This document shows, one piece after another, positions 1 through 61,602 of a DNA stretch of 61,602 bases. Each line of letters starts with the position of its first letter. The stretch's first letter is position 1. Position numbers and translations under genes: made by a program. Below the pieces are notes generated by a model, which did not search any database, was not told the DNA's origin, and saw only the letters and a program-made list of their open reading frames with translations. This stretch comes from a virus: the IMG/VR virus record IMGVR_UViG_3300045988_170590, one strand, 5' to 3'.

Positions 1-119
1 AGTTGTCTTTTATGCCGTGATTGAGTTTGTACGCCTCTACTCCGTCAAGAACGTTGGGTATAAGGATTTCGATATTACCTTGTTCCCACTCTTTTTGAAG
101 GTATCGTATCATTACGCCC
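1..119. repeat. Exact 119-bp terminal duplication (1-119 = 61484-61602), indicating a circular or circularly permuted contig
   Basis: Base-by-base comparison of both ends. The duplicated segment lies inside one continuous reading frame (TerL). Confidence 0.95.
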
Positions 120-1522
120 TCGTCATCCGTTCCGCCCGCTCTCGTCGCTTTAAGCGGATAAATTACGGGCAAAGCGTTAGGCTGTTCGATTTCGGTATAC
201 GCGCAATGCTTATAGCAGCATAGCGCGGGCGTTCCGTCGTTCGTAGGTTTCATAAGTTCCTGCACGACCGTTTTACCGACAGCACGGGCGTCGACGACTA
301 TATATGTCGTTTGTCCGCCGTCCATACAAAACCTAAGCCATAAATCTTTAAGTTTTCGCGCCTGTAAAGCCTCTGTATGCGGCGGTCGATACGAATCTAC
401 CCAAACCGCTTGTTTTTTGTATTTATCGCGTTTTGTTTCTGTCGTGAACCTTGTACACTTCCATACAACGTCCGCGCAAAGTGCATTTCGTTGACCCTCT
501 TCGTAAGAAACGTCGTGAGCAACGACATAGACCGCGTTTGGGTCTCCGCAATGTCCGCTTTCCATTGACTTCAACACTCTGCTACGAGATAAAATCTCAT
601 CGGTAAGCATTGGGTTTTCGCCTGTACCCGTGTATAAGACTTCCATTTCGCGTTTCCATACTTCCGTAGAAGAGGTCTCGCGTTCTTTTTTGTAATAGGC
701 AATGTCTCGCAAATTACAAAGCAAAGCGGAAATCCACGATATATCCATACAAAAGCCGTCGTATTTATCGCCGTATTTCATAGCCTTTAACGCCATTGCT
801 CTATAAACCGTAAAAGCCTTATTTTGCCTTGACGCGGCATTCGAGATATACGATTGCTTTAACTGTATTCTTGTTCTGTCCTTTACGCCGTTGACCGTTC
901 TCGTAAGTCTATGACCTTTTTTAACGTCTTCTTCAAATGTCGTAAAGTCAAATCCGTCTTCGCCCTCTTGGGCTATTTCTTCGCCGATTAACGAACCGAA
1001 ATTGTCACCACGCGGAGCGTACATTGAAAACTCACTGCCGTTGTTGGTCGTTATCTTAAACATTGCGTCGCGGTCGTTGTTTTTGTTCCACCAACTTGCA
1101 AGCAGCGGATAACACTTTTCAACCGAGGCAAACGCCTGAGACGCAAGAGCGGCGGACTGCTTTTGGTTGGGCGCGAAATACCTTACTCGTTCGCCCGGGT
1201 AAACAACACCGTCGACCTCTTTACCTGCCAGAACGACAAAAGTTTTCGTTATACCTCTTGCGCCCGTAATGTAAGTGGTTTGGTATCTAGCCTGAACCCT
1301 TAACATTATTCTTTGCGGAAGTTCCAACCCGTAAGGCGCATTCGGCGATCGCAATAGGTCTAAAAGAAAGTCGGGATAAAATCTGAAAAAACTTATAAGC
1401 AAAGCCCACGCGTCTTTATCGACATTATCGTAATCGAAAGCCTGTTCCTTATTTACGGTTTCCCAACGTCCGCGTTTTTGCGACCACTTTTTCCCTTGAC
1501 CGCTGTAATATCCCGTCGGCAT
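1..1522 (-). CDS. terL: Terminase large subunit, 5' part (continues across the junction into 61164-61483; about 613 aa in total)
   Basis: ATG at 1522-1520 in a TAATG overlap with the upstream stop. Hand translation MPTGYYSGQGKKW...ITGARGITKTF (Walker-A-like)...DDEGVMIRYLQKEW is open to base 1 and matches the start of ORF 61164-61595. It lies next to the portal gene. Confidence 0.85.
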   Translation of the reverse strand, partial: MPTGYYSGQGKKWSQKRGRWETVNKEQAFDYDNVDKDAWALLISFFRFYPDFLLDLLRSPNAPYGLELPQRIMLRVQARYQTTYITGARGITKTFVVLAGKEVDGVVYPGERVRYFAPNQKQSAALASQAFASVEKCYPLLASWWNKNNDRDAMFKITTNNGSEFSMYAPRGDNFGSLIGEEIAQEGEDGFDFTTFEEDVKKGHRLTRTVNGVKDRTRIQLKQSYISNAASRQNKAFTVYRAMALKAMKYGDKYDGFCMDISWISALLCNLRDIAYYKKERETSSTEVWKREMEVLYTGTGENPMLTDEILSRSRVLKSMESGHCGDPNAVYVVAHDVSYEEGQRNALCADVVWKCTRFTTETKRDKYKKQAVWVDSYRPPHTEALQARKLKDLWLRFCMDGGQTTYIVVDARAVGKTVVQELMKPTNDGTPALCCYKHCAYTEIEQPNALPVIYPLKATRAGGTDDEGVMIRYLQKEWEQGNIEILIPNVLDGVEAYKLNHGIKDN

Positions 1523-2604
1523 TACTCTTCACCGCCGTTTTTCTTCTTTCGGGGCTTTTCAATCTGCACTTTCGTAAGCCCTGCGTAACGCTTTGCCTCT
1601 TTCTCCTGCTCTGTCTCTTCCGCCTCAAATTCACCGTATTCGTCAACCGCCGCATACTCTTCGGGAAGATTGATTAAGGTCGGTTCATCGGCGTTTTTAC
1701 GCATTGAGTTCATAATATCGAGTATTACTTGGTCTGCGACGTCGAGCGAATATTTGTATTTTTTTGACTTCGCGAACTTGTCTCTCAATACCTCTACCAA
1801 CTCGTCGTAAGTAAGCAGTTTACCGCTTTCCATAAGCCCTGCATTTTCCAACGCTAAAACCATTGAATCCAAGCGTAACGCCTCGACGGGTTTTTCGTCT
1901 TTCTTTCGCAACTGTTCTGACGCAAGAATGTTATCAATCGACTTTTGGACTTTATCGAAACTGCCGGCGTCGCCAATGGATTGTAAATAATCCTGCGCGA
2001 CCCTCAACTTTACTACGCGTCGTATATTGTTCTCCATAGTCTCGTCGACGGTAACGCCTTTATAACGCGAAATCATAGCGTCGTATTGTGTATCGAGTTC
2101 TTTATACACTTCGGAAGTAACCGTAAAACTTTGCCAAAGGTCGCGAGTTCCCCACTTTTCGCGTTGCTCTTCCGTTCCCGGCAATCTGTCAAGCCGCTCT
2201 TTCTCGCGTTTACAAAATTCCGAAAAATCTTTCGCCTGCATATTCTTGCCGAATATCCGGAAGAGGTTTGTTTCGCCGTCCGAAAAGGTCGCCAACCTTT
2301 CGCCGATGAAGAGTTTATTGTTTTTATTGAGTAAATCTATATAGGCAAGCCAAACGTCGTTCGCCGTAAACAATTCATCAGTCACGATTAACGGATAAAG
2401 CGGAACGTCGTATTTTAGGCAAGTGAAAAACAAAGCCAACGATTCACCGTTCTTTTGCTTTAACTCGTTATAGGTTTTGCTTTCGCAATCTAAACAATAC
2501 GGCGAGCCTTCATATCGGCTGTTTTCTTCCGAGAGTTTAGCCCCGCAAGAGTGACAAAAATATTCGGTTGTACTCGTCTTTCTGACTTGTTTTTTCACGC
2601 CCAT
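1522..2604 (-). CDS. Putative small terminase / DNA-recognition protein with an N-terminal zinc ribbon
   Basis: 360-aa ORF immediately upstream of, and overlapping, terL. CHSCG...CLDC motif and acidic C-terminus. Function is assigned by position only. Confidence 0.4.
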   Translation of the reverse strand: MGVKKQVRKTSTTEYFCHSCGAKLSEENSRYEGSPYCLDCESKTYNELKQKNGESLALFFTCLKYDVPLYPLIVTDELFTANDVWLAYIDLLNKNNKLFIGERLATFSDGETNLFRIFGKNMQAKDFSEFCKREKERLDRLPGTEEQREKWGTRDLWQSFTVTSEVYKELDTQYDAMISRYKGVTVDETMENNIRRVVKLRVAQDYLQSIGDAGSFDKVQKSIDNILASEQLRKKDEKPVEALRLDSMVLALENAGLMESGKLLTYDELVEVLRDKFAKSKKYKYSLDVADQVILDIMNSMRKNADEPTLINLPEEYAAVDEYGEFEAEETEQEKEAKRYAGLTKVQIEKPRKKKNGGEE

Positions 2605-2617
2605 GTCTACTCCTGCG

Positions 2618-2659
2618 AAAAAATAACAAAAAAGCCCTGCGAGTGTTACCTCGCAAGGC
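2618..2659 (-). terminator. Rho-independent terminator just upstream of the first late gene
   Basis: On the - strand GCCUUGCGAG/CUCGCAGGGC forms a 10-bp stem (one G.U pair) with a UAACA loop, followed by UUUUUUGUUAUUUUUU. It ends 14 nt before the ATG at 2604. Confidence 0.7.
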
Positions 2660-2834
2660 TTATAAAGACAATCTGCGTAAACGACACAATGCCCTTGTTC
2701 TTACAAGAGTAACCCAAGCGGCACATAAGCAATTAAGAACCCATTGCCCGAGTTCCGAAACCTTTATCGTTCCGTGCTATCAAAGTGTCATTTACAACGG
2801 CGTATAAAAACGCCTATATTCAATTTACATTACC

Positions 2835-2863
2835 ATATTACATCACGATTACAAATTTGTCAA
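2835..2863 (-). promoter_or_regulatory. Near-consensus sigma70/sigmaA-type promoter (TTGACA-17 nt-TAATAT) facing the late operon
   Basis: Reverse complement of 2858-2863 is TTGACA and of 2835-2840 is TAATAT, with a 17-nt spacer. It sits about 200 nt upstream of the terminator at 2618-2659. Confidence 0.6.
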
Positions 2864-3005
2864 GAGGTTGTGTAACTTTTTTTAGTTAATGCTTAATTTT
2901 TTTTTTGAGAAAGGGGGCGGCTTTCCCTCTGACTAAACCTATCAATCGGTGTTATTTTTTTATTATAATTTTTATTTACAAACGCGCCGCCCCGCGATTG
3001 TATCG

Positions 3006-4028
3006 TTAGTATTTTATAAAGCCGTCGCCATAGATTTTATTCAACTCGTCTATGACGTGCTTCATTCCTAAACCGTCTTTGGTCGGCTTCCAGAAGCCGT
3101 CGGTATCGTAAGCCCCGCCACCCATACAATACTCGTATTGACGCGGGTGATTTTTTTTGAGTAATAAAAACCTTTCGTCGCCTTTGCAGTGCGCAGAAAA
3201 CATACAGAATATACAGCCTGTCCGTTTTACTCCCGTAGTATCTAATTTTCCGCAACTACAAAGAGTTGTGCCGTATTGATACCCGTCAGGATCTTTGACT
3301 ACGACTTGCCCGTAAACTTTTGAAATCCGCAAGTTATTTTGCAGTATGTATTGCAGAACGTCTTGCTCCGTCCAAAAACTCATAGGGTTGCTTATCGGCG
3401 ACTTCATATCGAAACCGTTACACCCGTTGCGTAGCCACTGTTGCTCGCGCAGTTGGCTTTCCTCTGCCATTTGCGCCGTCATAGGCATTTTACCCGTGAT
3501 TTTGCTGTATTCGTGAGCGGGTTTCTTTTTCATAACGCCGCAACACCTGTCTGATATATTAAAATCAACATTTAACAATGGAGCATACTTTTCTTTATTG
3601 TAAATGGACTTATTCCCGTTTTTATCTGTCCACGCCCCATTTAATCGGTCTATTCGGCTTTGCTGTCCACGCTTAGCCCAATATATACAATTAGCAACTT
3701 CTTTACCTATAACGGGATAACCGTAGGTCTTTATAACCTCGTCGAATCGCATTGCCGGTCTTAAAATTTCAACATTGTCGAAACTTTTAACGAATTGCTG
3801 ATTTTCGGGATATTCAAGCCCGGTGTTGATAAAAACGGCTTTCACCGTCGGATATAGTTTTCGTACCATATCCAACAGCACCGTGCTATCCTTACCGCCC
3901 GAAAACGAAACGTAAACGCCGTCTACACCGTAGAACTGCACCCATTCGCGTATACGCTGTTGAGTGCGCATTACCTTTAATTCAAGCGGTAAAGACTGTA
4001 ATTGAGTTAGTTCATTTCTCGTCGGCAT
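3006..4028 (-). CDS. PAPS-reductase / PP-loop ATPase family protein (DndC/IbrA-like) with a C-terminal Cys cluster
   Basis: SFSGGKDSTVLL PP-loop motif and C-terminal CSCG...CIFCMF...HC. The ATG at 4028 has a GGAG SD and is preferred over the track start at 4061. Confidence 0.75.
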   Translation of the reverse strand: MPTRNELTQLQSLPLELKVMRTQQRIREWVQFYGVDGVYVSFSGGKDSTVLLDMVRKLYPTVKAVFINTGLEYPENQQFVKSFDNVEILRPAMRFDEVIKTYGYPVIGKEVANCIYWAKRGQQSRIDRLNGAWTDKNGNKSIYNKEKYAPLLNVDFNISDRCCGVMKKKPAHEYSKITGKMPMTAQMAEESQLREQQWLRNGCNGFDMKSPISNPMSFWTEQDVLQYILQNNLRISKVYGQVVVKDPDGYQYGTTLCSCGKLDTTGVKRTGCIFCMFSAHCKGDERFLLLKKNHPRQYEYCMGGGAYDTDGFWKPTKDGLGMKHVIDELNKIYGDGFIKY

Positions 4029-4030
4029 TT

Positions 4031-4114
4031 TTACTCTCCTAAATCTTGAACGTAAGTACACGTCTCACAATCGCCGTGAGGACAGTCTAATATATCGTCA
4101 TATAAATCACACAT
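4031..4114 (-). CDS. 27-aa Cys-rich peptide (MCDLYDDILDCPHGDCETCTYVQDLGE)
   Basis: Fills the gap between the ASCH and PAPS-reductase genes and has a GAGG-like SD. It is too short for the ORF track. Confidence 0.3.
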   Translation of the reverse strand: MCDLYDDILDCPHGDCETCTYVQDLGE

Positions 4115-4115
4115 T

Positions 4116-4664
4116 TTACACCTCTTTTAACTCTTTGACGCGCATATACGACTGCGGCGGACGGGTTATTGTGCTATTGCAAATATCCCACGGCTTACCC
4201 GTAAATCTATTGCAAGAATAACAAAGATTTTTGCGATTGCAAGATATTCTAAACTCGCTCAACTCACGAGGCTTGTCGTAAATCTTTAAGTCGGATATAT
4301 GCCAGCCGTAAAGGGTTTTGCTTTCTCCGTAGTTTTCAATTTCGTCATAAGTCAAACAAGCGGCGGCTCCGTCTGCCGAACTTATATAATACATTTTTTC
4401 GTCTTTATCTTCGCTATAACAGTCAGGCAAATATTTCCACTTGTCTACCTCATCGCATATAACCCTCATCCCGATTTTACCGAAATGCTTGCGATATTTC
4501 TCTTGAAATTCTTTCGGTATTTTCGCAAAAGATTTTTCGTCTTTGCTCATATAAAAGGCTATATCCTGCGGTAAGTTTTTCAATGCCGTTTTTCTTACTT
4601 CGATAGTTTTCTTTCTTTCCCCTATTAAATAGTAGTAATAAGGTTTAAGACTTGCTAAAATCAT
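4116..4664 (-). CDS. ASCH/PUA-like domain protein
   Basis: The N-terminus ILASLKPYYYYLIGERKKTIEVRK resembles the ASCH signature (I.SIKP.Y...I..G.K..E.R). Cys-rich C-terminus. Confidence 0.5.
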   Translation of the reverse strand: MILASLKPYYYYLIGERKKTIEVRKTALKNLPQDIAFYMSKDEKSFAKIPKEFQEKYRKHFGKIGMRVICDEVDKWKYLPDCYSEDKDEKMYYISSADGAAACLTYDEIENYGESKTLYGWHISDLKIYDKPRELSEFRISCNRKNLCYSCNRFTGKPWDICNSTITRPPQSYMRVKELKEV

Positions 4665-5260
4665 TTTTTGTCCTCGATAATCCTTATGGGTAAAATAAGT
4701 TGCTCGTTTGTAATGTTCTCGTTTTTTGCTCGGATAATAAATGCTTCTTTATTATTTTCTTTACTGTCAAAAACGGCATAACTTTTTCCGCCGCCAAACA
4801 AACATATACCATTTAAGGCTTTCATTGCGTCTATAACGTATCGTGGCGGCAAACCTAATTCCCTGTCGTGTGGTCTTGCGGCGGCATATACTTTTTCAAG
4901 GTCGAAAAATTCGTCGTTCGGAATATCGAAGCCGTATCTTAACACTCCGTATTCGGTCATAACCTCGACAAAGGTCTTTTTGTCCGATTGCTCGATAACA
5001 ACGGGGTTTGTTCCGTTCTTACTTGTTTTGACCGTAAAAGGTTTTATAAGGCAAGTAAATTCCTCGTCTATCGGACAAGTATTTTTAATTTCCACTCTGC
5101 CCGCTCTGTACCCGTCAAGCGCATACGCCGTTATTGTATCGGTTTTGACCTTGATTTGTATGTATTGCAATATCGGACGGCTGTCGTCTTTTGAAACACA
5201 ATGTTTTACGCCGTCTATCAATTTCTTAAATATTATTTCGTTAATTTCTACTCTTTTCAT
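4661..5260 (-). CDS. Short DnaN (beta sliding clamp)-like protein
   Basis: SRPILQYIQIKVKTDTITAYALDGYRAGRV resembles the clamp motif R..L.G......L..VATDGHRLA. The C-terminal LILPIRI resembles the clamp C-terminus MPMRL. At 199 aa it is about half of a clamp monomer. Confidence 0.45.
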   Translation of the reverse strand: MKRVEINEIIFKKLIDGVKHCVSKDDSRPILQYIQIKVKTDTITAYALDGYRAGRVEIKNTCPIDEEFTCLIKPFTVKTSKNGTNPVVIEQSDKKTFVEVMTEYGVLRYGFDIPNDEFFDLEKVYAAARPHDRELGLPPRYVIDAMKALNGICLFGGGKSYAVFDSKENNKEAFIIRAKNENITNEQLILPIRIIEDKK

Positions 5261-5739
5261 TTCTCATACTCCTTTAATAATTCGTCGATACATTCAAATA
5301 CAAGCCTTTCATCTGTATTCCCGCTTGGTGTAATATAATCGTAGTGCAAACCGCGTTTCAACTTTTCCGCAAACTCTTTGACGGCTTGCTTAACTTGTTC
5401 TTTCGTGCTTACTGCTTCTACCATAAAGCCGCTTGATATACAAGCCTTTAAGAAGTCAGTTGCTTTCATATTACCAATTTTGCCTTGTGCCGTTTTTACA
5501 AGTATTTCGTGTTCTTCCCTTGAAAGCACAACGCTATCTTCGGGGAGTTTGCGGTAGCCTGCGTTATAAAGGGCTTTGGATATATCATAAGTACAGAGTG
5601 GCGTATATCCGTTAAACCCGCCATACTTGCTTATGTCCATTCTATAAGCAACTTGACCGTGAAATTTCTCCCGTATCAATTCATCTATTTCTTCTATCTG
5701 TATTAGTCTGTCCTTTTCAATCTGCTGTTCTTTGTTCAT
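5257..5739 (-). CDS. Hypothetical protein
   Basis: 160-aa ORF, co-oriented, with a 4-nt stop/start overlap with its neighbour. Confidence 0.6.
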   Translation of the reverse strand: MNKEQQIEKDRLIQIEEIDELIREKFHGQVAYRMDISKYGGFNGYTPLCTYDISKALYNAGYRKLPEDSVVLSREEHEILVKTAQGKIGNMKATDFLKACISSGFMVEAVSTKEQVKQAVKEFAEKLKRGLHYDYITPSGNTDERLVFECIDELLKEYEK

Positions 5740-5750
5740 TCATATACTCC

Positions 5751-6047
5751 TTAAAAAATTTTATCTCCGCGACCCTCATAACGCCTTTCGATTTTCTTAA
5801 AAATCATTTTTAATCGATACTTAAATCCCGATAATGCCGTTTCACATTCCTTTATTGTCGGTCGAACCACATTGTATTCACACAATATTGTGCCGTCATA
5901 CCCCGTACCAATATTAAACCCAACACCGTTGTTATTCCCAAAAGTCTCCAACTCATCAAACACTGCCTTGTTGATTTTAACGAATTTATCCAAATTATTT
6001 ATTTTATCCTTAATTTCGTATAAGCCTCTGATAAATTTTTTAGCCAT
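5751..6047 (-). CDS. Hypothetical protein
   Basis: 98-aa co-oriented ORF in a tightly packed operon. Confidence 0.55.
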   Translation of the reverse strand: MAKKFIRGLYEIKDKINNLDKFVKINKAVFDELETFGNNNGVGFNIGTGYDGTILCEYNVVRPTIKECETALSGFKYRLKMIFKKIERRYEGRGDKIF

Positions 6048-6049
6048 TT

Positions 6050-6247
6050 TTACTCCTTCCTTGTGTCAAAATAAGTTATATCTTTTATTCGATAACGACA
6101 AGTGCAATCGCGAGAAGTATTTTTACAAAGTTGAGCGTAATATTTGTACTTAATCGTTTTGCCGTTCTCGAACTTTATTTGTGTTACCTTTTGCAATTTA
6201 CCTTTATTTATGCAGTCGCACTCGGCTATGCAATAAAAATATCTCAT
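6050..6247 (-). CDS. Hypothetical small Cys-rich protein
   Basis: 65-aa co-oriented ORF with several Cys residues. Confidence 0.45.
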   Translation of the reverse strand: MRYFYCIAECDCINKGKLQKVTQIKFENGKTIKYKYYAQLCKNTSRDCTCRYRIKDITYFDTRKE

Positions 6248-6253
6248 TTCTCT

Positions 6254-6739
6254 TTATAAGTCGTGTAATAATTCGGGAAATTCAAACCTGTTCCCGATAA
6301 CCTCTATATTGTCCATTATATCATCGTCAAGCCTACGCAAGTTGTGCCTTTGTCCGAAAACACCGACCATTCTTCTATTTACCTTATTGTGAGTCCACTC
6401 TATGCCGAAAACACCGCACTTAAATTGAACGTCGCCGACACTTAGTATTTTGTCGTTTACGAAATCGGCGACAACATCACCCTCGAATATCGGATAACCC
6501 CGCTTATCTTTCAGCCCTGTGAACTGCCCGACGCTTTCTTTTTTAACTTCTTGCATAACGATCGACCTTGACAGCATACCGTCCACTTGAAAAGCGTTTG
6601 CTCGCGGGTGAATATAATATTTGTCTTTGCTTACGATTAAGTCGCCAACCACCCAACCGCCATTAAATGCCCAAACGCCGTCATAAATCTTACCGTCTAC
6701 CCGCTTCCCGCGATATAAATTCTTATCGTTCATAAACAC
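6254..6739 (-). CDS. YopX family protein
   Basis: GQFTGLKDKRGYPIFEGDVV and the C-terminal VIGNRFEFPELL match the YopX signature (GQ.TGLKDKNG..I.EGDI ... IGNI.ENPELL). Confidence 0.75.
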   Translation of the reverse strand: MFMNDKNLYRGKRVDGKIYDGVWAFNGGWVVGDLIVSKDKYYIHPRANAFQVDGMLSRSIVMQEVKKESVGQFTGLKDKRGYPIFEGDVVADFVNDKILSVGDVQFKCGVFGIEWTHNKVNRRMVGVFGQRHNLRRLDDDIMDNIEVIGNRFEFPELLHDL

Positions 6740-6740
6740 C

Positions 6741-7154
6741 TCACCATTCGGGCTTGTCTTTGAACTCTATTCCGTATTTGTCTTTCAAATAGTAAATAGT
6801 CGGCATAAAAAACAATTTCGGTAAATTCATTTTCGGAATATTTTCTTTTGCCCATTCGAGATACACTTCGGGCAAATCCATTGACAACATACAGCACGTA
6901 ATGATTTTGTTCAGGCACACCGCTGTATCGGCATCTATGCCTTCAACGTTTTTCATATCGATTTTTACAGGAATCCACGTTCTTGCATAGTCCAACTGTT
7001 TTTGAATTTTCGCTGATTTACTCGCCGCAAGTTCGGGTATTATTTGCAACCCTAATTCTTCAAGGTTGTTTCCGGTAAACCACTTTTTGATAATATCTAT
7101 ATCTTCGTAATGAAAAAGTTTATTTTCTTCGAGTAGTTCTTTCAAAGATTTCAT
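6741..7154 (-). CDS. Hypothetical protein
   Basis: 137-aa co-oriented ORF packed tightly against its neighbours. Confidence 0.6.
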   Translation of the reverse strand: MKSLKELLEENKLFHYEDIDIIKKWFTGNNLEELGLQIIPELAASKSAKIQKQLDYARTWIPVKIDMKNVEGIDADTAVCLNKIITCCMLSMDLPEVYLEWAKENIPKMNLPKLFFMPTIYYLKDKYGIEFKDKPEW

Positions 7155-7336
7155 CTTACTACCTCTATTTTCTTAACGTGTGTTTTACGGAAAGTCCAAT
7201 TTTGAACCTGATAACGGTCGGGTTTCCACTCTGCGCGGGTTAATACACCTGTTATGATTGTATCGTCGAAAAGCGTTATCTTGACTTTCTTTCCCAAAAG
7301 TGCGTTTAACTCTTTACTTTCGTGGGTATATTTCAT
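7151..7336 (-). CDS. Hypothetical protein
   Basis: 61-aa co-oriented ORF with an overlapping start/stop. Confidence 0.5.
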   Translation of the reverse strand: MKYTHESKELNALLGKKVKITLFDDTIITGVLTRAEWKPDRYQVQNWTFRKTHVKKIEVVR

Positions 7337-7567
7337 TTATATGCACCTCTCTTTAACTGTTTTTTTCTGTTGTCTTTCGTCCATTTTGATATAATAAGGT
7401 ATTTGATAAAGATATTTAGTTTTATGTCTGAATGTTTTACCGTTAAAGCGTTTTCTTTCGCAGCGGTGATAATGTTTTTCTTTTAAGTATGCCACATGCG
7501 CTCTCGCTCGCTCGTACCACTCGTAGTTGCTTTCGACAAAATTGTATATATTGAAAAATTCGTTCAT
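7337..7567 (-). CDS. Hypothetical protein
   Basis: 76-aa co-oriented ORF. Confidence 0.5.
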   Translation of the reverse strand: MNEFFNIYNFVESNYEWYERARAHVAYLKEKHYHRCERKRFNGKTFRHKTKYLYQIPYYIKMDERQQKKTVKERCI

Positions 7568-7827
7568 TGTTGTGCCTCTTCTTCTTTACCCAAATATCTG
7601 TCTACAAACAATGCAAAAACAAATATTTCCTGCCGTATTTCGACGGGCAAGCCTTTCCATTGCTCGCTTTTAAGTGATTGTTCCATAAGCCGTTTTGCTT
7701 TTAATTGCAAAAACTCTTTTTCACTGATTTCTACTATTTTTGCACCCTCTTCAATCCGCTTAAAATACAATCGACACACAGTATCTCGCCATTGTATTCG
7801 TATAAATCCTCGTCTTCCGTTCCACAA
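7564..7827 (-). CDS. Hypothetical protein (start uncertain)
   Basis: 87-aa ORF. Its only ATG gives a 94-nt overlap with 7734-7928. Confidence 0.4.
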   Translation of the reverse strand: MWNGRRGFIRIQWRDTVCRLYFKRIEEGAKIVEISEKEFLQLKAKRLMEQSLKSEQWKGLPVEIRQEIFVFALFVDRYLGKEEEAQQ

Positions 7828-7928
7828 CCGTCACAAACGATATGCTCGACGTTGCGATTTGGACAATTCGTGCCTAAGCAACCTTGCTCGCGAGGGCAAT
7901 TAACACATTCGTTTTCTGTTTTTGTCAT
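7734..7928 (-). CDS. Small zinc-finger-like Cys-rich protein
   Basis: CVNCP...CLGTNCP...CDGCG...CVDC pattern. ATGA-type overlap with the upstream methyltransferase gene. Confidence 0.55.
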   Translation of the reverse strand: MTKTENECVNCPREQGCLGTNCPNRNVEHIVCDGCGTEDEDLYEYNGEILCVDCILSGLKRVQK

Positions 7929-8722
7929 ATCCCGTTTATCTCCAAAAAGTTACCCTGACCGAAAGCGTTGTACCCTTCGAGTCGATTCTTTGCAATGTTG
8001 TACCACTTTTCTTCTATCTCGAAACCGATGAAATTTCGATTTAAGTGTTTACACGCTAAACCTGTCGTTCCGCTGCCCATAAAGCAATCAAGAACCGTGT
8101 CGCCCTCTTTCGTCGAATTAAGAATATGATTCTCTACGAAAGGCAACGGCTTTATCGTCGGGTGAAGAAAGTTGCCTTTATCCTTTACATTTAACGGGCT
8201 TATGTAATACTTTTGTTTCGTCTTCATAGTTCCGCCGATTTTAGTCTTACCACCGTCGCGAAACATAAGACAATATTCGGTATCGCTCAAATATTTACCG
8301 TTACAGGTAGGTATCGGATTTTCTTTAAGCCATACCAATATTTCAAACCGGCAACCGTGTTCACCTACGAAATAATTCATAAGCGGTAAAATCTGCGCTT
8401 TACTGCACCAGATATAAACGTAAATATTTTTCAAAACCCTGCAAAACTCGTCCAAAATGCCGTAATCTATACCGAAAGCGATTTCTTTAATGCCGTCGAT
8501 ATTTTTCATAGCCGCTTTCCAGACACGGGTATTCCCGTTGGTGTTCTGACAAACCTTTTCATACTCGGCGTGATAGTCGCGTTTCTTTTCACCGAAACAG
8601 CCGCCACCACCGTTGCCCTCAATATCGTATGGCACGTCCGTGTATATGAGATCCACGCTCTTATCCGGCAAATCCTTTATGAGTTTATAGCAGTCGCCGA
8701 GCCTTAAATCGATTTTGATCAT
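7925..8722 (-). CDS. DNA methyltransferase, beta-class N6A/N4C (DPPY-type)
   Basis: IYTDVPYDI (motif IV) lies before FMGSGTTGLAC (motif I). The start MIKIDL at 8722 is in an ATGA overlap with the upstream stop. Confidence 0.8.
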   Translation of the reverse strand: MIKIDLRLGDCYKLIKDLPDKSVDLIYTDVPYDIEGNGGGGCFGEKKRDYHAEYEKVCQNTNGNTRVWKAAMKNIDGIKEIAFGIDYGILDEFCRVLKNIYVYIWCSKAQILPLMNYFVGEHGCRFEILVWLKENPIPTCNGKYLSDTEYCLMFRDGGKTKIGGTMKTKQKYYISPLNVKDKGNFLHPTIKPLPFVENHILNSTKEGDTVLDCFMGSGTTGLACKHLNRNFIGFEIEEKWYNIAKNRLEGYNAFGQGNFLEINGI

Positions 8723-9273
8723 ACCTGATCTCCCCAACAATCCCAACCTTCTCTGTAATTTCTTGCATACATTTCAAGTTTGTTTGTGCCGGGATATAAC
8801 CTCTCGATGATTTCGTATGCGATTTTCGGTTTTTGACTGTGCCTCTGTACTTTCTCGGTAAATACGCTATGTATCTTGCCACGTTCTTCTGTTGCGACAG
8901 GACGAAGTTTCCCTTTGTACATATAGAGTAAATATTCGTGTCCATAGCGTATAGTAAACTCCGCGGGGATTCCCGTAACTTTATTCCAAATCATACGAGC
9001 ATGGAGTTTATATCCTAACTCTTCGGCGATTTTCTGTGCCTCGAATAAATATTTGTCTATCGTCCATAAAAACAATATACAATCATTACCGCATAAATCC
9101 GTCGCACGACGGAGATGCTCTTTTATCTCTTCGAGGGTTATGGTTTTATAATCCAACGGTTTACCGCTGCTGTTTGCCCTGACGGATTTTTTACCGCCTT
9201 TACTTTGTTGCCACGGCGGATCTGCATAAATAATATCGTACTTCCTTTCCGTTGCAAAAATATCGATTTTCAT
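8719..9273 (-). CDS. MT-A70 family N6-adenine DNA methyltransferase
   Basis: IIYADPPWQ (DPPW) motif. The start MKIDIF at 9273 is in an ATGA overlap with the stop of the zinc-ribbon ORF. Confidence 0.8.
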   Translation of the reverse strand: MKIDIFATERKYDIIYADPPWQQSKGGKKSVRANSSGKPLDYKTITLEEIKEHLRRATDLCGNDCILFLWTIDKYLFEAQKIAEELGYKLHARMIWNKVTGIPAEFTIRYGHEYLLYMYKGKLRPVATEERGKIHSVFTEKVQRHSQKPKIAYEIIERLYPGTNKLEMYARNYREGWDCWGDQV

Positions 9274-9476
9274 TTCGCACCTTTCCATTCGACTTTCGTA
9301 ATACCGCCGCAACGCTCGCATTTGATTTCGACAGGCTGCCCCGCGCCGATATGTATTTCTCTGCCATGACGTTTAATAACAACTGTCTCCCCGACAAATT
9401 TACCTATGTAGTTTCCGCACTTTTGTTTGGCAGCGTTTAAGTGTTCGCAACGAATTATTTTTCTTTTAGTCATCAC
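9270..9476 (-). CDS. Zinc-ribbon protein (possibly Com-like), translationally coupled to the MT-A70 gene
   Basis: IRCEH...KCGN...IKCERCGG, 68 aa. Its stop overlaps the methyltransferase ATG. Confidence 0.5.
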   Translation of the reverse strand: MMTKRKIIRCEHLNAAKQKCGNYIGKFVGETVVIKRHGREIHIGAGQPVEIKCERCGGITKVEWKGAK

Positions 9477-9672
9477 TCAACTCTCCTATTTCTAACCGCT
9501 TGCCTAAAACCATAAGCACAAAATCCGCATTTTCGATTGACGGGGTATAGCCGTTGTTTATCCACCCCATAATTGTCGTGCGACTTACGCCGCTTTTTTC
9601 TGAAATCGATTTTATAGACATTCCGCTTTTTTCGATTTCGTCCAATAAACTTTCGGTTATTCCCTTTGTCAT
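9466..9672 (-). CDS. Small helix-turn-helix protein
   Basis: SIKSISEKSGVSRTTIMGWINNG is an HTH-like segment. Confidence 0.55.
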   Translation of the reverse strand: MTKGITESLLDEIEKSGMSIKSISEKSGVSRTTIMGWINNGYTPSIENADFVLMVLGKRLEIGELSDD

Positions 9673-10079
9673 ACTTCCTTTACCCTTATACCGTACTTGT
9701 AAAGCATAAGTTTACGTTTGATAACAAACTTAGCATATTCTGCGCTTGCAGGGTCGCGATACCCCTTGCTGTCTTCGACAACCAACTGCCCCGTTTTATT
9801 GTCTATATAAGCGAAATCGGCTATGTATCGGACGGCTCGTTCAATAACCTTGCCTTTTATTACCCCGCCTCGCTTGCCGGTTGTATCGGGTTCGCGTTGA
9901 GCGGGTATCAATTCAAATTCTTTCTGTAATTCAAGGTTACTGATGAGTTTCACTCGTTCCATTAGTTTAAGTTCGGAATACCGGGTCGCCTCTCTCTTAC
10001 TATCGAACTCTATGCCGTCAACCACAACTTTTGTGTTTCCGAGTTTATTTCGCTGTCCGTAACAATTTCTGTATCGCAT
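9669..10079 (-). CDS. DUF1064-family protein
   Basis: NTKVVVDGIEFDSKREATRYSELKLMERVKLISNLELQKEFEL matches the DUF1064 pattern as I remember it. Confidence 0.6.
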   Translation of the reverse strand: MRYRNCYGQRNKLGNTKVVVDGIEFDSKREATRYSELKLMERVKLISNLELQKEFELIPAQREPDTTGKRGGVIKGKVIERAVRYIADFAYIDNKTGQLVVEDSKGYRDPASAEYAKFVIKRKLMLYKYGIRVKEV

Positions 10080-10082
10080 AAA

Positions 10083-10601
10083 TTATTCTCCCTTTTCCTC
10101 GTCTTCCCAAAAATCATCGTTACCACCGGCATTCACAGAATTGATAGCGTTAATGTTTTTGTTTACATTTTCAACGTTTTCATTGATATTCGCTTGCGGC
10201 ACAGACACTTTCCCGCTAAAAAACAATTTTATCGGCAGTAGCCAATCAAGCCGCACTTCCCGAAATTTCCTCGGATTGCCCTGATTATCGATAATTTCGC
10301 CCTCGTGTACATAACCACCGAATTGCACTATATCTTTTCGCCTTAATGTCAACGCAAGATTATAAATCTCTTTTGAACGTTCCGTGCCATAAACGGCACA
10401 TGGGATATTTTGATAAATAGGCTCGCGTTTCTCGTTGAGAGCAGATCCTACCGTTACCGAAAAATGAATGCGCGGCGTGGTGCTGGTCTTTGTCGGCACA
10501 ATAGTTTTCTGTATGGGAGTTTGCCCCTCTCTGCAAAGAACGTACCCCACGCCGAATACCATCCATTTTTTAACCTTTTCAGAATATTGTTGAATAAACA
10601 T
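10083..10601 (-). CDS. Hypothetical protein with an acidic C-terminal tail
   Basis: 172-aa co-oriented ORF ending DDFWEDEEKGE. It could be an OB-fold/SSB-like protein, but this is unverified. Confidence 0.55.
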   Translation of the reverse strand: MFIQQYSEKVKKWMVFGVGYVLCREGQTPIQKTIVPTKTSTTPRIHFSVTVGSALNEKREPIYQNIPCAVYGTERSKEIYNLALTLRRKDIVQFGGYVHEGEIIDNQGNPRKFREVRLDWLLPIKLFFSGKVSVPQANINENVENVNKNINAINSVNAGGNDDFWEDEEKGE

Positions 10602-10623
10602 TATTCTTCCCTTTTGCTTTTAT

Positions 10624-11625
10624 TTAACCGAGTTCGACTTGGGCAACCTCTTCCGCCACAGGCTCGGATTTTTTACGACCACGCTTAGGCTTTTCTTCTA
10701 CGGGCGGTTGCTCTTCTTCCTGAGGTTCGTCACCGAAAAAGTCGTTTTCTGCCTGCTGTTGTCCTATCTGCTTTTGCTCGGGCGTTTCAGACCCCATAGG
10801 CATTCCGTCGAATGCGGAAGAAATATCTGCGTCGGTCTTTTCGTCTCCCTCGACGATATTGCGCATCTCGATTGACTTCGGCGCGTTCTTTAACGCTCTG
10901 CGCAACACGAGGTTTTTACACATTTCTTCGGTGTGTGCTATCCACGGTTGAGTCGCCGCCTGCTCTTCTTTCCAGTCGAGTTTTTCGCCGTTCTTGACTT
11001 TATCGTAAAGTTTACGATCGAAAGACTTGCTGTACCTTTCAGCCCACTTTAAGCACTGCTCGACGGTGAAATACACCGAATGATAAAAGCCGTTCGTTAA
11101 AAGGAAATAGCCGAGATACCCTATGACGGGCAAATTCTCACGCATATCCTCGTCTTCGTAAAACTTGATAACGGGCTTTCCTGTTTCGGGGTTTCTTCCG
11201 CGATATTCGCCTTGCCTGACGTCAACTGCGTCAAGGTCTTTGTACTGCCCTGTTCTCATAGCGAGTTGTATGCGCCCGGCACTTCCTAATTGGAATTGAC
11301 AAATCGGAATCTTTTCCCACTCGCCCGTTTCCGAATTTCTTACACTCTTCTTGTAAGGTACGAGGTAATACTCTCCAAGCGACGGCGACGGACTTAATTC
11401 GAGTGCTTCGCCTTGAAGTGCGGACGTTATTATCGACGCAGGCGTACAACTGTTTAACAACGGATTTGCGACAACTGCCGACGTTACGGCGGCTACGAAT
11501 CTGTTTGCCCTTTTCGGGTCGCGCAAGGTTGTATTGATTAAATTTTGAAATTTTTCGGTTTGCAACGCTTGCGTGAATTTTACTTTACTTTCGGTTTTTG
11601 GTACTATCGAATTGTTTACTGCCAT
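10624..11625 (-). CDS. recT: RecT-family single-strand annealing recombinase
   Basis: ANRFVAAVTSAVVANPLLNSCTPASIITSALQGEALELSPSPSLGEYYLVPY is RecT-like. The ATG at 11625 (MAVNNS) has an AAGGAG SD. Confidence 0.8.
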   Translation of the reverse strand: MAVNNSIVPKTESKVKFTQALQTEKFQNLINTTLRDPKRANRFVAAVTSAVVANPLLNSCTPASIITSALQGEALELSPSPSLGEYYLVPYKKSVRNSETGEWEKIPICQFQLGSAGRIQLAMRTGQYKDLDAVDVRQGEYRGRNPETGKPVIKFYEDEDMRENLPVIGYLGYFLLTNGFYHSVYFTVEQCLKWAERYSKSFDRKLYDKVKNGEKLDWKEEQAATQPWIAHTEEMCKNLVLRRALKNAPKSIEMRNIVEGDEKTDADISSAFDGMPMGSETPEQKQIGQQQAENDFFGDEPQEEEQPPVEEKPKRGRKKSEPVAEEVAQVELG

Positions 11626-11630
11626 AATGT

Positions 11631-12551
11631 TTATTCTCCTTTCGGCACTCTGCCGTATTTGATTCCGTTTGTTTTCATATAGTCGCCGAGAGCCTTTAAT
11701 TTTGTTTTCGTGCATACGACGCGGAAATCAATCGTGATAAGTTCTTCGTCTGCATCCGTAACTTCGGCTTGTTTAGGTTGTGCCTGCGGTTGTTCAATCA
11801 CCGGCGTTTCTATGCTCTGTTTAACCGCCGCCTGCTGTTGTTCCGCTTTCTTACGTTCGAGTTCTTCTTTCTGCGCTTTTAATTCTCGGTTCGCCGATAA
11901 TATCTCGGTAAGGCTCGCACCGTTTTTGTACTTTACCAAAAGCACAGGTTCAAATTCGCTGTTCAGGTCGGATATTGACACGAGTTCATCGCATACCGTT
12001 TTAATTTTACCGTCGATTTCTTTGAATATCGTGTCGTACTTCTTGCCTTTGTTAAGCCAAGTTTTATCGAAAATCTGTTCCCAACAGCGATAATCTTTGA
12101 TTTTTGCGTAATCGTCGTGATTCTCGAAGTATCTTTTGAAATCGTTTTCTTTTTCGGCTTTAACCTTTTCTTCGGCGGCAGTTATCTGCGACCAAAGATT
12201 ATCTTTCGCCTCTGTAAGTACCGCCGTTACTTCTTTGAGTTTCTTTTCAAACAACTCGTAGGGCTTGTTATACTCTTTCTTAACTTCCTTTCTACGGCTT
12301 TCAATACTCGCGACAACCTTGTTGATTTCGGCACAACGCTTTCTTCCATTGTCGAAATCTTCGTCTGTTTTTAGTATGAGATTTCTGTCCGCCTCGGTTT
12401 GAGCGATAGCCCACTGTTTTACTTGCTCGCAGTTAGATAAAATTTCAGGCAACTTTTCAACGAAATCGTTTTGTACCTTAAATTCTATGGTCTGCGGCGT
12501 GTTAGTTTCTTCAAGCGTTTCTAACGCTTTGTCAATGCTGTATTCTTCCAT
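11631..12551 (-). CDS. DUF1351-like protein (commonly found next to RecT)
   Basis: 306-aa coiled-coil-rich ORF directly upstream of recT. Confidence 0.5.
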   Translation of the reverse strand: MEEYSIDKALETLEETNTPQTIEFKVQNDFVEKLPEILSNCEQVKQWAIAQTEADRNLILKTDEDFDNGRKRCAEINKVVASIESRRKEVKKEYNKPYELFEKKLKEVTAVLTEAKDNLWSQITAAEEKVKAEKENDFKRYFENHDDYAKIKDYRCWEQIFDKTWLNKGKKYDTIFKEIDGKIKTVCDELVSISDLNSEFEPVLLVKYKNGASLTEILSANRELKAQKEELERKKAEQQQAAVKQSIETPVIEQPQAQPKQAEVTDADEELITIDFRVVCTKTKLKALGDYMKTNGIKYGRVPKGE

Positions 12552-12600
12552 CTTAACTCCCTTTGCCTCGCTTTATCGCGAGACGTTTTAGATTATGTGA

Positions 12601-13257
12601 TTATATTGCAAAGCAGGGGGACACGCCGAAAGTGCTGTTCGCGTTAAGGTTAACGTAACCACCGTCACTGTCCACAAGGCAGAAACCGTCACTGTTCCCG
12701 GAATAGGGAGAGCGCAACCACCACCGACGACCGTAGCCGCCGTCCGTGTACCCTTTTACTCTGTTCTTCCAATCTTTGAACAAAGCATACTGTTCCCCTT
12801 CGCCTTCCTTTGAGTATTTCGGTGTGCCGAAGATTTCGACTTCGCTCGGCAGGAAAACTTTATCTGTTACAGATTCAACCTTTCCTTTGCCGCTTGTTGC
12901 GGTGTATTTCACTACGGGAACAATCTCTGCGGCAAGGTCGTCGGGGAGCAGGCAAAAGAAATCTCCGTTTAGATAGGCACGCATCTCGGACTTCTCCCAA
13001 CCGCCTTTGTTGGTGCATTCGGTGTTCATAACCCTGCCGCCGTCATCATCCGTGCCGAAAAGGTCGCGGAAGCCGAATGTAACACTCGCCTTGCCGCCGC
13101 CCGGCAGATAATCATGTTCAATGCCTAACACTTCAAGTACAGTAACAAAGCCATTTTTAAGAACGATTGTTTTAGTCATTCCCGCATAGACTTTGCCTTC
13201 TTTTGCAAGTTTTCTAATATCCTTAAAAGAATAATTTTCAAGAAAATTGTTTTCCAT
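12601..13257 (-). CDS. Stand-alone copy of the WWLRSP...PCFAI C-terminal domain (paralog of the 56527-58587 C-terminus)
   Basis: The C-terminus RRWWLRSPYSGNSDGFCLVDSDGGYVNLNANSTFGVSPCFAI is alignable over about 200 aa with the C-terminus of the LRR protein. Confidence 0.65.
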   Translation of the reverse strand: MENNFLENYSFKDIRKLAKEGKVYAGMTKTIVLKNGFVTVLEVLGIEHDYLPGGGKASVTFGFRDLFGTDDDGGRVMNTECTNKGGWEKSEMRAYLNGDFFCLLPDDLAAEIVPVVKYTATSGKGKVESVTDKVFLPSEVEIFGTPKYSKEGEGEQYALFKDWKNRVKGYTDGGYGRRWWLRSPYSGNSDGFCLVDSDGGYVNLNANSTFGVSPCFAI

Positions 13258-13326
13258 TTTTAACCCTCTCCTGTTAAATTTTTTGTTAATTCTTTAATTT
13301 TGCTTTCATAGTCTACGTTAAACATT

Positions 13327-13818
13327 TTAATATTTCCAAATAAAGCCATAAACGGATTTTGTTTTTCCTTTTGCACATTTGACAATATTAGTTGGAAGTC
13401 CGCATACGCTTTCGCTTGCTTCTCTAATAGAATTAAACTCTCTTAAAAACACGCCGTTTTTATCATATTGCTTTATTTTTACATATCGTGATTTTGCAAA
13501 TTCCTTATGCATTTTATTTACACACTCTGGACTACAAATACAATTTCTTCCTCTGTGCTTTGCAGGTGGCGTAAACTCTTTTCCACATATTTTGCAAATT
13601 TTCGTTTTACAATGAATTGTGTTATGTAAAGCATTATGCTCCTGCGGTGTCATAACAATAAGATTTTCAATTCGATTATCGAACTTATTCCCATTGATAT
13701 GGTGGACATATTCGTTTCTTTTTAACTTTCGACCTAAATACTGTTCGACCACTATTCTATGTTCTAACCGTGATTTTCCCGTCGTCTTGTCTATCGTTGC
13801 CTTGTATGGATTCCGCAT
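13327..13818 (-). CDS. Free-standing HNH homing-endonuclease-like protein
   Basis: EHRIVVEQYLG...YVHHINGNKFDNRIENLIVMTPQEHNALH (HNH motif). The C-terminal IKQYDKNGVFLREFNSIREASE...VYGFIWKY is NUMOD/IENR-like. Confidence 0.8.
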   Translation of the reverse strand: MRNPYKATIDKTTGKSRLEHRIVVEQYLGRKLKRNEYVHHINGNKFDNRIENLIVMTPQEHNALHNTIHCKTKICKICGKEFTPPAKHRGRNCICSPECVNKMHKEFAKSRYVKIKQYDKNGVFLREFNSIREASESVCGLPTNIVKCAKGKTKSVYGFIWKY

Positions 13819-14272
13819 TTGTCAATTCCTCTGCTAATTTTTTTATTTTATCTTCATACCGTACATTAAATAGTTGCCCAAAGATTGCCATTAAACAACT
13901 TGTAACAATACTGTCGCCAAAGCAGTGCATCATCGCCGACCGACTTAAATTCTTGCCGATTTTGGCTATGTCGTCGTCTTTAACGCCCATAAGCCTGCCA
14001 CATTCGCGCTCCGTAAGTTTTCGTATTCGATAAGGAGTAATATCTTTATTTGCGATATTATAGTTTTGCGGTAACTCGTCGCTCATATAACTGCAACTGT
14101 CGGCTCGCACACAACCTTCGCGGGTTGTAATTGCAGGTGCAATCTCTTTGTTAATCGTTAAAGCATTGTCGTTGACTATATACCTATCATCGTAAGAATT
14201 TATGTATTTCTTCATCTGGTCAGAAAGTGTGTACTCTTCCATAATTTTAGGTTCTGTATTACCCCCCCACAC
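13757..14272 (-). CDS. C5-cytosine DNA methyltransferase, C-terminal part (motifs IX-X)
   Basis: RIRKLTERECGRLMGVKD (motif IX) and FGDSIV (motif X). No convincing SD or ATG at its 5' end. Confidence 0.7.
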   Translation of the reverse strand: MWGGNTEPKIMEEYTLSDQMKKYINSYDDRYIVNDNALTINKEIAPAITTREGCVRADSCSYMSDELPQNYNIANKDITPYRIRKLTERECGRLMGVKDDDIAKIGKNLSRSAMMHCFGDSIVTSCLMAIFGQLFNVRYEDKIKKLAEELTNAESIQGNDRQDDGKITVRT

Positions 14273-14542
14273 GTCGTTATAGTCGGTGCGACCGCATTAA
14301 CGTCATAAACTCGTCTTGTAAGGTCAAGCGTATGCTCGAATTTACCGCCGAGCCGTCCGATGACATTACAACCTTGTATTTCATTCTCCACAATTCACCT
14401 CCACAATTCACCTCTACAATCACGTTATTTTATTCAAATGCACTCGTTGTTATTGCCGGGCAATCGGCTTTCTTACCGCCTTTATTAAAGCCGTGAGAAC
14501 GTTGAATAATGTAATTATCGCAAGGGCGACTACCGTTTCTTG
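14273..14542 (-). other. 270-bp intervening sequence splitting the C5-methyltransferase gene
   Basis: No long ORF. Several hairpins on the - strand: GGCUUU/AAAGCC, AUUGC/GCAAU, GCUCG/CGAGC and GUCAU/AUGAC. Confidence 0.6.
14388..14423. repeat. Tandem 13-mer CCACAATTCACCT x2 plus a degenerate third unit
   Basis: 14388-14400 is identical to 14401-14413, followed by CTACAATCAC. Confidence 0.85.
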
Positions 14543-15484
14543 TTAATACAGAGTTAGCAACGTTCCCCCGTCAGTAGGTTCAAACCTGAAACCGTTTCCC
14601 TTTTTTTCGTTGAGAATATTTCGTTTGAAATAACTTTCAATGATTTTTTCACTTATGTAGTAGCGTTCGGGAACGTTCTTTTCGAGTACGTCTTTTAGTT
14701 TTAACTTGTTGCCGATTACCTTCGGAAACTCGTAATAGTGATTGCCGAGTACGCTTACCATAAAGCAACGCTCGCGGTTTTGCGGAATTGAAAAGTCGGT
14801 CGCGTTTATTACCTGCCACTTCGAGTGATAACCGAGTTTATCCAAAAACGCTATCCATTCGGCAAACGCTTTAATGTTCTTTTGCCCGATTACCTGCTTT
14901 ACGTTTTCCATTAAAAGAATCTGCGGAAGTTCTTTCGTCTCTTTCAAAAGCCTTTCGACTTCCCAAAGCATACCGCTCCGAGTTCCGCTCCCGCGCTCCA
15001 TGCCCTTACCCAACCCTGCTGCGGATAAGTCCTGACAAGGGAAACTGTAAGTAAGTAAGTAACAATATTTGTTCGTTTCTTTAATTCCCAAGTCTTCGCC
15101 TTTTGCATTGCATATTGAAACGAGATTGTGGCAAGCGCGGATATTGTTGTAAATCGTCCGCAATTTGCTTTCGCCATATCTTTGCAGTTGCGCTTTCGTA
15201 AGCGGTACGTTGTAATCGGCACTTACGCCAGCCGTATATAAAGTTTCTACGAGTTCGGTTTTACTCATTCCGACCGAATAATCGGTGTCGTCGTCCTCGA
15301 AGTGCAGGTCTTTTAACGCCTGTATCGACGGAATCGCCCATTCGCAAGTTCTGTAATGCTCGAAAGGCACGCCGAGATATTTAAGAGCCAACGCCTGACT
15401 GTCGTACCCCGAAAAAAGGGTTATCAATCTTAACGGTTTATTGACCTTGAAGGGCTTATCGCCGTCAAACATACTTATCTGCAT
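14543..15484 (-). CDS. C5-cytosine DNA methyltransferase, N-terminal part (motifs I-VIII)
   Basis: LFSGYDSQ (I), SFPCQDLSAAG (IV), LLMENV (VI) and QNRERCFMVS (VIII). It ends with a stop inside the expected target-recognition region. Confidence 0.8.
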   Translation of the reverse strand: MQISMFDGDKPFKVNKPLRLITLFSGYDSQALALKYLGVPFEHYRTCEWAIPSIQALKDLHFEDDDTDYSVGMSKTELVETLYTAGVSADYNVPLTKAQLQRYGESKLRTIYNNIRACHNLVSICNAKGEDLGIKETNKYCYLLTYSFPCQDLSAAGLGKGMERGSGTRSGMLWEVERLLKETKELPQILLMENVKQVIGQKNIKAFAEWIAFLDKLGYHSKWQVINATDFSIPQNRERCFMVSVLGNHYYEFPKVIGNKLKLKDVLEKNVPERYYISEKIIESYFKRNILNEKKGNGFRFEPTDGGTLLTLY

Positions 15485-15494
15485 TTTTAATCCC

Positions 15495-16136
15495 TCAAAG
15501 TGTCAACGTCTGCGGCGGTCGCTTGTCCGTCTCGACATACTTCCAAAATTCAACTGCTTTTTGCGTTATGTATTCGATTTCGCTTTCGACTTCTTTGCGT
15601 TCGATCGTGTAATGACGAATTTCGGATTTTCCGTCCGGGAATATCAACTGCGCCGTCAGAACGACAAAATCGAACCCCGTTACGTTGAGTTGCTCGCATA
15701 CCTGAATAAAGTAGTGTTGCGGAATCAAGTTGTTATCCCACCGTTCCAAATCGGCTTTACTCATTATCCACGCCGTTTTACATTCCCATATGCCGTGAGC
15801 GTTATCTTCAAGCCTTGTAAGTTCGCCGTCAAGCGTTGCCGTCAGAAACGAATGCTGTTCGTGGTGGTAAACTCTGAAGGCGTGATACTCGACCGAATAA
15901 TCATTCTTATGTTGGAGTTCAAACAACGCCCTGATATGCTCTTCGGCTTGTATACCGTACTGCACTCTTTCGTTGGTCGAAAGGTCTTTCGGTTCTCGCT
16001 TACCTACCTTTTCTTCCCACACGACTATCGGCGAATTAAAACCCATTCCGATTGCGCTTGCAACTTCGCTCGCGCCGAGCGTTTTCCGTCTTGCGTTAAG
16101 CCATTCTTCTCTGTTTTTCCATTCGATATATCCCAT
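15495..16136 (-). CDS. YqaJ / lambda-exonuclease-like recombination exonuclease
   Basis: EWLNARRKTLGASEVASAIG is a YqaJ-type N-terminus. The gene lies in a recombination and replication context. Confidence 0.7.
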   Translation of the reverse strand: MGYIEWKNREEWLNARRKTLGASEVASAIGMGFNSPIVVWEEKVGKREPKDLSTNERVQYGIQAEEHIRALFELQHKNDYSVEYHAFRVYHHEQHSFLTATLDGELTRLEDNAHGIWECKTAWIMSKADLERWDNNLIPQHYFIQVCEQLNVTGFDFVVLTAQLIFPDGKSEIRHYTIERKEVESEIEYITQKAVEFWKYVETDKRPPQTLTL

Positions 16137-16143
16137 AAAACTT

Positions 16144-16578
16144 TTACCCGATAAATAATTGCGCGTTTTTCGGCTCGTCCAATGCCTTTAAGAATGCGTT
16201 TATCGATTTTTCCAACGGCGCGTATGATATTCCGTTCTTTTGCTCGAAAGCAAGATTCGGGAGTATTCCGTAAAGCATTTCTTCGACCCGCGAAAGTACC
16301 TCGAAAAAAGTTCGTTCGTTGTCAGGCACATCCGCCGAAGTTCTCGCTATCCGAAACCCCTTGTAACCGTTATGTGAGATTACCGGGAATTTCTTTTTCA
16401 GCGCAGAAACGTAAGCCCTTGCCTCTCTTTCTCCCGAAAGTCCTACGACCTCGGCAATCTCTTCTTTCTGTATGCCTTTACCCGGCGTTCCCGTTTGCAG
16501 CAATCTCGCCGCCTTTATGAGCCTTTGTCGAGTCGTCTCGTCATACTCTTTATTCAGCATTTGTTTTGCCGTCAACAT
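16144..16578 (-). CDS. Hypothetical protein (possibly winged-helix)
   Basis: Co-oriented ORF. The start MLTAKQML at 16578 has an SD-like AAGGGGA and avoids overlap with the upstream gene. Confidence 0.55.
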   Translation of the reverse strand: MLTAKQMLNKEYDETTRQRLIKAARLLQTGTPGKGIQKEEIAEVVGLSGEREARAYVSALKKKFPVISHNGYKGFRIARTSADVPDNERTFFEVLSRVEEMLYGILPNLAFEQKNGISYAPLEKSINAFLKALDEPKNAQLFIG

Positions 16579-16594
16579 TTTCCTGTTCCCCTTA

Positions 16595-17338
16595 TCAGTT
16601 TCGTTTAATGTCGAAATATCCGCCGTTAATTGCCGCCTGCAACGTCTTAACTTTTTCGTCGTCATCAAGCCGTTGTTTGTCCATTTCAAAGAGAATGCCT
16701 GAAAGTTTATCGTTAGTAAGAGTTCGTCCGTTAAGTTGACAGTGTTTGATAAAGTTCCATACCATTGGTCTTACGCTCGCCGAAACCTCGAAATCGTTCA
16801 TAATGCTCTCGTAGGTTTCCTCTTCACGCGCATGATTGATATATATATTATTTATATCTTCTTTCATACTTTCTTCTTTATACTTAACTAAACTATCCTG
16901 TGGTGCCAGACGGTTGCCATTTGGTTGCCAGACGGTTGCCACCTCGTTTTTAAGTGATTTTTCGTCGCTTTCAATAAGGCTTTTACCCTGTTCCGAATCT
17001 AACGTATAGGTATTGTTATCTTTAAGAAAAAGTTTCTTTTTTTCGTCTTTATATTCGGTTTCTTTATAGCGGTCTTTTCTTAAAAGATTATGCATCCGCC
17101 AATGCTTAACTACGATAACCCCGCTTTCAAAAGCAATTAAAAACCGTTTTGCAAGCAATAATCTCATATCGTCTTCTGTATTGCCGAGCATTTTTATAAG
17201 CCTTTTAGGATTATTTACAAACCCGTCATCGTCGGCGTTCATACATAAGTGAAAATAAAGGCATTGAGAAGATAACGGCAATTCAAGAAAGGCATCACTT
17301 TCAGTTATCTTTTGAGTAAACATTCTTCGTTCTGCCAT
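16595..17338 (-). CDS. Replisome organizer / DnaD-like replication protein
   Basis: MAERRMFTQKITESDAFLELPLSSQCLYFHLCMNADDDGF is an organizer-type N-terminus. The C-terminus is DnaD-like and there are internal iteron-like repeats. Confidence 0.65.
   Translation of the reverse strand: MAERRMFTQKITESDAFLELPLSSQCLYFHLCMNADDDGFVNNPKRLIKMLGNTEDDMRLLLAKRFLIAFESGVIVVKHWRMHNLLRKDRYKETEYKDEKKKLFLKDNNTYTLDSEQGKSLIESDEKSLKNEVATVWQPNGNRLAPQDSLVKYKEESMKEDINNIYINHAREEETYESIMNDFEVSASVRPMVWNFIKHCQLNGRTLTNDKLSGILFEMDKQRLDDDEKVKTLQAAINGGYFDIKRN
16902..16941. repeat. Four GGT(T)GCCA repeats at 10-11 bp spacing (iteron-like), next to an AT-rich tract at 16836-16895
   Basis: GGTGCCA at 16902 and GGTTGCCA at 16912, 16923 and 16934. 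Confidence 0.8.
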
Positions 17339-17351
17339 TGTTTTCCCCCCG

Positions 17352-17774
17352 TTAAAACGGTAAATCCTCGTCATCTGCGGGGTACATAGAAACCTGCGTA
17401 CCGTTTCTCGCTCTGGTCGAATAAGCAGGCTCTTCCGGCGGATCGGAGTTCCCGCTTTGGTCGCCGTATGATAAGAACTCTACTTCGTCTACGACCAAAT
17501 CCCACCTTTGACGTTTATTTCCGTCTTTATCCTCGTAGTTGTTACTTTGAAACTTTCCCCACACGGCAACTTTACTACCCTTTTTAAGGTATCTGCCGCA
17601 GGCGGTGGCTGTGTTTCTCCACGCAAGACAATTAAAGAAGTCCGTACCCTTGTTTCCATTCTTATCAGGCGGTCTGCTTACCGCTATCGTAAAACGACAA
17701 TATTGCGTACCGCTTGCGGTCTCGCTTGTCTCGGGGTCTCTTGTCAAATTCCCCATTGCATAAACTTTTTGCAT
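17352..17774 (-). CDS. ssb: Single-stranded DNA-binding protein
   Basis: The N-terminus GNLTRDPE...YCRFTIAV is OB-fold-like and the C-terminal acidic tip is DDEDLPF. Confidence 0.85.
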   Translation of the reverse strand: MQKVYAMGNLTRDPETSETASGTQYCRFTIAVSRPPDKNGNKGTDFFNCLAWRNTATACGRYLKKGSKVAVWGKFQSNNYEDKDGNKRQRWDLVVDEVEFLSYGDQSGNSDPPEEPAYSTRARNGTQVSMYPADDEDLPF

Positions 17775-17779
17775 ATCGA

Positions 17780-18181
17780 TTACCTCGTTAATTTTTTATT
17801 TTTAAGCCGTCTTTCGGCTTTCGGTACATAAGCGGCAAGCGCGGATAGCAATCTTTCGGCGTAAATTGCCCTTTCTCGCCATTTTTCCATATCTGCCTTA
17901 CACTCGGCGTAGGAAGTTTCTAAAAACCGCTCCTGCGCCGTTTTTCGGCGTTCTGGCGATATATTGGATTTCGTTTGAAACATATCCTCCGCCCAAGAGT
18001 TTTGCCCGTCGTCTTCGGCAATCAGATAAATGCCACTTAAAACACGCGCAATAGTTACCGTTTGACCGCACCATTTAAGCATATCGCCAAATGTTACAAC
18101 CTCACCGTGTTCGGTCGGACAACTCTCGGGTATATCGGTTGCCGATTTTACTTGAACTTTGTCTCCGACCTTATAACGCAT
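17780..18181 (-). CDS. Hypothetical protein
   Basis: 133-aa co-oriented ORF. Confidence 0.6.
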   Translation of the reverse strand: MRYKVGDKVQVKSATDIPESCPTEHGEVVTFGDMLKWCGQTVTIARVLSGIYLIAEDDGQNSWAEDMFQTKSNISPERRKTAQERFLETSYAECKADMEKWRERAIYAERLLSALAAYVPKAERRLKNKKLTR

Positions 18182-18431
18182 TTGCTTTCACCGCCTGCAT
18201 TTTCTTGCGCTTATTGCTTTCAAGGGCTATCGCCTGCCGGCAACGCTCTTTAAGTTCCGCGCACATATTACCTTTACATTTGTGGGTACATACAAGACAC
18301 ATTTCGATTTCGCATTGATTGCGAATTTTTCCTCTCAGATCCGTAGTGGTCAAACCTTTATGACTTTTCAGATTTTCTTCGCCCAAAGTGTTTTTAACAC
18401 CTCTGCTCCAATAATTCTTTTTCTTAATCAT
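18171..18431 (-). CDS. Hypothetical basic Cys-containing protein
   Basis: 86-aa co-oriented ORF whose ends overlap the neighbouring genes. Confidence 0.5.
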   Translation of the reverse strand: MIKKKNYWSRGVKNTLGEENLKSHKGLTTTDLRGKIRNQCEIEMCLVCTHKCKGNMCAELKERCRQAIALESNKRKKMQAVKANAL

Positions 18432-18747
18432 CAGACTTCACCTCTTTCGGTTGAACGTAACGACTTGTGTCAGGTATGTCAAAATACTCGAAATAATCTT
18501 GAATATGTACCCTGCCTTGTATTTTCAGCCTGTCCGAGTTCCGCTTGACTTCTCGTATAAGTTTGTAAGCGGACGGAAGACTGATACCGAAAAGACGCAT
18601 AAAATCGTTTACGTCCAAATACTCTTTGGCAAAAATCTGCTCCCTCTGAGTGTAAGTTTTTACTACGTTCTCATCCTGCTTAATTGCGTCGTCCATAACT
18701 TTTATCTCCCATAATTTTTGATTATTTATCGTTGACAAGGTAGTCAA
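18424..18747 (-). CDS. HTH DNA-binding protein (excisionase/MerR-like)
   Basis: YLDVNDFMRLFGISLPSAYKLIREVK is an HTH segment. Confidence 0.5.
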   Translation of the reverse strand: MTTLSTINNQKLWEIKVMDDAIKQDENVVKTYTQREQIFAKEYLDVNDFMRLFGISLPSAYKLIREVKRNSDRLKIQGRVHIQDYFEYFDIPDTSRYVQPKEVKSDD

Positions 18748-18919
18748 CGCTTGTGTCTAAAATCTTCGCTATTTTTTTTATCGTCTGTATTCCCGGAGTC
18801 CTTAAATCTCGCTCGTAATGACAAACGGTCGGTTGCGTAACGCCTATCTTTTTCGCCAATTCGCTCTGACTACACTTCGCCGTTTCCCGTTTTTCGCGTA
18901 TTTTCTCACCTATCGACAT
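18722..18919 (-). CDS. Cro/CI-type XRE-family HTH regulator, first gene of the leftward early operon
   Basis: CSQSELAKKIGVTQPTVCHYERDLRTP. AAGGAGG SD. It is divergent from the repressor-like gene. Confidence 0.8.
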   Translation of the reverse strand: MSIGEKIREKRETAKCSQSELAKKIGVTQPTVCHYERDLRTPGIQTIKKIAKILDTSVDYLVNDK

Positions 18920-19001
18920 TCGACACCTCCTTATAAAATGTTATAATAACTGTAATTTCTTCACTTTTTCAGAGAAAAATTACTAAATTCGGCTTTTCCC
19001 G

Positions 19002-19030
19002 TTGACAAAGTTATTCCGTTGGGTTATAAT
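19002..19030 (+). promoter_or_regulatory. Perfect consensus promoter TTGACA-17 nt-TATAAT
   Basis: TTGACA at 19002-19007, a 17-nt spacer, and TATAAT at 19025-19030. Confidence 0.65.
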
Positions 19031-19616
19031 TTTAATGCTACGAAAAACTCAACCTAACGCAACTTCCCGACCAACGGGGAGAGCCTTAATCAAAACTAAA
19101 ACTAAACACACTCTTTGCTGTGTACGTTGCTCTAAGAGATTATCTCTGGGCAGGAAGGAGGTGGTTTTCTTGAAAACCCTTTTGACTTACCCGTGCATCC
19201 CGGTGTCAAGACAAGAAAAAAAGACATTGCAAAATCTTGGCTACGTTGTACAAACTACGGGCAAACGCTTTAAGACTTAACAACTTAAAGCAGGGTAGAA
19301 CCTGAACTACCTAAATTGTACTGAACTATGTCTTTTCACTGCCCAAACAGTGGAAGAAAAGGAATAGAAATGGTTTCTTTTGACATAGAACGATGAAAAA
19401 ATCAGGCAGTTGCCGACGCGCTTTTGGGGGCGTGTTTGTGATTGCTCTCTCTTAAAGCGACTTATACAGCAAAGAGAAAACAACCTGTTTAGTTTCTCAA
19501 TATAACGAACCTTTCTTTATTCCGTTTCGTTATATCTTGGCTATATTATATAGGATTTCCTATGTATTGTCAAGCGTTTAACTAGAATTTCTTAACTAAT
19601 TTTTTCGAGGCATAAA

Positions 19617-20591
19617 ATGCAAGTTCCTTACAGTCATTTTGAAGAATTACTTAATGAAAAAGGTTTAACTTCATACCGCGTTGCCAAAGATTTAGGTTTT
19701 TCTACGGTTTTGTTTACTCATTGGAAAAATGGTCGCTCTGCGCCAAAAATTGACAAACTTAATAAAATAGCAGAATACTTAAATGTTCCCATCAGTTACT
19801 TTATTGATGGGAGAACGAATAGTGCTTACGAAAAGAATAATGGAATTATAACTTTTTACGACAGAGTTATTGACTTATGTATAAAAAACAACATAAATAA
19901 AACAACCCTTGAAAAAAAATTGGGCTTTTCACAAAACTCCGTTAATAAATGGAAAACCTCTACACCTTCCGTTAAAAAAGTTCAGCAGTTGGCAGATTTT
20001 TTCAATGTTACACCTGCTTATTTAATGGGATTTGAATCAGATAAAAAGAATGACGGGGAAAAAGTGTTCAAAGAAAACTTCACTCGGATTTGCGCTAAAA
20101 AGGGATTGTCTCCCACAGCGGTTTGTTTGGATGTGGGGATTTCAAAATCAAATTACTCAAATTGGAATGATAATTCAATACCAAGAAAAACTACATTGAT
20201 TAAGATTGCCGACAGGTTAAATGTTGATATTTCGGAATTAACAAGTGGCACTTACGAAGGAAACTATAAAATGCAAGTAAAATACGAGTATTTTGCAGAT
20301 TTAATTGAAAAAAAAGGGCTAACCGCTTATAGAGTTGCAAAGGACACCAACCTTACAACCGTGTTATTTACTGATTGGAAAAAAGGTAAATCTAGCCCTA
20401 AATTTGATAAGTTAAGCAAAATAGCAGAATACTTAAATGTTCCCGTCAGTTACTTTGTCGACGGAAAAACCGATAAACCCTACGAAGAAAAGAAAGCCGA
20501 GGCAAAGTCGCTTATTAGCGACTTAACCCCGGAAGAAATCAAAAAGGTACAGGAATATATAGTTTTCTTAAAAAGCCAAAGAAAAAAGTAA
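19617..20591 (+). CDS. Repressor-like protein with four tandem XRE-type HTH domains
   Basis: Four repeats of the pattern (L/I)...G(L/I)(T/S)...(V/L)....G.S......W..G...P....L..IA..LNV...Y(F/L). Domains 1 and 4 share a 39-nt stretch with one mismatch. Confidence 0.8.
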   Translation: MQVPYSHFEELLNEKGLTSYRVAKDLGFSTVLFTHWKNGRSAPKIDKLNKIAEYLNVPISYFIDGRTNSAYEKNNGIITFYDRVIDLCIKNNINKTTLEKKLGFSQNSVNKWKTSTPSVKKVQQLADFFNVTPAYLMGFESDKKNDGEKVFKENFTRICAKKGLSPTAVCLDVGISKSNYSNWNDNSIPRKTTLIKIADRLNVDISELTSGTYEGNYKMQVKYEYFADLIEKKGLTAYRVAKDTNLTTVLFTDWKKGKSSPKFDKLSKIAEYLNVPVSYFVDGKTDKPYEEKKAEAKSLISDLTPEEIKKVQEYIVFLKSQRKK

Positions 20592-20601
20592 TTGAAATAA
20601 T

Positions 20602-21096
20602 ATGAGTATTTATTTGATTTGCGATACCACCATGATGTATTGGTCTACCATTTTGGCAAATATCGCGACAATAATAACCGGCATTTCGGCGTTTACTGCG
20701 CTCATTTGTTTGTTAAGAAATGCGTGCTTAAAGAAAAAATTAAATTGTAATATCTTCGTTTCCGAAGTATGCAAAACAATAAAAGGAGTAAAAGCGTTAA
20801 AATTATTTATAACATTTTCTAACCCATCAGAAATGGAGAAATGTTTAATAACTTTAACTTTCTCGCACAACTTTCGATTATATCCCATTTTTAATGGCAA
20901 CGCCGACATTAACAGTGTTAAGTACAAAGATATGGTATTAAACGAAGTTATACCCGCAAATCAATCAAAAACAATAAATTGTATCATCTTCGATAATGAC
21001 GACATTTTTCACGACAAGGTAAACCTCGTTTTGAAAGCCAAAACGGTAAATAAAGTTTTTACTTATAAAAAAGAAATCAAATTTCCCGATTTCTAA
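20602..21096 (+). CDS. Membrane-anchored hypothetical protein
   Basis: N-terminal hydrophobic helix WSTILANIATIITGISAFTALICLL. Located in the lysogeny block. Confidence 0.55.
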   Translation: MSIYLICDTTMMYWSTILANIATIITGISAFTALICLLRNACLKKKLNCNIFVSEVCKTIKGVKALKLFITFSNPSEMEKCLITLTFSHNFRLYPIFNGNADINSVKYKDMVLNEVIPANQSKTINCIIFDNDDIFHDKVNLVLKAKTVNKVFTYKKEIKFPDF

Positions 21097-21320
21097 ACGT
21101 TTACCATTAAACTCGAAATAATTCCCCATATGAGGATTACTATCATTCCGCCAATAAAGCAAGCAAAAGAAACATAAATAACAATAATACCCACTGACAT
21201 CAGTTTATCAAGGTTTAATACATCTCCTATAAGAGCCGAAAAAACACCAAGAGAGAATAGTATCGGGCTTAAAAAAGATAAAAATACACCAACGTTCTCT
21301 ATACTCATATCACTCCTCAA
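21093..21320 (-). CDS. Small two-TM membrane protein
   Basis: 75 aa, almost entirely hydrophobic, convergent with 20602-21096. Confidence 0.5.
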   Translation of the reverse strand: MRSDMSIENVGVFLSFLSPILFSLGVFSALIGDVLNLDKLMSVGIIVIYVSFACFIGGMIVILIWGIISSLMVNV

Positions 21321-21407
21321 AATGTTTCGTAATTATATTTTATGGGTGACATTAAGCCAAAAGCAAGATGTTTTGGTGTCAAAAAACAGTCATAAGTTAA
21401 ATGGTGT

Positions 21408-22244
21408 ATGGATAAGATTAAAATTTTTGAAAATAGAAACGTGCGCACCCTATGGAACGCCGACGAGGAAGAATGGTATTTTTCGGTAGTCGACGTAATT
21501 TCGATATTGACTGATAACGATTATCAAACGGCGCGAAAATACTGGAAAGTTCTAAAAGGCAGATTAAAAGATGAAGGCAGTGAGTTGGTATCATTTTGTT
21601 ACCAACTGAAAATGCGTTCTCCCAAAGACGGGAAAGAATATAATACCGACTGCCTTGATACAAAGGGTGTTTTACGTCTTGTGCAGTCTATCCCCTCGCC
21701 CAAAGCCGAGCCTTTTAAGGTTTGGCTTGCGAAAGTCGGTAGTGAAAGACTCGACGAAATCGCTGATCCCGAAAAGGCTATGCTCCGTGGCGTAGAGTTT
21801 TACCGTAAGAAAGGTTATCCCGAAGAATGGATAAATCAGCGCATGCTTGCGCTCAGAACGAGAAAAAATCTTACCGACGAATGGAAAGAGCGGGGTATTA
21901 AAGAAGGCAAAGAATACGCTATATTAACCGACGAGATGACAAAGGCTTGGAGCGGTATGTCGGTAAAGGAATATAAAAACCTTAAAGGTTTGAAAAAAGA
22001 AAATCTTCGCGATAATATGACCGACATAGAGTTGATTATAAATATGCTCGCAGAAGTTACCGCTACTACCCTTTCCAAAGAAGAAAAACCCGAAACCTTT
22101 AACGAGAGTAAATCCATAGTAAAACGCGGCGGCTCTCTTGCGGGCGAAACCCGCAAACGCTTTGAAGAAACGACGGGGACAAAAGTCACCACCGCTTTGA
22201 ACGCCGAGGATAAACCTGCCCTTGAACAAAGAGACAAAAAGTAA
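21408..22244 (+). CDS. Bro-N / DinD-like domain protein (possible antirepressor)
   Basis: The N-terminus IKIFENRNVRTLWNADEEEWYFSVVDVISILT is Bro-N-like. Confidence 0.6.
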   Translation: MDKIKIFENRNVRTLWNADEEEWYFSVVDVISILTDNDYQTARKYWKVLKGRLKDEGSELVSFCYQLKMRSPKDGKEYNTDCLDTKGVLRLVQSIPSPKAEPFKVWLAKVGSERLDEIADPEKAMLRGVEFYRKKGYPEEWINQRMLALRTRKNLTDEWKERGIKEGKEYAILTDEMTKAWSGMSVKEYKNLKGLKKENLRDNMTDIELIINMLAEVTATTLSKEEKPETFNESKSIVKRGGSLAGETRKRFEETTGTKVTTALNAEDKPALEQRDKK

Positions 22245-22246
22245 GA

Positions 22247-22264
22247 GGAACACCGAAGTGTTCC
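22247..22264. terminator. Perfect 7-bp hairpin GGAACAC-cgaa-GTGTTCC between convergent genes
   Basis: Read directly from the sequence. No strong U tract on the + strand and only a partial one on the - strand. Confidence 0.45.
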
Positions 22265-22288
22265 CCCTACCGAAAATGGATTATAGTA

Positions 22289-22411
22289 CTATGAGCGATT
22301 TGAAATAATTTCTTTCATAAAGAAAATCAAGAAATCAAGTTCGGATTCGGAATATGTATCGTTGTCGATTTCTTTGATAAGGTCTTGTTGATCTCTTGTT
22401 AATTTGTTCAT
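22289..22411 (-). CDS. 40-aa acidic peptide (MNKLTRDQQDLIKEIDNDTYSESELDFLIFFMKEIISNRS)
   Basis: GGAGG SD 6 nt upstream. Below the ORF-track length cutoff. Confidence 0.4.
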   Translation of the reverse strand: MNKLTRDQQDLIKEIDNDTYSESELDFLIFFMKEIISNRS

Positions 22412-22585
22412 CGTTTTCCTCCGTAAGGGTTGCCCCTTTTTGTTTCAAGTGTACCACCTTATAACAAAATGTCAAGGCTCAATATTGGAACTTCGAGGGT
22501 CGATATTGGTTCTTTCGAGTACCATTCGCGGTTTTAGAACAAATTTCGACAATTCTCGACGAATAAATTAAATAAGGGAGAAATA

Positions 22586-22909
22586 ATGAAAACACTAAAA
22601 GAAGACCTCAACAAACTTAAAGACAAACACAACCTTACCCTACCAGATATTGCAGAAAAATCGGGGATTCCGTTGTCAACAGTAAAAAAGATTTTCAGCG
22701 GAGAAACCCGAGACCCCGGGTATCTTTCTTTGAAACCGATATTAGACGTTTTACAACAGGAAGAAAAGAACTCAAAATCCTTGTCCGATGAAATGATAGA
22801 CCTCTGCGAAAGAGTGATTAAACGTAAAAACGGCTGGATTAAATTTTTAACCGTTTTATCGCTATTCCTCATCACTCTATTTGTTTCATTACTCATTTAC
22901 GATTTCTGA
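22586..22909 (+). CDS. XRE-type HTH protein with a C-terminal transmembrane anchor
   Basis: HNLTLPDIAEKSGIPLSTVKKIFSGETR (HTH) plus C-terminal FLTVLSLFLITLFVSLLIY. GGGAG SD. Confidence 0.65.
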   Translation: MKTLKEDLNKLKDKHNLTLPDIAEKSGIPLSTVKKIFSGETRDPGYLSLKPILDVLQQEEKNSKSLSDEMIDLCERVIKRKNGWIKFLTVLSLFLITLFVSLLIYDF

Positions 22910-22974
22910 GACTTAAATATCGGATTTATCAGGACTCGCGCCGATCGTAATACCACCTCTATAAGCATGTCTCT

Positions 22975-24117
22975 ATGAATGAAAAATTCTATATAAGCAG
23001 CACGAAAGCGAATATTCAAGAACGGCAGACAAAATTAAACGGAAAAGTCTACGATATTCGTTTCAGGGTGCTACTCCCTACCGGCGAAGAAACTTACAAA
23101 AAGTTATCGGGCTACAAATCGAAAGCCCTCGCAAAACAGGCGCATATAGACTTCATAACGAAAAACTGCGAACTCGTAAAGAACAACCCGTTAAAAAAGA
23201 AAAAAGCCGTAGAAGAAGGCAAAGACGAATTAACCGTCAAAAACCTCGCCCCGCTATATATAACGTCTATGTCAAATCAAAACAAAGACAGCACCATATA
23301 TGACCGTCGCGCCGACCTTAATAATTTCGTCGTACCGTATTTTAAGAATACAAAAATCTCCGATTTAACACCACAAAGGCTTTATGAGTGGCAAGATTAC
23401 CTTTGGAATATGAAAAACCCGCGCACGGGCGATTTTTATTCGTACAGCCATTTATCAAGTATACGCGGTACAATGAGTACATTTCTCGCATGGTGCGAAA
23501 TCCGCTACGGAGTTACCAATAATTTACGCAAAGTAAAAAAGCCGAAACGCCGCACGCCTAAAACCGCTATGCAGTTCTGGACACGCGAAGAGTTCGACAA
23601 GTTTATAGCCGTCGTGGATAACCCAACCTACCGCGCAATTTTTTACACTTTATTTTTTACAGGGAGAAGAAAAGGCGAAGTCCTCGCTTTATATTCCGAC
23701 GACGTACACAACGATTATATCGTCTTCGATAAAACCTGCACACGAAAAACGTTAGACAACTCGCCTTACAAAATAACCTCAACAAAAAACGAACGCCGCG
23801 CAAAAACTATTATTTGCAAACCGTTAAAAGTCGCCCTTGCCGAATATACACCCCAAAAACCTTTTTATTTCGGCGGACAACACCCTACACCCGAAAATAC
23901 GATTACACACGCCTTTGAACGCTACATAGCAAAGGCAGGCGTTAAACGAATCCGCATACACGACTTACGCCACTCATTCGTCTCTATGTGCATTCACCTC
24001 GGCGCAAGCGTCTACGTTGTCGCCGACCTCATAGGCGATACCGTCGCACAAGTTTTCAAAACTTACGGTCATCTATACGAAGAAGACAAACTCAATATCA
24101 TATCCCGTATAGAATAA
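22975..24117 (+). CDS. int: Tyrosine integrase
   Basis: GRRKGEVLAL (Arg), HDLRHSFVS (HxxR) and YGHLY (catalytic Tyr region). The N-terminus looks like an arm-binding domain. Confidence 0.85.
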   Translation: MNEKFYISSTKANIQERQTKLNGKVYDIRFRVLLPTGEETYKKLSGYKSKALAKQAHIDFITKNCELVKNNPLKKKKAVEEGKDELTVKNLAPLYITSMSNQNKDSTIYDRRADLNNFVVPYFKNTKISDLTPQRLYEWQDYLWNMKNPRTGDFYSYSHLSSIRGTMSTFLAWCEIRYGVTNNLRKVKKPKRRTPKTAMQFWTREEFDKFIAVVDNPTYRAIFYTLFFTGRRKGEVLALYSDDVHNDYIVFDKTCTRKTLDNSPYKITSTKNERRAKTIICKPLKVALAEYTPQKPFYFGGQHPTPENTITHAFERYIAKAGVKRIRIHDLRHSFVSMCIHLGASVYVVADLIGDTVAQVFKTYGHLYEEDKLNIISRIE

Positions 24118-24214
24118 ATTTTTGGGTTCGTTTTTTGGGTTCAAAACAAAAAATAAATCAAATAAATAAGGAACAATACAGATAAAAATTAAAATAAAAC
24201 GTGCAGAATATAAT

Positions 24215-24241
24215 AAAAACCGCCTAAATAAGGCGGTTTTT
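24215..24241. terminator. Bidirectional rho-independent terminator (AAAAACCGCCT-aaata-AGGCGGTTTTT)
   Basis: 7-bp GC-rich stem flanked by an A run and a T run. Confidence 0.75.
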
Positions 24242-24363
24242 ATTTACTGGTAGAGACAGTAGGGGTGTATTGACTGCATTATATAGTATGTCATAACTGT
24301 ATTCTTATACCATATATTGTGTTTTTTAATTTTTAGGTCTATTTTAGGTTTATTTTATTATTT

Positions 24364-24396
24364 GGAAAGGGCTTGCTTAAACTGCAAGCCCTTTCC
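24364..24396. terminator. Perfect 13-bp hairpin GGAAAGGGCTTGC-ttaaact-GCAAGCCCTTTCC
   Basis: Read directly. Followed by ATTTTG on the + strand. Confidence 0.55.
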
Positions 24397-24473
24397 ATTT
24401 TGAGTAAAAAATAATGGGGATAAATACAGATAACTACCAAAGCAAAAAGAAGTTATCGTTATGGGTAAAATAA

Positions 24474-24728
24474 TTATTTGACCGTAAACACGTTTTTCCC
24501 GTGATGAGTTACGGTCGCCTCGATATTTAATCGCGGAGTGAAAAATTTATACAACGGTTTCCACACCTTACTCCCTATATACTGCTCTTTCTCGCAGTCA
24601 AGGCACACCGCAACCTTACAACACCTGAAACGCTTATAACCGATATGATATTTGTTCTTATCGAAAATATGCCCGCAACACTCGGTGTCGATCCGCGACA
24701 TATACTCTTTAAGTTTTTTATCGCTCAT
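24474..24728 (-). CDS. Hypothetical Cys-rich protein
   Basis: 84-aa ORF downstream of the tRNA cluster on the same strand (CCGH...CCK..VCLDC). Confidence 0.5.
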   Translation of the reverse strand: MSDKKLKEYMSRIDTECCGHIFDKNKYHIGYKRFRCCKVAVCLDCEKEQYIGSKVWKPLYKFFTPRLNIEATVTHHGKNVFTVK

Positions 24729-24748
24729 ACGCTCTCCCTCGTCCGGTC

Positions 24749-24842
24749 TGGCGGAAGATACAGGACTCGAACCTATACAAGCAACATTTATTCGCTTGGA
24801 CGGTTTAGCAAACCGCTGCGCTACCCGTTACGCCAATCTTCC
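24749..24842 (-). tRNA. tRNA-Ser (anticodon GCU), class II with a long variable arm, CCA encoded
   Basis: Hand fold: acceptor GGAAGAU/AUCUUCC, anticodon loop UUGCUAA, variable stem CAAGC/GCUUG, T arm AUAGG-UUCGAGU-CCUGU. Confidence 0.85.
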
Positions 24843-24973
24843 GAATTGGTCGAGATTTGCATAAAAAACTCGGCACTCGACCCCGCAAGTTCTTCTTACC
24901 TTGCGCCACCGTCCACGAGTAATCGGCTCTCCGACGGTCGTTGCCTTACTTTTCCGTCTTTCAGACAACCATT

Positions 24974-25049
24974 TGGCAGGGGCAGAAAGACTCGAACTTC
25001 CGAAATCACGGAATCAAAATCCGTTGCCTTACCGCTTGGCAATACCCCT
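24974..25049 (-). tRNA. tRNA-Gln (anticodon UUG), CCA encoded
   Basis: Acceptor AGGGGUA/UGCCCCU, anticodon arm ACGGA-UUUUGAU-UCCGU, T arm GGAAG-UUCGAGU-CUUUC. Confidence 0.85.
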
Positions 25050-25115
25050 ATAAATTTAAGACACCCGCACCGATATAAACACTTTATTAAGGATTGATAC
25101 CGGTACGAGCGTCAA

Positions 25116-25190
25116 TGGTTGCAGAGAGAGGACTCGAACCTCTGACTTTCAGGTTATGAACCTGACGGGCTACCACTGCCCTACTCCGCG
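25116..25190 (-). tRNA. tRNA-Met (anticodon CAU) with a C1xA72 acceptor mismatch, CCA encoded
   Basis: D arm GGGC-AGUGGUA-GCCC, anticodon arm UCAGG-UUCAUAA-CCUGA, T arm AGAGG-UUCGAGU-CCUCU. An Ile2-type (lysidine) identity cannot be excluded. Confidence 0.8.
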
Positions 25191-25199
25191 ATATAAAAG

Positions 25200-25545
25200 A
25201 AAAACCTCTGAGCGAACTGTGCCACTCCAAAAGTCTTTCTTTTTATTTTTTCGGCGTTCTTCGCTGCCCGACAGTCGACCACATAGCCTTCGGCAGCCAC
25301 ACGCCGTTTCGTGGGTTTTAGTCTCATCCACCCACAACTTCCGCAAGCGACAGGATTTGAACCTGTAATCGTCTTTTAGCCGTCGCTATCCGACACCCCG
25401 TCTCAGTCGGGTTACACTCACATTTATGTAAAGACAGCCCGGGAAGGCTCTCAGGTCAGTTTCTATCAGGTGCATAAATATGAAACCGCCCCACAATTAC
25501 AGCCCCTCTTTATAAAGAACCGCAACCGCTTCTTGTCTTTACACT
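25200..25545 (-). ncRNA. Candidate structured RNA with an embedded tRNA-like T arm, directly upstream of the tRNA cluster
   Basis: No ORF. T-arm-like ACAGG-UUCAAAU-CCUGU (25350-25366). Nested helices CGGCGU/ACGCCG around GCUGCC/GGCAGC (25252-25306). Hairpin GUGGGU/ACCCAC (25311-25335). 9-bp long-range pair 25428-25436 / 25534-25542. Confidence 0.35.
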
Positions 25546-25922
25546 TCGCATTTTATCATATGTCTTTTCTATTTGCAAGCCTTTTAACTGTCAATAATCC
25601 GTCACATATGTAAATCCGACACCCTCACCACTCACCCCTCACAGTCGCTTAACTACCCCCACCTACAACCTTACCTCTCCCCTTTCTACACCCACGCTCC
25701 CACTCACCTATTTACAATCTCAATGCTTTTTAAGTTTTTAATACTTTCTTCACTCTCTCAATTCTTTTTATCTCTATCTTCCATTTTCCCCTCTCCGAAA
25801 CTTTTTATGAACAGGAAAGAGAAAAATGCAGATATGCGCGGGTAACGGCTCTTTTTCGGCTTTCAAAGTCGGAAACCTACCCCGCCCGGCAAGGGCGCGG
25901 ACGGCTCGCAACGGCTGAGAAT

Positions 25923-25949
25923 GTTATAATAACTATAAATTATTATAAC
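25923..25949. promoter_or_regulatory. 10-bp perfect inverted repeat GTTATAATAA-ctataaa-TTATTATAAC (operator/promoter-like)
   Basis: Read directly. The left arm belongs to a 19-mer that recurs at 18937-18955. Confidence 0.5.
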
Positions 25950-26741
25950 GCATTTACACCAAAAACGGCACGCAGGCAAACACAAGCCGAAAACGCTTTA
26001 CACGTTCGGCAATGTCTGACAGTGCGGCAACCCGGCACGCCTTCACGCTGTGCGGGCTGTAACGGCGAACACCCCGAAGACATAAAGCATTAAAAAACAT
26101 AATTATAATAAAATAAATAAAATACGCATTAAAAAAAACGTAATAATATAAATAAAGACGTAAATATAAAAAGCATAAAAGCATTAAAAAAATATATAAA
26201 AGCGTTTAAGCATAAAATAAACGTTTTAAGGGTGTAAAGGCTTTTTATATGCTTAAAAGCGTTAAAAGCATTGAAAAAGCCTTTTATAATTGTAAAGGCT
26301 TTTTATTATATATATAAATGCTTTTATATAGTAAAAATGGGGGCGGCGGGTTTTGTAAAAATATATGTCAAACGTATGGCATATATAAAATATTTTAATT
26401 TTGTTTTTTTGGTACGGTTGCCGGGGCTTTGGGTTTCGGTTTTATTTGCCGGCGTTCTAAGTGTTGCGGACGGTCTCGGGCGTTGTTTCGGGGCTGTTTT
26501 TTCTGGTGTCGCAGACGGTGCCGGGCTGACGGCATAAAATAAAAAAATCGAAGGTAAAACCTCCGAATTTATTAAAAATAGTACAGTTGTATAATATTTA
26601 TTATAATTACTTATATAATACTATATTTCATAAATTATTATACATATGTAATATTTTCTATATTGCATTGATTCCCTTCACTTTTTTTTTGAATGATGGT
26701 ATAATATAGACAGTTAAAAGAGATAAGCAAGGAGGCAAAAA

Positions 26742-26888
26742 ATGGCGGATAAAATCAAACAACAGGAGGCGGACGAGATGACCGCAACGGAGGCAATTTT
26801 GCTAACGGTGCAACAACTCGCCGACAAATGCGCCACGCTCGAAGAGTTCAGAACAGCCCTTCGGGAAATAATCGCAAAAGGCGAATAA
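26742..26888 (+). CDS. 48-aa hypothetical protein (MADKIKQQEADEMTATEAILLTVQQLADKCATLEEFRTALREIIAKGE)
   Basis: AAGGAGG SD 6 nt upstream, an extended -10 (TGGTATAAT) about 45 nt upstream, and an inverted repeat (26894-26937) downstream. Confidence 0.55.
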   Translation: MADKIKQQEADEMTATEAILLTVQQLADKCATLEEFRTALREIIAKGE

Positions 26889-27081
26889 AAAAAAGTTTTT
26901 TCGGTTGCGTGTCTGGTAAACTGTGACCGAAAAAACTAAACGAAAAACCGCAAAATATAAGCGACAAAAGAGATCCGCCCCTTTTGGCGTTTGCGTGTTT
27001 TCGTAAATATAATAATCAATCAAAATAAAAAAGTCAAACGATTTTAATATATATAATATAAATTTTTCAGAGGTGCAAAAA

Positions 27082-27474
27082 ATGAGAACGACGAACAGCA
27101 AAACAAACATAAACACGAACGCCAAAAAAATAACGGCGTTAAACGTTTACGAGATTATCAAGAACGGCGGCGCGACACTTAACGCGGACGGCGTAGCGGT
27201 AAACTTTTCAAAGGGCTATCAGGTAAGCCGCCGCGACTGTTACCGAATCGCGACAGAAAAAGCAAACGAAATCGCCGCCGCGGTCAATGAGTTGTTGAAC
27301 AGCATAAGCGCGGGCGAGTTTGTCGGGCTTTGGAGCGATGGCGGGTTTGTTTATATTGATATAAGCGAAAACATTAAAAGCAAGAAAAAGGCGTTAAAAA
27401 TCGGAAGGGCGCGCCGTCAATTATCAATTTACGAATGGAAAACAGGCGCATGCCTCGATTGCGGGAGGGCTTAA
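27082..27474 (+). CDS. Hypothetical protein
   Basis: 130-aa ORF. AGAGGTG SD before the ATG at 27082. Confidence 0.65.
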   Translation: MRTTNSKTNINTNAKKITALNVYEIIKNGGATLNADGVAVNFSKGYQVSRRDCYRIATEKANEIAAAVNELLNSISAGEFVGLWSDGGFVYIDISENIKSKKKALKIGRARRQLSIYEWKTGACLDCGRA

Positions 27475-27476
27475 AA

Positions 27477-27536
27477 ATGGTTGAAGTAGTCAGCAAAATA
27501 AACGGTATAAAAAAAGAATTAAAAGTAATAGAATAA
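27477..27536 (+). CDS. Possible 19-aa leader peptide (MVEVVSKINGIKKELKVIE)
   Basis: Strong GGGAGGG SD 8 nt upstream. Followed by a GC-rich structured 140-nt spacer. Confidence 0.25.
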   Translation: MVEVVSKINGIKKELKVIE

Positions 27537-27676
27537 ACGCGCGAACAGTCGAAACGGCGGAATCTTTGAGGGGTTGCGCCGTCGGCGGTGGGATAGCCTC
27601 CCCGCCCTGACGATGACAGGCTGACGCGGTAAGGCGCGAGCGGTAAAACGCCGCACACGCGTAAAGGGTTTTTATT

Positions 27677-28042
27677 ATGAAATTTTCCCGATACAATCAA
27701 CCGAAAAGACACAACAGGCGCAACGAATGCCGGCAAGAGTTGGCGGGCATGGTTATTTTAACACAAAAAGAATATGAGCGCGAACAGAACGCCGAGGCGA
27801 TAGCGTTTGAAAAGTTTATGAACAGCGAAGGCGGCATATTTGACGGATTCGCATTTGTAAATCTTTTTCACGAGCATTTCGACAAGTGCAACGCGATTTA
27901 TACGACTGAAAGCAACGACACCGCCGACGCGATAACGCCCTTCGGCACGTTCCACACGGGCGCGGACGGTGTAGCCGTTTACTTTTTCAGCGAACAGCCG
28001 ACAAAACAAGTAAATTTTAATTGTAGCGTATATTTTATATAA
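27677..28042 (+). CDS. Hypothetical protein (start may be 27749)
   Basis: Co-oriented ORF. Both candidate starts have a weak SD. Confidence 0.5.
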   Translation: MKFSRYNQPKRHNRRNECRQELAGMVILTQKEYEREQNAEAIAFEKFMNSEGGIFDGFAFVNLFHEHFDKCNAIYTTESNDTADAITPFGTFHTGADGVAVYFFSEQPTKQVNFNCSVYFI

Positions 28043-28061
28043 ATTTTCGGAGGTTTTAATT

Positions 28062-29825
28062 ATGGAATACGCAATAAACAAAAACACAAATTTTAATAGT
28101 TTGGAAATCACCTTCGCCGGCAAGCCCGACGAACAGACACGCAACGCATTAAAAGCGAACGGCTACCGGTGGCACGGAGTCCGCCGCCTTTGGTACGGTT
28201 ACACGGACGAGCAGACGATCCGCGCCGCCCTTGACGGCGTAACAATAGAAAACGCGAACGAACAGACGGCGAGCGCGAAAACACCCGGGAGAACGGCAAA
28301 AAATCGTTTGCCGAGCCTTTGGGAGCGTTGCGACGTCAGCGGAATAAAACAGCACGACAAAAACAACTTGCCGCCCGTTAAGGACATCGCCGCGCTTTTG
28401 CGTAAAGAATTAAAAACGAGATTCCCCGAAGTAAAATTTTCGATTACTTCGACATATAACACGATCGACGCGTATATAAAGGCGTCGCCGTATGAACGCC
28501 GGCACATAATGAAAGACAGACGAACGGGCGAGCCGGACAAGTACGGATATTTTGAAGACAGCGACGAATTAAACGCCGTACAAGCCTATTGTAAAGCCCT
28601 TGCCGATTCTTGGAATTACGACGACAGCGACACAATGACCGACTATTTCGACGTGCATTTTTACGGCGGTTATTTTCAAATCTCCGGCAATTACGAACAG
28701 ACCGAGCCGACGGACGAACAGAAGGCGGATATTGCGGACTTTAAGAAAAGAAAAGCCGAAAAAGAAGAACGAGACCATGCGGAATTTTTGGCGCAATGCG
28801 AACGCGACAGAATACAGCGCGAAAAGGACGAGGCGGCGGCGCGTATACAAGCGCAGAAGGACGCAATCGCCCGCGAACAGATAGAGAAGGCGGCAATCGT
28901 TACGGATATACCCGAAAACGAAAGAAGAGTGTATTTTGACCTTGCGGAATATTGCAAAATATCGAGCCTTGACGACGGCGAAAAGTGGCTTGAAGAATAC
29001 ATAAAGGACGGCGAACAGTTGCCGCAGGTCGACGCCGTGGTGTCGCGCCGTGTAGACTTCAACGGCTATTCTGATAACGATAAAAAGATTTTTGCCAACT
29101 TCTGCCGGATGTTTATGTTTGATTTTACATTTTTACAGGGTAAAGGCGGACACGAAACAGCCGACGCGCGAGTGACGAAGGAAAATTACGAAAAATTGAC
29201 GAGCGAACAGCGTAAGGGCGTAAAATGGTATGATTGCGATTGCGTAGCGGTTTACAATAACGGCGTACTTCAATTTATTATCGACCCGGAGGGGTTTAGT
29301 TATGCTCGTTATATCTTGCAACTTCCCGAGGGTTTCGACGAACGAATCGACAGCGAAAACGCCGCCGAGTGGATAAACGCCCAAAAAGAAGAAACGAGCA
29401 AGCGCACGCCGTTCTATATCCCCGCGCCTGTCGGCGAACAGATAGCGCAAGCCTGTTTACAGCCGGGCGAACGCGTAACCGTTTTAACGGTTGACGGCTG
29501 GGTAATGGTGGCTCAGGAATACCGCGGAACGCTTGAAAGCATAGAGGCGAAAGCATGGGCGCAATATTCAGACGCGGGCGAAATAACGATAACGAGAGCA
29601 GGCAAAAGAAAGCCCGACGAGTTACACTTCCACCGGGGCGAGACGTTCGCATTATATCGCGGAATACTTCCCGAAGTGCCGAACAGCCTAAAATACGAAG
29701 AATCCTCCGGCGGTTTGCAACTCGTAAATTATGCAGGAGCAGGCGCGGACGGATATATTAAAAGCGTTATGAAATATTATAAAACGCTCGGATATACGCC
29801 CGTAATAGACTTGATAGCAAAATAA
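28062..29825 (+). CDS. Large multidomain hypothetical protein resembling polyvalent proteins of phages and conjugative elements
   Basis: 587 aa. GGAGG SD. The N-terminal LEITFAGKPDEQTRNALKANGYRWHGVRRLWYGY resembles the KP...R..LK..GFRW......W module seen in plasmid and phage proteins. Central coiled coil. Confidence 0.7.
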   Translation: MEYAINKNTNFNSLEITFAGKPDEQTRNALKANGYRWHGVRRLWYGYTDEQTIRAALDGVTIENANEQTASAKTPGRTAKNRLPSLWERCDVSGIKQHDKNNLPPVKDIAALLRKELKTRFPEVKFSITSTYNTIDAYIKASPYERRHIMKDRRTGEPDKYGYFEDSDELNAVQAYCKALADSWNYDDSDTMTDYFDVHFYGGYFQISGNYEQTEPTDEQKADIADFKKRKAEKEERDHAEFLAQCERDRIQREKDEAAARIQAQKDAIAREQIEKAAIVTDIPENERRVYFDLAEYCKISSLDDGEKWLEEYIKDGEQLPQVDAVVSRRVDFNGYSDNDKKIFANFCRMFMFDFTFLQGKGGHETADARVTKENYEKLTSEQRKGVKWYDCDCVAVYNNGVLQFIIDPEGFSYARYILQLPEGFDERIDSENAAEWINAQKEETSKRTPFYIPAPVGEQIAQACLQPGERVTVLTVDGWVMVAQEYRGTLESIEAKAWAQYSDAGEITITRAGKRKPDELHFHRGETFALYRGILPEVPNSLKYEESSGGLQLVNYAGAGADGYIKSVMKYYKTLGYTPVIDLIAK

Positions 29826-29953
29826 TAAACGAACAGCCGCCCTTCCCTGAAAGGCGGGGCGGCGAACAGATAATACGACGAACAGATAAAAAATAAAAAA
29901 TCGCGGTAAGACTTGAACCGAACAGGCAAGCACGCAAAAGGATAAAAAAAATT

Positions 29954-30490
29954 ATGTCTACTTGTAACTTTACTAATCAAAACGACTTCCCGCTTTTTGC
30001 GACTAAACACTTCGACGGCTATTATTACGAAGACGAGGACACGGGAGAAACGGAATATGTCGAAAATATCGACTTTAACGGTTTTGAACAGGCTCAAAAA
30101 CTCGTTGACGAGTTTAACGACGGGCTTAACTATTTTCAATTAAGGCTTGAATGTGGCTATTATAACGGCGTGCAAACCTTACTCGAAGATAAAACGGACG
30201 CCTACGGTTGCGCATATCTGACAAAATACTATTCCGCCGCCGATTGGAAGAAAGGACGCGCCGAAGAAAAAGCCTACTACGGCTATTACGATGATTTTGA
30301 TATGTCGTACTCCGCCAGAAAGAAAGCCGAACAGCGCGAACTTCACAAAATACTTAACTTTTGCCGAACAAAATTAAAAGACTTGTACGACTTTGACGAG
30401 TACGTTTGTACGGCGAGATTTTCTAACGGCGAAACACTGTACGGACTGGCAAGCAACGAAAGAAACCGCATAAAAGCAGCGATCGCATAA
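29954..30490 (+). CDS. Acidic, Tyr-rich hypothetical protein
   Basis: 178-aa ORF rich in D, E and Y. No family recognised. Confidence 0.6.
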   Translation: MSTCNFTNQNDFPLFATKHFDGYYYEDEDTGETEYVENIDFNGFEQAQKLVDEFNDGLNYFQLRLECGYYNGVQTLLEDKTDAYGCAYLTKYYSAADWKKGRAEEKAYYGYYDDFDMSYSARKKAEQRELHKILNFCRTKLKDLYDFDEYVCTARFSNGETLYGLASNERNRIKAAIA

Positions 30491-30502
30491 GGGGGCGAGA
30501 AT

Positions 30503-30655
30503 ATGAAAAGAAACGAACAGAAAATCAAAGCGAAAGCGGAATTAAACCTTCCGCTTTCGGAACGGGAACGCGCCCGCTACCTGCTTTTTATCGCGAACAG
30601 CGAGCAAGCAAAAAAGTTTATAGACAATGAACAGATACGGAGAACAGTAAAATGA
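30503..30655 (+). CDS. 50-aa hypothetical protein
   Basis: GGGGG SD. ATGA overlap with the next ORF. Confidence 0.5.
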   Translation: MKRNEQKIKAKAELNLPLSERERARYLLFIANSEQAKKFIDNEQIRRTVK

Positions 30656-30855
30656 ATATAAATTGCGAGAAAATCAATAAAGAAGTCGGAATCGGCGTAA
30701 AAACGCCGGCAGAGGCAATTAAGCACGCGCGAGCAAAAATCAATTACCTGTATCGCGACAATAAAAATCTTAACTCAATGCAATGGCAGGCTGTTTTGGA
30801 ACTGCAATCTATAATCAAAAGCATAGAAAATTATGAAGGAGAGAATAAACAATGA
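30652..30855 (+). CDS. Hypothetical protein
   Basis: 67-aa ORF translationally coupled on both sides. Confidence 0.55.
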   Translation: MNINCEKINKEVGIGVKTPAEAIKHARAKINYLYRDNKNLNSMQWQAVLELQSIIKSIENYEGENKQ

Positions 30856-31529
30856 ACACGGCAACGATTGAAAAATGTATTGAACTATTGAACACGGGCA
30901 AAATCGACGATTTACGCGACTTATTAAACTACGAAAGAGAGACAAACATATTAGCCTCGAAAGGTGTTAAAATGAGCCTTTTGAACGCTGTAAAGAAGAT
31001 TGTTTGCGATAACGGCTTAAAAGAATGGCGTAAAAATCTTTATATACAGCATACACCGGACGGAAAGCAGTTTATATGCGACGGCTATCTTCTCGTTAAG
31101 TGGAACGAAGAACAGCCCGAACTGAACGCATTGCCGCAGACCCCTGTGAACGAAAGCATCAACGCAAACAATATTTTACGCACAACGGCAAGTATGTCAA
31201 AATACGAACTCACCGAAAGCGATAAAATAATCGCCGAAAATATAGACAAGTACATAAAACTTTACAACGAAAAAAAAGCAAGAAAATTCCCGGTAAAGTA
31301 TTGTAACAAGTTTTTCGACGCGACTTATCTAAAAAGGGCTTTTAGTGTTATCGGAACAGACTTTGAACACATTCTCACAGGTAAGGATGGAAACTCACCG
31401 CTCCAAATCTATGAAACGAACTATTCGGCGGTGTTATTACCGATAAATATAAACACTATCAAAGACGAAGACAAAACGATAATCGAACAGAACACGCAAA
31501 AGTTTGTAGAACAGATAAAGGGGGCATAA
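30852..31529 (+). CDS. Second short DnaN (clamp)-like protein, distant paralog of 4661-5260
   Basis: WRKNLYIQHTPDGKQFICDGYLLV and the C-terminal AVLLPINI parallel RPILQYIQIK...AYALDGYRAG and LILPIRI of the other copy. Confidence 0.35.
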   Translation: MNTATIEKCIELLNTGKIDDLRDLLNYERETNILASKGVKMSLLNAVKKIVCDNGLKEWRKNLYIQHTPDGKQFICDGYLLVKWNEEQPELNALPQTPVNESINANNILRTTASMSKYELTESDKIIAENIDKYIKLYNEKKARKFPVKYCNKFFDATYLKRAFSVIGTDFEHILTGKDGNSPLQIYETNYSAVLLPININTIKDEDKTIIEQNTQKFVEQIKGA

Positions 31530-31532
31530 ATA

Positions 31533-31685
31533 ATGATAATCAACGCGATTTTAATCGACTCATTAGCCGCAATTACGACAGTGGTCGTTGCAATTTTCGC
31601 AACAACCTTAAACAAGGCAAAAAACGGCAAAAGAACAGCCCTTTGGGTAAAGAAGAATAAACAAGACGGAGGCAAACAGAAATGA
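31533..31685 (+). CDS. 50-aa single-TM peptide
   Basis: MIINAILIDSLAAITTVVVAIFATTL followed by a basic tail. ATGA overlap with the next ORF. Confidence 0.45.
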   Translation: MIINAILIDSLAAITTVVVAIFATTLNKAKNGKRTALWVKKNKQDGGKQK

Positions 31686-32035
31686 AAAAAGACATTTTCA
31701 AAACTTTGAAAGACTATTCCGCCGGGTATCACCGAACGGCAACGCCCGAAGAGAACAAAATATACGACGCGGAAGTCGAAAGAATAAAAACGCGTATACT
31801 TGCCGACATTGAACACACCCCCGAAATAATCGCCGAAGAGTTTTCTAAACTCTGGGCGACAGAATATCGCCGTTTGTTTTCGGGCGTATATTCTACATTT
31901 GCAACGACTCCCGAATATAAAGCCGTCGATAATGTCTATATGGCATTGCTTGACAGTAAGCCGTTAAAAAGCATTACCGTAACGCAATGTAATGCAGATA
32001 AAGGAGCAGACTATGCGAGCAATGACCGAAATTAA
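31682..32035 (+). CDS. Hypothetical protein
   Basis: 117-aa co-oriented ORF. Confidence 0.6.
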   Translation: MKKDIFKTLKDYSAGYHRTATPEENKIYDAEVERIKTRILADIEHTPEIIAEEFSKLWATEYRRLFSGVYSTFATTPEYKAVDNVYMALLDSKPLKSITVTQCNADKGADYASNDRN

Positions 32036-32216
32036 AAACCTAAAAGATAAATGCGGCTTGTTCCGTGAGTTTTGCAAAATCACCGACTTGAAAGACGGCG
32101 ATTATTACAGCGCAGTTGATTATATCGAATATTGCGACGGCTTAACTTTGGCACAGACAATAGAAATAACGCGCAAATACGAACCCGATTTTAAGCGAAA
32201 CGATTGTAACTTATAA
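32013..32216 (+). CDS. Hypothetical protein
   Basis: AAAGGAG SD before the ATG at 32013. 23-nt overlap with the upstream ORF. Confidence 0.5.
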   Translation: MRAMTEIKNLKDKCGLFREFCKITDLKDGDYYSAVDYIEYCDGLTLAQTIEITRKYEPDFKRNDCNL

Positions 32217-32237
32217 TAACGGATAAAGGAATGAAAA

Positions 32238-33185
32238 ATGAAGAAACAGCAATTTAACGAGATAAGCACGCAATACCTTCTTGCCCTACCCTCTATGAAG
32301 AAATCGGATAAGACCGTTACGGCTTATAGTTTGGCTTTCAGGAAGTTTTCGGACTTCTTGAAAGCCGACGAACAGATAACGCCTTTAACCGTCGTAAATT
32401 GGCGTTCAAGCCTTTCTATGAGCGGGATAAAGACGAACAGCGTAAGGCAATATATGATTTTCATACACTCATTTTTCGAGTGGTGCGTCAAAATGAAAAT
32501 CGAACAGGAAAACCCCGTACACCTTGACGAGATACCCGAACAGCAACGCGTTGAATACGACCTTTTAACTCTCGACGAAATCAAAAGCCTAATAACGAAA
32601 ACTCCGACAGGGTTAAACGGTAAAACGATAATCAGAAACCGCGCTATAATTGTATTGCTTTTGCAAGCAGGTTTGCGAAATACTGAACTTCGTTCGCTGA
32701 CCGTTGCCGACCTTGATTTTGAGCAAAACAGAATCACGGTACGACACGGCAAAGGCGACAAACAAAGACTTGTGGCAATGCCGAGAGTTGCAAAGGAAAT
32801 AATCGAAGAGTATCTTTCAAGCGGTATTCGCCCGGAATGGTGTACCGATAACGATTATCTTTTCGGCACGGATTCCGATGAAAACGGGAAAAGTACCAAC
32901 GGTAAAATTTGGAAACAATTCTCGTCACCAGCATTGCTTATGCTCGTTCATAGATACACCGAGCATTGTTGCGGGCATAGTGTAAAAACTCACGCATTGC
33001 GCCATGCTTTCACGAGTTTATGCGATATGAGCGGAATGCCGATGACCGAAATATCTCAAAATCTCGGACACTCCAACCCGCTCGTTACGGCACAAGTTTA
33101 CCGTCACATACTTAATAAAGACACGGCTATTCAGTCTGCCGTCTCGGCTATGGATAGATTTACGAACAGCCTGCAAGGCGCATAA
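32238..33185 (+). CDS. Tyrosine recombinase, XerC/XerD-like
   Basis: GLRNTELRSL (Arg), HALRHAFTS (HxxR), GHSNPLVTAQVYRH (His/Tyr). The N-terminus looks like a SAM-like core-binding domain. Confidence 0.85.
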   Translation: MKKQQFNEISTQYLLALPSMKKSDKTVTAYSLAFRKFSDFLKADEQITPLTVVNWRSSLSMSGIKTNSVRQYMIFIHSFFEWCVKMKIEQENPVHLDEIPEQQRVEYDLLTLDEIKSLITKTPTGLNGKTIIRNRAIIVLLLQAGLRNTELRSLTVADLDFEQNRITVRHGKGDKQRLVAMPRVAKEIIEEYLSSGIRPEWCTDNDYLFGTDSDENGKSTNGKIWKQFSSPALLMLVHRYTEHCCGHSVKTHALRHAFTSLCDMSGMPMTEISQNLGHSNPLVTAQVYRHILNKDTAIQSAVSAMDRFTNSLQGA

Positions 33186-33188
33186 CAC

Positions 33189-33217
33189 TTGACTTTCCGG
33201 CGAACAGCCGATATAAT
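33189..33217 (+). promoter_or_regulatory. Consensus-like promoter TTGACT-17 nt-TATAAT with a CGAACAG copy in the spacer
   Basis: TTGACT at 33189-33194, TATAAT at 33212-33217, and CGAACAG at 33201-33207. Confidence 0.6.
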
Positions 33218-33281
33218 TAAAACTACAAACAAATAGAAATCTTATAAGGCTTGACGAACAGCAAGCAAAGGAAGGAACAAA

Positions 33282-33611
33282 ATGAACCACGAAGAACTTA
33301 CAAGGATTGTCAAAATTGCAAACGTTGAACAAATCAGACAAAAAATGTTTGAACTCGGTTATCGAGACGCAAAACAAGATGAAAAATTAAAGGCGATCCC
33401 TTTTGTTACGATTATTCAATCGACTATCGATGACACCGACCAATTTTTATCCGATGACGAACAATATTGCTTTGACGGGCATAAAAGCATAAACAACGAC
33501 GTTGCATTCGGCGTTGAATTTATTACCATACAAACAATGGAGTATAATAAAAAACGTAAAATGTATATAACGAGCGGTTTCGATATTTACGCAAAGGAGA
33601 TTACCGCATAA
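33282..33611 (+). CDS. Hypothetical protein
   Basis: 109-aa ORF with a GGAAGG SD. Confidence 0.6.
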   Translation: MNHEELTRIVKIANVEQIRQKMFELGYRDAKQDEKLKAIPFVTIIQSTIDDTDQFLSDDEQYCFDGHKSINNDVAFGVEFITIQTMEYNKKRKMYITSGFDIYAKEITA

Positions 33612-34078
33612 TGACATATTGGAAAATGTACTTGAAAAGGACTATTTACGATTGTTGTTACATTCTTGGAATACCCGAACCCAAAATAAAATGGCAACCG
33701 CAAGATAAATTCCCCACGGAAACTTTGGTGTCTGCCATAACAGGCTACAAAGGCGACTTAACAATTTTATTGTCAAATCAGTTCCTTTATAACGATATGA
33801 CCGACGCAAATCTCGCATTTTTTATTATGATTGTTGCACACGAACTGCGGCACTGTTGGCAAATTGAAAACGATTTAATAAAAGACTACGACATAACATT
33901 AGCGAACAGCGGCGATAAAAACGACTACAATAATCAAGAGGTTGAATTAGATGCCTACGGCTTTGCGTTCGCTTATTTAAGAAAAGAATACCACGTTGAG
34001 CCTATTCTTCCCCTTTCGGAAGAAACAATAGAAAACATACGCAAACACAGAGATACCATTGAAAAGGAGTTGTTTTAA
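33611..34078 (+). CDS. Putative zinc metallopeptidase (HExxH)
   Basis: MIVAHELRHCWQ motif. Confidence 0.5.
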   Translation: MTYWKMYLKRTIYDCCYILGIPEPKIKWQPQDKFPTETLVSAITGYKGDLTILLSNQFLYNDMTDANLAFFIMIVAHELRHCWQIENDLIKDYDITLANSGDKNDYNNQEVELDAYGFAFAYLRKEYHVEPILPLSEETIENIRKHRDTIEKELF

Positions 34079-34079
34079 T

Positions 34080-34247
34080 ATGTTTCCTTACACTCCTCAA
34101 CCCACAACAGACTATAAGCCATGCAATATATGCGGAAAGATATGTTTCAATTCCGACCTTGTTTGGACGGCTAAACACGCAGGAATATGCAAAGACTGCT
34201 ACAATAAATTAAAGGAGCAAAAGAACAGTGAGCGAAATAAAATTTAA
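34080..34247 (+). CDS. Small zinc-ribbon-like protein
   Basis: CNICGK...CKDC. The ATG at 34080 follows a GGAG. Confidence 0.5.
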   Translation: MFPYTPQPTTDYKPCNICGKICFNSDLVWTAKHAGICKDCYNKLKEQKNSERNKI

Positions 34248-34704
34248 TGTCGGAGATAAGGTAATATCATCTATGGGATTACAAGGCAAAATCGAAAAAG
34301 TTTTTAATGGGAAAGACTATATTCTTGCCTATATCAAATATGAAGACGGCAAAGAAGAATATATCACAGAATGCGATAAAACGCAAAACTTTGATTCTTT
34401 TTATTTAATCGGAAAGAATGTGTTTGGCAACAAAATCGATAAAGAAGAACTACAAAAAGAACTCGCCGAAATTGAAGACCGCAAGAAGTTATTAAGAAAG
34501 CAACTATGGCGACTTGATAACGTTATGGTCGAAGATTGGAAAGAGAAAAAAAACGACCGCATAAAGCGGGATAAAGAGACTGCCGAAATGCGTGTTGACG
34601 ACACCATAGAACGGCTTAAATCTCTCGTCGATAATTTGCCCGACGGCAACAAGAAATCAACCTTAAACGCCGCGATAGCCGCCTACGAAACCAATAAAGA
34701 TTAA
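34228..34704 (+). CDS. Hypothetical coiled-coil protein
   Basis: 158-aa ORF with a GTG start after a GGAG. Last gene of the rightward module. Confidence 0.55.
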   Translation: MSEIKFNVGDKVISSMGLQGKIEKVFNGKDYILAYIKYEDGKEEYITECDKTQNFDSFYLIGKNVFGNKIDKEELQKELAEIEDRKKLLRKQLWRLDNVMVEDWKEKKNDRIKRDKETAEMRVDDTIERLKSLVDNLPDGNKKSTLNAAIAAYETNKD

Positions 34705-34706
34705 AA

Positions 34707-34738
34707 AATAGCCCGCCGATTGAAGTCGACGGGCTATT
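34707..34738. terminator. Bidirectional terminator between the convergent rightward module and the late operon
   Basis: AATAGCCCG...CGGGCTATT stem flanked by an A run and a T run. Confidence 0.7.
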
Positions 34739-34739
34739 T

Positions 34740-35588
34740 TTATGCTCCACCTATTTTGAAATATTTAATTTTGCTTGTACTTGCCGAAGGTTTTATTCCT
34801 GTTGACGCCCCCGAGGTGGCAGCGAGATTGCTTATCACAATCGACCCGGTTTGATAAAGAATTAAAGACTCGTGCATTTTGTCGCCAACAAATACAAAAG
34901 CAAACCTACCTGTCGCGCCGTCCTTAGAACCACCGACAATGGTAAAATCAGCCAAATTATAGGTTGAGTCAAAACACTGCACCGCGTACATAGTATTTAA
35001 TTCAAAATACAACTGACGTCCTGCCGTCATTATTGTTTCTTTTACCAATCCAAATGTCGTCGAAACGGTATAAGACTTGGACGACTTAGTGATAGCGATT
35101 GTACTTCGAGTAAAAAAGTCTTGCGAAAAACTATAATACCATTTCGTATAGTTGTCCTCATTTGAAAATTGAAACAATGAAGACGAAGAGTTTATCGCCG
35201 TTCTAATCATTGCCCCGTTTTCCAATCTTGCATACTGCTCATCGGTAAATGTACCGCTACTGCTTGCCCCTATATCGACTATATCGACGGGAGTATCGAC
35301 ACTTAAATCGACAGGCAACCAAGCCACGGCATTGCGGAAAGAATCGTAAGTCGTAGCCACAAAAATATAGTCGCCGACGTTTGAATTTGCCACTGCGGTC
35401 GAATACGGAACGGAGATAACCGAGGATATATCGCCGATAAGTCTCACGTTCATTTTGGTAGATGTCTTTGAAACAATTTGGGCTTTATAAGTCCTTAGGC
35501 ACTCTTTTGTAATTTGGGCGATCCTTTCGTCAACGACCTTTTCAATCGCCCTTTTGATTGCAATACTGTCTGTTAAATCTGTAAGCAT
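34740..35588 (-). CDS. Distal tail / receptor-binding candidate (last late gene)
   Basis: 282-aa ORF at the end of the tail module. Function assigned by position only. Confidence 0.4.
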   Translation of the reverse strand: MLTDLTDSIAIKRAIEKVVDERIAQITKECLRTYKAQIVSKTSTKMNVRLIGDISSVISVPYSTAVANSNVGDYIFVATTYDSFRNAVAWLPVDLSVDTPVDIVDIGASSSGTFTDEQYARLENGAMIRTAINSSSSLFQFSNEDNYTKWYYSFSQDFFTRSTIAITKSSKSYTVSTTFGLVKETIMTAGRQLYFELNTMYAVQCFDSTYNLADFTIVGGSKDGATGRFAFVFVGDKMHESLILYQTGSIVISNLAATSGASTGIKPSASTSKIKYFKIGGA

Positions 35589-35597
35589 AAGTTTCTC

Positions 35598-36920
35598 CTA
35601 TACTCCCGATGAGGAAGTCACGGTAAAATTCGGAATATCAGTTACGCTTGTTGCGTTAATCGTCATCGCACCTGTTTCACCTATCGGCAACGAAAATGAA
35701 TTGATTAAGTGCCTTTCCGTTGGGCTGCCGGGCTTATCCGTCCGCTGCACCGAAACTAACTGATTTTCGACCAAGTGGAACATTTGACTGCTTGTTATAT
35801 TTACTGATTTCTGCAACACAGTCTTCCTCTTTAAGTAATATTCGGCAAGCGCAAGACATTGTTTTGAGTTGAAATAATTTGCTTTGGTCTCCCGGTAGGT
35901 TTTCAGTCCTATTGCCTGTATACTCGTATCGCTATTCGGGTCGTTATTGCTCGCTCTTCCCCAGACACCGCCGGAAGTGTTTCCACCGCCCGAGATGATT
36001 ACGTCGTTATAAACCTGATCGTTCTTGATTGTTTCCGATATTTGCGATAAGTTGCTGTTACGTTGTGTAAACTGCCATAAGACAGGTTTTTCAATATCGT
36101 TTATATCAGTTTGCGACGGGTCTAATCTTAATGCTCCCGTTGGGTCATAGCCTATCGTTCCTGCCAGCATTTCGTTTAAGTCCAACACTAATTGACCGAA
36201 CGTACTGCCGCCGTCTCGGGATATATTATACGGAACTGCGGTCATATAAACCGTTCGCGTTTGAGAGCCGTCGCCGTCCTTAACGTCATAAGTCTTATTG
36301 TCATAATAATTCGTGAATATCGGCGACACATTATCAATCATCGCTAGAATGTCCGAAGTAAGTTTATGATCGTATTGCGAGGTTTTTAACAGATTTGCAA
36401 TAGCGGTATAAATAGAATTTTGAACACTGTTTTGCGATACCGTATATGTATCTGTTAAATTTCCGAATAAAGAGCCATCCAAATTCGCCCACTTATCAAC
36501 CAACGGAAATGTGACGGTCTTACTGTTTTCACTCAATAACGATTGCGGATTTTTAATAAGCCCGACCATTTGGGGAAGGTAAAATTCAGTACCGTCAGGC
36601 AAAACAAGCCCCATTAAAAGCCTGACTTTCTGCCCGAACCAAATGTTGTTGACATTATATTCAAACGCGTTATCTAAATCCGATAATTTTATACTTGCTT
36701 TACGCCTTGCCCCGTTCTGAAACGACACATTGAGCGTACCATCTTGAACTAATGCGGCAGATTGATATTTCGGATTATATCCACGTCTATATCCGTTTTC
36801 ATTACTAAGAAAAAAGGCAACGGAATTATCCGGTTGAAGAAATTCCACTTTTGTCAGTTTCTGAAACGGATTTAATAAAGCGTCCAAATATTGCAAATAA
36901 CGCTCGCTTTGATTAGCCAT
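35598..36920 (-). CDS. Tail / baseplate-associated protein
   Basis: 440-aa ORF, two genes downstream of the tape measure. Confidence 0.5.
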   Translation of the reverse strand: MANQSERYLQYLDALLNPFQKLTKVEFLQPDNSVAFFLSNENGYRRGYNPKYQSAALVQDGTLNVSFQNGARRKASIKLSDLDNAFEYNVNNIWFGQKVRLLMGLVLPDGTEFYLPQMVGLIKNPQSLLSENSKTVTFPLVDKWANLDGSLFGNLTDTYTVSQNSVQNSIYTAIANLLKTSQYDHKLTSDILAMIDNVSPIFTNYYDNKTYDVKDGDGSQTRTVYMTAVPYNISRDGGSTFGQLVLDLNEMLAGTIGYDPTGALRLDPSQTDINDIEKPVLWQFTQRNSNLSQISETIKNDQVYNDVIISGGGNTSGGVWGRASNNDPNSDTSIQAIGLKTYRETKANYFNSKQCLALAEYYLKRKTVLQKSVNITSSQMFHLVENQLVSVQRTDKPGSPTERHLINSFSLPIGETGAMTINATSVTDIPNFTVTSSSGV

Positions 36921-36928
36921 AGTTCTCC

Positions 36929-39058
36929 TTAATTTTGTCTGGGATTATTCCAATTCTCATCGTCGGGAGTTTGAATTAAAACAATATTTTTCATACTGCC
37001 GATTTCTTCCCACGGAATTGATACCGTAACTTCCTGAATATTCGATTTTGTATTTATCGTTTGGGTTATCGGGGCTGAAATTGCGACCATATAAATGTTG
37101 CCTTTCATATCCTTTAAGAAGAACGTATTCGACGATAAACTTGCCGCATACAGAGAATCCATTAACTGAGCCGAATCCGAATACACCGCATTAGACACAT
37201 TCGATAAAAGAGCCTGTAACGTTCCACTCTTCCCTCGCCTGCTCGACGCCTGACGTAAACGATAACCGGTAAAATTCGAGAGCCAATTTGGCGTATTGTT
37301 GTTGCCTATACTTCCCGCCAAAATGTTATTCCCGAAAACCCAATATCTGACAACGTGAAATACATTTTTTTCATTGCTATCAACCTGCTTGCCTTCAATC
37401 AGATAATATGCGTTAAACGTCGGAGTTAAATCAAGGTCACTATACAATATAGGTTTATCGTCATTCAAGTTTTTTAACTCATATGTATATGTTCTATTCG
37501 AGCGAGTACCGTAATCCCTTAGTTGAGACGCTGCACCCAGTCTGACAAACAACTTTTCCGATTGTTTATCCCGACGATAAAACACAGCCGTGGATTTTAC
37601 CCCTTTAATATCTCCTGCGTTAAGAGGCTCAGTCTTTCTTCCGCCGGCAAAATTCGTTAAAAACTTAACTCCGTTATCATTCCAAGAGGGGTTTTTATCT
37701 TGAAACATATCGGTAGAAAGCGTTAATTTGCTTAAACTGATTGCAACGCCTGCCACACAAGGCACTCCACTCGGAATTGTATTGTCAGCAGTAATTTCAA
37801 CCCAATTTATGGTTATTGTTCCTAAATATGACAGTGACTCACCCTGAATTAAACTTCCGGTTGTTGTATCATAGATATAAACCACGCGTTCGTTTCCGTC
37901 GATTTCAATAATGACATCTTCGACCGACACCGAAAAAATATGTTTTTGAGTGATAATACCGGAGCGGTTTTCAACGGTTATAGTTTTGTTATCACTACTG
38001 GTATAAATCCCTGTATATATGGTAGAACTTGAACTTTGGTTGTAAAAATAGAATTTCAAGCCATTCACTACTTTGCAACGCAAGTATATATAATACTCGT
38101 AATGATTAAAATTCAAAATCTCTCCAACTACAACTTTTGTTCCCATTAAATATTCGATATTCGTCCAATCGATATATGCGTTTTCACTCGTTTCGTCAAA
38201 GCCTAACCACTTGTTAATAATACCGCAATTCTTATAACTTTCGGGAATTGACATTTTTATGGTATCATTATTGATTAGGCTTGTATAAGGAGCATTGCAA
38301 GCAAGAGACCAATCGCCTCCGTTTGTTTCTTTCGATAGATAAGTTATACTCGTCGTAGCAGAAACAACCTGTCCGCTCGAAGTTTCGATCGTACATTCGG
38401 CGGTATAAGTCAAACGTGTCAGCAACCCCTCAAATTCATACTCCAATAACGACGTCGCCACCGGGAACGTGTCATCAATCAATTCGTCGTTACAAAACAA
38501 ACGCCACCGAACCCATGCAATGCTGTCGTGTTGGTCTTGTATATAAGTACCTTTTACGGTCGCTTTTGCGAGAGTTGAACCGTCATGGTCTAAAAAAAGT
38601 AAAGGCGTAGTACGCGTTATAACCGCCGAGGGAGCAACTTGCGTTATAGTTTTGAGTCTATTACCCTCTTTCCAACATTGAGTTATATAAAACGCATATT
38701 CACCGCCGTTAGTCATTTCCAACGACGCAGCCCAATCTATCGTATCTCCGCTGTTATTTATAAATTCAGCGGTAAAAACATTCGGATTACCCTTTGCGTC
38801 CGCAGGATATACAGGCGGGTCAACGCTTTTAAGTTGAATGCCTAAATCATTACTCAAATCACCCGTTATCGGATAATGTCCGATTTTTCTATAAGTTCCG
38901 TCATTTTGTTTTATATAAGAATCGATACAATATCCGACAAGCGGAGAACTGCCGTTTAACTGCCACGATACCTTAGCCTTATCGGCAGTGTCCACAACTC
39001 CACCGCCAACGCCGGCAAAAGACGAAGGGGTTATGTTGGAAGGTTGAAATAAAGCCAT
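36929..39058 (-). CDS. Large distal tail protein
   Basis: 709-aa ORF immediately downstream of the tape measure gene. Confidence 0.5.
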   Translation of the reverse strand: MALFQPSNITPSSFAGVGGGVVDTADKAKVSWQLNGSSPLVGYCIDSYIKQNDGTYRKIGHYPITGDLSNDLGIQLKSVDPPVYPADAKGNPNVFTAEFINNSGDTIDWAASLEMTNGGEYAFYITQCWKEGNRLKTITQVAPSAVITRTTPLLFLDHDGSTLAKATVKGTYIQDQHDSIAWVRWRLFCNDELIDDTFPVATSLLEYEFEGLLTRLTYTAECTIETSSGQVVSATTSITYLSKETNGGDWSLACNAPYTSLINNDTIKMSIPESYKNCGIINKWLGFDETSENAYIDWTNIEYLMGTKVVVGEILNFNHYEYYIYLRCKVVNGLKFYFYNQSSSSTIYTGIYTSSDNKTITVENRSGIITQKHIFSVSVEDVIIEIDGNERVVYIYDTTTGSLIQGESLSYLGTITINWVEITADNTIPSGVPCVAGVAISLSKLTLSTDMFQDKNPSWNDNGVKFLTNFAGGRKTEPLNAGDIKGVKSTAVFYRRDKQSEKLFVRLGAASQLRDYGTRSNRTYTYELKNLNDDKPILYSDLDLTPTFNAYYLIEGKQVDSNEKNVFHVVRYWVFGNNILAGSIGNNNTPNWLSNFTGYRLRQASSRRGKSGTLQALLSNVSNAVYSDSAQLMDSLYAASLSSNTFFLKDMKGNIYMVAISAPITQTINTKSNIQEVTVSIPWEEIGSMKNIVLIQTPDDENWNNPRQN

Positions 39059-39070
39059 ATAACTGCTCCT

Positions 39071-42000
39071 TTAATTTAGTAAACTCATATTTTCAAATAA
39101 TTGCACAATCGTTTTCGTATGAGCGTCTTCCACGCTTATAGGAACTCCGTTTACAACATAAGAATTATTATTCGAGTTGTCAACGGCACTTCCGCCGTTA
39201 GTTATAACATCGCCTTTCGACAACACCGGACTACGGTCAGACGCCCCGAATAACAATCCCAGACTGTCGGCAAAAGCCTTAAACTGTGCGTTAGAGGTCG
39301 GATTTAGAATTTTCTCGGCTAATGCCGGGGGCAACACTATTTCGTCTCGTGCCGTCGCTTTTATTCCACCTAGCCCTTGTAAAACACCACCACTGTCATA
39401 TGTTGCAAAAGCCTTTTCGGTACGCGCACCGCTACCACCGCCACCGGTCATTGTCGACGATGAAGAACTACCGGAAGTGTTGTCATCTGTCGCACCGTCG
39501 GAACTGTCACCGCCCGTCGGACGAATATGTACACGTCCTGTTTCTTCAATCGCGTCGATAATTTCATCTACGAATTTAGGCGTTTCACCCGTTCCGAAAG
39601 TTCCATTATATGCCTCAGCCCATTTATTGAGAACTTCAAGCAATGTATCGTTCGTAAGATTGCCTTCCTTAAACAATCCCATTGCCTCATTCCAAGCAGC
39701 GTCGGCAACGCTTTCTTTTGCTTTATCGAGATTTTTTTGAGCGTTTTCGACAGCCTGTTCGTTTCTCTGCCATTCCCAATTCCCCGTTTCTGCGTTAAAC
39801 ACACGAACATTACGTTGATTTTGAGCATCGGTTAAAGCCTTTTCCGCCTCTAAAACCGACAGTCTTTTTTCTTCGTAATCACTCGTTTCTTTTTGGGTAT
39901 CGCGAATTTTTTTGAGCGTTTCATAAATATCTTTATACTTCCCGGCGACCTTAGACAAGTCGTCGACCCAACGAGACCCCGGATTATAAGAACTTCCGCC
40001 GCTTTGCAAAATCGAATCAAGAATATCTTTAACAGCATTTTGCTCAATCCCCGTCGAGGCGACCGCCTGCATTATATCATACAGCAATGAGTCATATTCT
40101 TTTTCCGAAGATACACCATCTCTCGCGAGTGCTTTATAAGCAAGGGCTTTTACTTGCGCCTCGATAAAATTGTCAAGCGATTCTTGTATTTTGTCTGCCG
40201 TTTTTGTTATGTAATCGGACATTACGTCGTCGCCATTTAAGAATGCCTGTTTCGCCGCCTTTCTTAAATAGTCGATTCTGTCTGACGCATTACTGTTCAA
40301 CGCATCTAGGATTTGACTAGCATTATCACCCAAAACACTACCGGCAAACCCGAAACCATCGCTGTTATTTTTTGTGTCCTCGTTAATCTTCGAGGCATAA
40401 ATATCTGCCGCGTTCTGACTTTGAACACTCAGGCTTATGAGTTCTTGTGACGCCAACTCTTTTAATTTGTTGTTGTATTCTTCTGTTCCCTCGGTTAGCC
40501 CGCGTAACGCTTTTGCCCTATCGCCAAGTTGCGAGACGATCTCTTTTTGTAGTTCACAATATTTTGTATCTTGCTCTGCTGTCCTATCTTGAATGTTGGA
40601 CAGTTCGTTATATCTCGTCGATAATTGAGCAAATTTATCGCCTTTCTCCTTTATCGACTCATAAGCCGATAGTGTCTCCTCTCTTGCCTCTTCTGCCCGT
40701 CTTTTCTCTTCTTCTGCTTTTTGGGTTATATGATTATATATTCCGAAAATGACAGTCGATACAGCCAAAGCCACAGTAACAATATTACCTACGGTAGACA
40801 AAACCATTGATAACTTTTGTTGCTTAGCAGATAACAACTCAGTCTTAACCGCAAGTTTTTCCTCTTCCGTTCCAAGAGACTTTAATTTTAATTTTAACTC
40901 ACTGATTTTAAGCGATAATGTGTTTAGAGACGGCGTGACTGTTGACCTGACCTCTCGTGCCAATTTAGAAAAATGTAAAATTATTTTTGACAATCCGGCA
41001 CTGATTTTATTTTTTGTCAAAGCCAAAACAACAGTCGAAATAGAAACCAACAGCGTCTTTATGCCGCCTATACTTTCTATAAAGCGTAAAAGTGTAGTTG
41101 CTAATTCGACCAAATGTTTTTTCAGCCCTAATATTCCCTGTTCATCATTCGCAATGGCTTGCCATTCGGCTTTTAATATATTAAGTTTTGCCGAGTATGT
41201 ATCGAGGTATTCCTCGTTTTCTTTTTGCGAATACCCCTCTGCGCTGGACAACTTATCCTGCGCGGCTTGAACGCTATCCATATTGTTCAAGAGGGCTATA
41301 AAATAGTTTTTACGGAATGTACTTGCCGTATCGTAAATTTCGGTTACTTTGGCATAGTTTTCCCCCAGAGCGTCTTGCAACTCTTCATTAAGGTCTCGCC
41401 AGTCAGAGTCGCCGAATAGACCCGAAAGAATGCCTTCCGAATCACTGTTTGTGCCTGAAATTTCTTTCGACAAACCCTGCCAAATATCTAAAACCGTGCC
41501 TTGTCCGTGTCTGAAATTCTCGACAATATTCGCCATATTCTCGCTTAACTTAGCAAAAGTATCGAGTGCGGAACTTTTCGTGGAGAATTGAATAAGTGAG
41601 TTGACGGCTGTGCCGAGATTTTCACCACTTCTACCGGTCGCCTCGGATAAGGCGGTTATAATACTTACCGTTTCATCAAGCGAAAGATTTGCATTTTTAG
41701 CGGACGAACCTGTTCTTTGTAAAGCGGTTAAAAGTTTATCTGTCGTAACCGCGGCATTATCTGCGGTAATATTAAGTTTGTCGACGATAAGCAATAAATC
41801 GCTTGCCTCTAAGCCGAATTGTTGCATTATGGCGATCAATCCGTCAGATGCTTGCGTTGCGTCGAGTTCTGCAACATTAAGGGCTATAACTGCCGCCTCG
41901 GTTGCTTTCAGCGTGTCGGCGGTATTCATACCGGAACGCGCGAAATTAAGAGCAATTTGACTTACATTTTCAAACGTCTGCCCATAGTCTGCCGCCAATT

Positions 42001-42604
42001 TATATAATTTATCCGACAGGTCTTTGTTTCCGATAGATCCGCTCGGTAATACACGTTGTAATTCAACAATTCTATCTTCCGTCTCAACAAGCGTTTCATT
42101 GATAGACTGAAACGCACTCTTGATAAGGTTAAGCGGTTGCATTACCAAAGTCGCTACGACTTGCCAACGTAAAAAGCCATGCATCATCGAGAGCATACCT
42201 TGCTGATTATCCTGAATCGCTTTGGTATTTTCTTTTACAGCCTGTGTGCTTTTAGTTTGAGTTTTTGTGTAATCTTCTACCGCTTTTGTCGCTTTGATTT
42301 TGGACGCAAATTCTTTGTTTTCTGCGTCCAACTGTTTCGTTATCGCCGTTGCGGTTTTCGCCTTTTGTTGGGCTAATTTTTGTTCTGCAATAGCGTTTTT
42401 ATTGTTGGTTTGTAAAGTCTTTTGCGCGACTTTTGCAAGAGAGTTATAATACTTCGTTAAAGAGTTTATTTGCGCCGTAAGGTCTTTATTTACCTTAACG
42501 CCACTTAAAGAATCGGCAACCGACTTTATAGAAGTTTCGAGTTGCTTTAATTGCTCGGTGGCAAGAGTATTTTTCAGTTGTACGTCAAGTATTATTTTTG
42601 CCAT
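39071..42604 (-). CDS. Tail tape measure protein
   Basis: 1177 aa. Long coiled coils, internal hydrophobic segments and a TP901-type core (QTFENVSQIALNFARSGMNTADTLKATEAAVIALNVAELDATQASDGLIAIMQQFGL). Confidence 0.85.
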   Translation of the reverse strand: MAKIILDVQLKNTLATEQLKQLETSIKSVADSLSGVKVNKDLTAQINSLTKYYNSLAKVAQKTLQTNNKNAIAEQKLAQQKAKTATAITKQLDAENKEFASKIKATKAVEDYTKTQTKSTQAVKENTKAIQDNQQGMLSMMHGFLRWQVVATLVMQPLNLIKSAFQSINETLVETEDRIVELQRVLPSGSIGNKDLSDKLYKLAADYGQTFENVSQIALNFARSGMNTADTLKATEAAVIALNVAELDATQASDGLIAIMQQFGLEASDLLLIVDKLNITADNAAVTTDKLLTALQRTGSSAKNANLSLDETVSIITALSEATGRSGENLGTAVNSLIQFSTKSSALDTFAKLSENMANIVENFRHGQGTVLDIWQGLSKEISGTNSDSEGILSGLFGDSDWRDLNEELQDALGENYAKVTEIYDTASTFRKNYFIALLNNMDSVQAAQDKLSSAEGYSQKENEEYLDTYSAKLNILKAEWQAIANDEQGILGLKKHLVELATTLLRFIESIGGIKTLLVSISTVVLALTKNKISAGLSKIILHFSKLAREVRSTVTPSLNTLSLKISELKLKLKSLGTEEEKLAVKTELLSAKQQKLSMVLSTVGNIVTVALAVSTVIFGIYNHITQKAEEEKRRAEEAREETLSAYESIKEKGDKFAQLSTRYNELSNIQDRTAEQDTKYCELQKEIVSQLGDRAKALRGLTEGTEEYNNKLKELASQELISLSVQSQNAADIYASKINEDTKNNSDGFGFAGSVLGDNASQILDALNSNASDRIDYLRKAAKQAFLNGDDVMSDYITKTADKIQESLDNFIEAQVKALAYKALARDGVSSEKEYDSLLYDIMQAVASTGIEQNAVKDILDSILQSGGSSYNPGSRWVDDLSKVAGKYKDIYETLKKIRDTQKETSDYEEKRLSVLEAEKALTDAQNQRNVRVFNAETGNWEWQRNEQAVENAQKNLDKAKESVADAAWNEAMGLFKEGNLTNDTLLEVLNKWAEAYNGTFGTGETPKFVDEIIDAIEETGRVHIRPTGGDSSDGATDDNTSGSSSSSTMTGGGGSGARTEKAFATYDSGGVLQGLGGIKATARDEIVLPPALAEKILNPTSNAQFKAFADSLGLLFGASDRSPVLSKGDVITNGGSAVDNSNNNSYVVNGVPISVEDAHTKTIVQLFENMSLLN

Positions 42605-42657
42605 AAGTCCGCTCCCGTTTATATGAACTACCGAGGAATCCTCGGTTGCTGTCTAAA

Positions 42658-43191
42658 TTATCTGTCTTTACTTTTAAGGTAAGAATCTTTCAAGTCGACA
42701 CCCTCATTCGGTGTGTCTTTTTCGATTTTATAAGGTTTCATATATGCGATGAAATTATCTAAAATTTCTGTTTCTTGTTCTTTAACAAAATTATTCCAAA
42801 ACGGACGCGGCGGCGGGTTTCCCCATAATTCGCCCGTTTGTATGCTTTCAATTAAATCATTTCCATTATTTACCTTTCCGAAATACTGATAAGCATGTTC
42901 CCCTGTCGGTGAGTAATCAAAAGTTAATTTGCCGTTATCTACGCTTATAGTGATATTCTCAGGATCGCCAAGCGGTCGACCCAAACTCGGATTATCCGTT
43001 CTTCTTTGATATGATACCGGCGTATATCCCTCATACCAAGTTCCAAACAAATAAGAATAAAATGAATACAACATATCTCCGCTTACTTTCTGTAACGCTA
43101 CGGGAATGTGTTTATTTATTTTTTCCGTCTCTTTTTGCACGTCGCTTTCAAGCCCGACAATCCCGACGCCCACTTTCAGAAAATCATTCAT
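42658..43191 (-). CDS. Tail-module protein (function unclear)
   Basis: 177-aa ORF between the putative tail tube and tape measure genes. No G/GT-type frameshift partner seen. Confidence 0.45.
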   Translation of the reverse strand: MNDFLKVGVGIVGLESDVQKETEKINKHIPVALQKVSGDMLYSFYSYLFGTWYEGYTPVSYQRRTDNPSLGRPLGDPENITISVDNGKLTFDYSPTGEHAYQYFGKVNNGNDLIESIQTGELWGNPPPRPFWNNFVKEQETEILDNFIAYMKPYKIEKDTPNEGVDLKDSYLKSKDR

Positions 43192-43263
43192 TTTACACCT
43201 ATAAAAACAAAACGCTATATCTACGCCCGTATTTCAGAGCGTAGATAGCGTTTTAGTAAAAAA

Positions 43264-44388
43264 TTACGCAGTAACCGTAACGTTACATATAGCCGAAATA
43301 GCGGGAGTAACATCCGGAACGGTAATAGTTACCGTCGTACCGCCCTGCGCAACGCCCTCGATTACACCGTTCGCATCTACCTTAGCCGTTGCGGCTGCCG
43401 CAGAAACATAATTCAGCGACGAATAAACGGGCTGGGCAACCGTACCGTCTTTCAACAGATACTTAACGGGAAGTTGAACTTTTGCCCCTTTGGCAACGGT
43501 CACACCGCCGCCAACGACAAACAAACCTTCAACCTGATCGGTTACTTGACCGCACGGAACGTATACATAGTAAGCGTAAGGCGCGGACGAATTACCGCAG
43601 TTGCGGAAGTCGGACGCGGCGGGAACGTTATCGATATTCGCCAAAGCCTGCCAGTCATACGACGTGGTTGCGTTAGCGGTTTGCGACGCCGAAATACCTG
43701 CGTCACCCGTAAACTGAGCATACCTTACTACAAGGTACAAATAACCCGAAAGCGAGCCGTTCGTAACCGCCTCACCCTGTTTAGAGTAAACGTTGTATTT
43801 GTAAGTAAGCCCTGCGACTTGCGGCGTAAAGTTCGACGGAAGGTCGAGAACTTTTGCCGTTGCGACGGTCGTAAAATAGAATATATCATACGACGCTCCC
43901 GTGTAATTTCCCTGAACTTCGCCGGTGGTAAGATCGATACCGACATTTTCGCCCGTATATTCCGTTGCGCCCGTAAGCCTTACATAGCACAATCCGTAAG
44001 TATCGTCAGCGTTTTGCGTATACGCTCTCGCCGGCGGATATTTTGCCAAATTCGGAATAGTAAGTTTTCCGCCAACCGGAACTACGCCCTGCTCGACGAC
44101 CTCTACTACACCGTTATTCTGAATCGTACCGCCACTTATCATCGCACGCTGTCTCAAAGAAAACGCCTGCGAAGTGAGTGTACCCGATAAACGCGTGGTG
44201 TCGGGAATGGTTATAAGCAACGGATTGCCTATGCCACCCGTTATTTCACCGAGGTTGACACTCGAAGTGACAGAGCCTTCGCTCGCAACGGTATCGTAAC
44301 CGATAATATTACCTTGCGCATCGGTAATTTTCACTTCCGCAATACCTTTGACGAAAAGGTTAGGGTCGCCAAAATGAAATTTATCCAT
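43264..44388 (-). CDS. Putative major tail protein with a C-terminal Ig-like (Big_2-type) domain
   Basis: The C-terminus KVDANGVIEGVAQGGTTVTITV...CNVTVTA is Ig-like. Positioned upstream of the tape measure gene. Confidence 0.5.
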   Translation of the reverse strand: MDKFHFGDPNLFVKGIAEVKITDAQGNIIGYDTVASEGSVTSSVNLGEITGGIGNPLLITIPDTTRLSGTLTSQAFSLRQRAMISGGTIQNNGVVEVVEQGVVPVGGKLTIPNLAKYPPARAYTQNADDTYGLCYVRLTGATEYTGENVGIDLTTGEVQGNYTGASYDIFYFTTVATAKVLDLPSNFTPQVAGLTYKYNVYSKQGEAVTNGSLSGYLYLVVRYAQFTGDAGISASQTANATTSYDWQALANIDNVPAASDFRNCGNSSAPYAYYVYVPCGQVTDQVEGLFVVGGGVTVAKGAKVQLPVKYLLKDGTVAQPVYSSLNYVSAAAATAKVDANGVIEGVAQGGTTVTITVPDVTPAISAICNVTVTA

Positions 44389-44406
44389 TATAAAATCTCC
44401 TGTTTT

Positions 44407-45234
44407 TTATTTTTGTTTTGCACCGCCGAATTGCTTTCCCAAATCGCTTGCCGACATTGTACCCATGCTTTCATCGATACTGTCGTATGCCCACGAAGGA
44501 AACGGATTACCTTTCTTAAAAGTAACCATTCCCGACAGTTCGGCTTGTCCGTAAAGAGTATATTTCTTATCACGGTCTATCGCCTTATATCGGTTTTCAA
44601 ATTCCCGAATAGTCCAATCGTCAATTTCCCGTTCGCTTACCTTAGAAAAGTAAGCGACGGACGAAACCAAACTGCCTAAATCGGTTTTAAGTTTAACCTG
44701 ATTGCCCGATTGCATTTCTTGTAATTGCTTTTGGGCTAAAACAAGTTCCTCGTTCTCGCTGTCGTCGGGCAATTCAAGCCCGTTTTGGTCGGCAATAAGC
44801 GGTCGAATTAACGCGGAAAAATCTTGGGGCGTAATTTCCGCAACATTATCGCCCTGCGTCATTTTGAAACGGACTATTTCAAGGTCTTTACCGACCTGCT
44901 TTATAACGATATTTTCGCCTTTCATATACTCTTTCAAGTCAAAATCGTCTATCCGCAAAGACAACGACATTAAAAGCAACAAACGGCTAAATAAACCGCT
45001 ACCCGCTCCGTTCTTAATCGTTTCGTCAATTTCAAGCGAGAAGATCGCGTTTAGATAATCTTTCATTTGGTACTTAACAGGGAGCGTACCAAGTCGGATT
45101 ATCAACGCGTCTTTACACGTTAAAAATTGCTCATAGAATGACATTTTTATGGGATAAAACGTTAAATTAAGCATTTCAATGGGTTTACCTTGCCTAATTC
45201 TCTGTTTTTTTTCCCATTGTGATAATTGGCTCAT
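44407..45234 (-). CDS. Hypothetical structural-module protein
   Basis: 275-aa co-oriented ORF. Confidence 0.55.
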   Translation of the reverse strand: MSQLSQWEKKQRIRQGKPIEMLNLTFYPIKMSFYEQFLTCKDALIIRLGTLPVKYQMKDYLNAIFSLEIDETIKNGAGSGLFSRLLLLMSLSLRIDDFDLKEYMKGENIVIKQVGKDLEIVRFKMTQGDNVAEITPQDFSALIRPLIADQNGLELPDDSENEELVLAQKQLQEMQSGNQVKLKTDLGSLVSSVAYFSKVSEREIDDWTIREFENRYKAIDRDKKYTLYGQAELSGMVTFKKGNPFPSWAYDSIDESMGTMSASDLGKQFGGAKQK

Positions 45235-45265
45235 TTCTTATCTCCTGCCTTTTATCGGTTGTATA

Positions 45266-45487
45266 TCAATCGGATTTTTGCTCCGAGTGGTATTGATAGC
45301 AACTTTGCGCACCTTCGGTGTTTTCGACGCGTTTGGTACAGTTACAATGCCTTTGATGAGCGCACATTGCCGTCACGCCTTCTCTTACATTGAAATAATT
45401 CACGCCGTCCTTCATCAAAAGTTTACAAAGTAAAAAATCTAATTGCGGCTTTCTTACCGCATAAGGACATTCATACCTGTTTGACAT
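45266..45487 (-). CDS. Small Cys/His-rich protein
   Basis: 73-aa co-oriented ORF (CPY...C...CAHQRHCNC). Confidence 0.45.
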   Translation of the reverse strand: MSNRYECPYAVRKPQLDFLLCKLLMKDGVNYFNVREGVTAMCAHQRHCNCTKRVENTEGAQSCYQYHSEQKSD

Positions 45488-45491
45488 AGCC

Positions 45492-46832
45492 TTAATACCC
45501 GTTTAATACGATTTCAGCCGTTGCCGAATATTCGCCGTAACTGACTGTAACAACAAGCGGCTCGTTACTCGGTTTCAAACATTGAATTTGTGCCGACATT
45601 TGTTTCGGCGCAATCGACACGGCATAACAATTACCGTTCGCCCCGCCAAAAGTCCACGTCAGCGGCTTGTTTGTTTTTACGCCGTCCCCATAAAACCGTG
45701 CTTTCACAACGATTTCGCCGTATTGAGTCACCTCGGTAGGCAGAACGCCCACGAATGCCACATACGGCTCGTTTATATCGCCCGCCACCGCAATTTCAAG
45801 CGTTGCCGAAATCGTAGCGTTTTGGGCAAGTGTCGCCGTAATAATCGCGTTTCCGTTCTTGTTTGCGGTTATCTCGCCGTTTTCGTTCACCGACACTACA
45901 CCGTTATCACTCGAAGAATATGTCCAAGTAAGCGGTTTATCGACGGTCGGTAAAATTTCAACGTCATTAAGCGAAAAGTGAGCAGTAAGTTGAGCAGTCT
46001 GACCGACTTTGATTTTGTTTGCGCCGTCAAGAGTTGCCGAGTATACCGAGTTTTTACCGTTGGCGATAAATGTTTTTTCTAAATCGTCATACTCGTTGAT
46101 AGTTTCTTCTTTACGGATTGTAAAGTTGAGCAAATGACAACTTTCGCGATAGCCCGAAAACTCCTGAATAAAATCCGTCACGCCTGTAACATAAAACGCC
46201 TGACTGCCAAGAATTAAGCGGTAATTTTGCTTAATTTGTTTCGTATTATCGTTAAGTTGACAAGTTACGTTGAAATAACCGTCCGGTAATACAAGGTTGT
46301 TTGGGGTCTGATTGTCATTGCCGAGCATTGCATACTTCTCGACGATGATAGGTTCGGTTATAATATTCCCGTAATAATCGAACGAGTTGTATGACGAATT
46401 GCAACGAGCAACGATTGCGGTCGGTTTAACACTCGACACATTCGACGGATTGATACATATCCAAACACTCCCCGCAGTTTTTATCTTCGCACCGACGGGG
46501 AAATAATCAATATGTTTTTCGGGGAAAAGAACTATCTTAAAATCGTCTGTTTTTCTCCCCGAAAACGAAGAAGAGTCGCTTGACGAAACGTCGGACAATC
46601 GAATATTCGTATTGTTCCAACGGTAGAAATCATCAGGATTTAACCCTTGTACGTCGGCATTAAAATAATCACTCGCCAAATATGCCCTGTATGAGTCAAA
46701 TGCACGAGATCTTCCCGCCATATATTGCCTTTGACGGCTTGCGTATTCTTCGGGGGTATTTTGCGGAACGCTCACCCCTCTGCCTATAAATGCTATGGCG
46801 TCCTTTACATATTTTTGGCTCTTTTTAGACAT
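45492..46832 (-). CDS. Structural protein with two C-terminal Ig-like (Big_2-type) domains
   Basis: GQTAQLTAHF...WTYSSSDNGVVSVNENGEITANKNGNAIITATL and a second similar repeat. Confidence 0.55.
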   Translation of the reverse strand: MSKKSQKYVKDAIAFIGRGVSVPQNTPEEYASRQRQYMAGRSRAFDSYRAYLASDYFNADVQGLNPDDFYRWNNTNIRLSDVSSSDSSSFSGRKTDDFKIVLFPEKHIDYFPVGAKIKTAGSVWICINPSNVSSVKPTAIVARCNSSYNSFDYYGNIITEPIIVEKYAMLGNDNQTPNNLVLPDGYFNVTCQLNDNTKQIKQNYRLILGSQAFYVTGVTDFIQEFSGYRESCHLLNFTIRKEETINEYDDLEKTFIANGKNSVYSATLDGANKIKVGQTAQLTAHFSLNDVEILPTVDKPLTWTYSSSDNGVVSVNENGEITANKNGNAIITATLAQNATISATLEIAVAGDINEPYVAFVGVLPTEVTQYGEIVVKARFYGDGVKTNKPLTWTFGGANGNCYAVSIAPKQMSAQIQCLKPSNEPLVVTVSYGEYSATAEIVLNGY

Positions 46833-46846
46833 ACCGCTTAACCTCT

Positions 46847-47059
46847 TTAATCAACCCAAATGCTTAACCTGCGTTTCAAAATTGCGATATATTTGTTCAT
46901 AAGCCGGGCTTGACGTTTCAACAATCTGCGCATGGTCGGATTAAGGTCTTTGAATGCAACTGTTTTTATAAAACTCGCGAGATTGTCATACTTTTCTTGT
47001 AAAGACTGCAACTCGTCGACAACTCTGTCTTTTGCGGTTTTATGTTGTATTTCACTCAT
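46847..47059 (-). CDS. Hypothetical protein
   Basis: 70-aa co-oriented ORF with an ATGA overlap with the upstream small ORF. Confidence 0.5.
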   Translation of the reverse strand: MSEIQHKTAKDRVVDELQSLQEKYDNLASFIKTVAFKDLNPTMRRLLKRQARLMNKYIAILKRRLSIWVD

Positions 47060-47232
47060 TTCGACGTACCTCTGAATAATCTTTTTTTGCCATTCACGAT
47101 AAACTCCGTCGCATTATTTATGTCGGCGGTTTTACCGTGATTTTTTTTGTAATTTTCAAGTGCGACACAGCAACTTCTGTTACCTTTATTGCAATACTCG
47201 CAATAATCAAACGAGCCATAATATTTGCACAT
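47056..47232 (-). CDS. 58-aa Cys-rich peptide (MCKYYGSFDYCEYCNKGNRSCC...)
   Basis: Fills an otherwise empty 187-nt gap. GGGAG SD. ATGA coupling to the next gene. Confidence 0.4.
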   Translation of the reverse strand: MCKYYGSFDYCEYCNKGNRSCCVALENYKKNHGKTADINNATEFIVNGKKRLFRGTSK

Positions 47233-47246
47233 ACCAATGCTCCCGT

Positions 47247-47951
47247 TTATGCAAGTTTTATGCCGTGACCTAGCGTCGGTTTATTGTTGCTGTCGCCAAG
47301 CATAGGATTGCGCGTGGTCGCAAGTTCAAGTCCTAGCACAAGTTCTCTTCCGACGTTTATATCGCCGTCGTAAATAGGTCTGCTACCACAATCGGGATGA
47401 CAACGCCGGTCAAACATAAATGTGCCAATACCTGTCATATTTACGCCGTTAAACGCCTCAATTATCGCTTGTTCGATTGCCGTTGTTCTGCTATACGCGT
47501 CAGCCTTAGAATTTGCCTCGTTGGTATAATGCGCCCAGATAAGGAAGTGAATTGCAGTGGCAGTCTTGAAACTGTCATTCGGAACTTCTCTACCCTCATA
47601 CACATAAATCCGGGTCTGTGCATCTGTCTGGCTTTGCTTTACCCATATCTGAGGGAAAATCCTATACCCTTTTGCGGTTGGAGGATTTTCGGGCTTTTCG
47701 GGATTGAAAACCACACTCATTTTTTCTTTTATCGTGGGTAGTTTTTTTGCCAGCGGTCTTGCGCCGTCGTGATAGAGATATTTCCAAAATCGGCAACGCG
47801 AATAGGTGTTGTCATCTATCGGTTGATAATCGCCTTGCGGAGCGTCAATAAGATAATCGCATATTTTTCGCGTCAGGTCGGTAATCTGCGACATATCGTT
47901 GTAACTTTCCTGCGTGTTTATGTATGGAAACCATTGACTGTACTTAGGCAT
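47247..47951 (-). CDS. Head-tail joining region protein (family unknown)
   Basis: 234-aa co-oriented ORF between the capsid and tail genes. Confidence 0.5.
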   Translation of the reverse strand: MPKYSQWFPYINTQESYNDMSQITDLTRKICDYLIDAPQGDYQPIDDNTYSRCRFWKYLYHDGARPLAKKLPTIKEKMSVVFNPEKPENPPTAKGYRIFPQIWVKQSQTDAQTRIYVYEGREVPNDSFKTATAIHFLIWAHYTNEANSKADAYSRTTAIEQAIIEAFNGVNMTGIGTFMFDRRCHPDCGSRPIYDGDINVGRELVLGLELATTRNPMLGDSNNKPTLGHGIKLA

Positions 47952-48516
47952 GTTCTTTCTCCGCTGTATCGACTTCCTTATTATCCGCGCCGAGTTTTGT
48001 TATCTCTTCTTGCATTTTTGCCGTAATCTCTTTAACTTTTTCAGGCGTTGCATACACGGAAATTGCCGATAACAAACGATAAATCGGATTGTTGTAGTGC
48101 AGTTTGAGATTTTCAATTTCAATATAAACCATTCTTTGAAGTTCCTTGAAATCGGAAATAATATCAAACGCCTTTTCCTTAAATGCGGGATTTAACTTAT
48201 ACCTTTCTATCTGATTGATGAGCGCACCGCCCGCGTAAAAATCGTATTGTTCATACGCATCTTGCTCTTCGCTTAACTCTATATCGAAATAATGTGCAAG
48301 CAAGGTATTTTGCAACAATATCGATTTCAACGCCGCGTTTTCGCCCTGAACGGCGGGAAGAGCGAGTATTTTATTTACTTCGGCTGTTTCCTTTTCGTTT
48401 ACGACGTCAAGCAGGCAAAGTTTTGCGATTTGCAAAGAAACCGTCTGTTTCTCTGCAAGCGGCATATAGGTCTTAGCCTTTTCCATAAGTTCATCGGTTA
48501 TTTTGAAATATTTCAT
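47944..48516 (-). CDS. Head-tail joining region protein (family unknown)
   Basis: 190-aa co-oriented ORF overlapping its neighbour by 8 nt. Confidence 0.5.
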   Translation of the reverse strand: MKYFKITDELMEKAKTYMPLAEKQTVSLQIAKLCLLDVVNEKETAEVNKILALPAVQGENAALKSILLQNTLLAHYFDIELSEEQDAYEQYDFYAGGALINQIERYKLNPAFKEKAFDIISDFKELQRMVYIEIENLKLHYNNPIYRLLSAISVYATPEKVKEITAKMQEEITKLGADNKEVDTAEKEHA

Positions 48517-48527
48517 AGTCGTTCACC

Positions 48528-49262
48528 TTAAAACTTCAACCGATTTTGAGGAGATATAGTCGCTCGATAATACAAGTTTTGTTCGTACTGTCTCATTTCC
48601 TCGGCAAGTTTGCGACGAAGTTGGTCAAGGCGTGCCGTATCTGCGTCCATTTTCCGTGCGCGATTCTGCTCGTAAAAACTTTTGTCCTCAACCTTAGCCA
48701 CATTGGAAAGCCAATCAGAGTTAAAGCGATCCTGCCATACGACTTGAAAACACATTCCGAGAATGCTCTTCATTTCGATAGGCAAATCATTCTTAAATTC
48801 TCCGTCGATATAAAAATCGAAGTCGAATATCGTACCTTTTGAGACAGGTTGTTCCGCACTCGCGTTTATCGTAATTTCGCCTTTCGCGCTGTCGTAAACG
48901 CATAAATCCGTCTTGACTGAGACAACGTTTTGAGCGTCATCTTTAACCAACACATGCGCCGAAAACAATTCGTAACCGATATACGAAATCCCCAACTGCA
49001 CCGTAGTAGCAGCGGTAAGGTCTTCGGTGACGGTATAGCGCAAATCATCGCATTGTGCGGGAGTGTACCCGGGAGAATCTTTATCCCCCACGAGGAACGG
49101 TAAAACTTCCGGCGGTTTATTGAATAACGGAATTGCTGTATTCAGGTATGCCGCCATTTTCCTCGCATAGAGCGGAGGGTTGTCTGTCGCCAACTCTTCA
49201 AGTCGTATATCGTCAACGTATTGAGCGCAATAGTTAGTTATTATGTCTAAAATCGGTGTCAT
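48528..49262 (-). CDS. Head-tail joining region protein (family unknown)
   Basis: 244-aa co-oriented ORF. Confidence 0.5.
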   Translation of the reverse strand: MTPILDIITNYCAQYVDDIRLEELATDNPPLYARKMAAYLNTAIPLFNKPPEVLPFLVGDKDSPGYTPAQCDDLRYTVTEDLTAATTVQLGISYIGYELFSAHVLVKDDAQNVVSVKTDLCVYDSAKGEITINASAEQPVSKGTIFDFDFYIDGEFKNDLPIEMKSILGMCFQVVWQDRFNSDWLSNVAKVEDKSFYEQNRARKMDADTARLDQLRRKLAEEMRQYEQNLYYRATISPQNRLKF

Positions 49263-49278
49263 TTTATTTCCCTTTTAT

Positions 49279-49941
49279 TCAGTCTGCCGTATCGGCTAAT
49301 ACTTTCGCCATATCTTTCAATATAGCCTTAAACATACCGTCTTTGTCCGCCTCTTTGGATAATTCGTTGAGCCTTTGAACAAGCGGTTGATTTACCCTGC
49401 TGTCGTGCGCCATATATGCGTCGATGAAAAGCGTGGTGATTATCGCTTTGTGCGACGGGCAAGCCAGTTTGAATATTTTACAAATGGTATCTTCGGGCAA
49501 CGCCAGCAATTTGTAATAAATGTCGGGTGAAAGCAATTCTCCGTCATCATATTTAAGACCATAACGCTCTCTCTCGTCATCGGAAAGCCCGGATAAAACG
49601 ATAAGTCTTCTGTCTTTAAGACGATCGAGGACACTCGGGGTCAAGTTCTGCAAAAATTCTTTTTTGGGAATATCTCTCGTACCCCCTCTTCCCTGTATGT
49701 CTCCGAGCCTGTCGTTAAGGTGGACGGTCGAACCTTCGGCTACAACGCCCATATACAAAAGCGTAACGTATTCGTCTGTTTGGTCTTTAACGTAGACCGT
49801 CTGAGGTTGTACGTTTTGCATTGCGGTTTTAACCGCCTCTGCTACGGCTTTGTTTACGATAGCGTTAAGTTCCGCCTCGGTATACGTTTTGCGAATTTCA
49901 TTCGCGCCTTTCATGGTTGCTTTTTTCATTTCCTCTGCCAT
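49279..49941 (-). CDS. Hypothetical head-associated protein
   Basis: 220-aa ORF immediately downstream of the capsid gene. Confidence 0.5.
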   Translation of the reverse strand: MAEEMKKATMKGANEIRKTYTEAELNAIVNKAVAEAVKTAMQNVQPQTVYVKDQTDEYVTLLYMGVVAEGSTVHLNDRLGDIQGRGGTRDIPKKEFLQNLTPSVLDRLKDRRLIVLSGLSDDERERYGLKYDDGELLSPDIYYKLLALPEDTICKIFKLACPSHKAIITTLFIDAYMAHDSRVNQPLVQRLNELSKEADKDGMFKAILKDMAKVLADTAD

Positions 49942-50124
49942 TTTTCTTCTCCTTCGGAAAATTTAATTAGGGAATTGGTGGAGTTGCACACACCGCTACT
50001 GTTATTCCCGTATACACGGCGGAGAAATGTATATTCTCCGTCGTGTTTGGTTGTTTTCGGTTTATAGTTTAAGAGTATTCCAAAATAACAAGGCTCTCAA
50101 ACGGTTTATAAACCGCAAGTGCCG

Positions 50125-51372
50125 TTAAATCTGAATATTGATTATCTTGGAACTGAATGCCGGCTTTATATCGAATATGAGCGTTTCCTCGATGTCAATC
50201 GTCATATCGGCGGTTTCTCTTGGGGTAAACGTTATAGTTATGGGCGAACCTTCGGCGATAACACCTACCATAGGCGCATAACCGAGTTTTGCCATAACGT
50301 AAACGTTCTTCTTCGTTGCGCTGTCAAGACCGAGGAATTTCGGTTCATAGTTCTGCGTGCCGGGTACAACCGTAAGACCCGCCTCGATGAGATCTACGCC
50401 TGCGACGTTGGCAAGGAAACCGTTCTTAACGAACTCCGTACCGATTTCGCCCTGAATACCCGCTACCGCGCCGTCTGTGCCGACCGTAGGAAGGATTTTG
50501 GAAAGACCGGCAAGAGAACCGAGAGCCATAAGTTGATTACGGGAAACGCCGTTAAGGGCTTGCGCCTGCATTAACGCCTGATTCCAGTTATCGAGCGAGA
50601 AACCGTCAATAACCATGCCCGAAGGCATATATTTCGAGTTTGCAACCGCCTTATTGAACTCGCCGAGCGTCATCGCGTACATTTTGCTTGCCGCACCACG
50701 CGCAAACGCCGCGTAATAACGACCAGCCTCACCGTCTACTATATCCTGATACCACTTGATTTTGGTCTTCGCGGTATACGGCTTGGGAGTAACGGCAATC
50801 TGGCTCTTGTAAAGGTACTGATACGGTTTACTCGAAACCGAACCCCAAGAATCATCGTCAAAGACGAAGAAGTCGTTGGAAAGTATGTCAACGAGTTTGG
50901 TCTCGCCGATTCTGCCTCTATCCCACGTTACGAGCCTGTCGGTTATACCGTCCATAACGGCGGGGAGCAGCGGAGTTATAACCTCTTGGGTTATCGACTG
51001 TAAAGCGTTAAGGAATATGGGGTTTTTATACAACCCGAGGTCGTTCTCGACTTCTTTCATATTCGAGTACGGGGCTTTACCGATCGCCTTATTCGCTTGT
51101 GCCGCACAGAAAACAACGGTTTCTACCCAAGTGTTGCGCGAAAAAGACGCATAATCTTCGACTTTGGACAAATATTTTATGGTGTTGTTTTTGGTTGCGT
51201 TCGCAATTCTGCCGAAGTATTCGGCGGTCGCAAGACGACCCGCGCTGATAAGTTCATCACGGCTGATGTCTCTCGACTTTCCGTCCGCGGAGCAAACTTT
51301 TATTTTTTGGTTGTTGTTGGATTTGTAAGAGAAAATATCTCTCGACAAATTGTTCAATGCTTTTGCGTTCAT
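50125..51372 (-). CDS. Putative major capsid protein
   Basis: 415-aa ORF following the scaffold-like gene. Hairpins lie downstream (50020-50120). Size and position are typical of a major capsid protein. Confidence 0.6.
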   Translation of the reverse strand: MNAKALNNLSRDIFSYKSNNNQKIKVCSADGKSRDISRDELISAGRLATAEYFGRIANATKNNTIKYLSKVEDYASFSRNTWVETVVFCAAQANKAIGKAPYSNMKEVENDLGLYKNPIFLNALQSITQEVITPLLPAVMDGITDRLVTWDRGRIGETKLVDILSNDFFVFDDDSWGSVSSKPYQYLYKSQIAVTPKPYTAKTKIKWYQDIVDGEAGRYYAAFARGAASKMYAMTLGEFNKAVANSKYMPSGMVIDGFSLDNWNQALMQAQALNGVSRNQLMALGSLAGLSKILPTVGTDGAVAGIQGEIGTEFVKNGFLANVAGVDLIEAGLTVVPGTQNYEPKFLGLDSATKKNVYVMAKLGYAPMVGVIAEGSPITITFTPRETADMTIDIEETLIFDIKPAFSSKIINIQI

Positions 51373-51387
51373 TCTTTTCTCCTCCTA

Positions 51388-52011
51388 TTAACCTGCGGCT
51401 TTTACACTTCTCAGGCATCTGACGGTTATCTTTTGTCCGCCGTCATACGCGCCTTCGATAAAGCGTTTGCTGAAATCTTCGATCGCGAAGTAAATGCTAC
51501 CGTCGGTAGGCGCAGCCGCCACCGCGACAAGTAAACCGTTGGTTATAGTCGCGTATTTAAGCGATTCAGACGGAGCAGTCGAGAAGTTGCCCGCGCCGAA
51601 ATTGTATTGCTCGCCGACCATAAGTTCGGTGAAGTCGCCTCTTTCGTCTGCCGGAAGAGCAAGCCCGAGCGTTTTACCGGGAAGATTTACGACCATCCCG
51701 TCGCTGTCTACCGCTTTGTTCACGTCGTAAGTGTTGCAGGCGTAAATGCCGGTTCTGTCCGCAGGAAGACCTGCCACATTGCCGTTCGCCGCCGCGATCA
51801 TATAGTAACTGTTTGCGTTTTTAAGACCCGCGTCTTCATATCCCAAAAGCGGGAGTCTTTCTTTGGTTACGCACAGGAAACCTGCGGCGCAGTCGTCGGG
51901 CGTAAAATCGCTACCGCTGAACGAGCCGAATTTACCCGTTACGTTTTGATTGTCGTTTCTCTTCGAGTTGGAAACAAAAACTTCAAAACGAGTATTCTTA
52001 ATTTTGCTCAT
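51388..52011 (-). CDS. Head protein (decoration or accessory, unverified)
   Basis: 207-aa ORF between the scaffold-like and capsid genes. Confidence 0.45.
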   Translation of the reverse strand: MSKIKNTRFEVFVSNSKRNDNQNVTGKFGSFSGSDFTPDDCAAGFLCVTKERLPLLGYEDAGLKNANSYYMIAAANGNVAGLPADRTGIYACNTYDVNKAVDSDGMVVNLPGKTLGLALPADERGDFTELMVGEQYNFGAGNFSTAPSESLKYATITNGLLVAVAAAPTDGSIYFAIEDFSKRFIEGAYDGGQKITVRCLRSVKAAG

Positions 52012-52035
52012 AATTGAGTTCTCCTTTAATTTTTT

Positions 52036-53412
52036 TTATTGAATGCCTTGATTGGTCATTTTATCGATAAGACTTTGAACGTCATCGCCGCCATTGCCCG
52101 TATCGGAGTTCGATTTGTGGTCTTCCCATGCGAAAGTTTTCTGCATTCTTGCTTTGTTCTGTTCGCGGATCTTACTCATACAACGCGCGTCAACGTCGCA
52201 ACGCGCTTTTTCGTCGCCGACAAACTTGCCGTCCTCTTCCATTTCGGCATACTTGGCAACCTTTTCGTCGGTAAGAAGATCGTCGCATTCGTTGTCCGCT
52301 ATATCGGCGTTGGAATTTTCTCTGTTCTTCTCCAACTGGTCGCGGACGGCGTTTTTAACCGCCTCTTTTCTGCGTGCCGTTTCTGCGTCCTGCATAGTTT
52401 TAAGCGACTTTTCGACCGTTTCCTTACTCTCTTTTACCGAGTTGAGTTCGGCTTTAAGACCGGCGTTTTCGGTAGTCAGGTCGTCGATTACAGCGTCGAG
52501 GGCGACTTTAACTTCGTTTTCACCTTCGCCAAAAACAACAGTCGCGTTGACGGCGGTTTTAACGCCCTCGACAATCTCGCCGTTGTCTTGAACTGCGGTA
52601 GAAACATAAGCATCGTTTTTGTCGAGCGACAAGAGAGCGACTTTCTCGCCGTCTACGCCGACAACTCTGAACCCGTTGAACTTACCGTTTTTTAAGTCTT
52701 TGAGTTTCATTGTTACTTTGTTCTCCTTTTTTGTTTTTGTTTGCGGATTTTGATTTTGGTTTTGCTTTTGCATTGACGCGACCTTTAATGTCTCTTCTCT
52801 AATCTTGTCAACGCCCAAAGCGGACAAGGCTTTGATATACGCACCCGTAACAGCGGGAGCGACGTCATCGCCCAATATAGTCGTGCCGAGTATCTGATAC
52901 TTGGTAAACACTTCGGTAGAACCCTCTTTGTGCATTTCGTCTATAAGGGTTTCAATGCTGATAGACATTCCGTCAAGACCCTGTTTCTTGATTTTTGCCA
53001 CCAACTCCTGTGCATACCATTGCCAGATATACCCAATGCCTACTATCCATTTTTTGCCGTCTTTTTCTTCGATCCTTATATCGCTGTCATCATCGAAAAA
53101 GCCGACTATTCTTTCGGCGGTAGAACTCATAAACGAGGCAACAACACTCCCGTCGGGATTGTTTATTTGTCTGAAATTGTGTCCGTCGCCGATTTTGTCG
53201 CCGACATAAGCGACGAGTATCGGGGTCTTGGCAAATAGCCCTCTATGTTCTTCTAACCGCTCATAACGCCAATCGTTATTGTTCGTTATGTCGTTCAAAA
53301 GCCATAATTCTGCTTTTTGCCGCCAACCGTCCTTTTCGGCAAGAACTTTAAGTTTGCCGATAAATGAGTTGTAAATTTTCCCGTTTTCGGTTATTGTCTT
53401 GAATTTGCTCAT
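52036..53412 (-). CDS. Putative scaffolding (possibly protease-scaffold) protein
   Basis: 458 aa. The C-terminal half is a charged coiled coil (ENAGLKAELNSVKESKETVEKSLKTMQDAETARRKEA). Positioned upstream of the capsid gene. Confidence 0.5.
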   Translation of the reverse strand: MSKFKTITENGKIYNSFIGKLKVLAEKDGWRQKAELWLLNDITNNNDWRYERLEEHRGLFAKTPILVAYVGDKIGDGHNFRQINNPDGSVVASFMSSTAERIVGFFDDDSDIRIEEKDGKKWIVGIGYIWQWYAQELVAKIKKQGLDGMSISIETLIDEMHKEGSTEVFTKYQILGTTILGDDVAPAVTGAYIKALSALGVDKIREETLKVASMQKQNQNQNPQTKTKKENKVTMKLKDLKNGKFNGFRVVGVDGEKVALLSLDKNDAYVSTAVQDNGEIVEGVKTAVNATVVFGEGENEVKVALDAVIDDLTTENAGLKAELNSVKESKETVEKSLKTMQDAETARRKEAVKNAVRDQLEKNRENSNADIADNECDDLLTDEKVAKYAEMEEDGKFVGDEKARCDVDARCMSKIREQNKARMQKTFAWEDHKSNSDTGNGGDDVQSLIDKMTNQGIQ

Positions 53413-53430
53413 CGTCGTTTCCTGCTTTTG

Positions 53431-53493
53431 AATATATAAAAGGGGCTACGAGCAACCGTCGGAATATTTCCCGATAGTTTAACTCATAGCCCC
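53431..53493 (-). terminator. Long hairpin plus U tract upstream of the scaffold gene
   Basis: On the - strand GGGGCUAUGAG...CUCGUAGCCCC, with an inner UCGG/CCGA helix, followed by UUUUAUAUAUU. Confidence 0.55.
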
Positions 53494-53551
53494 GTTTGGC
53501 TGTCGTTTACGACCCGTTTGTCGAAACCGCATATATATTCAGTTTTTGATA

Positions 53552-54085
53552 TTACTTCAAGTCGAGATTATCGATAAACTTTTGTAACGTGTCGGACGTC
53601 CCTTCGCTTAAATCCTGTTCTTCGACTTCTTCTTTTTTAGCCTTTTTACTTTTACCGTTGACCGAGGCGTTGGCAATTTCTTTAATTTCGCCGGTAGTAA
53701 CAGTTCCGTCGGCGACCGCTTTGTTTACCTCGTCGATGACTGCTTTGCCCTCTTCGCTTTCATAGGGATTTTCAATTTTTACCCCGAGAAATCTTTCAAA
53801 AATTCCGTAAAGAGCAATCGACTGACCGCCGAGGATAAACCCCGCCGCAACGTCGTAAACGGCTTTCAACACATAAATATCGTATAAGTATTCAAACAAG
53901 CAACCCAACGCAAACGGCAACAAAAGAATAACCGAATTGACCGCCTTACGCGTTCTTTCCACCTTTATTCTTATCGTAAAATGCTTGATAGGTAATTTGA
54001 TTGCCTGCGTAAGAAGGAATATTATAGCCGCCATAATCCATATCATAACGTATCGATTATGCAGTATATGTACTACAAAATCCAT
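53552..54085 (-). CDS. Multi-TM membrane protein (holin-like candidate)
   Basis: Three hydrophobic helices in the N-terminal 100 aa and an acidic C-terminus. Confidence 0.4.
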   Translation of the reverse strand: MDFVVHILHNRYVMIWIMAAIIFLLTQAIKLPIKHFTIRIKVERTRKAVNSVILLLPFALGCLFEYLYDIYVLKAVYDVAAGFILGGQSIALYGIFERFLGVKIENPYESEEGKAVIDEVNKAVADGTVTTGEIKEIANASVNGKSKKAKKEEVEEQDLSEGTSDTLQKFIDNLDLK

Positions 54086-54097
54086 AACTATCCCCCC

Positions 54098-54418
54098 TTA
54101 CTCGGTTGCAAGTTGTTTGTCGAGATTGTCCAAAACGACCTTGAAACTTTCTTCGACCTTCTCTTCGATTTTTCTTTCAGCCGTTTCCTTAAACGCCGCT
54201 TTTTGAAGGTCGTATTTCTTGATTATTTCTTCGGTCTGTTTGTTGTACGCCTCGTTTGCGGTAGTAAGTACCTTGTTTTTCTCTTCTTCGAGCCTTTGAC
54301 ATTCGGGGTCGATAACCTCGATATTCGCTTTCGCTTTCTGATTGGCGATCTCCGATTGTTTCAACGCCTCGATATTCGCTCTCGCTTTAAGCAGTTCTTG
54401 TTTTATACATTCCAACAT
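54098..54418 (-). CDS. Coiled-coil hypothetical protein
   Basis: The start MLECIKQ at 54418 has a GGAGG SD. Confidence 0.5.
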   Translation of the reverse strand: MLECIKQELLKARANIEALKQSEIANQKAKANIEVIDPECQRLEEEKNKVLTTANEAYNKQTEEIIKKYDLQKAAFKETAERKIEEKVEESFKVVLDNLDKQLATE

Positions 54419-54434
54419 ATAATAACGCCTCCGC

Positions 54435-54797
54435 TTAATAAACGACCTGCGGTTCGACCGCCGCGGTTTCGACGCTTTCGTCACGAATTTCTTCGGGCGT
54501 CGGGATTTCGGGTTCGGGATATTTTATCAGCCCGAGTTTTGCGGCACAGTCTTCGAGTTCGACGATTTCGGCGGATAATCTGTTTTTGTCGGTTTCCGCG
54601 ATTTCTTTGTCGAGATTATCGAGTTCTACCGCAAGTTGCGCTCGTCTGGCGATTTTATTTTCATAATCGTCTACGAGTGCTTGCCTTTTCTCAATTTCAG
54701 CCACGATAACGTGGTCTTTATTGATGACTTCGTAATCCATTTTCGTTTGTTCTCCTTTATAGATTTTTAATAATTTCATAAAGTCCGTTTTCACCAT
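54435..54797 (-). CDS. Coiled-coil hypothetical protein
   Basis: 120-aa co-oriented ORF. Confidence 0.5.
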   Translation of the reverse strand: MVKTDFMKLLKIYKGEQTKMDYEVINKDHVIVAEIEKRQALVDDYENKIARRAQLAVELDNLDKEIAETDKNRLSAEIVELEDCAAKLGLIKYPEPEIPTPEEIRDESVETAAVEPQVVY

Positions 54798-54842
54798 GTC
54801 TCTTCCCTGAAAAAAGACGTTTATTTAAGATTTGCCTACGAT

Positions 54843-55505
54843 TCAGTTAAGAATGCCTAGCCGTTTCAAGAGGAATACAATCCCTATGCCTGCGCCGATT
54901 ATTAACGCCCATTTAATGGTTTGCAGTATCGGCTTATCGAGTTTCGACAGGTTTCTGCCGAGTTGGCGGAAACGATTGACAAAATCCGAATACGAAAAAT
55001 CTTTCGGCACGGAGTATTTTTCGCCTTTCCCGTCCAAAACCTCGACCATGTTGTCGGGCGCGCTGTTGTAAAGATACAAATACTTTTCGACTTGCTTTCT
55101 GCGCTTATTGAGCATTTGCGTATGCCGAGCGTCCTGTTCGAGAGTGTCCATTTCGTACTTGTGCTGCCGATTGAGTTGCGCCCGTAAATGTTTTAGCCGT
55201 AACTCTCTTGTTTCGGTTTCGTAAAGACTTTCGGCAGTCTGAACGTTACGCCGGCGAATATCGCTTGCCTCTTTCGCCAAGTCGGATTTTATCCGCTCTT
55301 CGCCGCACCTGCGCCCCAACTCCTGCACTTCTTTCGATTGTAACAGTTCGTTTTCTTTGTCCTTTACAACGTCCATTACACTCGTTTGATTTTTGGCGTC
55401 GGCGGGTACGGCGACTTCTGTTTTATTGTTTTTTTCTTCAATTTCTTTCTCGGCGAGTTTTCTTAACTCGTCCATAGATTTAAGTTCTGCCATAATCCAC
55501 ACCAA
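54843..55505 (-). CDS. Coiled-coil protein with a C-terminal TM anchor
   Basis: C-terminal WALIIGAGIGIVFLL. The start may be 55493. Confidence 0.5.
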   Translation of the reverse strand: MVWIMAELKSMDELRKLAEKEIEEKNNKTEVAVPADAKNQTSVMDVVKDKENELLQSKEVQELGRRCGEERIKSDLAKEASDIRRRNVQTAESLYETETRELRLKHLRAQLNRQHKYEMDTLEQDARHTQMLNKRRKQVEKYLYLYNSAPDNMVEVLDGKGEKYSVPKDFSYSDFVNRFRQLGRNLSKLDKPILQTIKWALIIGAGIGIVFLLKRLGILN

Positions 55506-55523
55506 ACTCTGAAGGTTTTGTCT

Positions 55524-56057
55524 TTATTCTTTTATTTGCGGAGCGTTGTTTTTTACCCAGTTGTCAAACGAACTGTACGACGGCTCATTATCCCACATAG
55601 ACCAAGCATCCAACATAAACGCCCTGTCTGCGCTGTTTCGCATTTGCAGGTCTTCAACCTTTCTTGCAAGTGCCGAAAACTCTTTATGCTCGCCGTCTAC
55701 CGTAAAGACAAACTCTCTCAACGCCTCGTCGGTATCGTCGATTATTCCTACGCAAACCTCGAAAACTTTATCGAGATCGCCGAAATCTTCGACGAGTTCA
55801 TTTATGGGCGGATATTCGACCATTAAGCCCTTTTCGGCTAAAATAGCCTTAAAGTCGTCGACATAATCGGGTTGTTTATGTTCGAGCGAGTGTATGTACC
55901 CGGTAAGCGATTTTAAGCCGAACTCTGCCCAAGTTATTTCTTTTATGAAAGCGAAAAATCTTTCCGCCTCGCCGTATGCCGTCATAACTTTTCGCATAAG
56001 CGGTTTAAGAAACGCTAAATCCGCGTTGTCATAATTGTAAAAATCTCTCTTTTTCAT
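55524..56057 (-). CDS. Hypothetical helical protein
   Basis: 177-aa co-oriented ORF. Confidence 0.55.
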   Translation of the reverse strand: MKKRDFYNYDNADLAFLKPLMRKVMTAYGEAERFFAFIKEITWAEFGLKSLTGYIHSLEHKQPDYVDDFKAILAEKGLMVEYPPINELVEDFGDLDKVFEVCVGIIDDTDEALREFVFTVDGEHKEFSALARKVEDLQMRNSADRAFMLDAWSMWDNEPSYSSFDNWVKNNAPQIKE

Positions 56058-56263
56058 ACCTTATCCAACTCCATAAGCAATGTTCGCTTTACTTCGTACA
56101 CTTTACCGTTCATAATTTCAAGTCGATTTCCGCGCCGTCTGCACTCTTCGGCAAGCGTTTCTATCGTCTTTATGTGGTCGGGAATATCCGTGTATAGGGT
56201 TTCGCTTTTACTCGGTATATTCGTCGGGGCAAAACCCGTGGAATCGTATCGATTAGTTTGCAT
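56054..56263 (-). CDS. Hypothetical protein
   Basis: 69-aa coupled ORF. Confidence 0.45.
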   Translation of the reverse strand: MQTNRYDSTGFAPTNIPSKSETLYTDIPDHIKTIETLAEECRRRGNRLEIMNGKVYEVKRTLLMELDKV

Positions 56264-56480
56264 TGACTACCGCCTCTATACTCCCGTCGGGTTCTTTCTC
56301 CTCGGGTTCTATTACTTCGGCATAGGTATACTTGCTCGGATATAAATCTATCGCCTCGTCGTATATCCTACCTGTTTCGAGTTGGATAATTCGTTTCCCG
56401 TCGTCGCTCTTATGCTGTACGAGTTTTTCATTTTCTACCCCTTGTTCGTCAACATAAGGGTAAATCTCAATCACCGACAT
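56253..56480 (-). CDS. Hypothetical acidic protein
   Basis: 75-aa coupled ORF. Confidence 0.45.
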   Translation of the reverse strand: MSVIEIYPYVDEQGVENEKLVQHKSDDGKRIIQLETGRIYDEAIDLYPSKYTYAEVIEPEEKEPDGSIEAVVNAN

Positions 56481-56526
56481 ATTTTTCTCCTTTTTTAATG
56501 TTGTTTCGCGGGTTGCTCAATTATAT

Positions 56527-58587
56527 TTATATTGCAAAGCAGGGGGCAACGCCGTAAGAGTAGTTCGCGTAATAGTTGGTGTAACTACCGCTGTCGCTCA
56601 CAATGCAGAAATAACTAGTATGCCCAGAATAGGGAGAGCGCAGCCACCACATTATTGTATAGGTCTGCCCAAACTTATTTTTCTGTCGCAACGGAAGACT
56701 GCCATCCGTTGTTGCTACTGCGTAATAATCAAAGCGATTATATTTGACACACCCTGTTTGAACACCTTCTGCCGAATAATGTCGATCCATAAAAATTTCG
56801 GTTTCGGCAGGCAAGAATAATTTATTCGTACTTTCACGAGGCGACGGCGCAGAATAACTGTACTCGTTAAGAGTGATTTCGCTGATCGCGAATTTCATAT
56901 CACTAGGCAACAAACCCCATACGGTTACGTCAAGAGTAGTGTTTTTCATTTGACACATTGCCCAACCGCCTGCCGTATACGCTGTTACATCACCGTCTGT
57001 AACTTGTGAAGAGTTAATAGGATAACTCGTTGGCAAGCACTCGACAAATTCAAAAACACCGTTCGTTGTTCCGCTACCGTCCGTAAGATTATATCTACCC
57101 GACTGCATATCTGCAATTCTGATATGGTAAGTATTTCCGTCGCCGAGCGTGACTTCTTTCTGGTCTCCGACTGCCCACAAGCCCGAGGCAAGACCTTTTC
57201 GGAACGCTTGTCGTATCATAGCCCAACTGTTATCGCCGAATACAGGCAGTAAAGGAACATTTTCGCCATCCCAGTAAATTGCCGTAATATTCAAATCTTC
57301 ATTCACTGTGAACGTGCTACCGCTTGTAAAGTCTTCACCATTTACTTGCAAGAGATAAGGCACAAATCCGCTTTCGGTTGCCGAAGTCGTGATTGTTACG
57401 ACTGTACCCGCTAAAATACCGCCGCCTTGACGATAGGTCTTTGTTCCGTCTGAAATCGTAACACTACACGATACTGTTTCTACCGATTTAACCCCATAAC
57501 CGATTTTTTCTGTGCCACTCGTACAATAGTATATCGCATCGGCATTTTCGACGGTCGTTGCCGAAACCGTACAAGCCTTATCGCTGAACCAAGTCAAAAC
57601 ATAACCTTCTTCATTGATGGTCGGCAATTCGCTCCCAACAGGCAGTATTCCTGCGCCCACATATCCGATTATGTTACTCGCTTGCGTTGTCCAGTTTGTC
57701 GCAGTTTTATAAGCGTTTATCACATTATATGGCACAAAAATTTTATTGTTCGTCGAGCCACTCCACACATCAGAGTTCTTTACGGTTGGAGGAGCCAGTT
57801 TGAGGAAATACAATTCACAATTACGAAGACTATAAAACGCACCCGACTCTATGTCCTGTATCGACTTGGGGAGAATTATACGCAAATATTGACTTGACGC
57901 AAAACAATACCCTCGAATTAACGGAAAGTCAGAATTTGAAAAATCTAAGACAACTATATTTTGAGATTGATTTGCTCTATTGCTGCCTAAAAAGCGGAAA
58001 GCACTTTGCCCCAACTTATGAATATTAAAATTCGACAAATCGCATTCTATTACTTTGCTTAGACTGCTGAATGCAGAATCACCTATATCCCCATCCATGC
58101 TCCCGCTTAAATGCGTAGCATTACTATTTGTGCTAAATGCGTAAGAGCCTATTTTTTTAGTTGTCTTGGGAATTATTATGCTCGTTAAGCCTGCATTATC
58201 AAAAGCATAATTGCCTATATCCTGAACGTTTCCTAAATCTACCGTTTCCAAGTTTTTGAAATTATAAAAACGATAGTCCGCTATCTTCGTTATATCAGGC
58301 GGCATAACAAAATGCGTTAGCGACCCGTCAATAATACCTGCGAGCGAATCGGCAGATTCCATTTCACCGACAACGCCACCGATATTTACGCCTTTTTTAA
58401 TATTGGCAGGTACAAGCGTGTCGGGTTTTACAACAGTACCTTTCGTCAAAAGATACCCGTCATCAGGCGTGATGACCTGATTGCCGTTTGCCATATCGAG
58501 GTCAACCGTTTTTTCTTGCGTAGGCGTCGGCTCAGAACCGCCTTTTATGCCTTTTATCGCAAGAAGTTGCCAAAATCTGTCAGCCAT
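56527..58587 (-). CDS. BspA-type leucine-rich-repeat protein fused to the WWLRSP...PCFAI C-terminal domain
   Basis: Repeats such as IADYRFYNFKNLETVDLGNVQDIGNYAFDNAGLTSIIIPKTTKKIGSYAF. The C-terminus MWWLRSPYSGHTSYFCIVSDSGSYTNYYANYSYGVAPCFAI. Confidence 0.7.
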   Translation of the reverse strand: MADRFWQLLAIKGIKGGSEPTPTQEKTVDLDMANGNQVITPDDGYLLTKGTVVKPDTLVPANIKKGVNIGGVVGEMESADSLAGIIDGSLTHFVMPPDITKIADYRFYNFKNLETVDLGNVQDIGNYAFDNAGLTSIIIPKTTKKIGSYAFSTNSNATHLSGSMDGDIGDSAFSSLSKVIECDLSNFNIHKLGQSAFRFLGSNRANQSQNIVVLDFSNSDFPLIRGYCFASSQYLRIILPKSIQDIESGAFYSLRNCELYFLKLAPPTVKNSDVWSGSTNNKIFVPYNVINAYKTATNWTTQASNIIGYVGAGILPVGSELPTINEEGYVLTWFSDKACTVSATTVENADAIYYCTSGTEKIGYGVKSVETVSCSVTISDGTKTYRQGGGILAGTVVTITTSATESGFVPYLLQVNGEDFTSGSTFTVNEDLNITAIYWDGENVPLLPVFGDNSWAMIRQAFRKGLASGLWAVGDQKEVTLGDGNTYHIRIADMQSGRYNLTDGSGTTNGVFEFVECLPTSYPINSSQVTDGDVTAYTAGGWAMCQMKNTTLDVTVWGLLPSDMKFAISEITLNEYSYSAPSPRESTNKLFLPAETEIFMDRHYSAEGVQTGCVKYNRFDYYAVATTDGSLPLRQKNKFGQTYTIMWWLRSPYSGHTSYFCIVSDSGSYTNYYANYSYGVAPCFAI

Positions 58588-58593
58588 AATGTA

Positions 58594-58929
58594 TTACCCC
58601 TTTGCCGTCGTAGTCGTTACATACGCCGAAACCGAACCGCTTACGACCGATATTAGATTAACTTTTATCTCGGTCATTCCCTCTATGTAATAGGCGTAAA
58701 CGCCGTTCGCGGTAATAGAACTTTTAAGATTAAAAGCCCCGTCGAAACCCGTAAGGTTTACAAACTGTCCGCCAGAACGATTGCAACGCCCTAGCACCTG
58801 CATAGTAAACGCAGACGCGTCGCCGTCAACCTGAACGAAAAGCATTTCGCCTATGGTGTTGGGGATTACTTCGCTCTCGCTCGCGGCTGTTTTGCCGTCC
58901 AAAACGAGTTTCATTTTATCTCTAATCAT
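58594..58929 (-). CDS. Hypothetical protein downstream of the portal gene
   Basis: 111-aa co-oriented ORF. Confidence 0.55.
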   Translation of the reverse strand: MIRDKMKLVLDGKTAASESEVIPNTIGEMLFVQVDGDASAFTMQVLGRCNRSGGQFVNLTGFDGAFNLKSSITANGVYAYYIEGMTEIKVNLISVVSGSVSAYVTTTTAKG

Positions 58930-58953
58930 TTTGATTATTGCTCCTTTTAGATT

Positions 58954-60840
58954 TTATTCGTTGCCGCCGTCGCCGCTGTCTGCGGATTTTTCGTTGCCCT
59001 CGGTTACACCCTCGGCTTTCGGTCTCCCGCCCGTGGGCGGTAAACCGCTATTTTCTTGTTTCGCCGTATAACTCGTTATCGGCGGAATAAGCATATCGAG
59101 AAGTCCGCTTTCTTTTACCGTCTTCATCATTGCCAATTTATCCACCCAACTTTGTCTGTCGAGCGCGGCTAAAATGAAGTGCGCCGAAATATCTCCGTTC
59201 GCAATGGCGGTATTCGCATTCTTTCGTTCCTCTTCCTCGGTGTAAATAGTGCCGAAGAAGTGAAAATCCCATTCGTATTTAAGATTGAGCGATTTATATA
59301 TTTCGCTCATCATACGCTCAAACTGACGATAAACGCACTCGCTGTATCGTGCTTCTAACTTTGCCGATAAATTTGCCTGACCCGCTTTCGGATCGCTTAT
59401 CGGAATAATCGCGGCAAGCCCGCTTTTTTCGGTCGCATATTCGTTGAAACTGCTTGCAACCTTATTCGCATTCGCGCTTTCGGGATAATCGTGCGACTTA
59501 ATGTTTTGCACGGGCGCGGAGAAAAATGCCGTGCCGCTCGTATTGTTCGCCGCCATAAGATTATCGAAGAAAGCCTCAAACATAAATTTACCAGCCTCGG
59601 AAAGCCGATAATTGTCGGGTTTTGTCGCCCCGTCGTCGTTAAAGTACGGGATTTCGCCCGTAAATATCTTTATAAGCGGGTTAAGCAACAAACTTATTTG
59701 CGCGTTTTCATAGTCCGCTTGTTGAGCGTAGGTTATCATTAAACCACTCAACGGACTTGCGACGTTTACGGTCGTGTCGTCTATCTCGTATACCCAAATT
59801 TTTTCAACGGGTAAACTGACATAATAAAACCACCTGCCGTTCTGCTCGAATACTCTCGGACTTCCCGCCGCATTCGCCTTAACGTTGCCGAAATAAAACT
59901 TTTTATCTTCGCCCTTACACGAAATGCTTGCATATCTGACGTTCTTACTTCTGTCGGTTTCTCTCGGCTCGGAAAACATATCGTTGAAATCGTCGAGATA
60001 CGGTAAAAACAAGTCTCCGTATTGCCTTACGTCAGTACCCGGTTGCATAAAATACATAAGATTGAACGAAACGGTATACCCCGAAACGTTGTTTCTGCCA
60101 ATTATCGTACACCAGTCGATCGGCAAAGCCGTCATAAACGCAAAATTGACTTGATTATGCGTTTTATCGACCCTCACGCGGGGGTAATAAACTACTTTAC
60201 CCTGCGTTAATGACTCACCCGTTATTCGGTGTGCCTGAGCGTCCGGGCAAAGTTCTTTATTGAGTTTATCGAGCAATATTGCCTCGCGCTTAAAATCTTT
60301 TGCCCGGGCGTCTTCTGCCTCTATGTATTGTGGCTTGAAGTAATAACGATAGGTCGGTATATCCTGATAGGTTTTTATTATCTTGAAAAACGGATAAGCC
60401 GTCCATTTAAGCGTTTCACTCGTCTGTCTTAACGCAATTTCGTTTTGATACGGCGCACGCAGGAATTCGGCAATGTCGTCCTTGTTATAATCGGCAGGTA
60501 AAGATTGAATGCCCTTCATCCTGAGGTTTTGAACGCTAGGCATATTTGCCCAATAACCGCCCGCCCTTCCGAATGCCGAGAAGAATCCCTCGGCAGAAAG
60601 CGCACCGCCGTAATTTTGCATAAGACTTCTGAAACGGTCTAGCATAGGCGAAAAAGAAGTTGCATTAGGTACGGCATTCACAGTCTGTGCCGAATTTGAC
60701 TTAACCGCGCCCGGCTCTTTTGCGGCTTGCTCTCTCGCTTTTTTGTTGGCACGACAACGGGCAACCCTTTCGCGATTTTGGGCTTTCTGCCTCTCCCTTT
60801 TTTCGTCGTTATTAAGTTGTGTCGTAGTCGTTTTTGCCAT
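58954..60840 (-). CDS. Putative portal protein
   Basis: 628-aa ORF, one small gene downstream of terL. Size and position are typical of a portal protein. Basic N-terminus. Confidence 0.65.
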   Translation of the reverse strand: MAKTTTTQLNNDEKRERQKAQNRERVARCRANKKAREQAAKEPGAVKSNSAQTVNAVPNATSFSPMLDRFRSLMQNYGGALSAEGFFSAFGRAGGYWANMPSVQNLRMKGIQSLPADYNKDDIAEFLRAPYQNEIALRQTSETLKWTAYPFFKIIKTYQDIPTYRYYFKPQYIEAEDARAKDFKREAILLDKLNKELCPDAQAHRITGESLTQGKVVYYPRVRVDKTHNQVNFAFMTALPIDWCTIIGRNNVSGYTVSFNLMYFMQPGTDVRQYGDLFLPYLDDFNDMFSEPRETDRSKNVRYASISCKGEDKKFYFGNVKANAAGSPRVFEQNGRWFYYVSLPVEKIWVYEIDDTTVNVASPLSGLMITYAQQADYENAQISLLLNPLIKIFTGEIPYFNDDGATKPDNYRLSEAGKFMFEAFFDNLMAANNTSGTAFFSAPVQNIKSHDYPESANANKVASSFNEYATEKSGLAAIIPISDPKAGQANLSAKLEARYSECVYRQFERMMSEIYKSLNLKYEWDFHFFGTIYTEEEERKNANTAIANGDISAHFILAALDRQSWVDKLAMMKTVKESGLLDMLIPPITSYTAKQENSGLPPTGGRPKAEGVTEGNEKSADSGDGGNE

Positions 60841-60845
60841 ATCCT

Positions 60846-61163
60846 TTAATTACCTTTTTCTTTGTCGGCTTGTGCCTTTAATTCCTTTTCAAAAACCGTT
60901 AAAAACTCGCTTAAAGCCTTGTTTATATCGTTAGCCGAATCATTTATCGTTTCGGCATTTACGGTAAGTTTTACGCCTAAAAGCCACCGTCTCTCCTCGG
61001 GTTTTAACAGCCCCTCGTTCGTCGTCGGAATTTCTTTCATTCCGTCAATCGGCTCATAGTGGTATGCAAGCATATAGCCGCTGTCGGTCGGATTAAAATA
61101 AGTGTATTCAACCTCTTTCGGCAGTTTACGATATGTCGAAACGTATAATTTGTACTTCTTCAT
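60846..61163 (-). CDS. Hypothetical protein between terL and the portal gene
   Basis: 105-aa ORF abutting the terL stop. Confidence 0.55.
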   Translation of the reverse strand: MKKYKLYVSTYRKLPKEVEYTYFNPTDSGYMLAYHYEPIDGMKEIPTTNEGLLKPEERRWLLGVKLTVNAETINDSANDINKALSEFLTVFEKELKAQADKEKGN

Positions 61164-61602
61164 TTATCTTCTCCGCAACGAAAGCAAGTTAGAAACTTTG
61201 TTATTTTGTCGTTTAATCTGCGGCATATACCCGCTATGCTTAAATTCGTCTATCTTTTTATCCCAATCGGATTTCGGTTTGTATGTCTCCTTGACAAGAG
61301 TATCTTCAAGCATTGATATAAGCCTTAACCCGTATTTTGCCGCCGAGTGTCTATCTCTTTGTATCGTCTTATGCTTTCTGTCCTCTTTTACCGAAGTTCC
61401 GCTCGGTTTGACTTCGAGATTCTGAATCTCTTCTACCCAGCCGTTAGTTTGCTTATACGGCAACGCGATTTTACCGTCGTCGAAGTTGTCTTTTATGCCG
61501 TGATTGAGTTTGTACGCCTCTACTCCGTCAAGAACGTTGGGTATAAGGATTTCGATATTACCTTGTTCCCACTCTTTTTGAAGGTATCGTATCATTACGC
61601 CC
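61164..61602 (-). CDS. terL: Terminase large subunit, 3' part (continuation of 1-1522 across the junction)
   Basis: The frame is open to the window end. Residues MIRYLQKEWEQGNIEILIPNVLDGVEAYKLNHGIKDN are also encoded by bases 1-119. Confidence 0.85.
   Translation of the reverse strand, partial: GVMIRYLQKEWEQGNIEILIPNVLDGVEAYKLNHGIKDNFDDGKIALPYKQTNGWVEEIQNLEVKPSGTSVKEDRKHKTIQRDRHSAAKYGLRLISMLEDTLVKETYKPKSDWDKKIDEFKHSGYMPQIKRQNNKVSNLLSLRRR
61484..61602. repeat. Second copy of the 119-bp terminal duplication
   Basis: Identical to 1-119. Confidence 0.95.

Follow-up and report, generated by a model that had tools for sequence, protein, structure and literature searches.

A CGAACAG array on the sense strand of one prophage accessory operon, with a possible role as an RNA-level tag

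The word CGAACAG is repeated along the sense strand of one accessory operon in the viral DNA analysed here (the window, 61,602 nucleotides in length). The array is a selected, strand-specific signal at the nucleotide level that protein sequence does not explain. Distant relatives have arrays of variant words, and in several of these operons self-cleaving ribozymes lie beside copies. The word, with GAACAG as its core, is read here as a transcription-oriented tag that would be recognised on RNA, not on DNA, and would control the operon as a unit through coordinated control of its transcript. The probability given to this reading is about 40%. A literature search for the motif, or for any function described for it, found nothing.

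The window contains 36 exact copies of CGAACAG (29 on the plus strand and seven on the minus strand), against 7.2 ± 2.9 with a maximum of 14 in 100 dinucleotide shuffles. The 29 plus-strand copies form an array from 27092 to 33909 with about one copy per 240 bases, and CTGTTCG is not present on the plus strand within this interval. A count recovered every position that an earlier sequence-only reading had given for these copies. The seven others, which that reading had placed as CTGTTCG on the plus strand, are likewise where it had them (182, 12635, 13741, 15855, 39755, 52159, and 55134), and all are in minus-strand genes. None of the 36 copies is antisense, and orientation flips exactly with transcription, with the proviso that gene and replication direction are inseparable within a phage genome. 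The module has 4.3 copies per kb and the rest of the window 0.13, in agreement with the roughly 30-fold difference first estimated.

The core word is the hexamer GAACAG, present in 40 copies between 26851 and 34228, none of them reversed; it is also found upstream of the exact array, at 25809 and 26851. The extended logo is R-CGAACAG-M, with information content limited to the 6–8 nucleotides of the motif, and single-mismatch variants of CGAACAG are rare. Ten copies reported to differ only at the first base do exist, but their coordinates mark the G of GAACAG and not the first base, and the one given as 27830 is located at 27820. The copies are irregularly spaced (9 to 890 nucleotides apart) and lie mostly in coding sequence, unlike clustered, regular iterons or centromere repeats. 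No second conserved element, such as a promoter −10 or an inverted partner, was found from −30 to +45 of the motif in six arrays. An ECF-sigma promoter with a −35 GAAC was rejected, as the six arrays show no conserved −10 element 16–17 nucleotides downstream. A Firmicute LexA (Cheo) box, CGAAC-N4-GTTCG, was rejected for want of a CTGTTCG or GTTCG partner; the sense strand has 10 GTTC and 88 GAAC tetramers.

The array lies in an accessory operon (26742 to 34704, plus strand) of 15 ORFs, mostly without a function by family in Pfam, PHROG, and NCBIfam scans and of polyvalent-protein type. The operon is probably one of anti-defence genes. Two sigma-70-like promoters are upstream of the array on the plus strand, TTCACT-17-TG-TATAAT (26677 to 26705) and TTGGCG-18-TATAAT (26984 to 27013). 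The AT-rich leader DNA from 25400 to 26700 is untranscribed and essentially lacks motif copies. All of the genes described below are on the plus strand. A small leader gene (26742 to 26888) encodes 48 amino acids, and its homologues head the arrays of loci L216, L131, and L128. Another leader gene (27073 to 27474) encodes 133 amino acids and belongs to phrog_17808; in L130, L298, L306, L307, L309, and L310, the array starts 0–18 nucleotides 3’ of the stop codon of its homologue. A type II hammerhead ribozyme (27547 to 27625, plus strand; 39.4 bits, gathering score 37), with the core CUGACGA, GAAA, and GUC, overlaps by 2 nucleotides the GAACAG starting at 27543.

A gene for an LPD29-domain protein of 587 amino acids (28062 to 29825) contains nine exact copies. 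The adjoining intergenic region (29826 to 29953, plus strand) holds a cluster of four around a GC-rich hairpin at 29837 to 29857. The gene for a Xer-like tyrosine recombinase (32238 to 33185), in which the catalytic RKHRHY residues are conserved, has five copies, four within its first 300 nucleotides and one near the 3’ end. Homologues of this gene close most array-bearing operons. The intergenic region from 33186 to 33281 contains a near-consensus plus-strand promoter, TTGACT-17-TATAAT (33189 to 33217), whose spacer holds one copy (33201); a second (33255) is in the 5’ leader of the gene that follows. The last exact copy (33903) is in a gene for an HExxH (zincin-like) protein (33611 to 34078). 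The last gene of the operon (34228 to 34704) has no motif copies; in L130 and L131 its homologues adjoin the recombinase. A bidirectional terminator with a 16-bp stem (34704 to 34741) lies where the operon converges with leftward tail genes. The array begins after the leader gene(s) and ends before the terminator, the last 0.5–3 kb of the operon is motif-free, and four or five operon genes have no exact copy.

A recount of reading frames agrees with the earlier split. Sixteen copies read xxC-GAA-CAG, six read xCG-AAC-AGx, none is in the third frame, and seven are intergenic; exactly four other GAA-CAG pairs in frame are without a C before them. An array produced by base composition, codon usage, or Glu-Gln-rich proteins would be in keeping with the A-rich sense strand and with the 16 of 22 coding copies that read Glu-Gln. 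This explanation is already refuted and is left with a negligible chance. Within-gene synonymous-codon shuffles (2000, proteins kept) gave 6.0 ± 2.0 coding copies with a maximum of 15, against the 22 observed. Codon-preserving shuffling had been put forward as a test that could refute the signal, and it did not; the claim that protein sequence does not explain the array is thus upheld. Synonymous shuffles of six other arrays gave z of 3–6. Copies are also about three-fold denser between genes (7 per 814 nucleotides) than within them (22 per 7149 nucleotides), and the base preceding the motif is fixed although it is synonymous.

Conservation in homologous modules, a check proposed with the first description, was well above background. 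Relatives of 80–90% identity retain 27 of 29 copies but only about half (0.50) of background 7-mers, and in the TAAACAG clade 11 of 13 copies are conserved against a background of 0.41. Distant relatives share the architecture but carry the variant words CTGAACAG, AGAACAG, TAAACAG, and GAACGRAA. The array is taken to be a real signal because it is conserved in close relatives and replaced by variant words in distant ones. Sense-only orientation also holds in 10 other arrays, and in five arrays the GAACAG copies that lie between genes, 29 in number, all read in the sense direction. No DNA similarity to deposited phages was found. Among viral contigs with three closely spaced copies, those beyond the close relatives held only tandem coding repeats.

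As an RNA-level tag, GAACAG would be a cis-acting mark on the entire polycistronic transcript of one accessory operon. The word in nascent or mature RNA could be recognised by an RNA-binding protein or endoribonuclease specific for short motifs. The result would be timed shut-off, decay, or processing of the gene set, apart from the lysogeny and late genes. It would resemble T4 RegB, whose target in early mRNAs is GGAG, or the MazF-type ‘mRNA interferases’, whose sites span 5–7 nucleotides. These systems likewise have a short sense-strand motif concentrated in one transcript class. RegB sites are mainly in Shine-Dalgarno regions, whereas the copies here are mostly within coding sequence, and no nuclease domain was found among the scanned proteins.

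Several observations favour recognition on RNA. Orientation follows transcription and not the DNA molecule, and the word is short (6–8 nucleotides), partnerless, and present in two or three frames as well as in intergenic DNA. It is under strong selection by both the synonymous shuffles and the conservation in close relatives and the TAAACAG clade, and it tracks the operon limits, with essentially no copies in the untranscribed leader. GAACAG also forms a gradient by gene class, with 40 copies against 2.5–4.4 expected in the module, 16 against 6–7 in the early left arm, 9 against 7–9 in the late arm (chance level), and none in the lysogeny genes. Binding sites for a DNA- or RNA-binding protein and an mRNA-level tag had been among the functions first proposed. 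They fit best. The array keeps to the direction of transcription and to the borders of operons, and ribozymes adjoin its copies.

Other results count against recognition on RNA or fail to support it. Scans of the window and of related operons, in which many ORFs could be assigned to no family, found neither an RNA-binding protein nor a ribonuclease. In predicted RNA the motif is less paired than composition-matched permutations, but its accessibility is no higher than with shuffled flanks, a comparison that favours neither side. Hairpins 3’ of intergenic copies show no significant excess (p = 0.24). Four or five operon genes have no exact copy, and the only gene class that tracks the arrays, a recombinase that is Xer-like or, in L298, an FtsK-like ATPase with a resolvase, points to DNA. 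The best-placed candidate for the reader, the leader protein encoded at 27073 to 27474, was rejected on its effector-type fold and its absence from several array-bearing clades. Its AlphaFold model (pLDDT 87) has no PDB match, and its viral matches are uncharacterised proteins and domains of large polyvalent proteins; the same fold recurs within phage polyvalent proteins of 800–1100 amino acids. The protein is probably an effector, given these polyvalent-domain matches and its absence from several array clades. The LPD29 protein was also tried; LPD29 loci without a recombinase (L127 and L129) carry no array, and it is therefore not the reader.

Ribozymes mark the same operons as sites of RNA processing. 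Self-cleaving ribozymes are present in several array operons (a hammerhead here, twister and hammerhead elsewhere), and each abuts a motif copy. Both a twister and a hammerhead occur in L298 and L306, and a twister in L299; all lie 0–10 nucleotides from a copy. Most array-bearing operons have no ribozyme detectable with Rfam. In published work, hammerheads cleave the polycistronic RNAs of prophages around anti-restriction genes that are situated between those for tail and integrase (PMC3088659). The ribozyme-flanked prophage genes of Perreault et al. 2011 have the same setting as the present operon, with anti-restriction-type genes between tail and integrase genes and hammerhead or twister ribozymes that cleave the polycistronic RNA; that work describes ribozymes and not a dispersed array of a short motif. 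A broader proposal, which we hold only tentatively, is that the array may be an operon-wide ‘barcode’ in a previously undescribed regulatory architecture. A word of 6–8 nucleotides, present in coding and intergenic RNA about every 200–250 nucleotides, would let a dedicated factor, together with the ribozymes, process, license, or destroy the anti-defence transcripts as a unit. The word would drift by phage lineage (GAACAG, TAAACAG, GAACGRAA) as the specificity of the reader changes.

The nearest DNA-level alternative is silencing of the kind performed by stoperators. A phage protein bound to the asymmetric double-stranded site would block elongating RNA polymerase in an orientation-dependent manner and keep the operon off in the lysogen. 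We consider this unlikely. Stoperators are 13–14 bp long, lie mostly between genes in both genome arms, at about one per 1.7 kb in phage L5, and have sequence in common with the early-promoter operator. The array here has 6–8 nucleotides per site, is about 75% intragenic (22 of 29), has about one copy per 0.24 kb, far denser than a roadblock needs, and is confined to one operon; the immunity region (18150 to 19680) has no operator related to the motif. The late and lysogeny genes are without the motif above chance, and some 1,500 occurrences of a 6–7-bp site would be expected across a host of 2–3 Mb, as extrapolated from roughly one GAACAG per 3–4 kb per strand in sampled host DNA. In favour of this alternative are the sense-only copies, the operon limits, the first copy 0–18 nucleotides past the stop codon of the leader gene, and an unusual phage protein with four HTH_3 domains. 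The words also vary by clade, as stoperators co-evolve with repressors, and both cases have one asymmetric word and operon-level control in a temperate siphovirus. Dozens of asymmetric words oriented with transcription have been described in one case only, the stoperators of Cluster A mycobacteriophages with their L5 gp71-type repressors (PMC9283540).

A polar guide for a double-stranded DNA translocase, comparable to KOPS, SRS, or TraB-clt, is less likely still. Such words would load and orient an FtsK/SpoIIIE-type motor towards a site at the operon end, where the Xer-like recombinase or a resolvase acts. The likeness lies in short, purine-rich, strictly polar words linked to Xer-type recombination; KOPS diverge within the Firmicutes (PMC3384302). 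The motif-free end of the operon would also fit, as would the site-specific recombinase at that end, which is of the only gene class to track the arrays. L298 and L306 have, in place of the Xer-like recombinase, a true homologue of the FtsK motor (E = 4e-35 to PDB 2IUU), with a serine resolvase after it. However, the array follows transcription and operon limits, avoids non-coding leader DNA, and is more than 20-fold denser than any known KOPS. No conserved site, dif-like or other, is shared downstream of the recombinase genes, and no translocase is encoded in the window.

Host DNA also argues against a host motif, whether KOPS or Chi. In two host loci (L326 and L329), a small sample of about 30 kb, CGAACAG occurs five times in the sense orientation and three times in antisense, where about 2.5 and 1.7 would be expected, with neither enrichment nor skew. 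The 6.5 kb of host DNA that flank L316 have four copies, an apparent enrichment that disappeared over the 30 kb. The skewed hexamer in this host DNA is GGCAGA (26:2). It is over-represented in the window too, with 44 copies against 14.9 in shuffles, of which 33 are on the minus strand; three of four module copies are antisense, and only these four separate DNA-strand bias from sense-strand bias.

Chi sites are short, oriented, and over-represented, and some phages, such as P1, are rich in them. Host Chi-like sites protecting or recombining the region through AddAB would have the same form as the array and are highly improbable here. Besides the host counts, RecT and YqaJ recombination genes are encoded by the phage itself, the module is away from a packaging end, and orientation follows transcription. 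A Chi-like or translocase-guiding function had been suggested from the sequence alone and is disfavoured.

Modification or nicking of one strand of GAAC-A-G by a phage or host enzyme is also very unlikely, though somewhat less so than Chi. MmeI-, BREX-, and DISARM-type sites are non-palindromic m6A sites, NNNNAG with the adenine at position 5, and the present 6–7-mer with its penultimate adenine is like them in sequence form only. The phage encodes three DNA methyltransferases (N6_N4, MT-A70, and C5) and a PAPS-reductase-like protein. Phages deplete defence sites, and a roughly 30-fold enrichment is seen here; confinement to one operon is also left without explanation. Evasion of type III enzymes, as first proposed, does not hold. 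In phage T7 all EcoP15I sites have one orientation on the whole molecule. The many copies of a non-palindromic word in one orientation are similar here, but orientation flips with gene direction, and inversely oriented, head-to-head pairs exist on the same molecule, plus in the module and minus elsewhere. Of the interpretation first offered, the selected strand-specific signal stands, type III evasion does not, and the host Chi or translocase options are disfavoured.

Should the array be a signal that is read, selection on nucleotides would have altered both the codons used and the protein sequences throughout the operon, where Glu-Gln pairs number 26 against about 8 expected, and would have kept the array in place despite large turnover of gene content. 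It would open a new way to study how anti-defence cargo is controlled in temperate phages of uncultured gut Clostridia, and would place the self-cleaving ribozymes of prophage accessory regions, long without explanation, in a functional context. As a simple signature, the array can serve to locate cargo operons and their boundaries in metagenomes, and the lineage-specific words allow a direct co-variation screen for the reader.

Observations additional to the sequence-only reading are the hexamer core, the relatives with variant words, and the position of the module at a prophage edge, where it usually ends in a Xer-like recombinase gene. No inverted repeats indicating a tail-fibre shufflon were found. 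The hosts are Ca. Borkfalkiaceae-like gut Clostridia. At L328, a different element with ArdA, MutS_I, and PcfJ genes occupies the same attachment site and has no array. Genes for tRNA-Ser, tRNA-Gln, and tRNA-Met (24749 to 25190, minus strand) adjoin the attachment region, and the tRNA side of integrated copies abuts the host uvrA-uvrB cluster.

The 61.6-kb window contains 36 exact copies of the heptamer CGAACAG, of which 29 are on the + strand at 27092–33909 and seven on the - strand elsewhere. No copy anywhere in the window is antisense to local transcription. In dinucleotide shuffles of the window the count is 7.2 ± 2.9 and never exceeds 14. Each single-mismatch variant occurs at most five times in the module, so the word is sharply defined. 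Its core hexamer, GAACAG, has 40 copies in the module (2.5–4.4 expected) and no reverse-complement copy. The same hexamer has 16 copies in the early left arm (6–7 expected), nine in the late arm (7–9 expected), and none in the lysogeny genes (about 1 expected). The flanks of the motif favor a purine on the 5’ side and C or A on the 3’ side. An exact recount reproduced the positions that the sequence-only reading had assigned to the copies at 27092–33909. Its division of these copies among reading frames (16, 6, and 0, with 7 intergenic) and the C it had noted ahead of the Glu-Gln copies are also correct. Its ten positions for DGAACAG are off by one, and 27830 is a mistyped coordinate that should read 27820.

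The window is the complete genome of a temperate siphovirus, and sibling contigs are 59.5–62.2 kb in length and circularly permuted. The majority of genes point leftward and include those for a tape-measure protein, RecT, YqaJ, SSB, three DNA methyltransferases, and a PAPS-reductase-like protein. The first rightward unit is the lysogeny block (19617–24117, +), which is free of motif copies and encodes a four-HTH_3 protein, a Bro-N protein, and an integrase. The second rightward unit (26742–34704, +) is filled by the array. It begins after an AT-rich, repeat-rich leader and sigma-70-like promoters, and a bidirectional terminator, which faces the tail genes, closes it. Only a few of its genes are recognizable; they encode an LPD29-domain protein (28062–29825, with nine CGAACAG copies), an HExxH protein, and an Xer-like tyrosine recombinase whose catalytic residues are all intact (32238–33185). 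The literature counts LPD29 and its related domains among anti-defence cargo (PMC5512222; bioRxiv 10.64898/2026.07.27.740549).

The array is not a by-product of coding and is under selection. Synonymous codons were shuffled within genes, keeping all protein sequences and the codon usage of each gene. The 2000 runs gave 6.0 ± 2.0 coding copies with a maximum of 15, compared with 22 observed, which bears out the earlier claim that protein sequence does not explain the heptamer. The module proteins are themselves bent toward the motif, because they contain 26 Glu-Gln pairs where about 8 are expected from amino-acid frequencies; GAA-CAG codons encode 20 of these pairs. Intergenic copies are denser than coding copies (7 in about 814 nucleotides and 22 in about 7149 nucleotides, respectively). 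Six IMG/VR relatives at 80–90% DNA identity have 26–40 copies each, with at most one reversed. Homologous copies are intact in 27/29, 20/21, 26/28, 25/29, 27/29, and 16/20 cases, whereas only 50–54% of background 7-mers survive in the same alignments. Conservation of the heptamer in homologous modules, a check that the sequence-only reading had proposed, is thus well above background.

Loci of more distant relatives (L-numbers, which label phage and host loci alike) were gathered through homologues of LPD29, the recombinase, and the leader gene, followed by an unbiased k-mer screen. The screen identified one-strand arrays in at least 10 further lineages. L130/L132 carry CTGAACAG in 18 copies (1.2 expected), with GAACAG at 44:1 sense to reversed. 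The corresponding GAACAG ratios are 46:0 over more than 10 kb in L223/L224/L309/L310, where the word is (C)AGAACAG, 27:1 in L216 (word TGAACAG), and 27:0 in L135 (word AGAACAG). The word is GAACAG itself in L307 (42:0), L299 (23:1), and L298/L306 (30 copies in 4.2 kb). L133 has 17 copies of GAACAGA (1.1 expected), and L137, L145–147, L161, and L183 have 9–12 copies of TAAACAG (0.5–0.8 expected). A related operon in L148 (10897–21606) uses (CT)GAACGRAA, with GAACGAA at 26:1 and GAACGGAA at 10:0; this variant word would help to find the reader by co-variation. In six distant-relative arrays, synonymous shuffling leaves on average about half of the observed number of copies (z of 3–6), and all three reading frames are used. 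The TAAACAG clade, at 84% identity, keeps 11 of 13 copies, compared with a fraction of 0.41 for background hexamers. In none of the arrays checked is the motif accompanied by another conserved element at constant spacing.

Some of these operons are headed by a homologue of the leader gene (27073–27474, 133 aa, phrog_17808), which in the window is preceded by a smaller leader gene at 26742–26888. The first copy lies 0–18 nucleotides past the stop codon of this homologue, and the homologue itself lacks GAACAG, in six of eight such loci (four lineages), the exceptions being L299 and the window. Arrays end 0.5–3 kb short of the operon end. No array is present in the LPD29 loci L127 and L129, which are of a different genome type and have no recombinase, and the relatives L230 and L231 are array-negative as well. 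Of all gene classes, only a distal site-specific recombinase goes with the arrays. Most lineages have an Xer-like enzyme; L298/L306 have in its place an FtsK-motor homologue (E = 4e-35 to PDB 2IUU) with a serine resolvase behind it. The homologue is 348 aa long and lacks a gamma domain; it and the resolvase directly downstream lie at the operon end (L298 15041–16698, also in L306).

The association with recombinase and FtsK-like genes favors one of the main rival explanations, in which the motif guides a translocase tied to the distal recombinase. For a Chi or KOPS motif, over-representation and skew in the host are expected. In a small host sample free of prophage, about 30 kb in all (L326 and L329 positions 1–8100), CGAACAG has 5 sense and 3 antisense copies, with about 2.5 and 1.7 expected, and GAACAG is 7:3. 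The motif is thus neither over-represented nor skewed there, which from a sample of this size is evidence against the Chi and KOPS readings and not proof. The host counts and the operon-bound pattern both weaken the translocase guide. The strongly skewed host hexamer is GGCAGA, at 26:2 in 22 kb (L326), with GGCAGAA at 14:0. GGCAGA has 44 copies in the phage window (14.9 in shuffles), of which 33 are on the - strand. Three of its four module copies are antisense to module genes, which suggests a separate, DNA-strand-type polarity, although only these four copies separate it from a sense-strand effect. GGCAGA is a candidate for the host’s real polar (KOPS/SRS-like) motif, adopted by the prophage.

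A type II hammerhead ribozyme is present at 27547–27625 (+) with an Rfam score of 39.4 bits (gathering score 37). It lies between the leader gene and the next gene, overlaps by two nucleotides the GAACAG starting at 27543, and takes the CAG of this copy into stem II. The region is kept in relatives with compensatory changes in stem III, but the core in four of five relatives compared is CCGAUGA, not CUGAYGA, and scores below the Rfam threshold. Twister-P5 and type II hammerhead ribozymes are also found within the array-bearing operons of L298 (10924–10982 and 12483–12550), L306 (10957–11015 and 12516–12583), and L299 (3051–3123), each 0–10 nucleotides from GAACAG. The L298/L306 twister-P5 (49.3 bits) has its 3’ end one nucleotide from GAACAG, and the hammerhead (51.2 bits) starts inside another copy, GAACAGUCGAAAC, as in the window. 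The L299 twister-P5 (45.3 bits) has AAACAGAACAG 6–10 nucleotides downstream. No ribozymes were found in array-free L127 and L129 or in L128, which has only a weak GAACAGA excess. Perreault et al. (PMC3088659) described bacterial hammerheads that cluster near prophage integrases, lie on either side of one gene or a small block of genes (ardA, located between tail and integrase genes, among them), and cut polycistronic RNA. This is the same neighborhood as the array-bearing operon.

The best fit is a signal that is read along the direction of transcription, either on RNA or on the non-template strand. It is consistent with the sense-only orientation (including 29 of 29 intergenic copies in five arrays), the coincidence of array limits with one transcription unit, and the short, stand-alone word. 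It is also consistent with a density of roughly two copies per gene, the gradient from the module to early genes to late and lysogeny genes, and the ribozymes within the same transcripts. For orientation, the closest described system is the stoperator (PMC9283540), and a stoperator-like DNA roadblock is another main rival, but it does not match in site length, location, distribution, or operator identity. One-strand modification is a third main rival and may account for the array. The motif occupies both strands of the same molecule, and type III evasion is thereby refuted outright. With a probability of about 0.4, the transcription-direction signal is an RNA-level tag, which would be carried on the cargo-operon transcript and would lead to its coordinated processing or decay. 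The accessibility and hairpin tests spoke neither for nor against the tag. As to a candidate reader, the scanned proteins of the window and of related operons yielded no nuclease or RNA-binding domain. The leader protein was rejected for this role, as it resembles an effector domain. No literature description of the motif or architecture was found. The array is like known oriented-oligonucleotide systems in principle but fails the defining tests of each one examined. A genuinely new RNA-barcode mechanism is possible, though less likely than not.

L316 is an integrated copy of the window’s phage type, and its first 6.5 kb are host DNA with uvrA, uvrB, and a hydrolase gene. Source names for the host UvrB are ‘Acidiphilium sp. 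CAG:727’, ‘Eubacteriales’, or ‘Candidatus Borkfalkiaceae’. The UvrB proteins P0136 and P0175 are encoded on contigs of 0.8–0.9 Mb. In integrated copies, the operon begins at the prophage edge, reads inward, and diverges from host genes; in the L131 lineage, it directly follows the host tmRNA gene. Other array-bearing loci are from Clostridia MAGs. The uvrB-adjacent site (L327 and L328 about 8050–8570; L316 about 6320–6500) has three alternatives among strains: the window’s prophage type, an element with ArdA, MutS_I, and PcfJ genes but no array, or no insertion. It is an integration hotspot in Ca. Borkfalkiaceae-like genomes.

The 324-aa protein with four tandem Cro/C1-type HTH_3 domains (19617–20591, +) heads the lysogeny block and is unusual for an immunity-region protein. 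The sibling phage L302 has a 524-aa large serine recombinase (5324–6898) in place of the tyrosine integrase, with Fic, Rep-like, and second-integrase genes upstream (608–1534, 1852–2865, and 4008–5123), and shows module swapping at the lysogeny end. The region at 25400–26700 is AT-rich and non-coding, with repeat families that include three copies each of AAAGCATTAAAAAA and GTAAAGGCTTTTTAT. It is the break point of many assemblies and is probably attP, an origin, or a regulatory region. A tRNA-like 3’ fragment lies near 25340–25370 on the - strand. Phage tRNAs at 24749–25190 (-) are Ser(GCU), Gln(UUG), and Met. The two in-frame readings of the motif create AGC and CAG codons, so these tRNAs may offset a codon bias imposed by the array.

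Early-arm genes on the - strand (3006–4061, 7925–8746, 8719–9321, and 14543–15484) encode the PAPS-reductase-like protein and N6_N4, MT-A70, and C5 methyltransferases. Perhaps by coincidence, the GAACA core matches the DRACH pattern of eukaryotic MT-A70 enzymes. A long imperfect hairpin (…GCGCGUAARYCYUGACCGCC…GGGCGGCARG…GGCGCGGAGG) is conserved in L307 (10402–10460), L309 (6180–6240), and L130 (13563–13610), just 3’ of a motif copy and just 5’ of a ribosome-binding site. It may act in RNA processing or stability, or be a structured RNA of a kind not described before. The jumbo-phage-like loci L163 and L156, which have distant LPD29 homologues, contain CATCCTC and CCTCAGC 14–17 times each across the whole locus (about 0.3 expected), counted irrespective of their arrangement.
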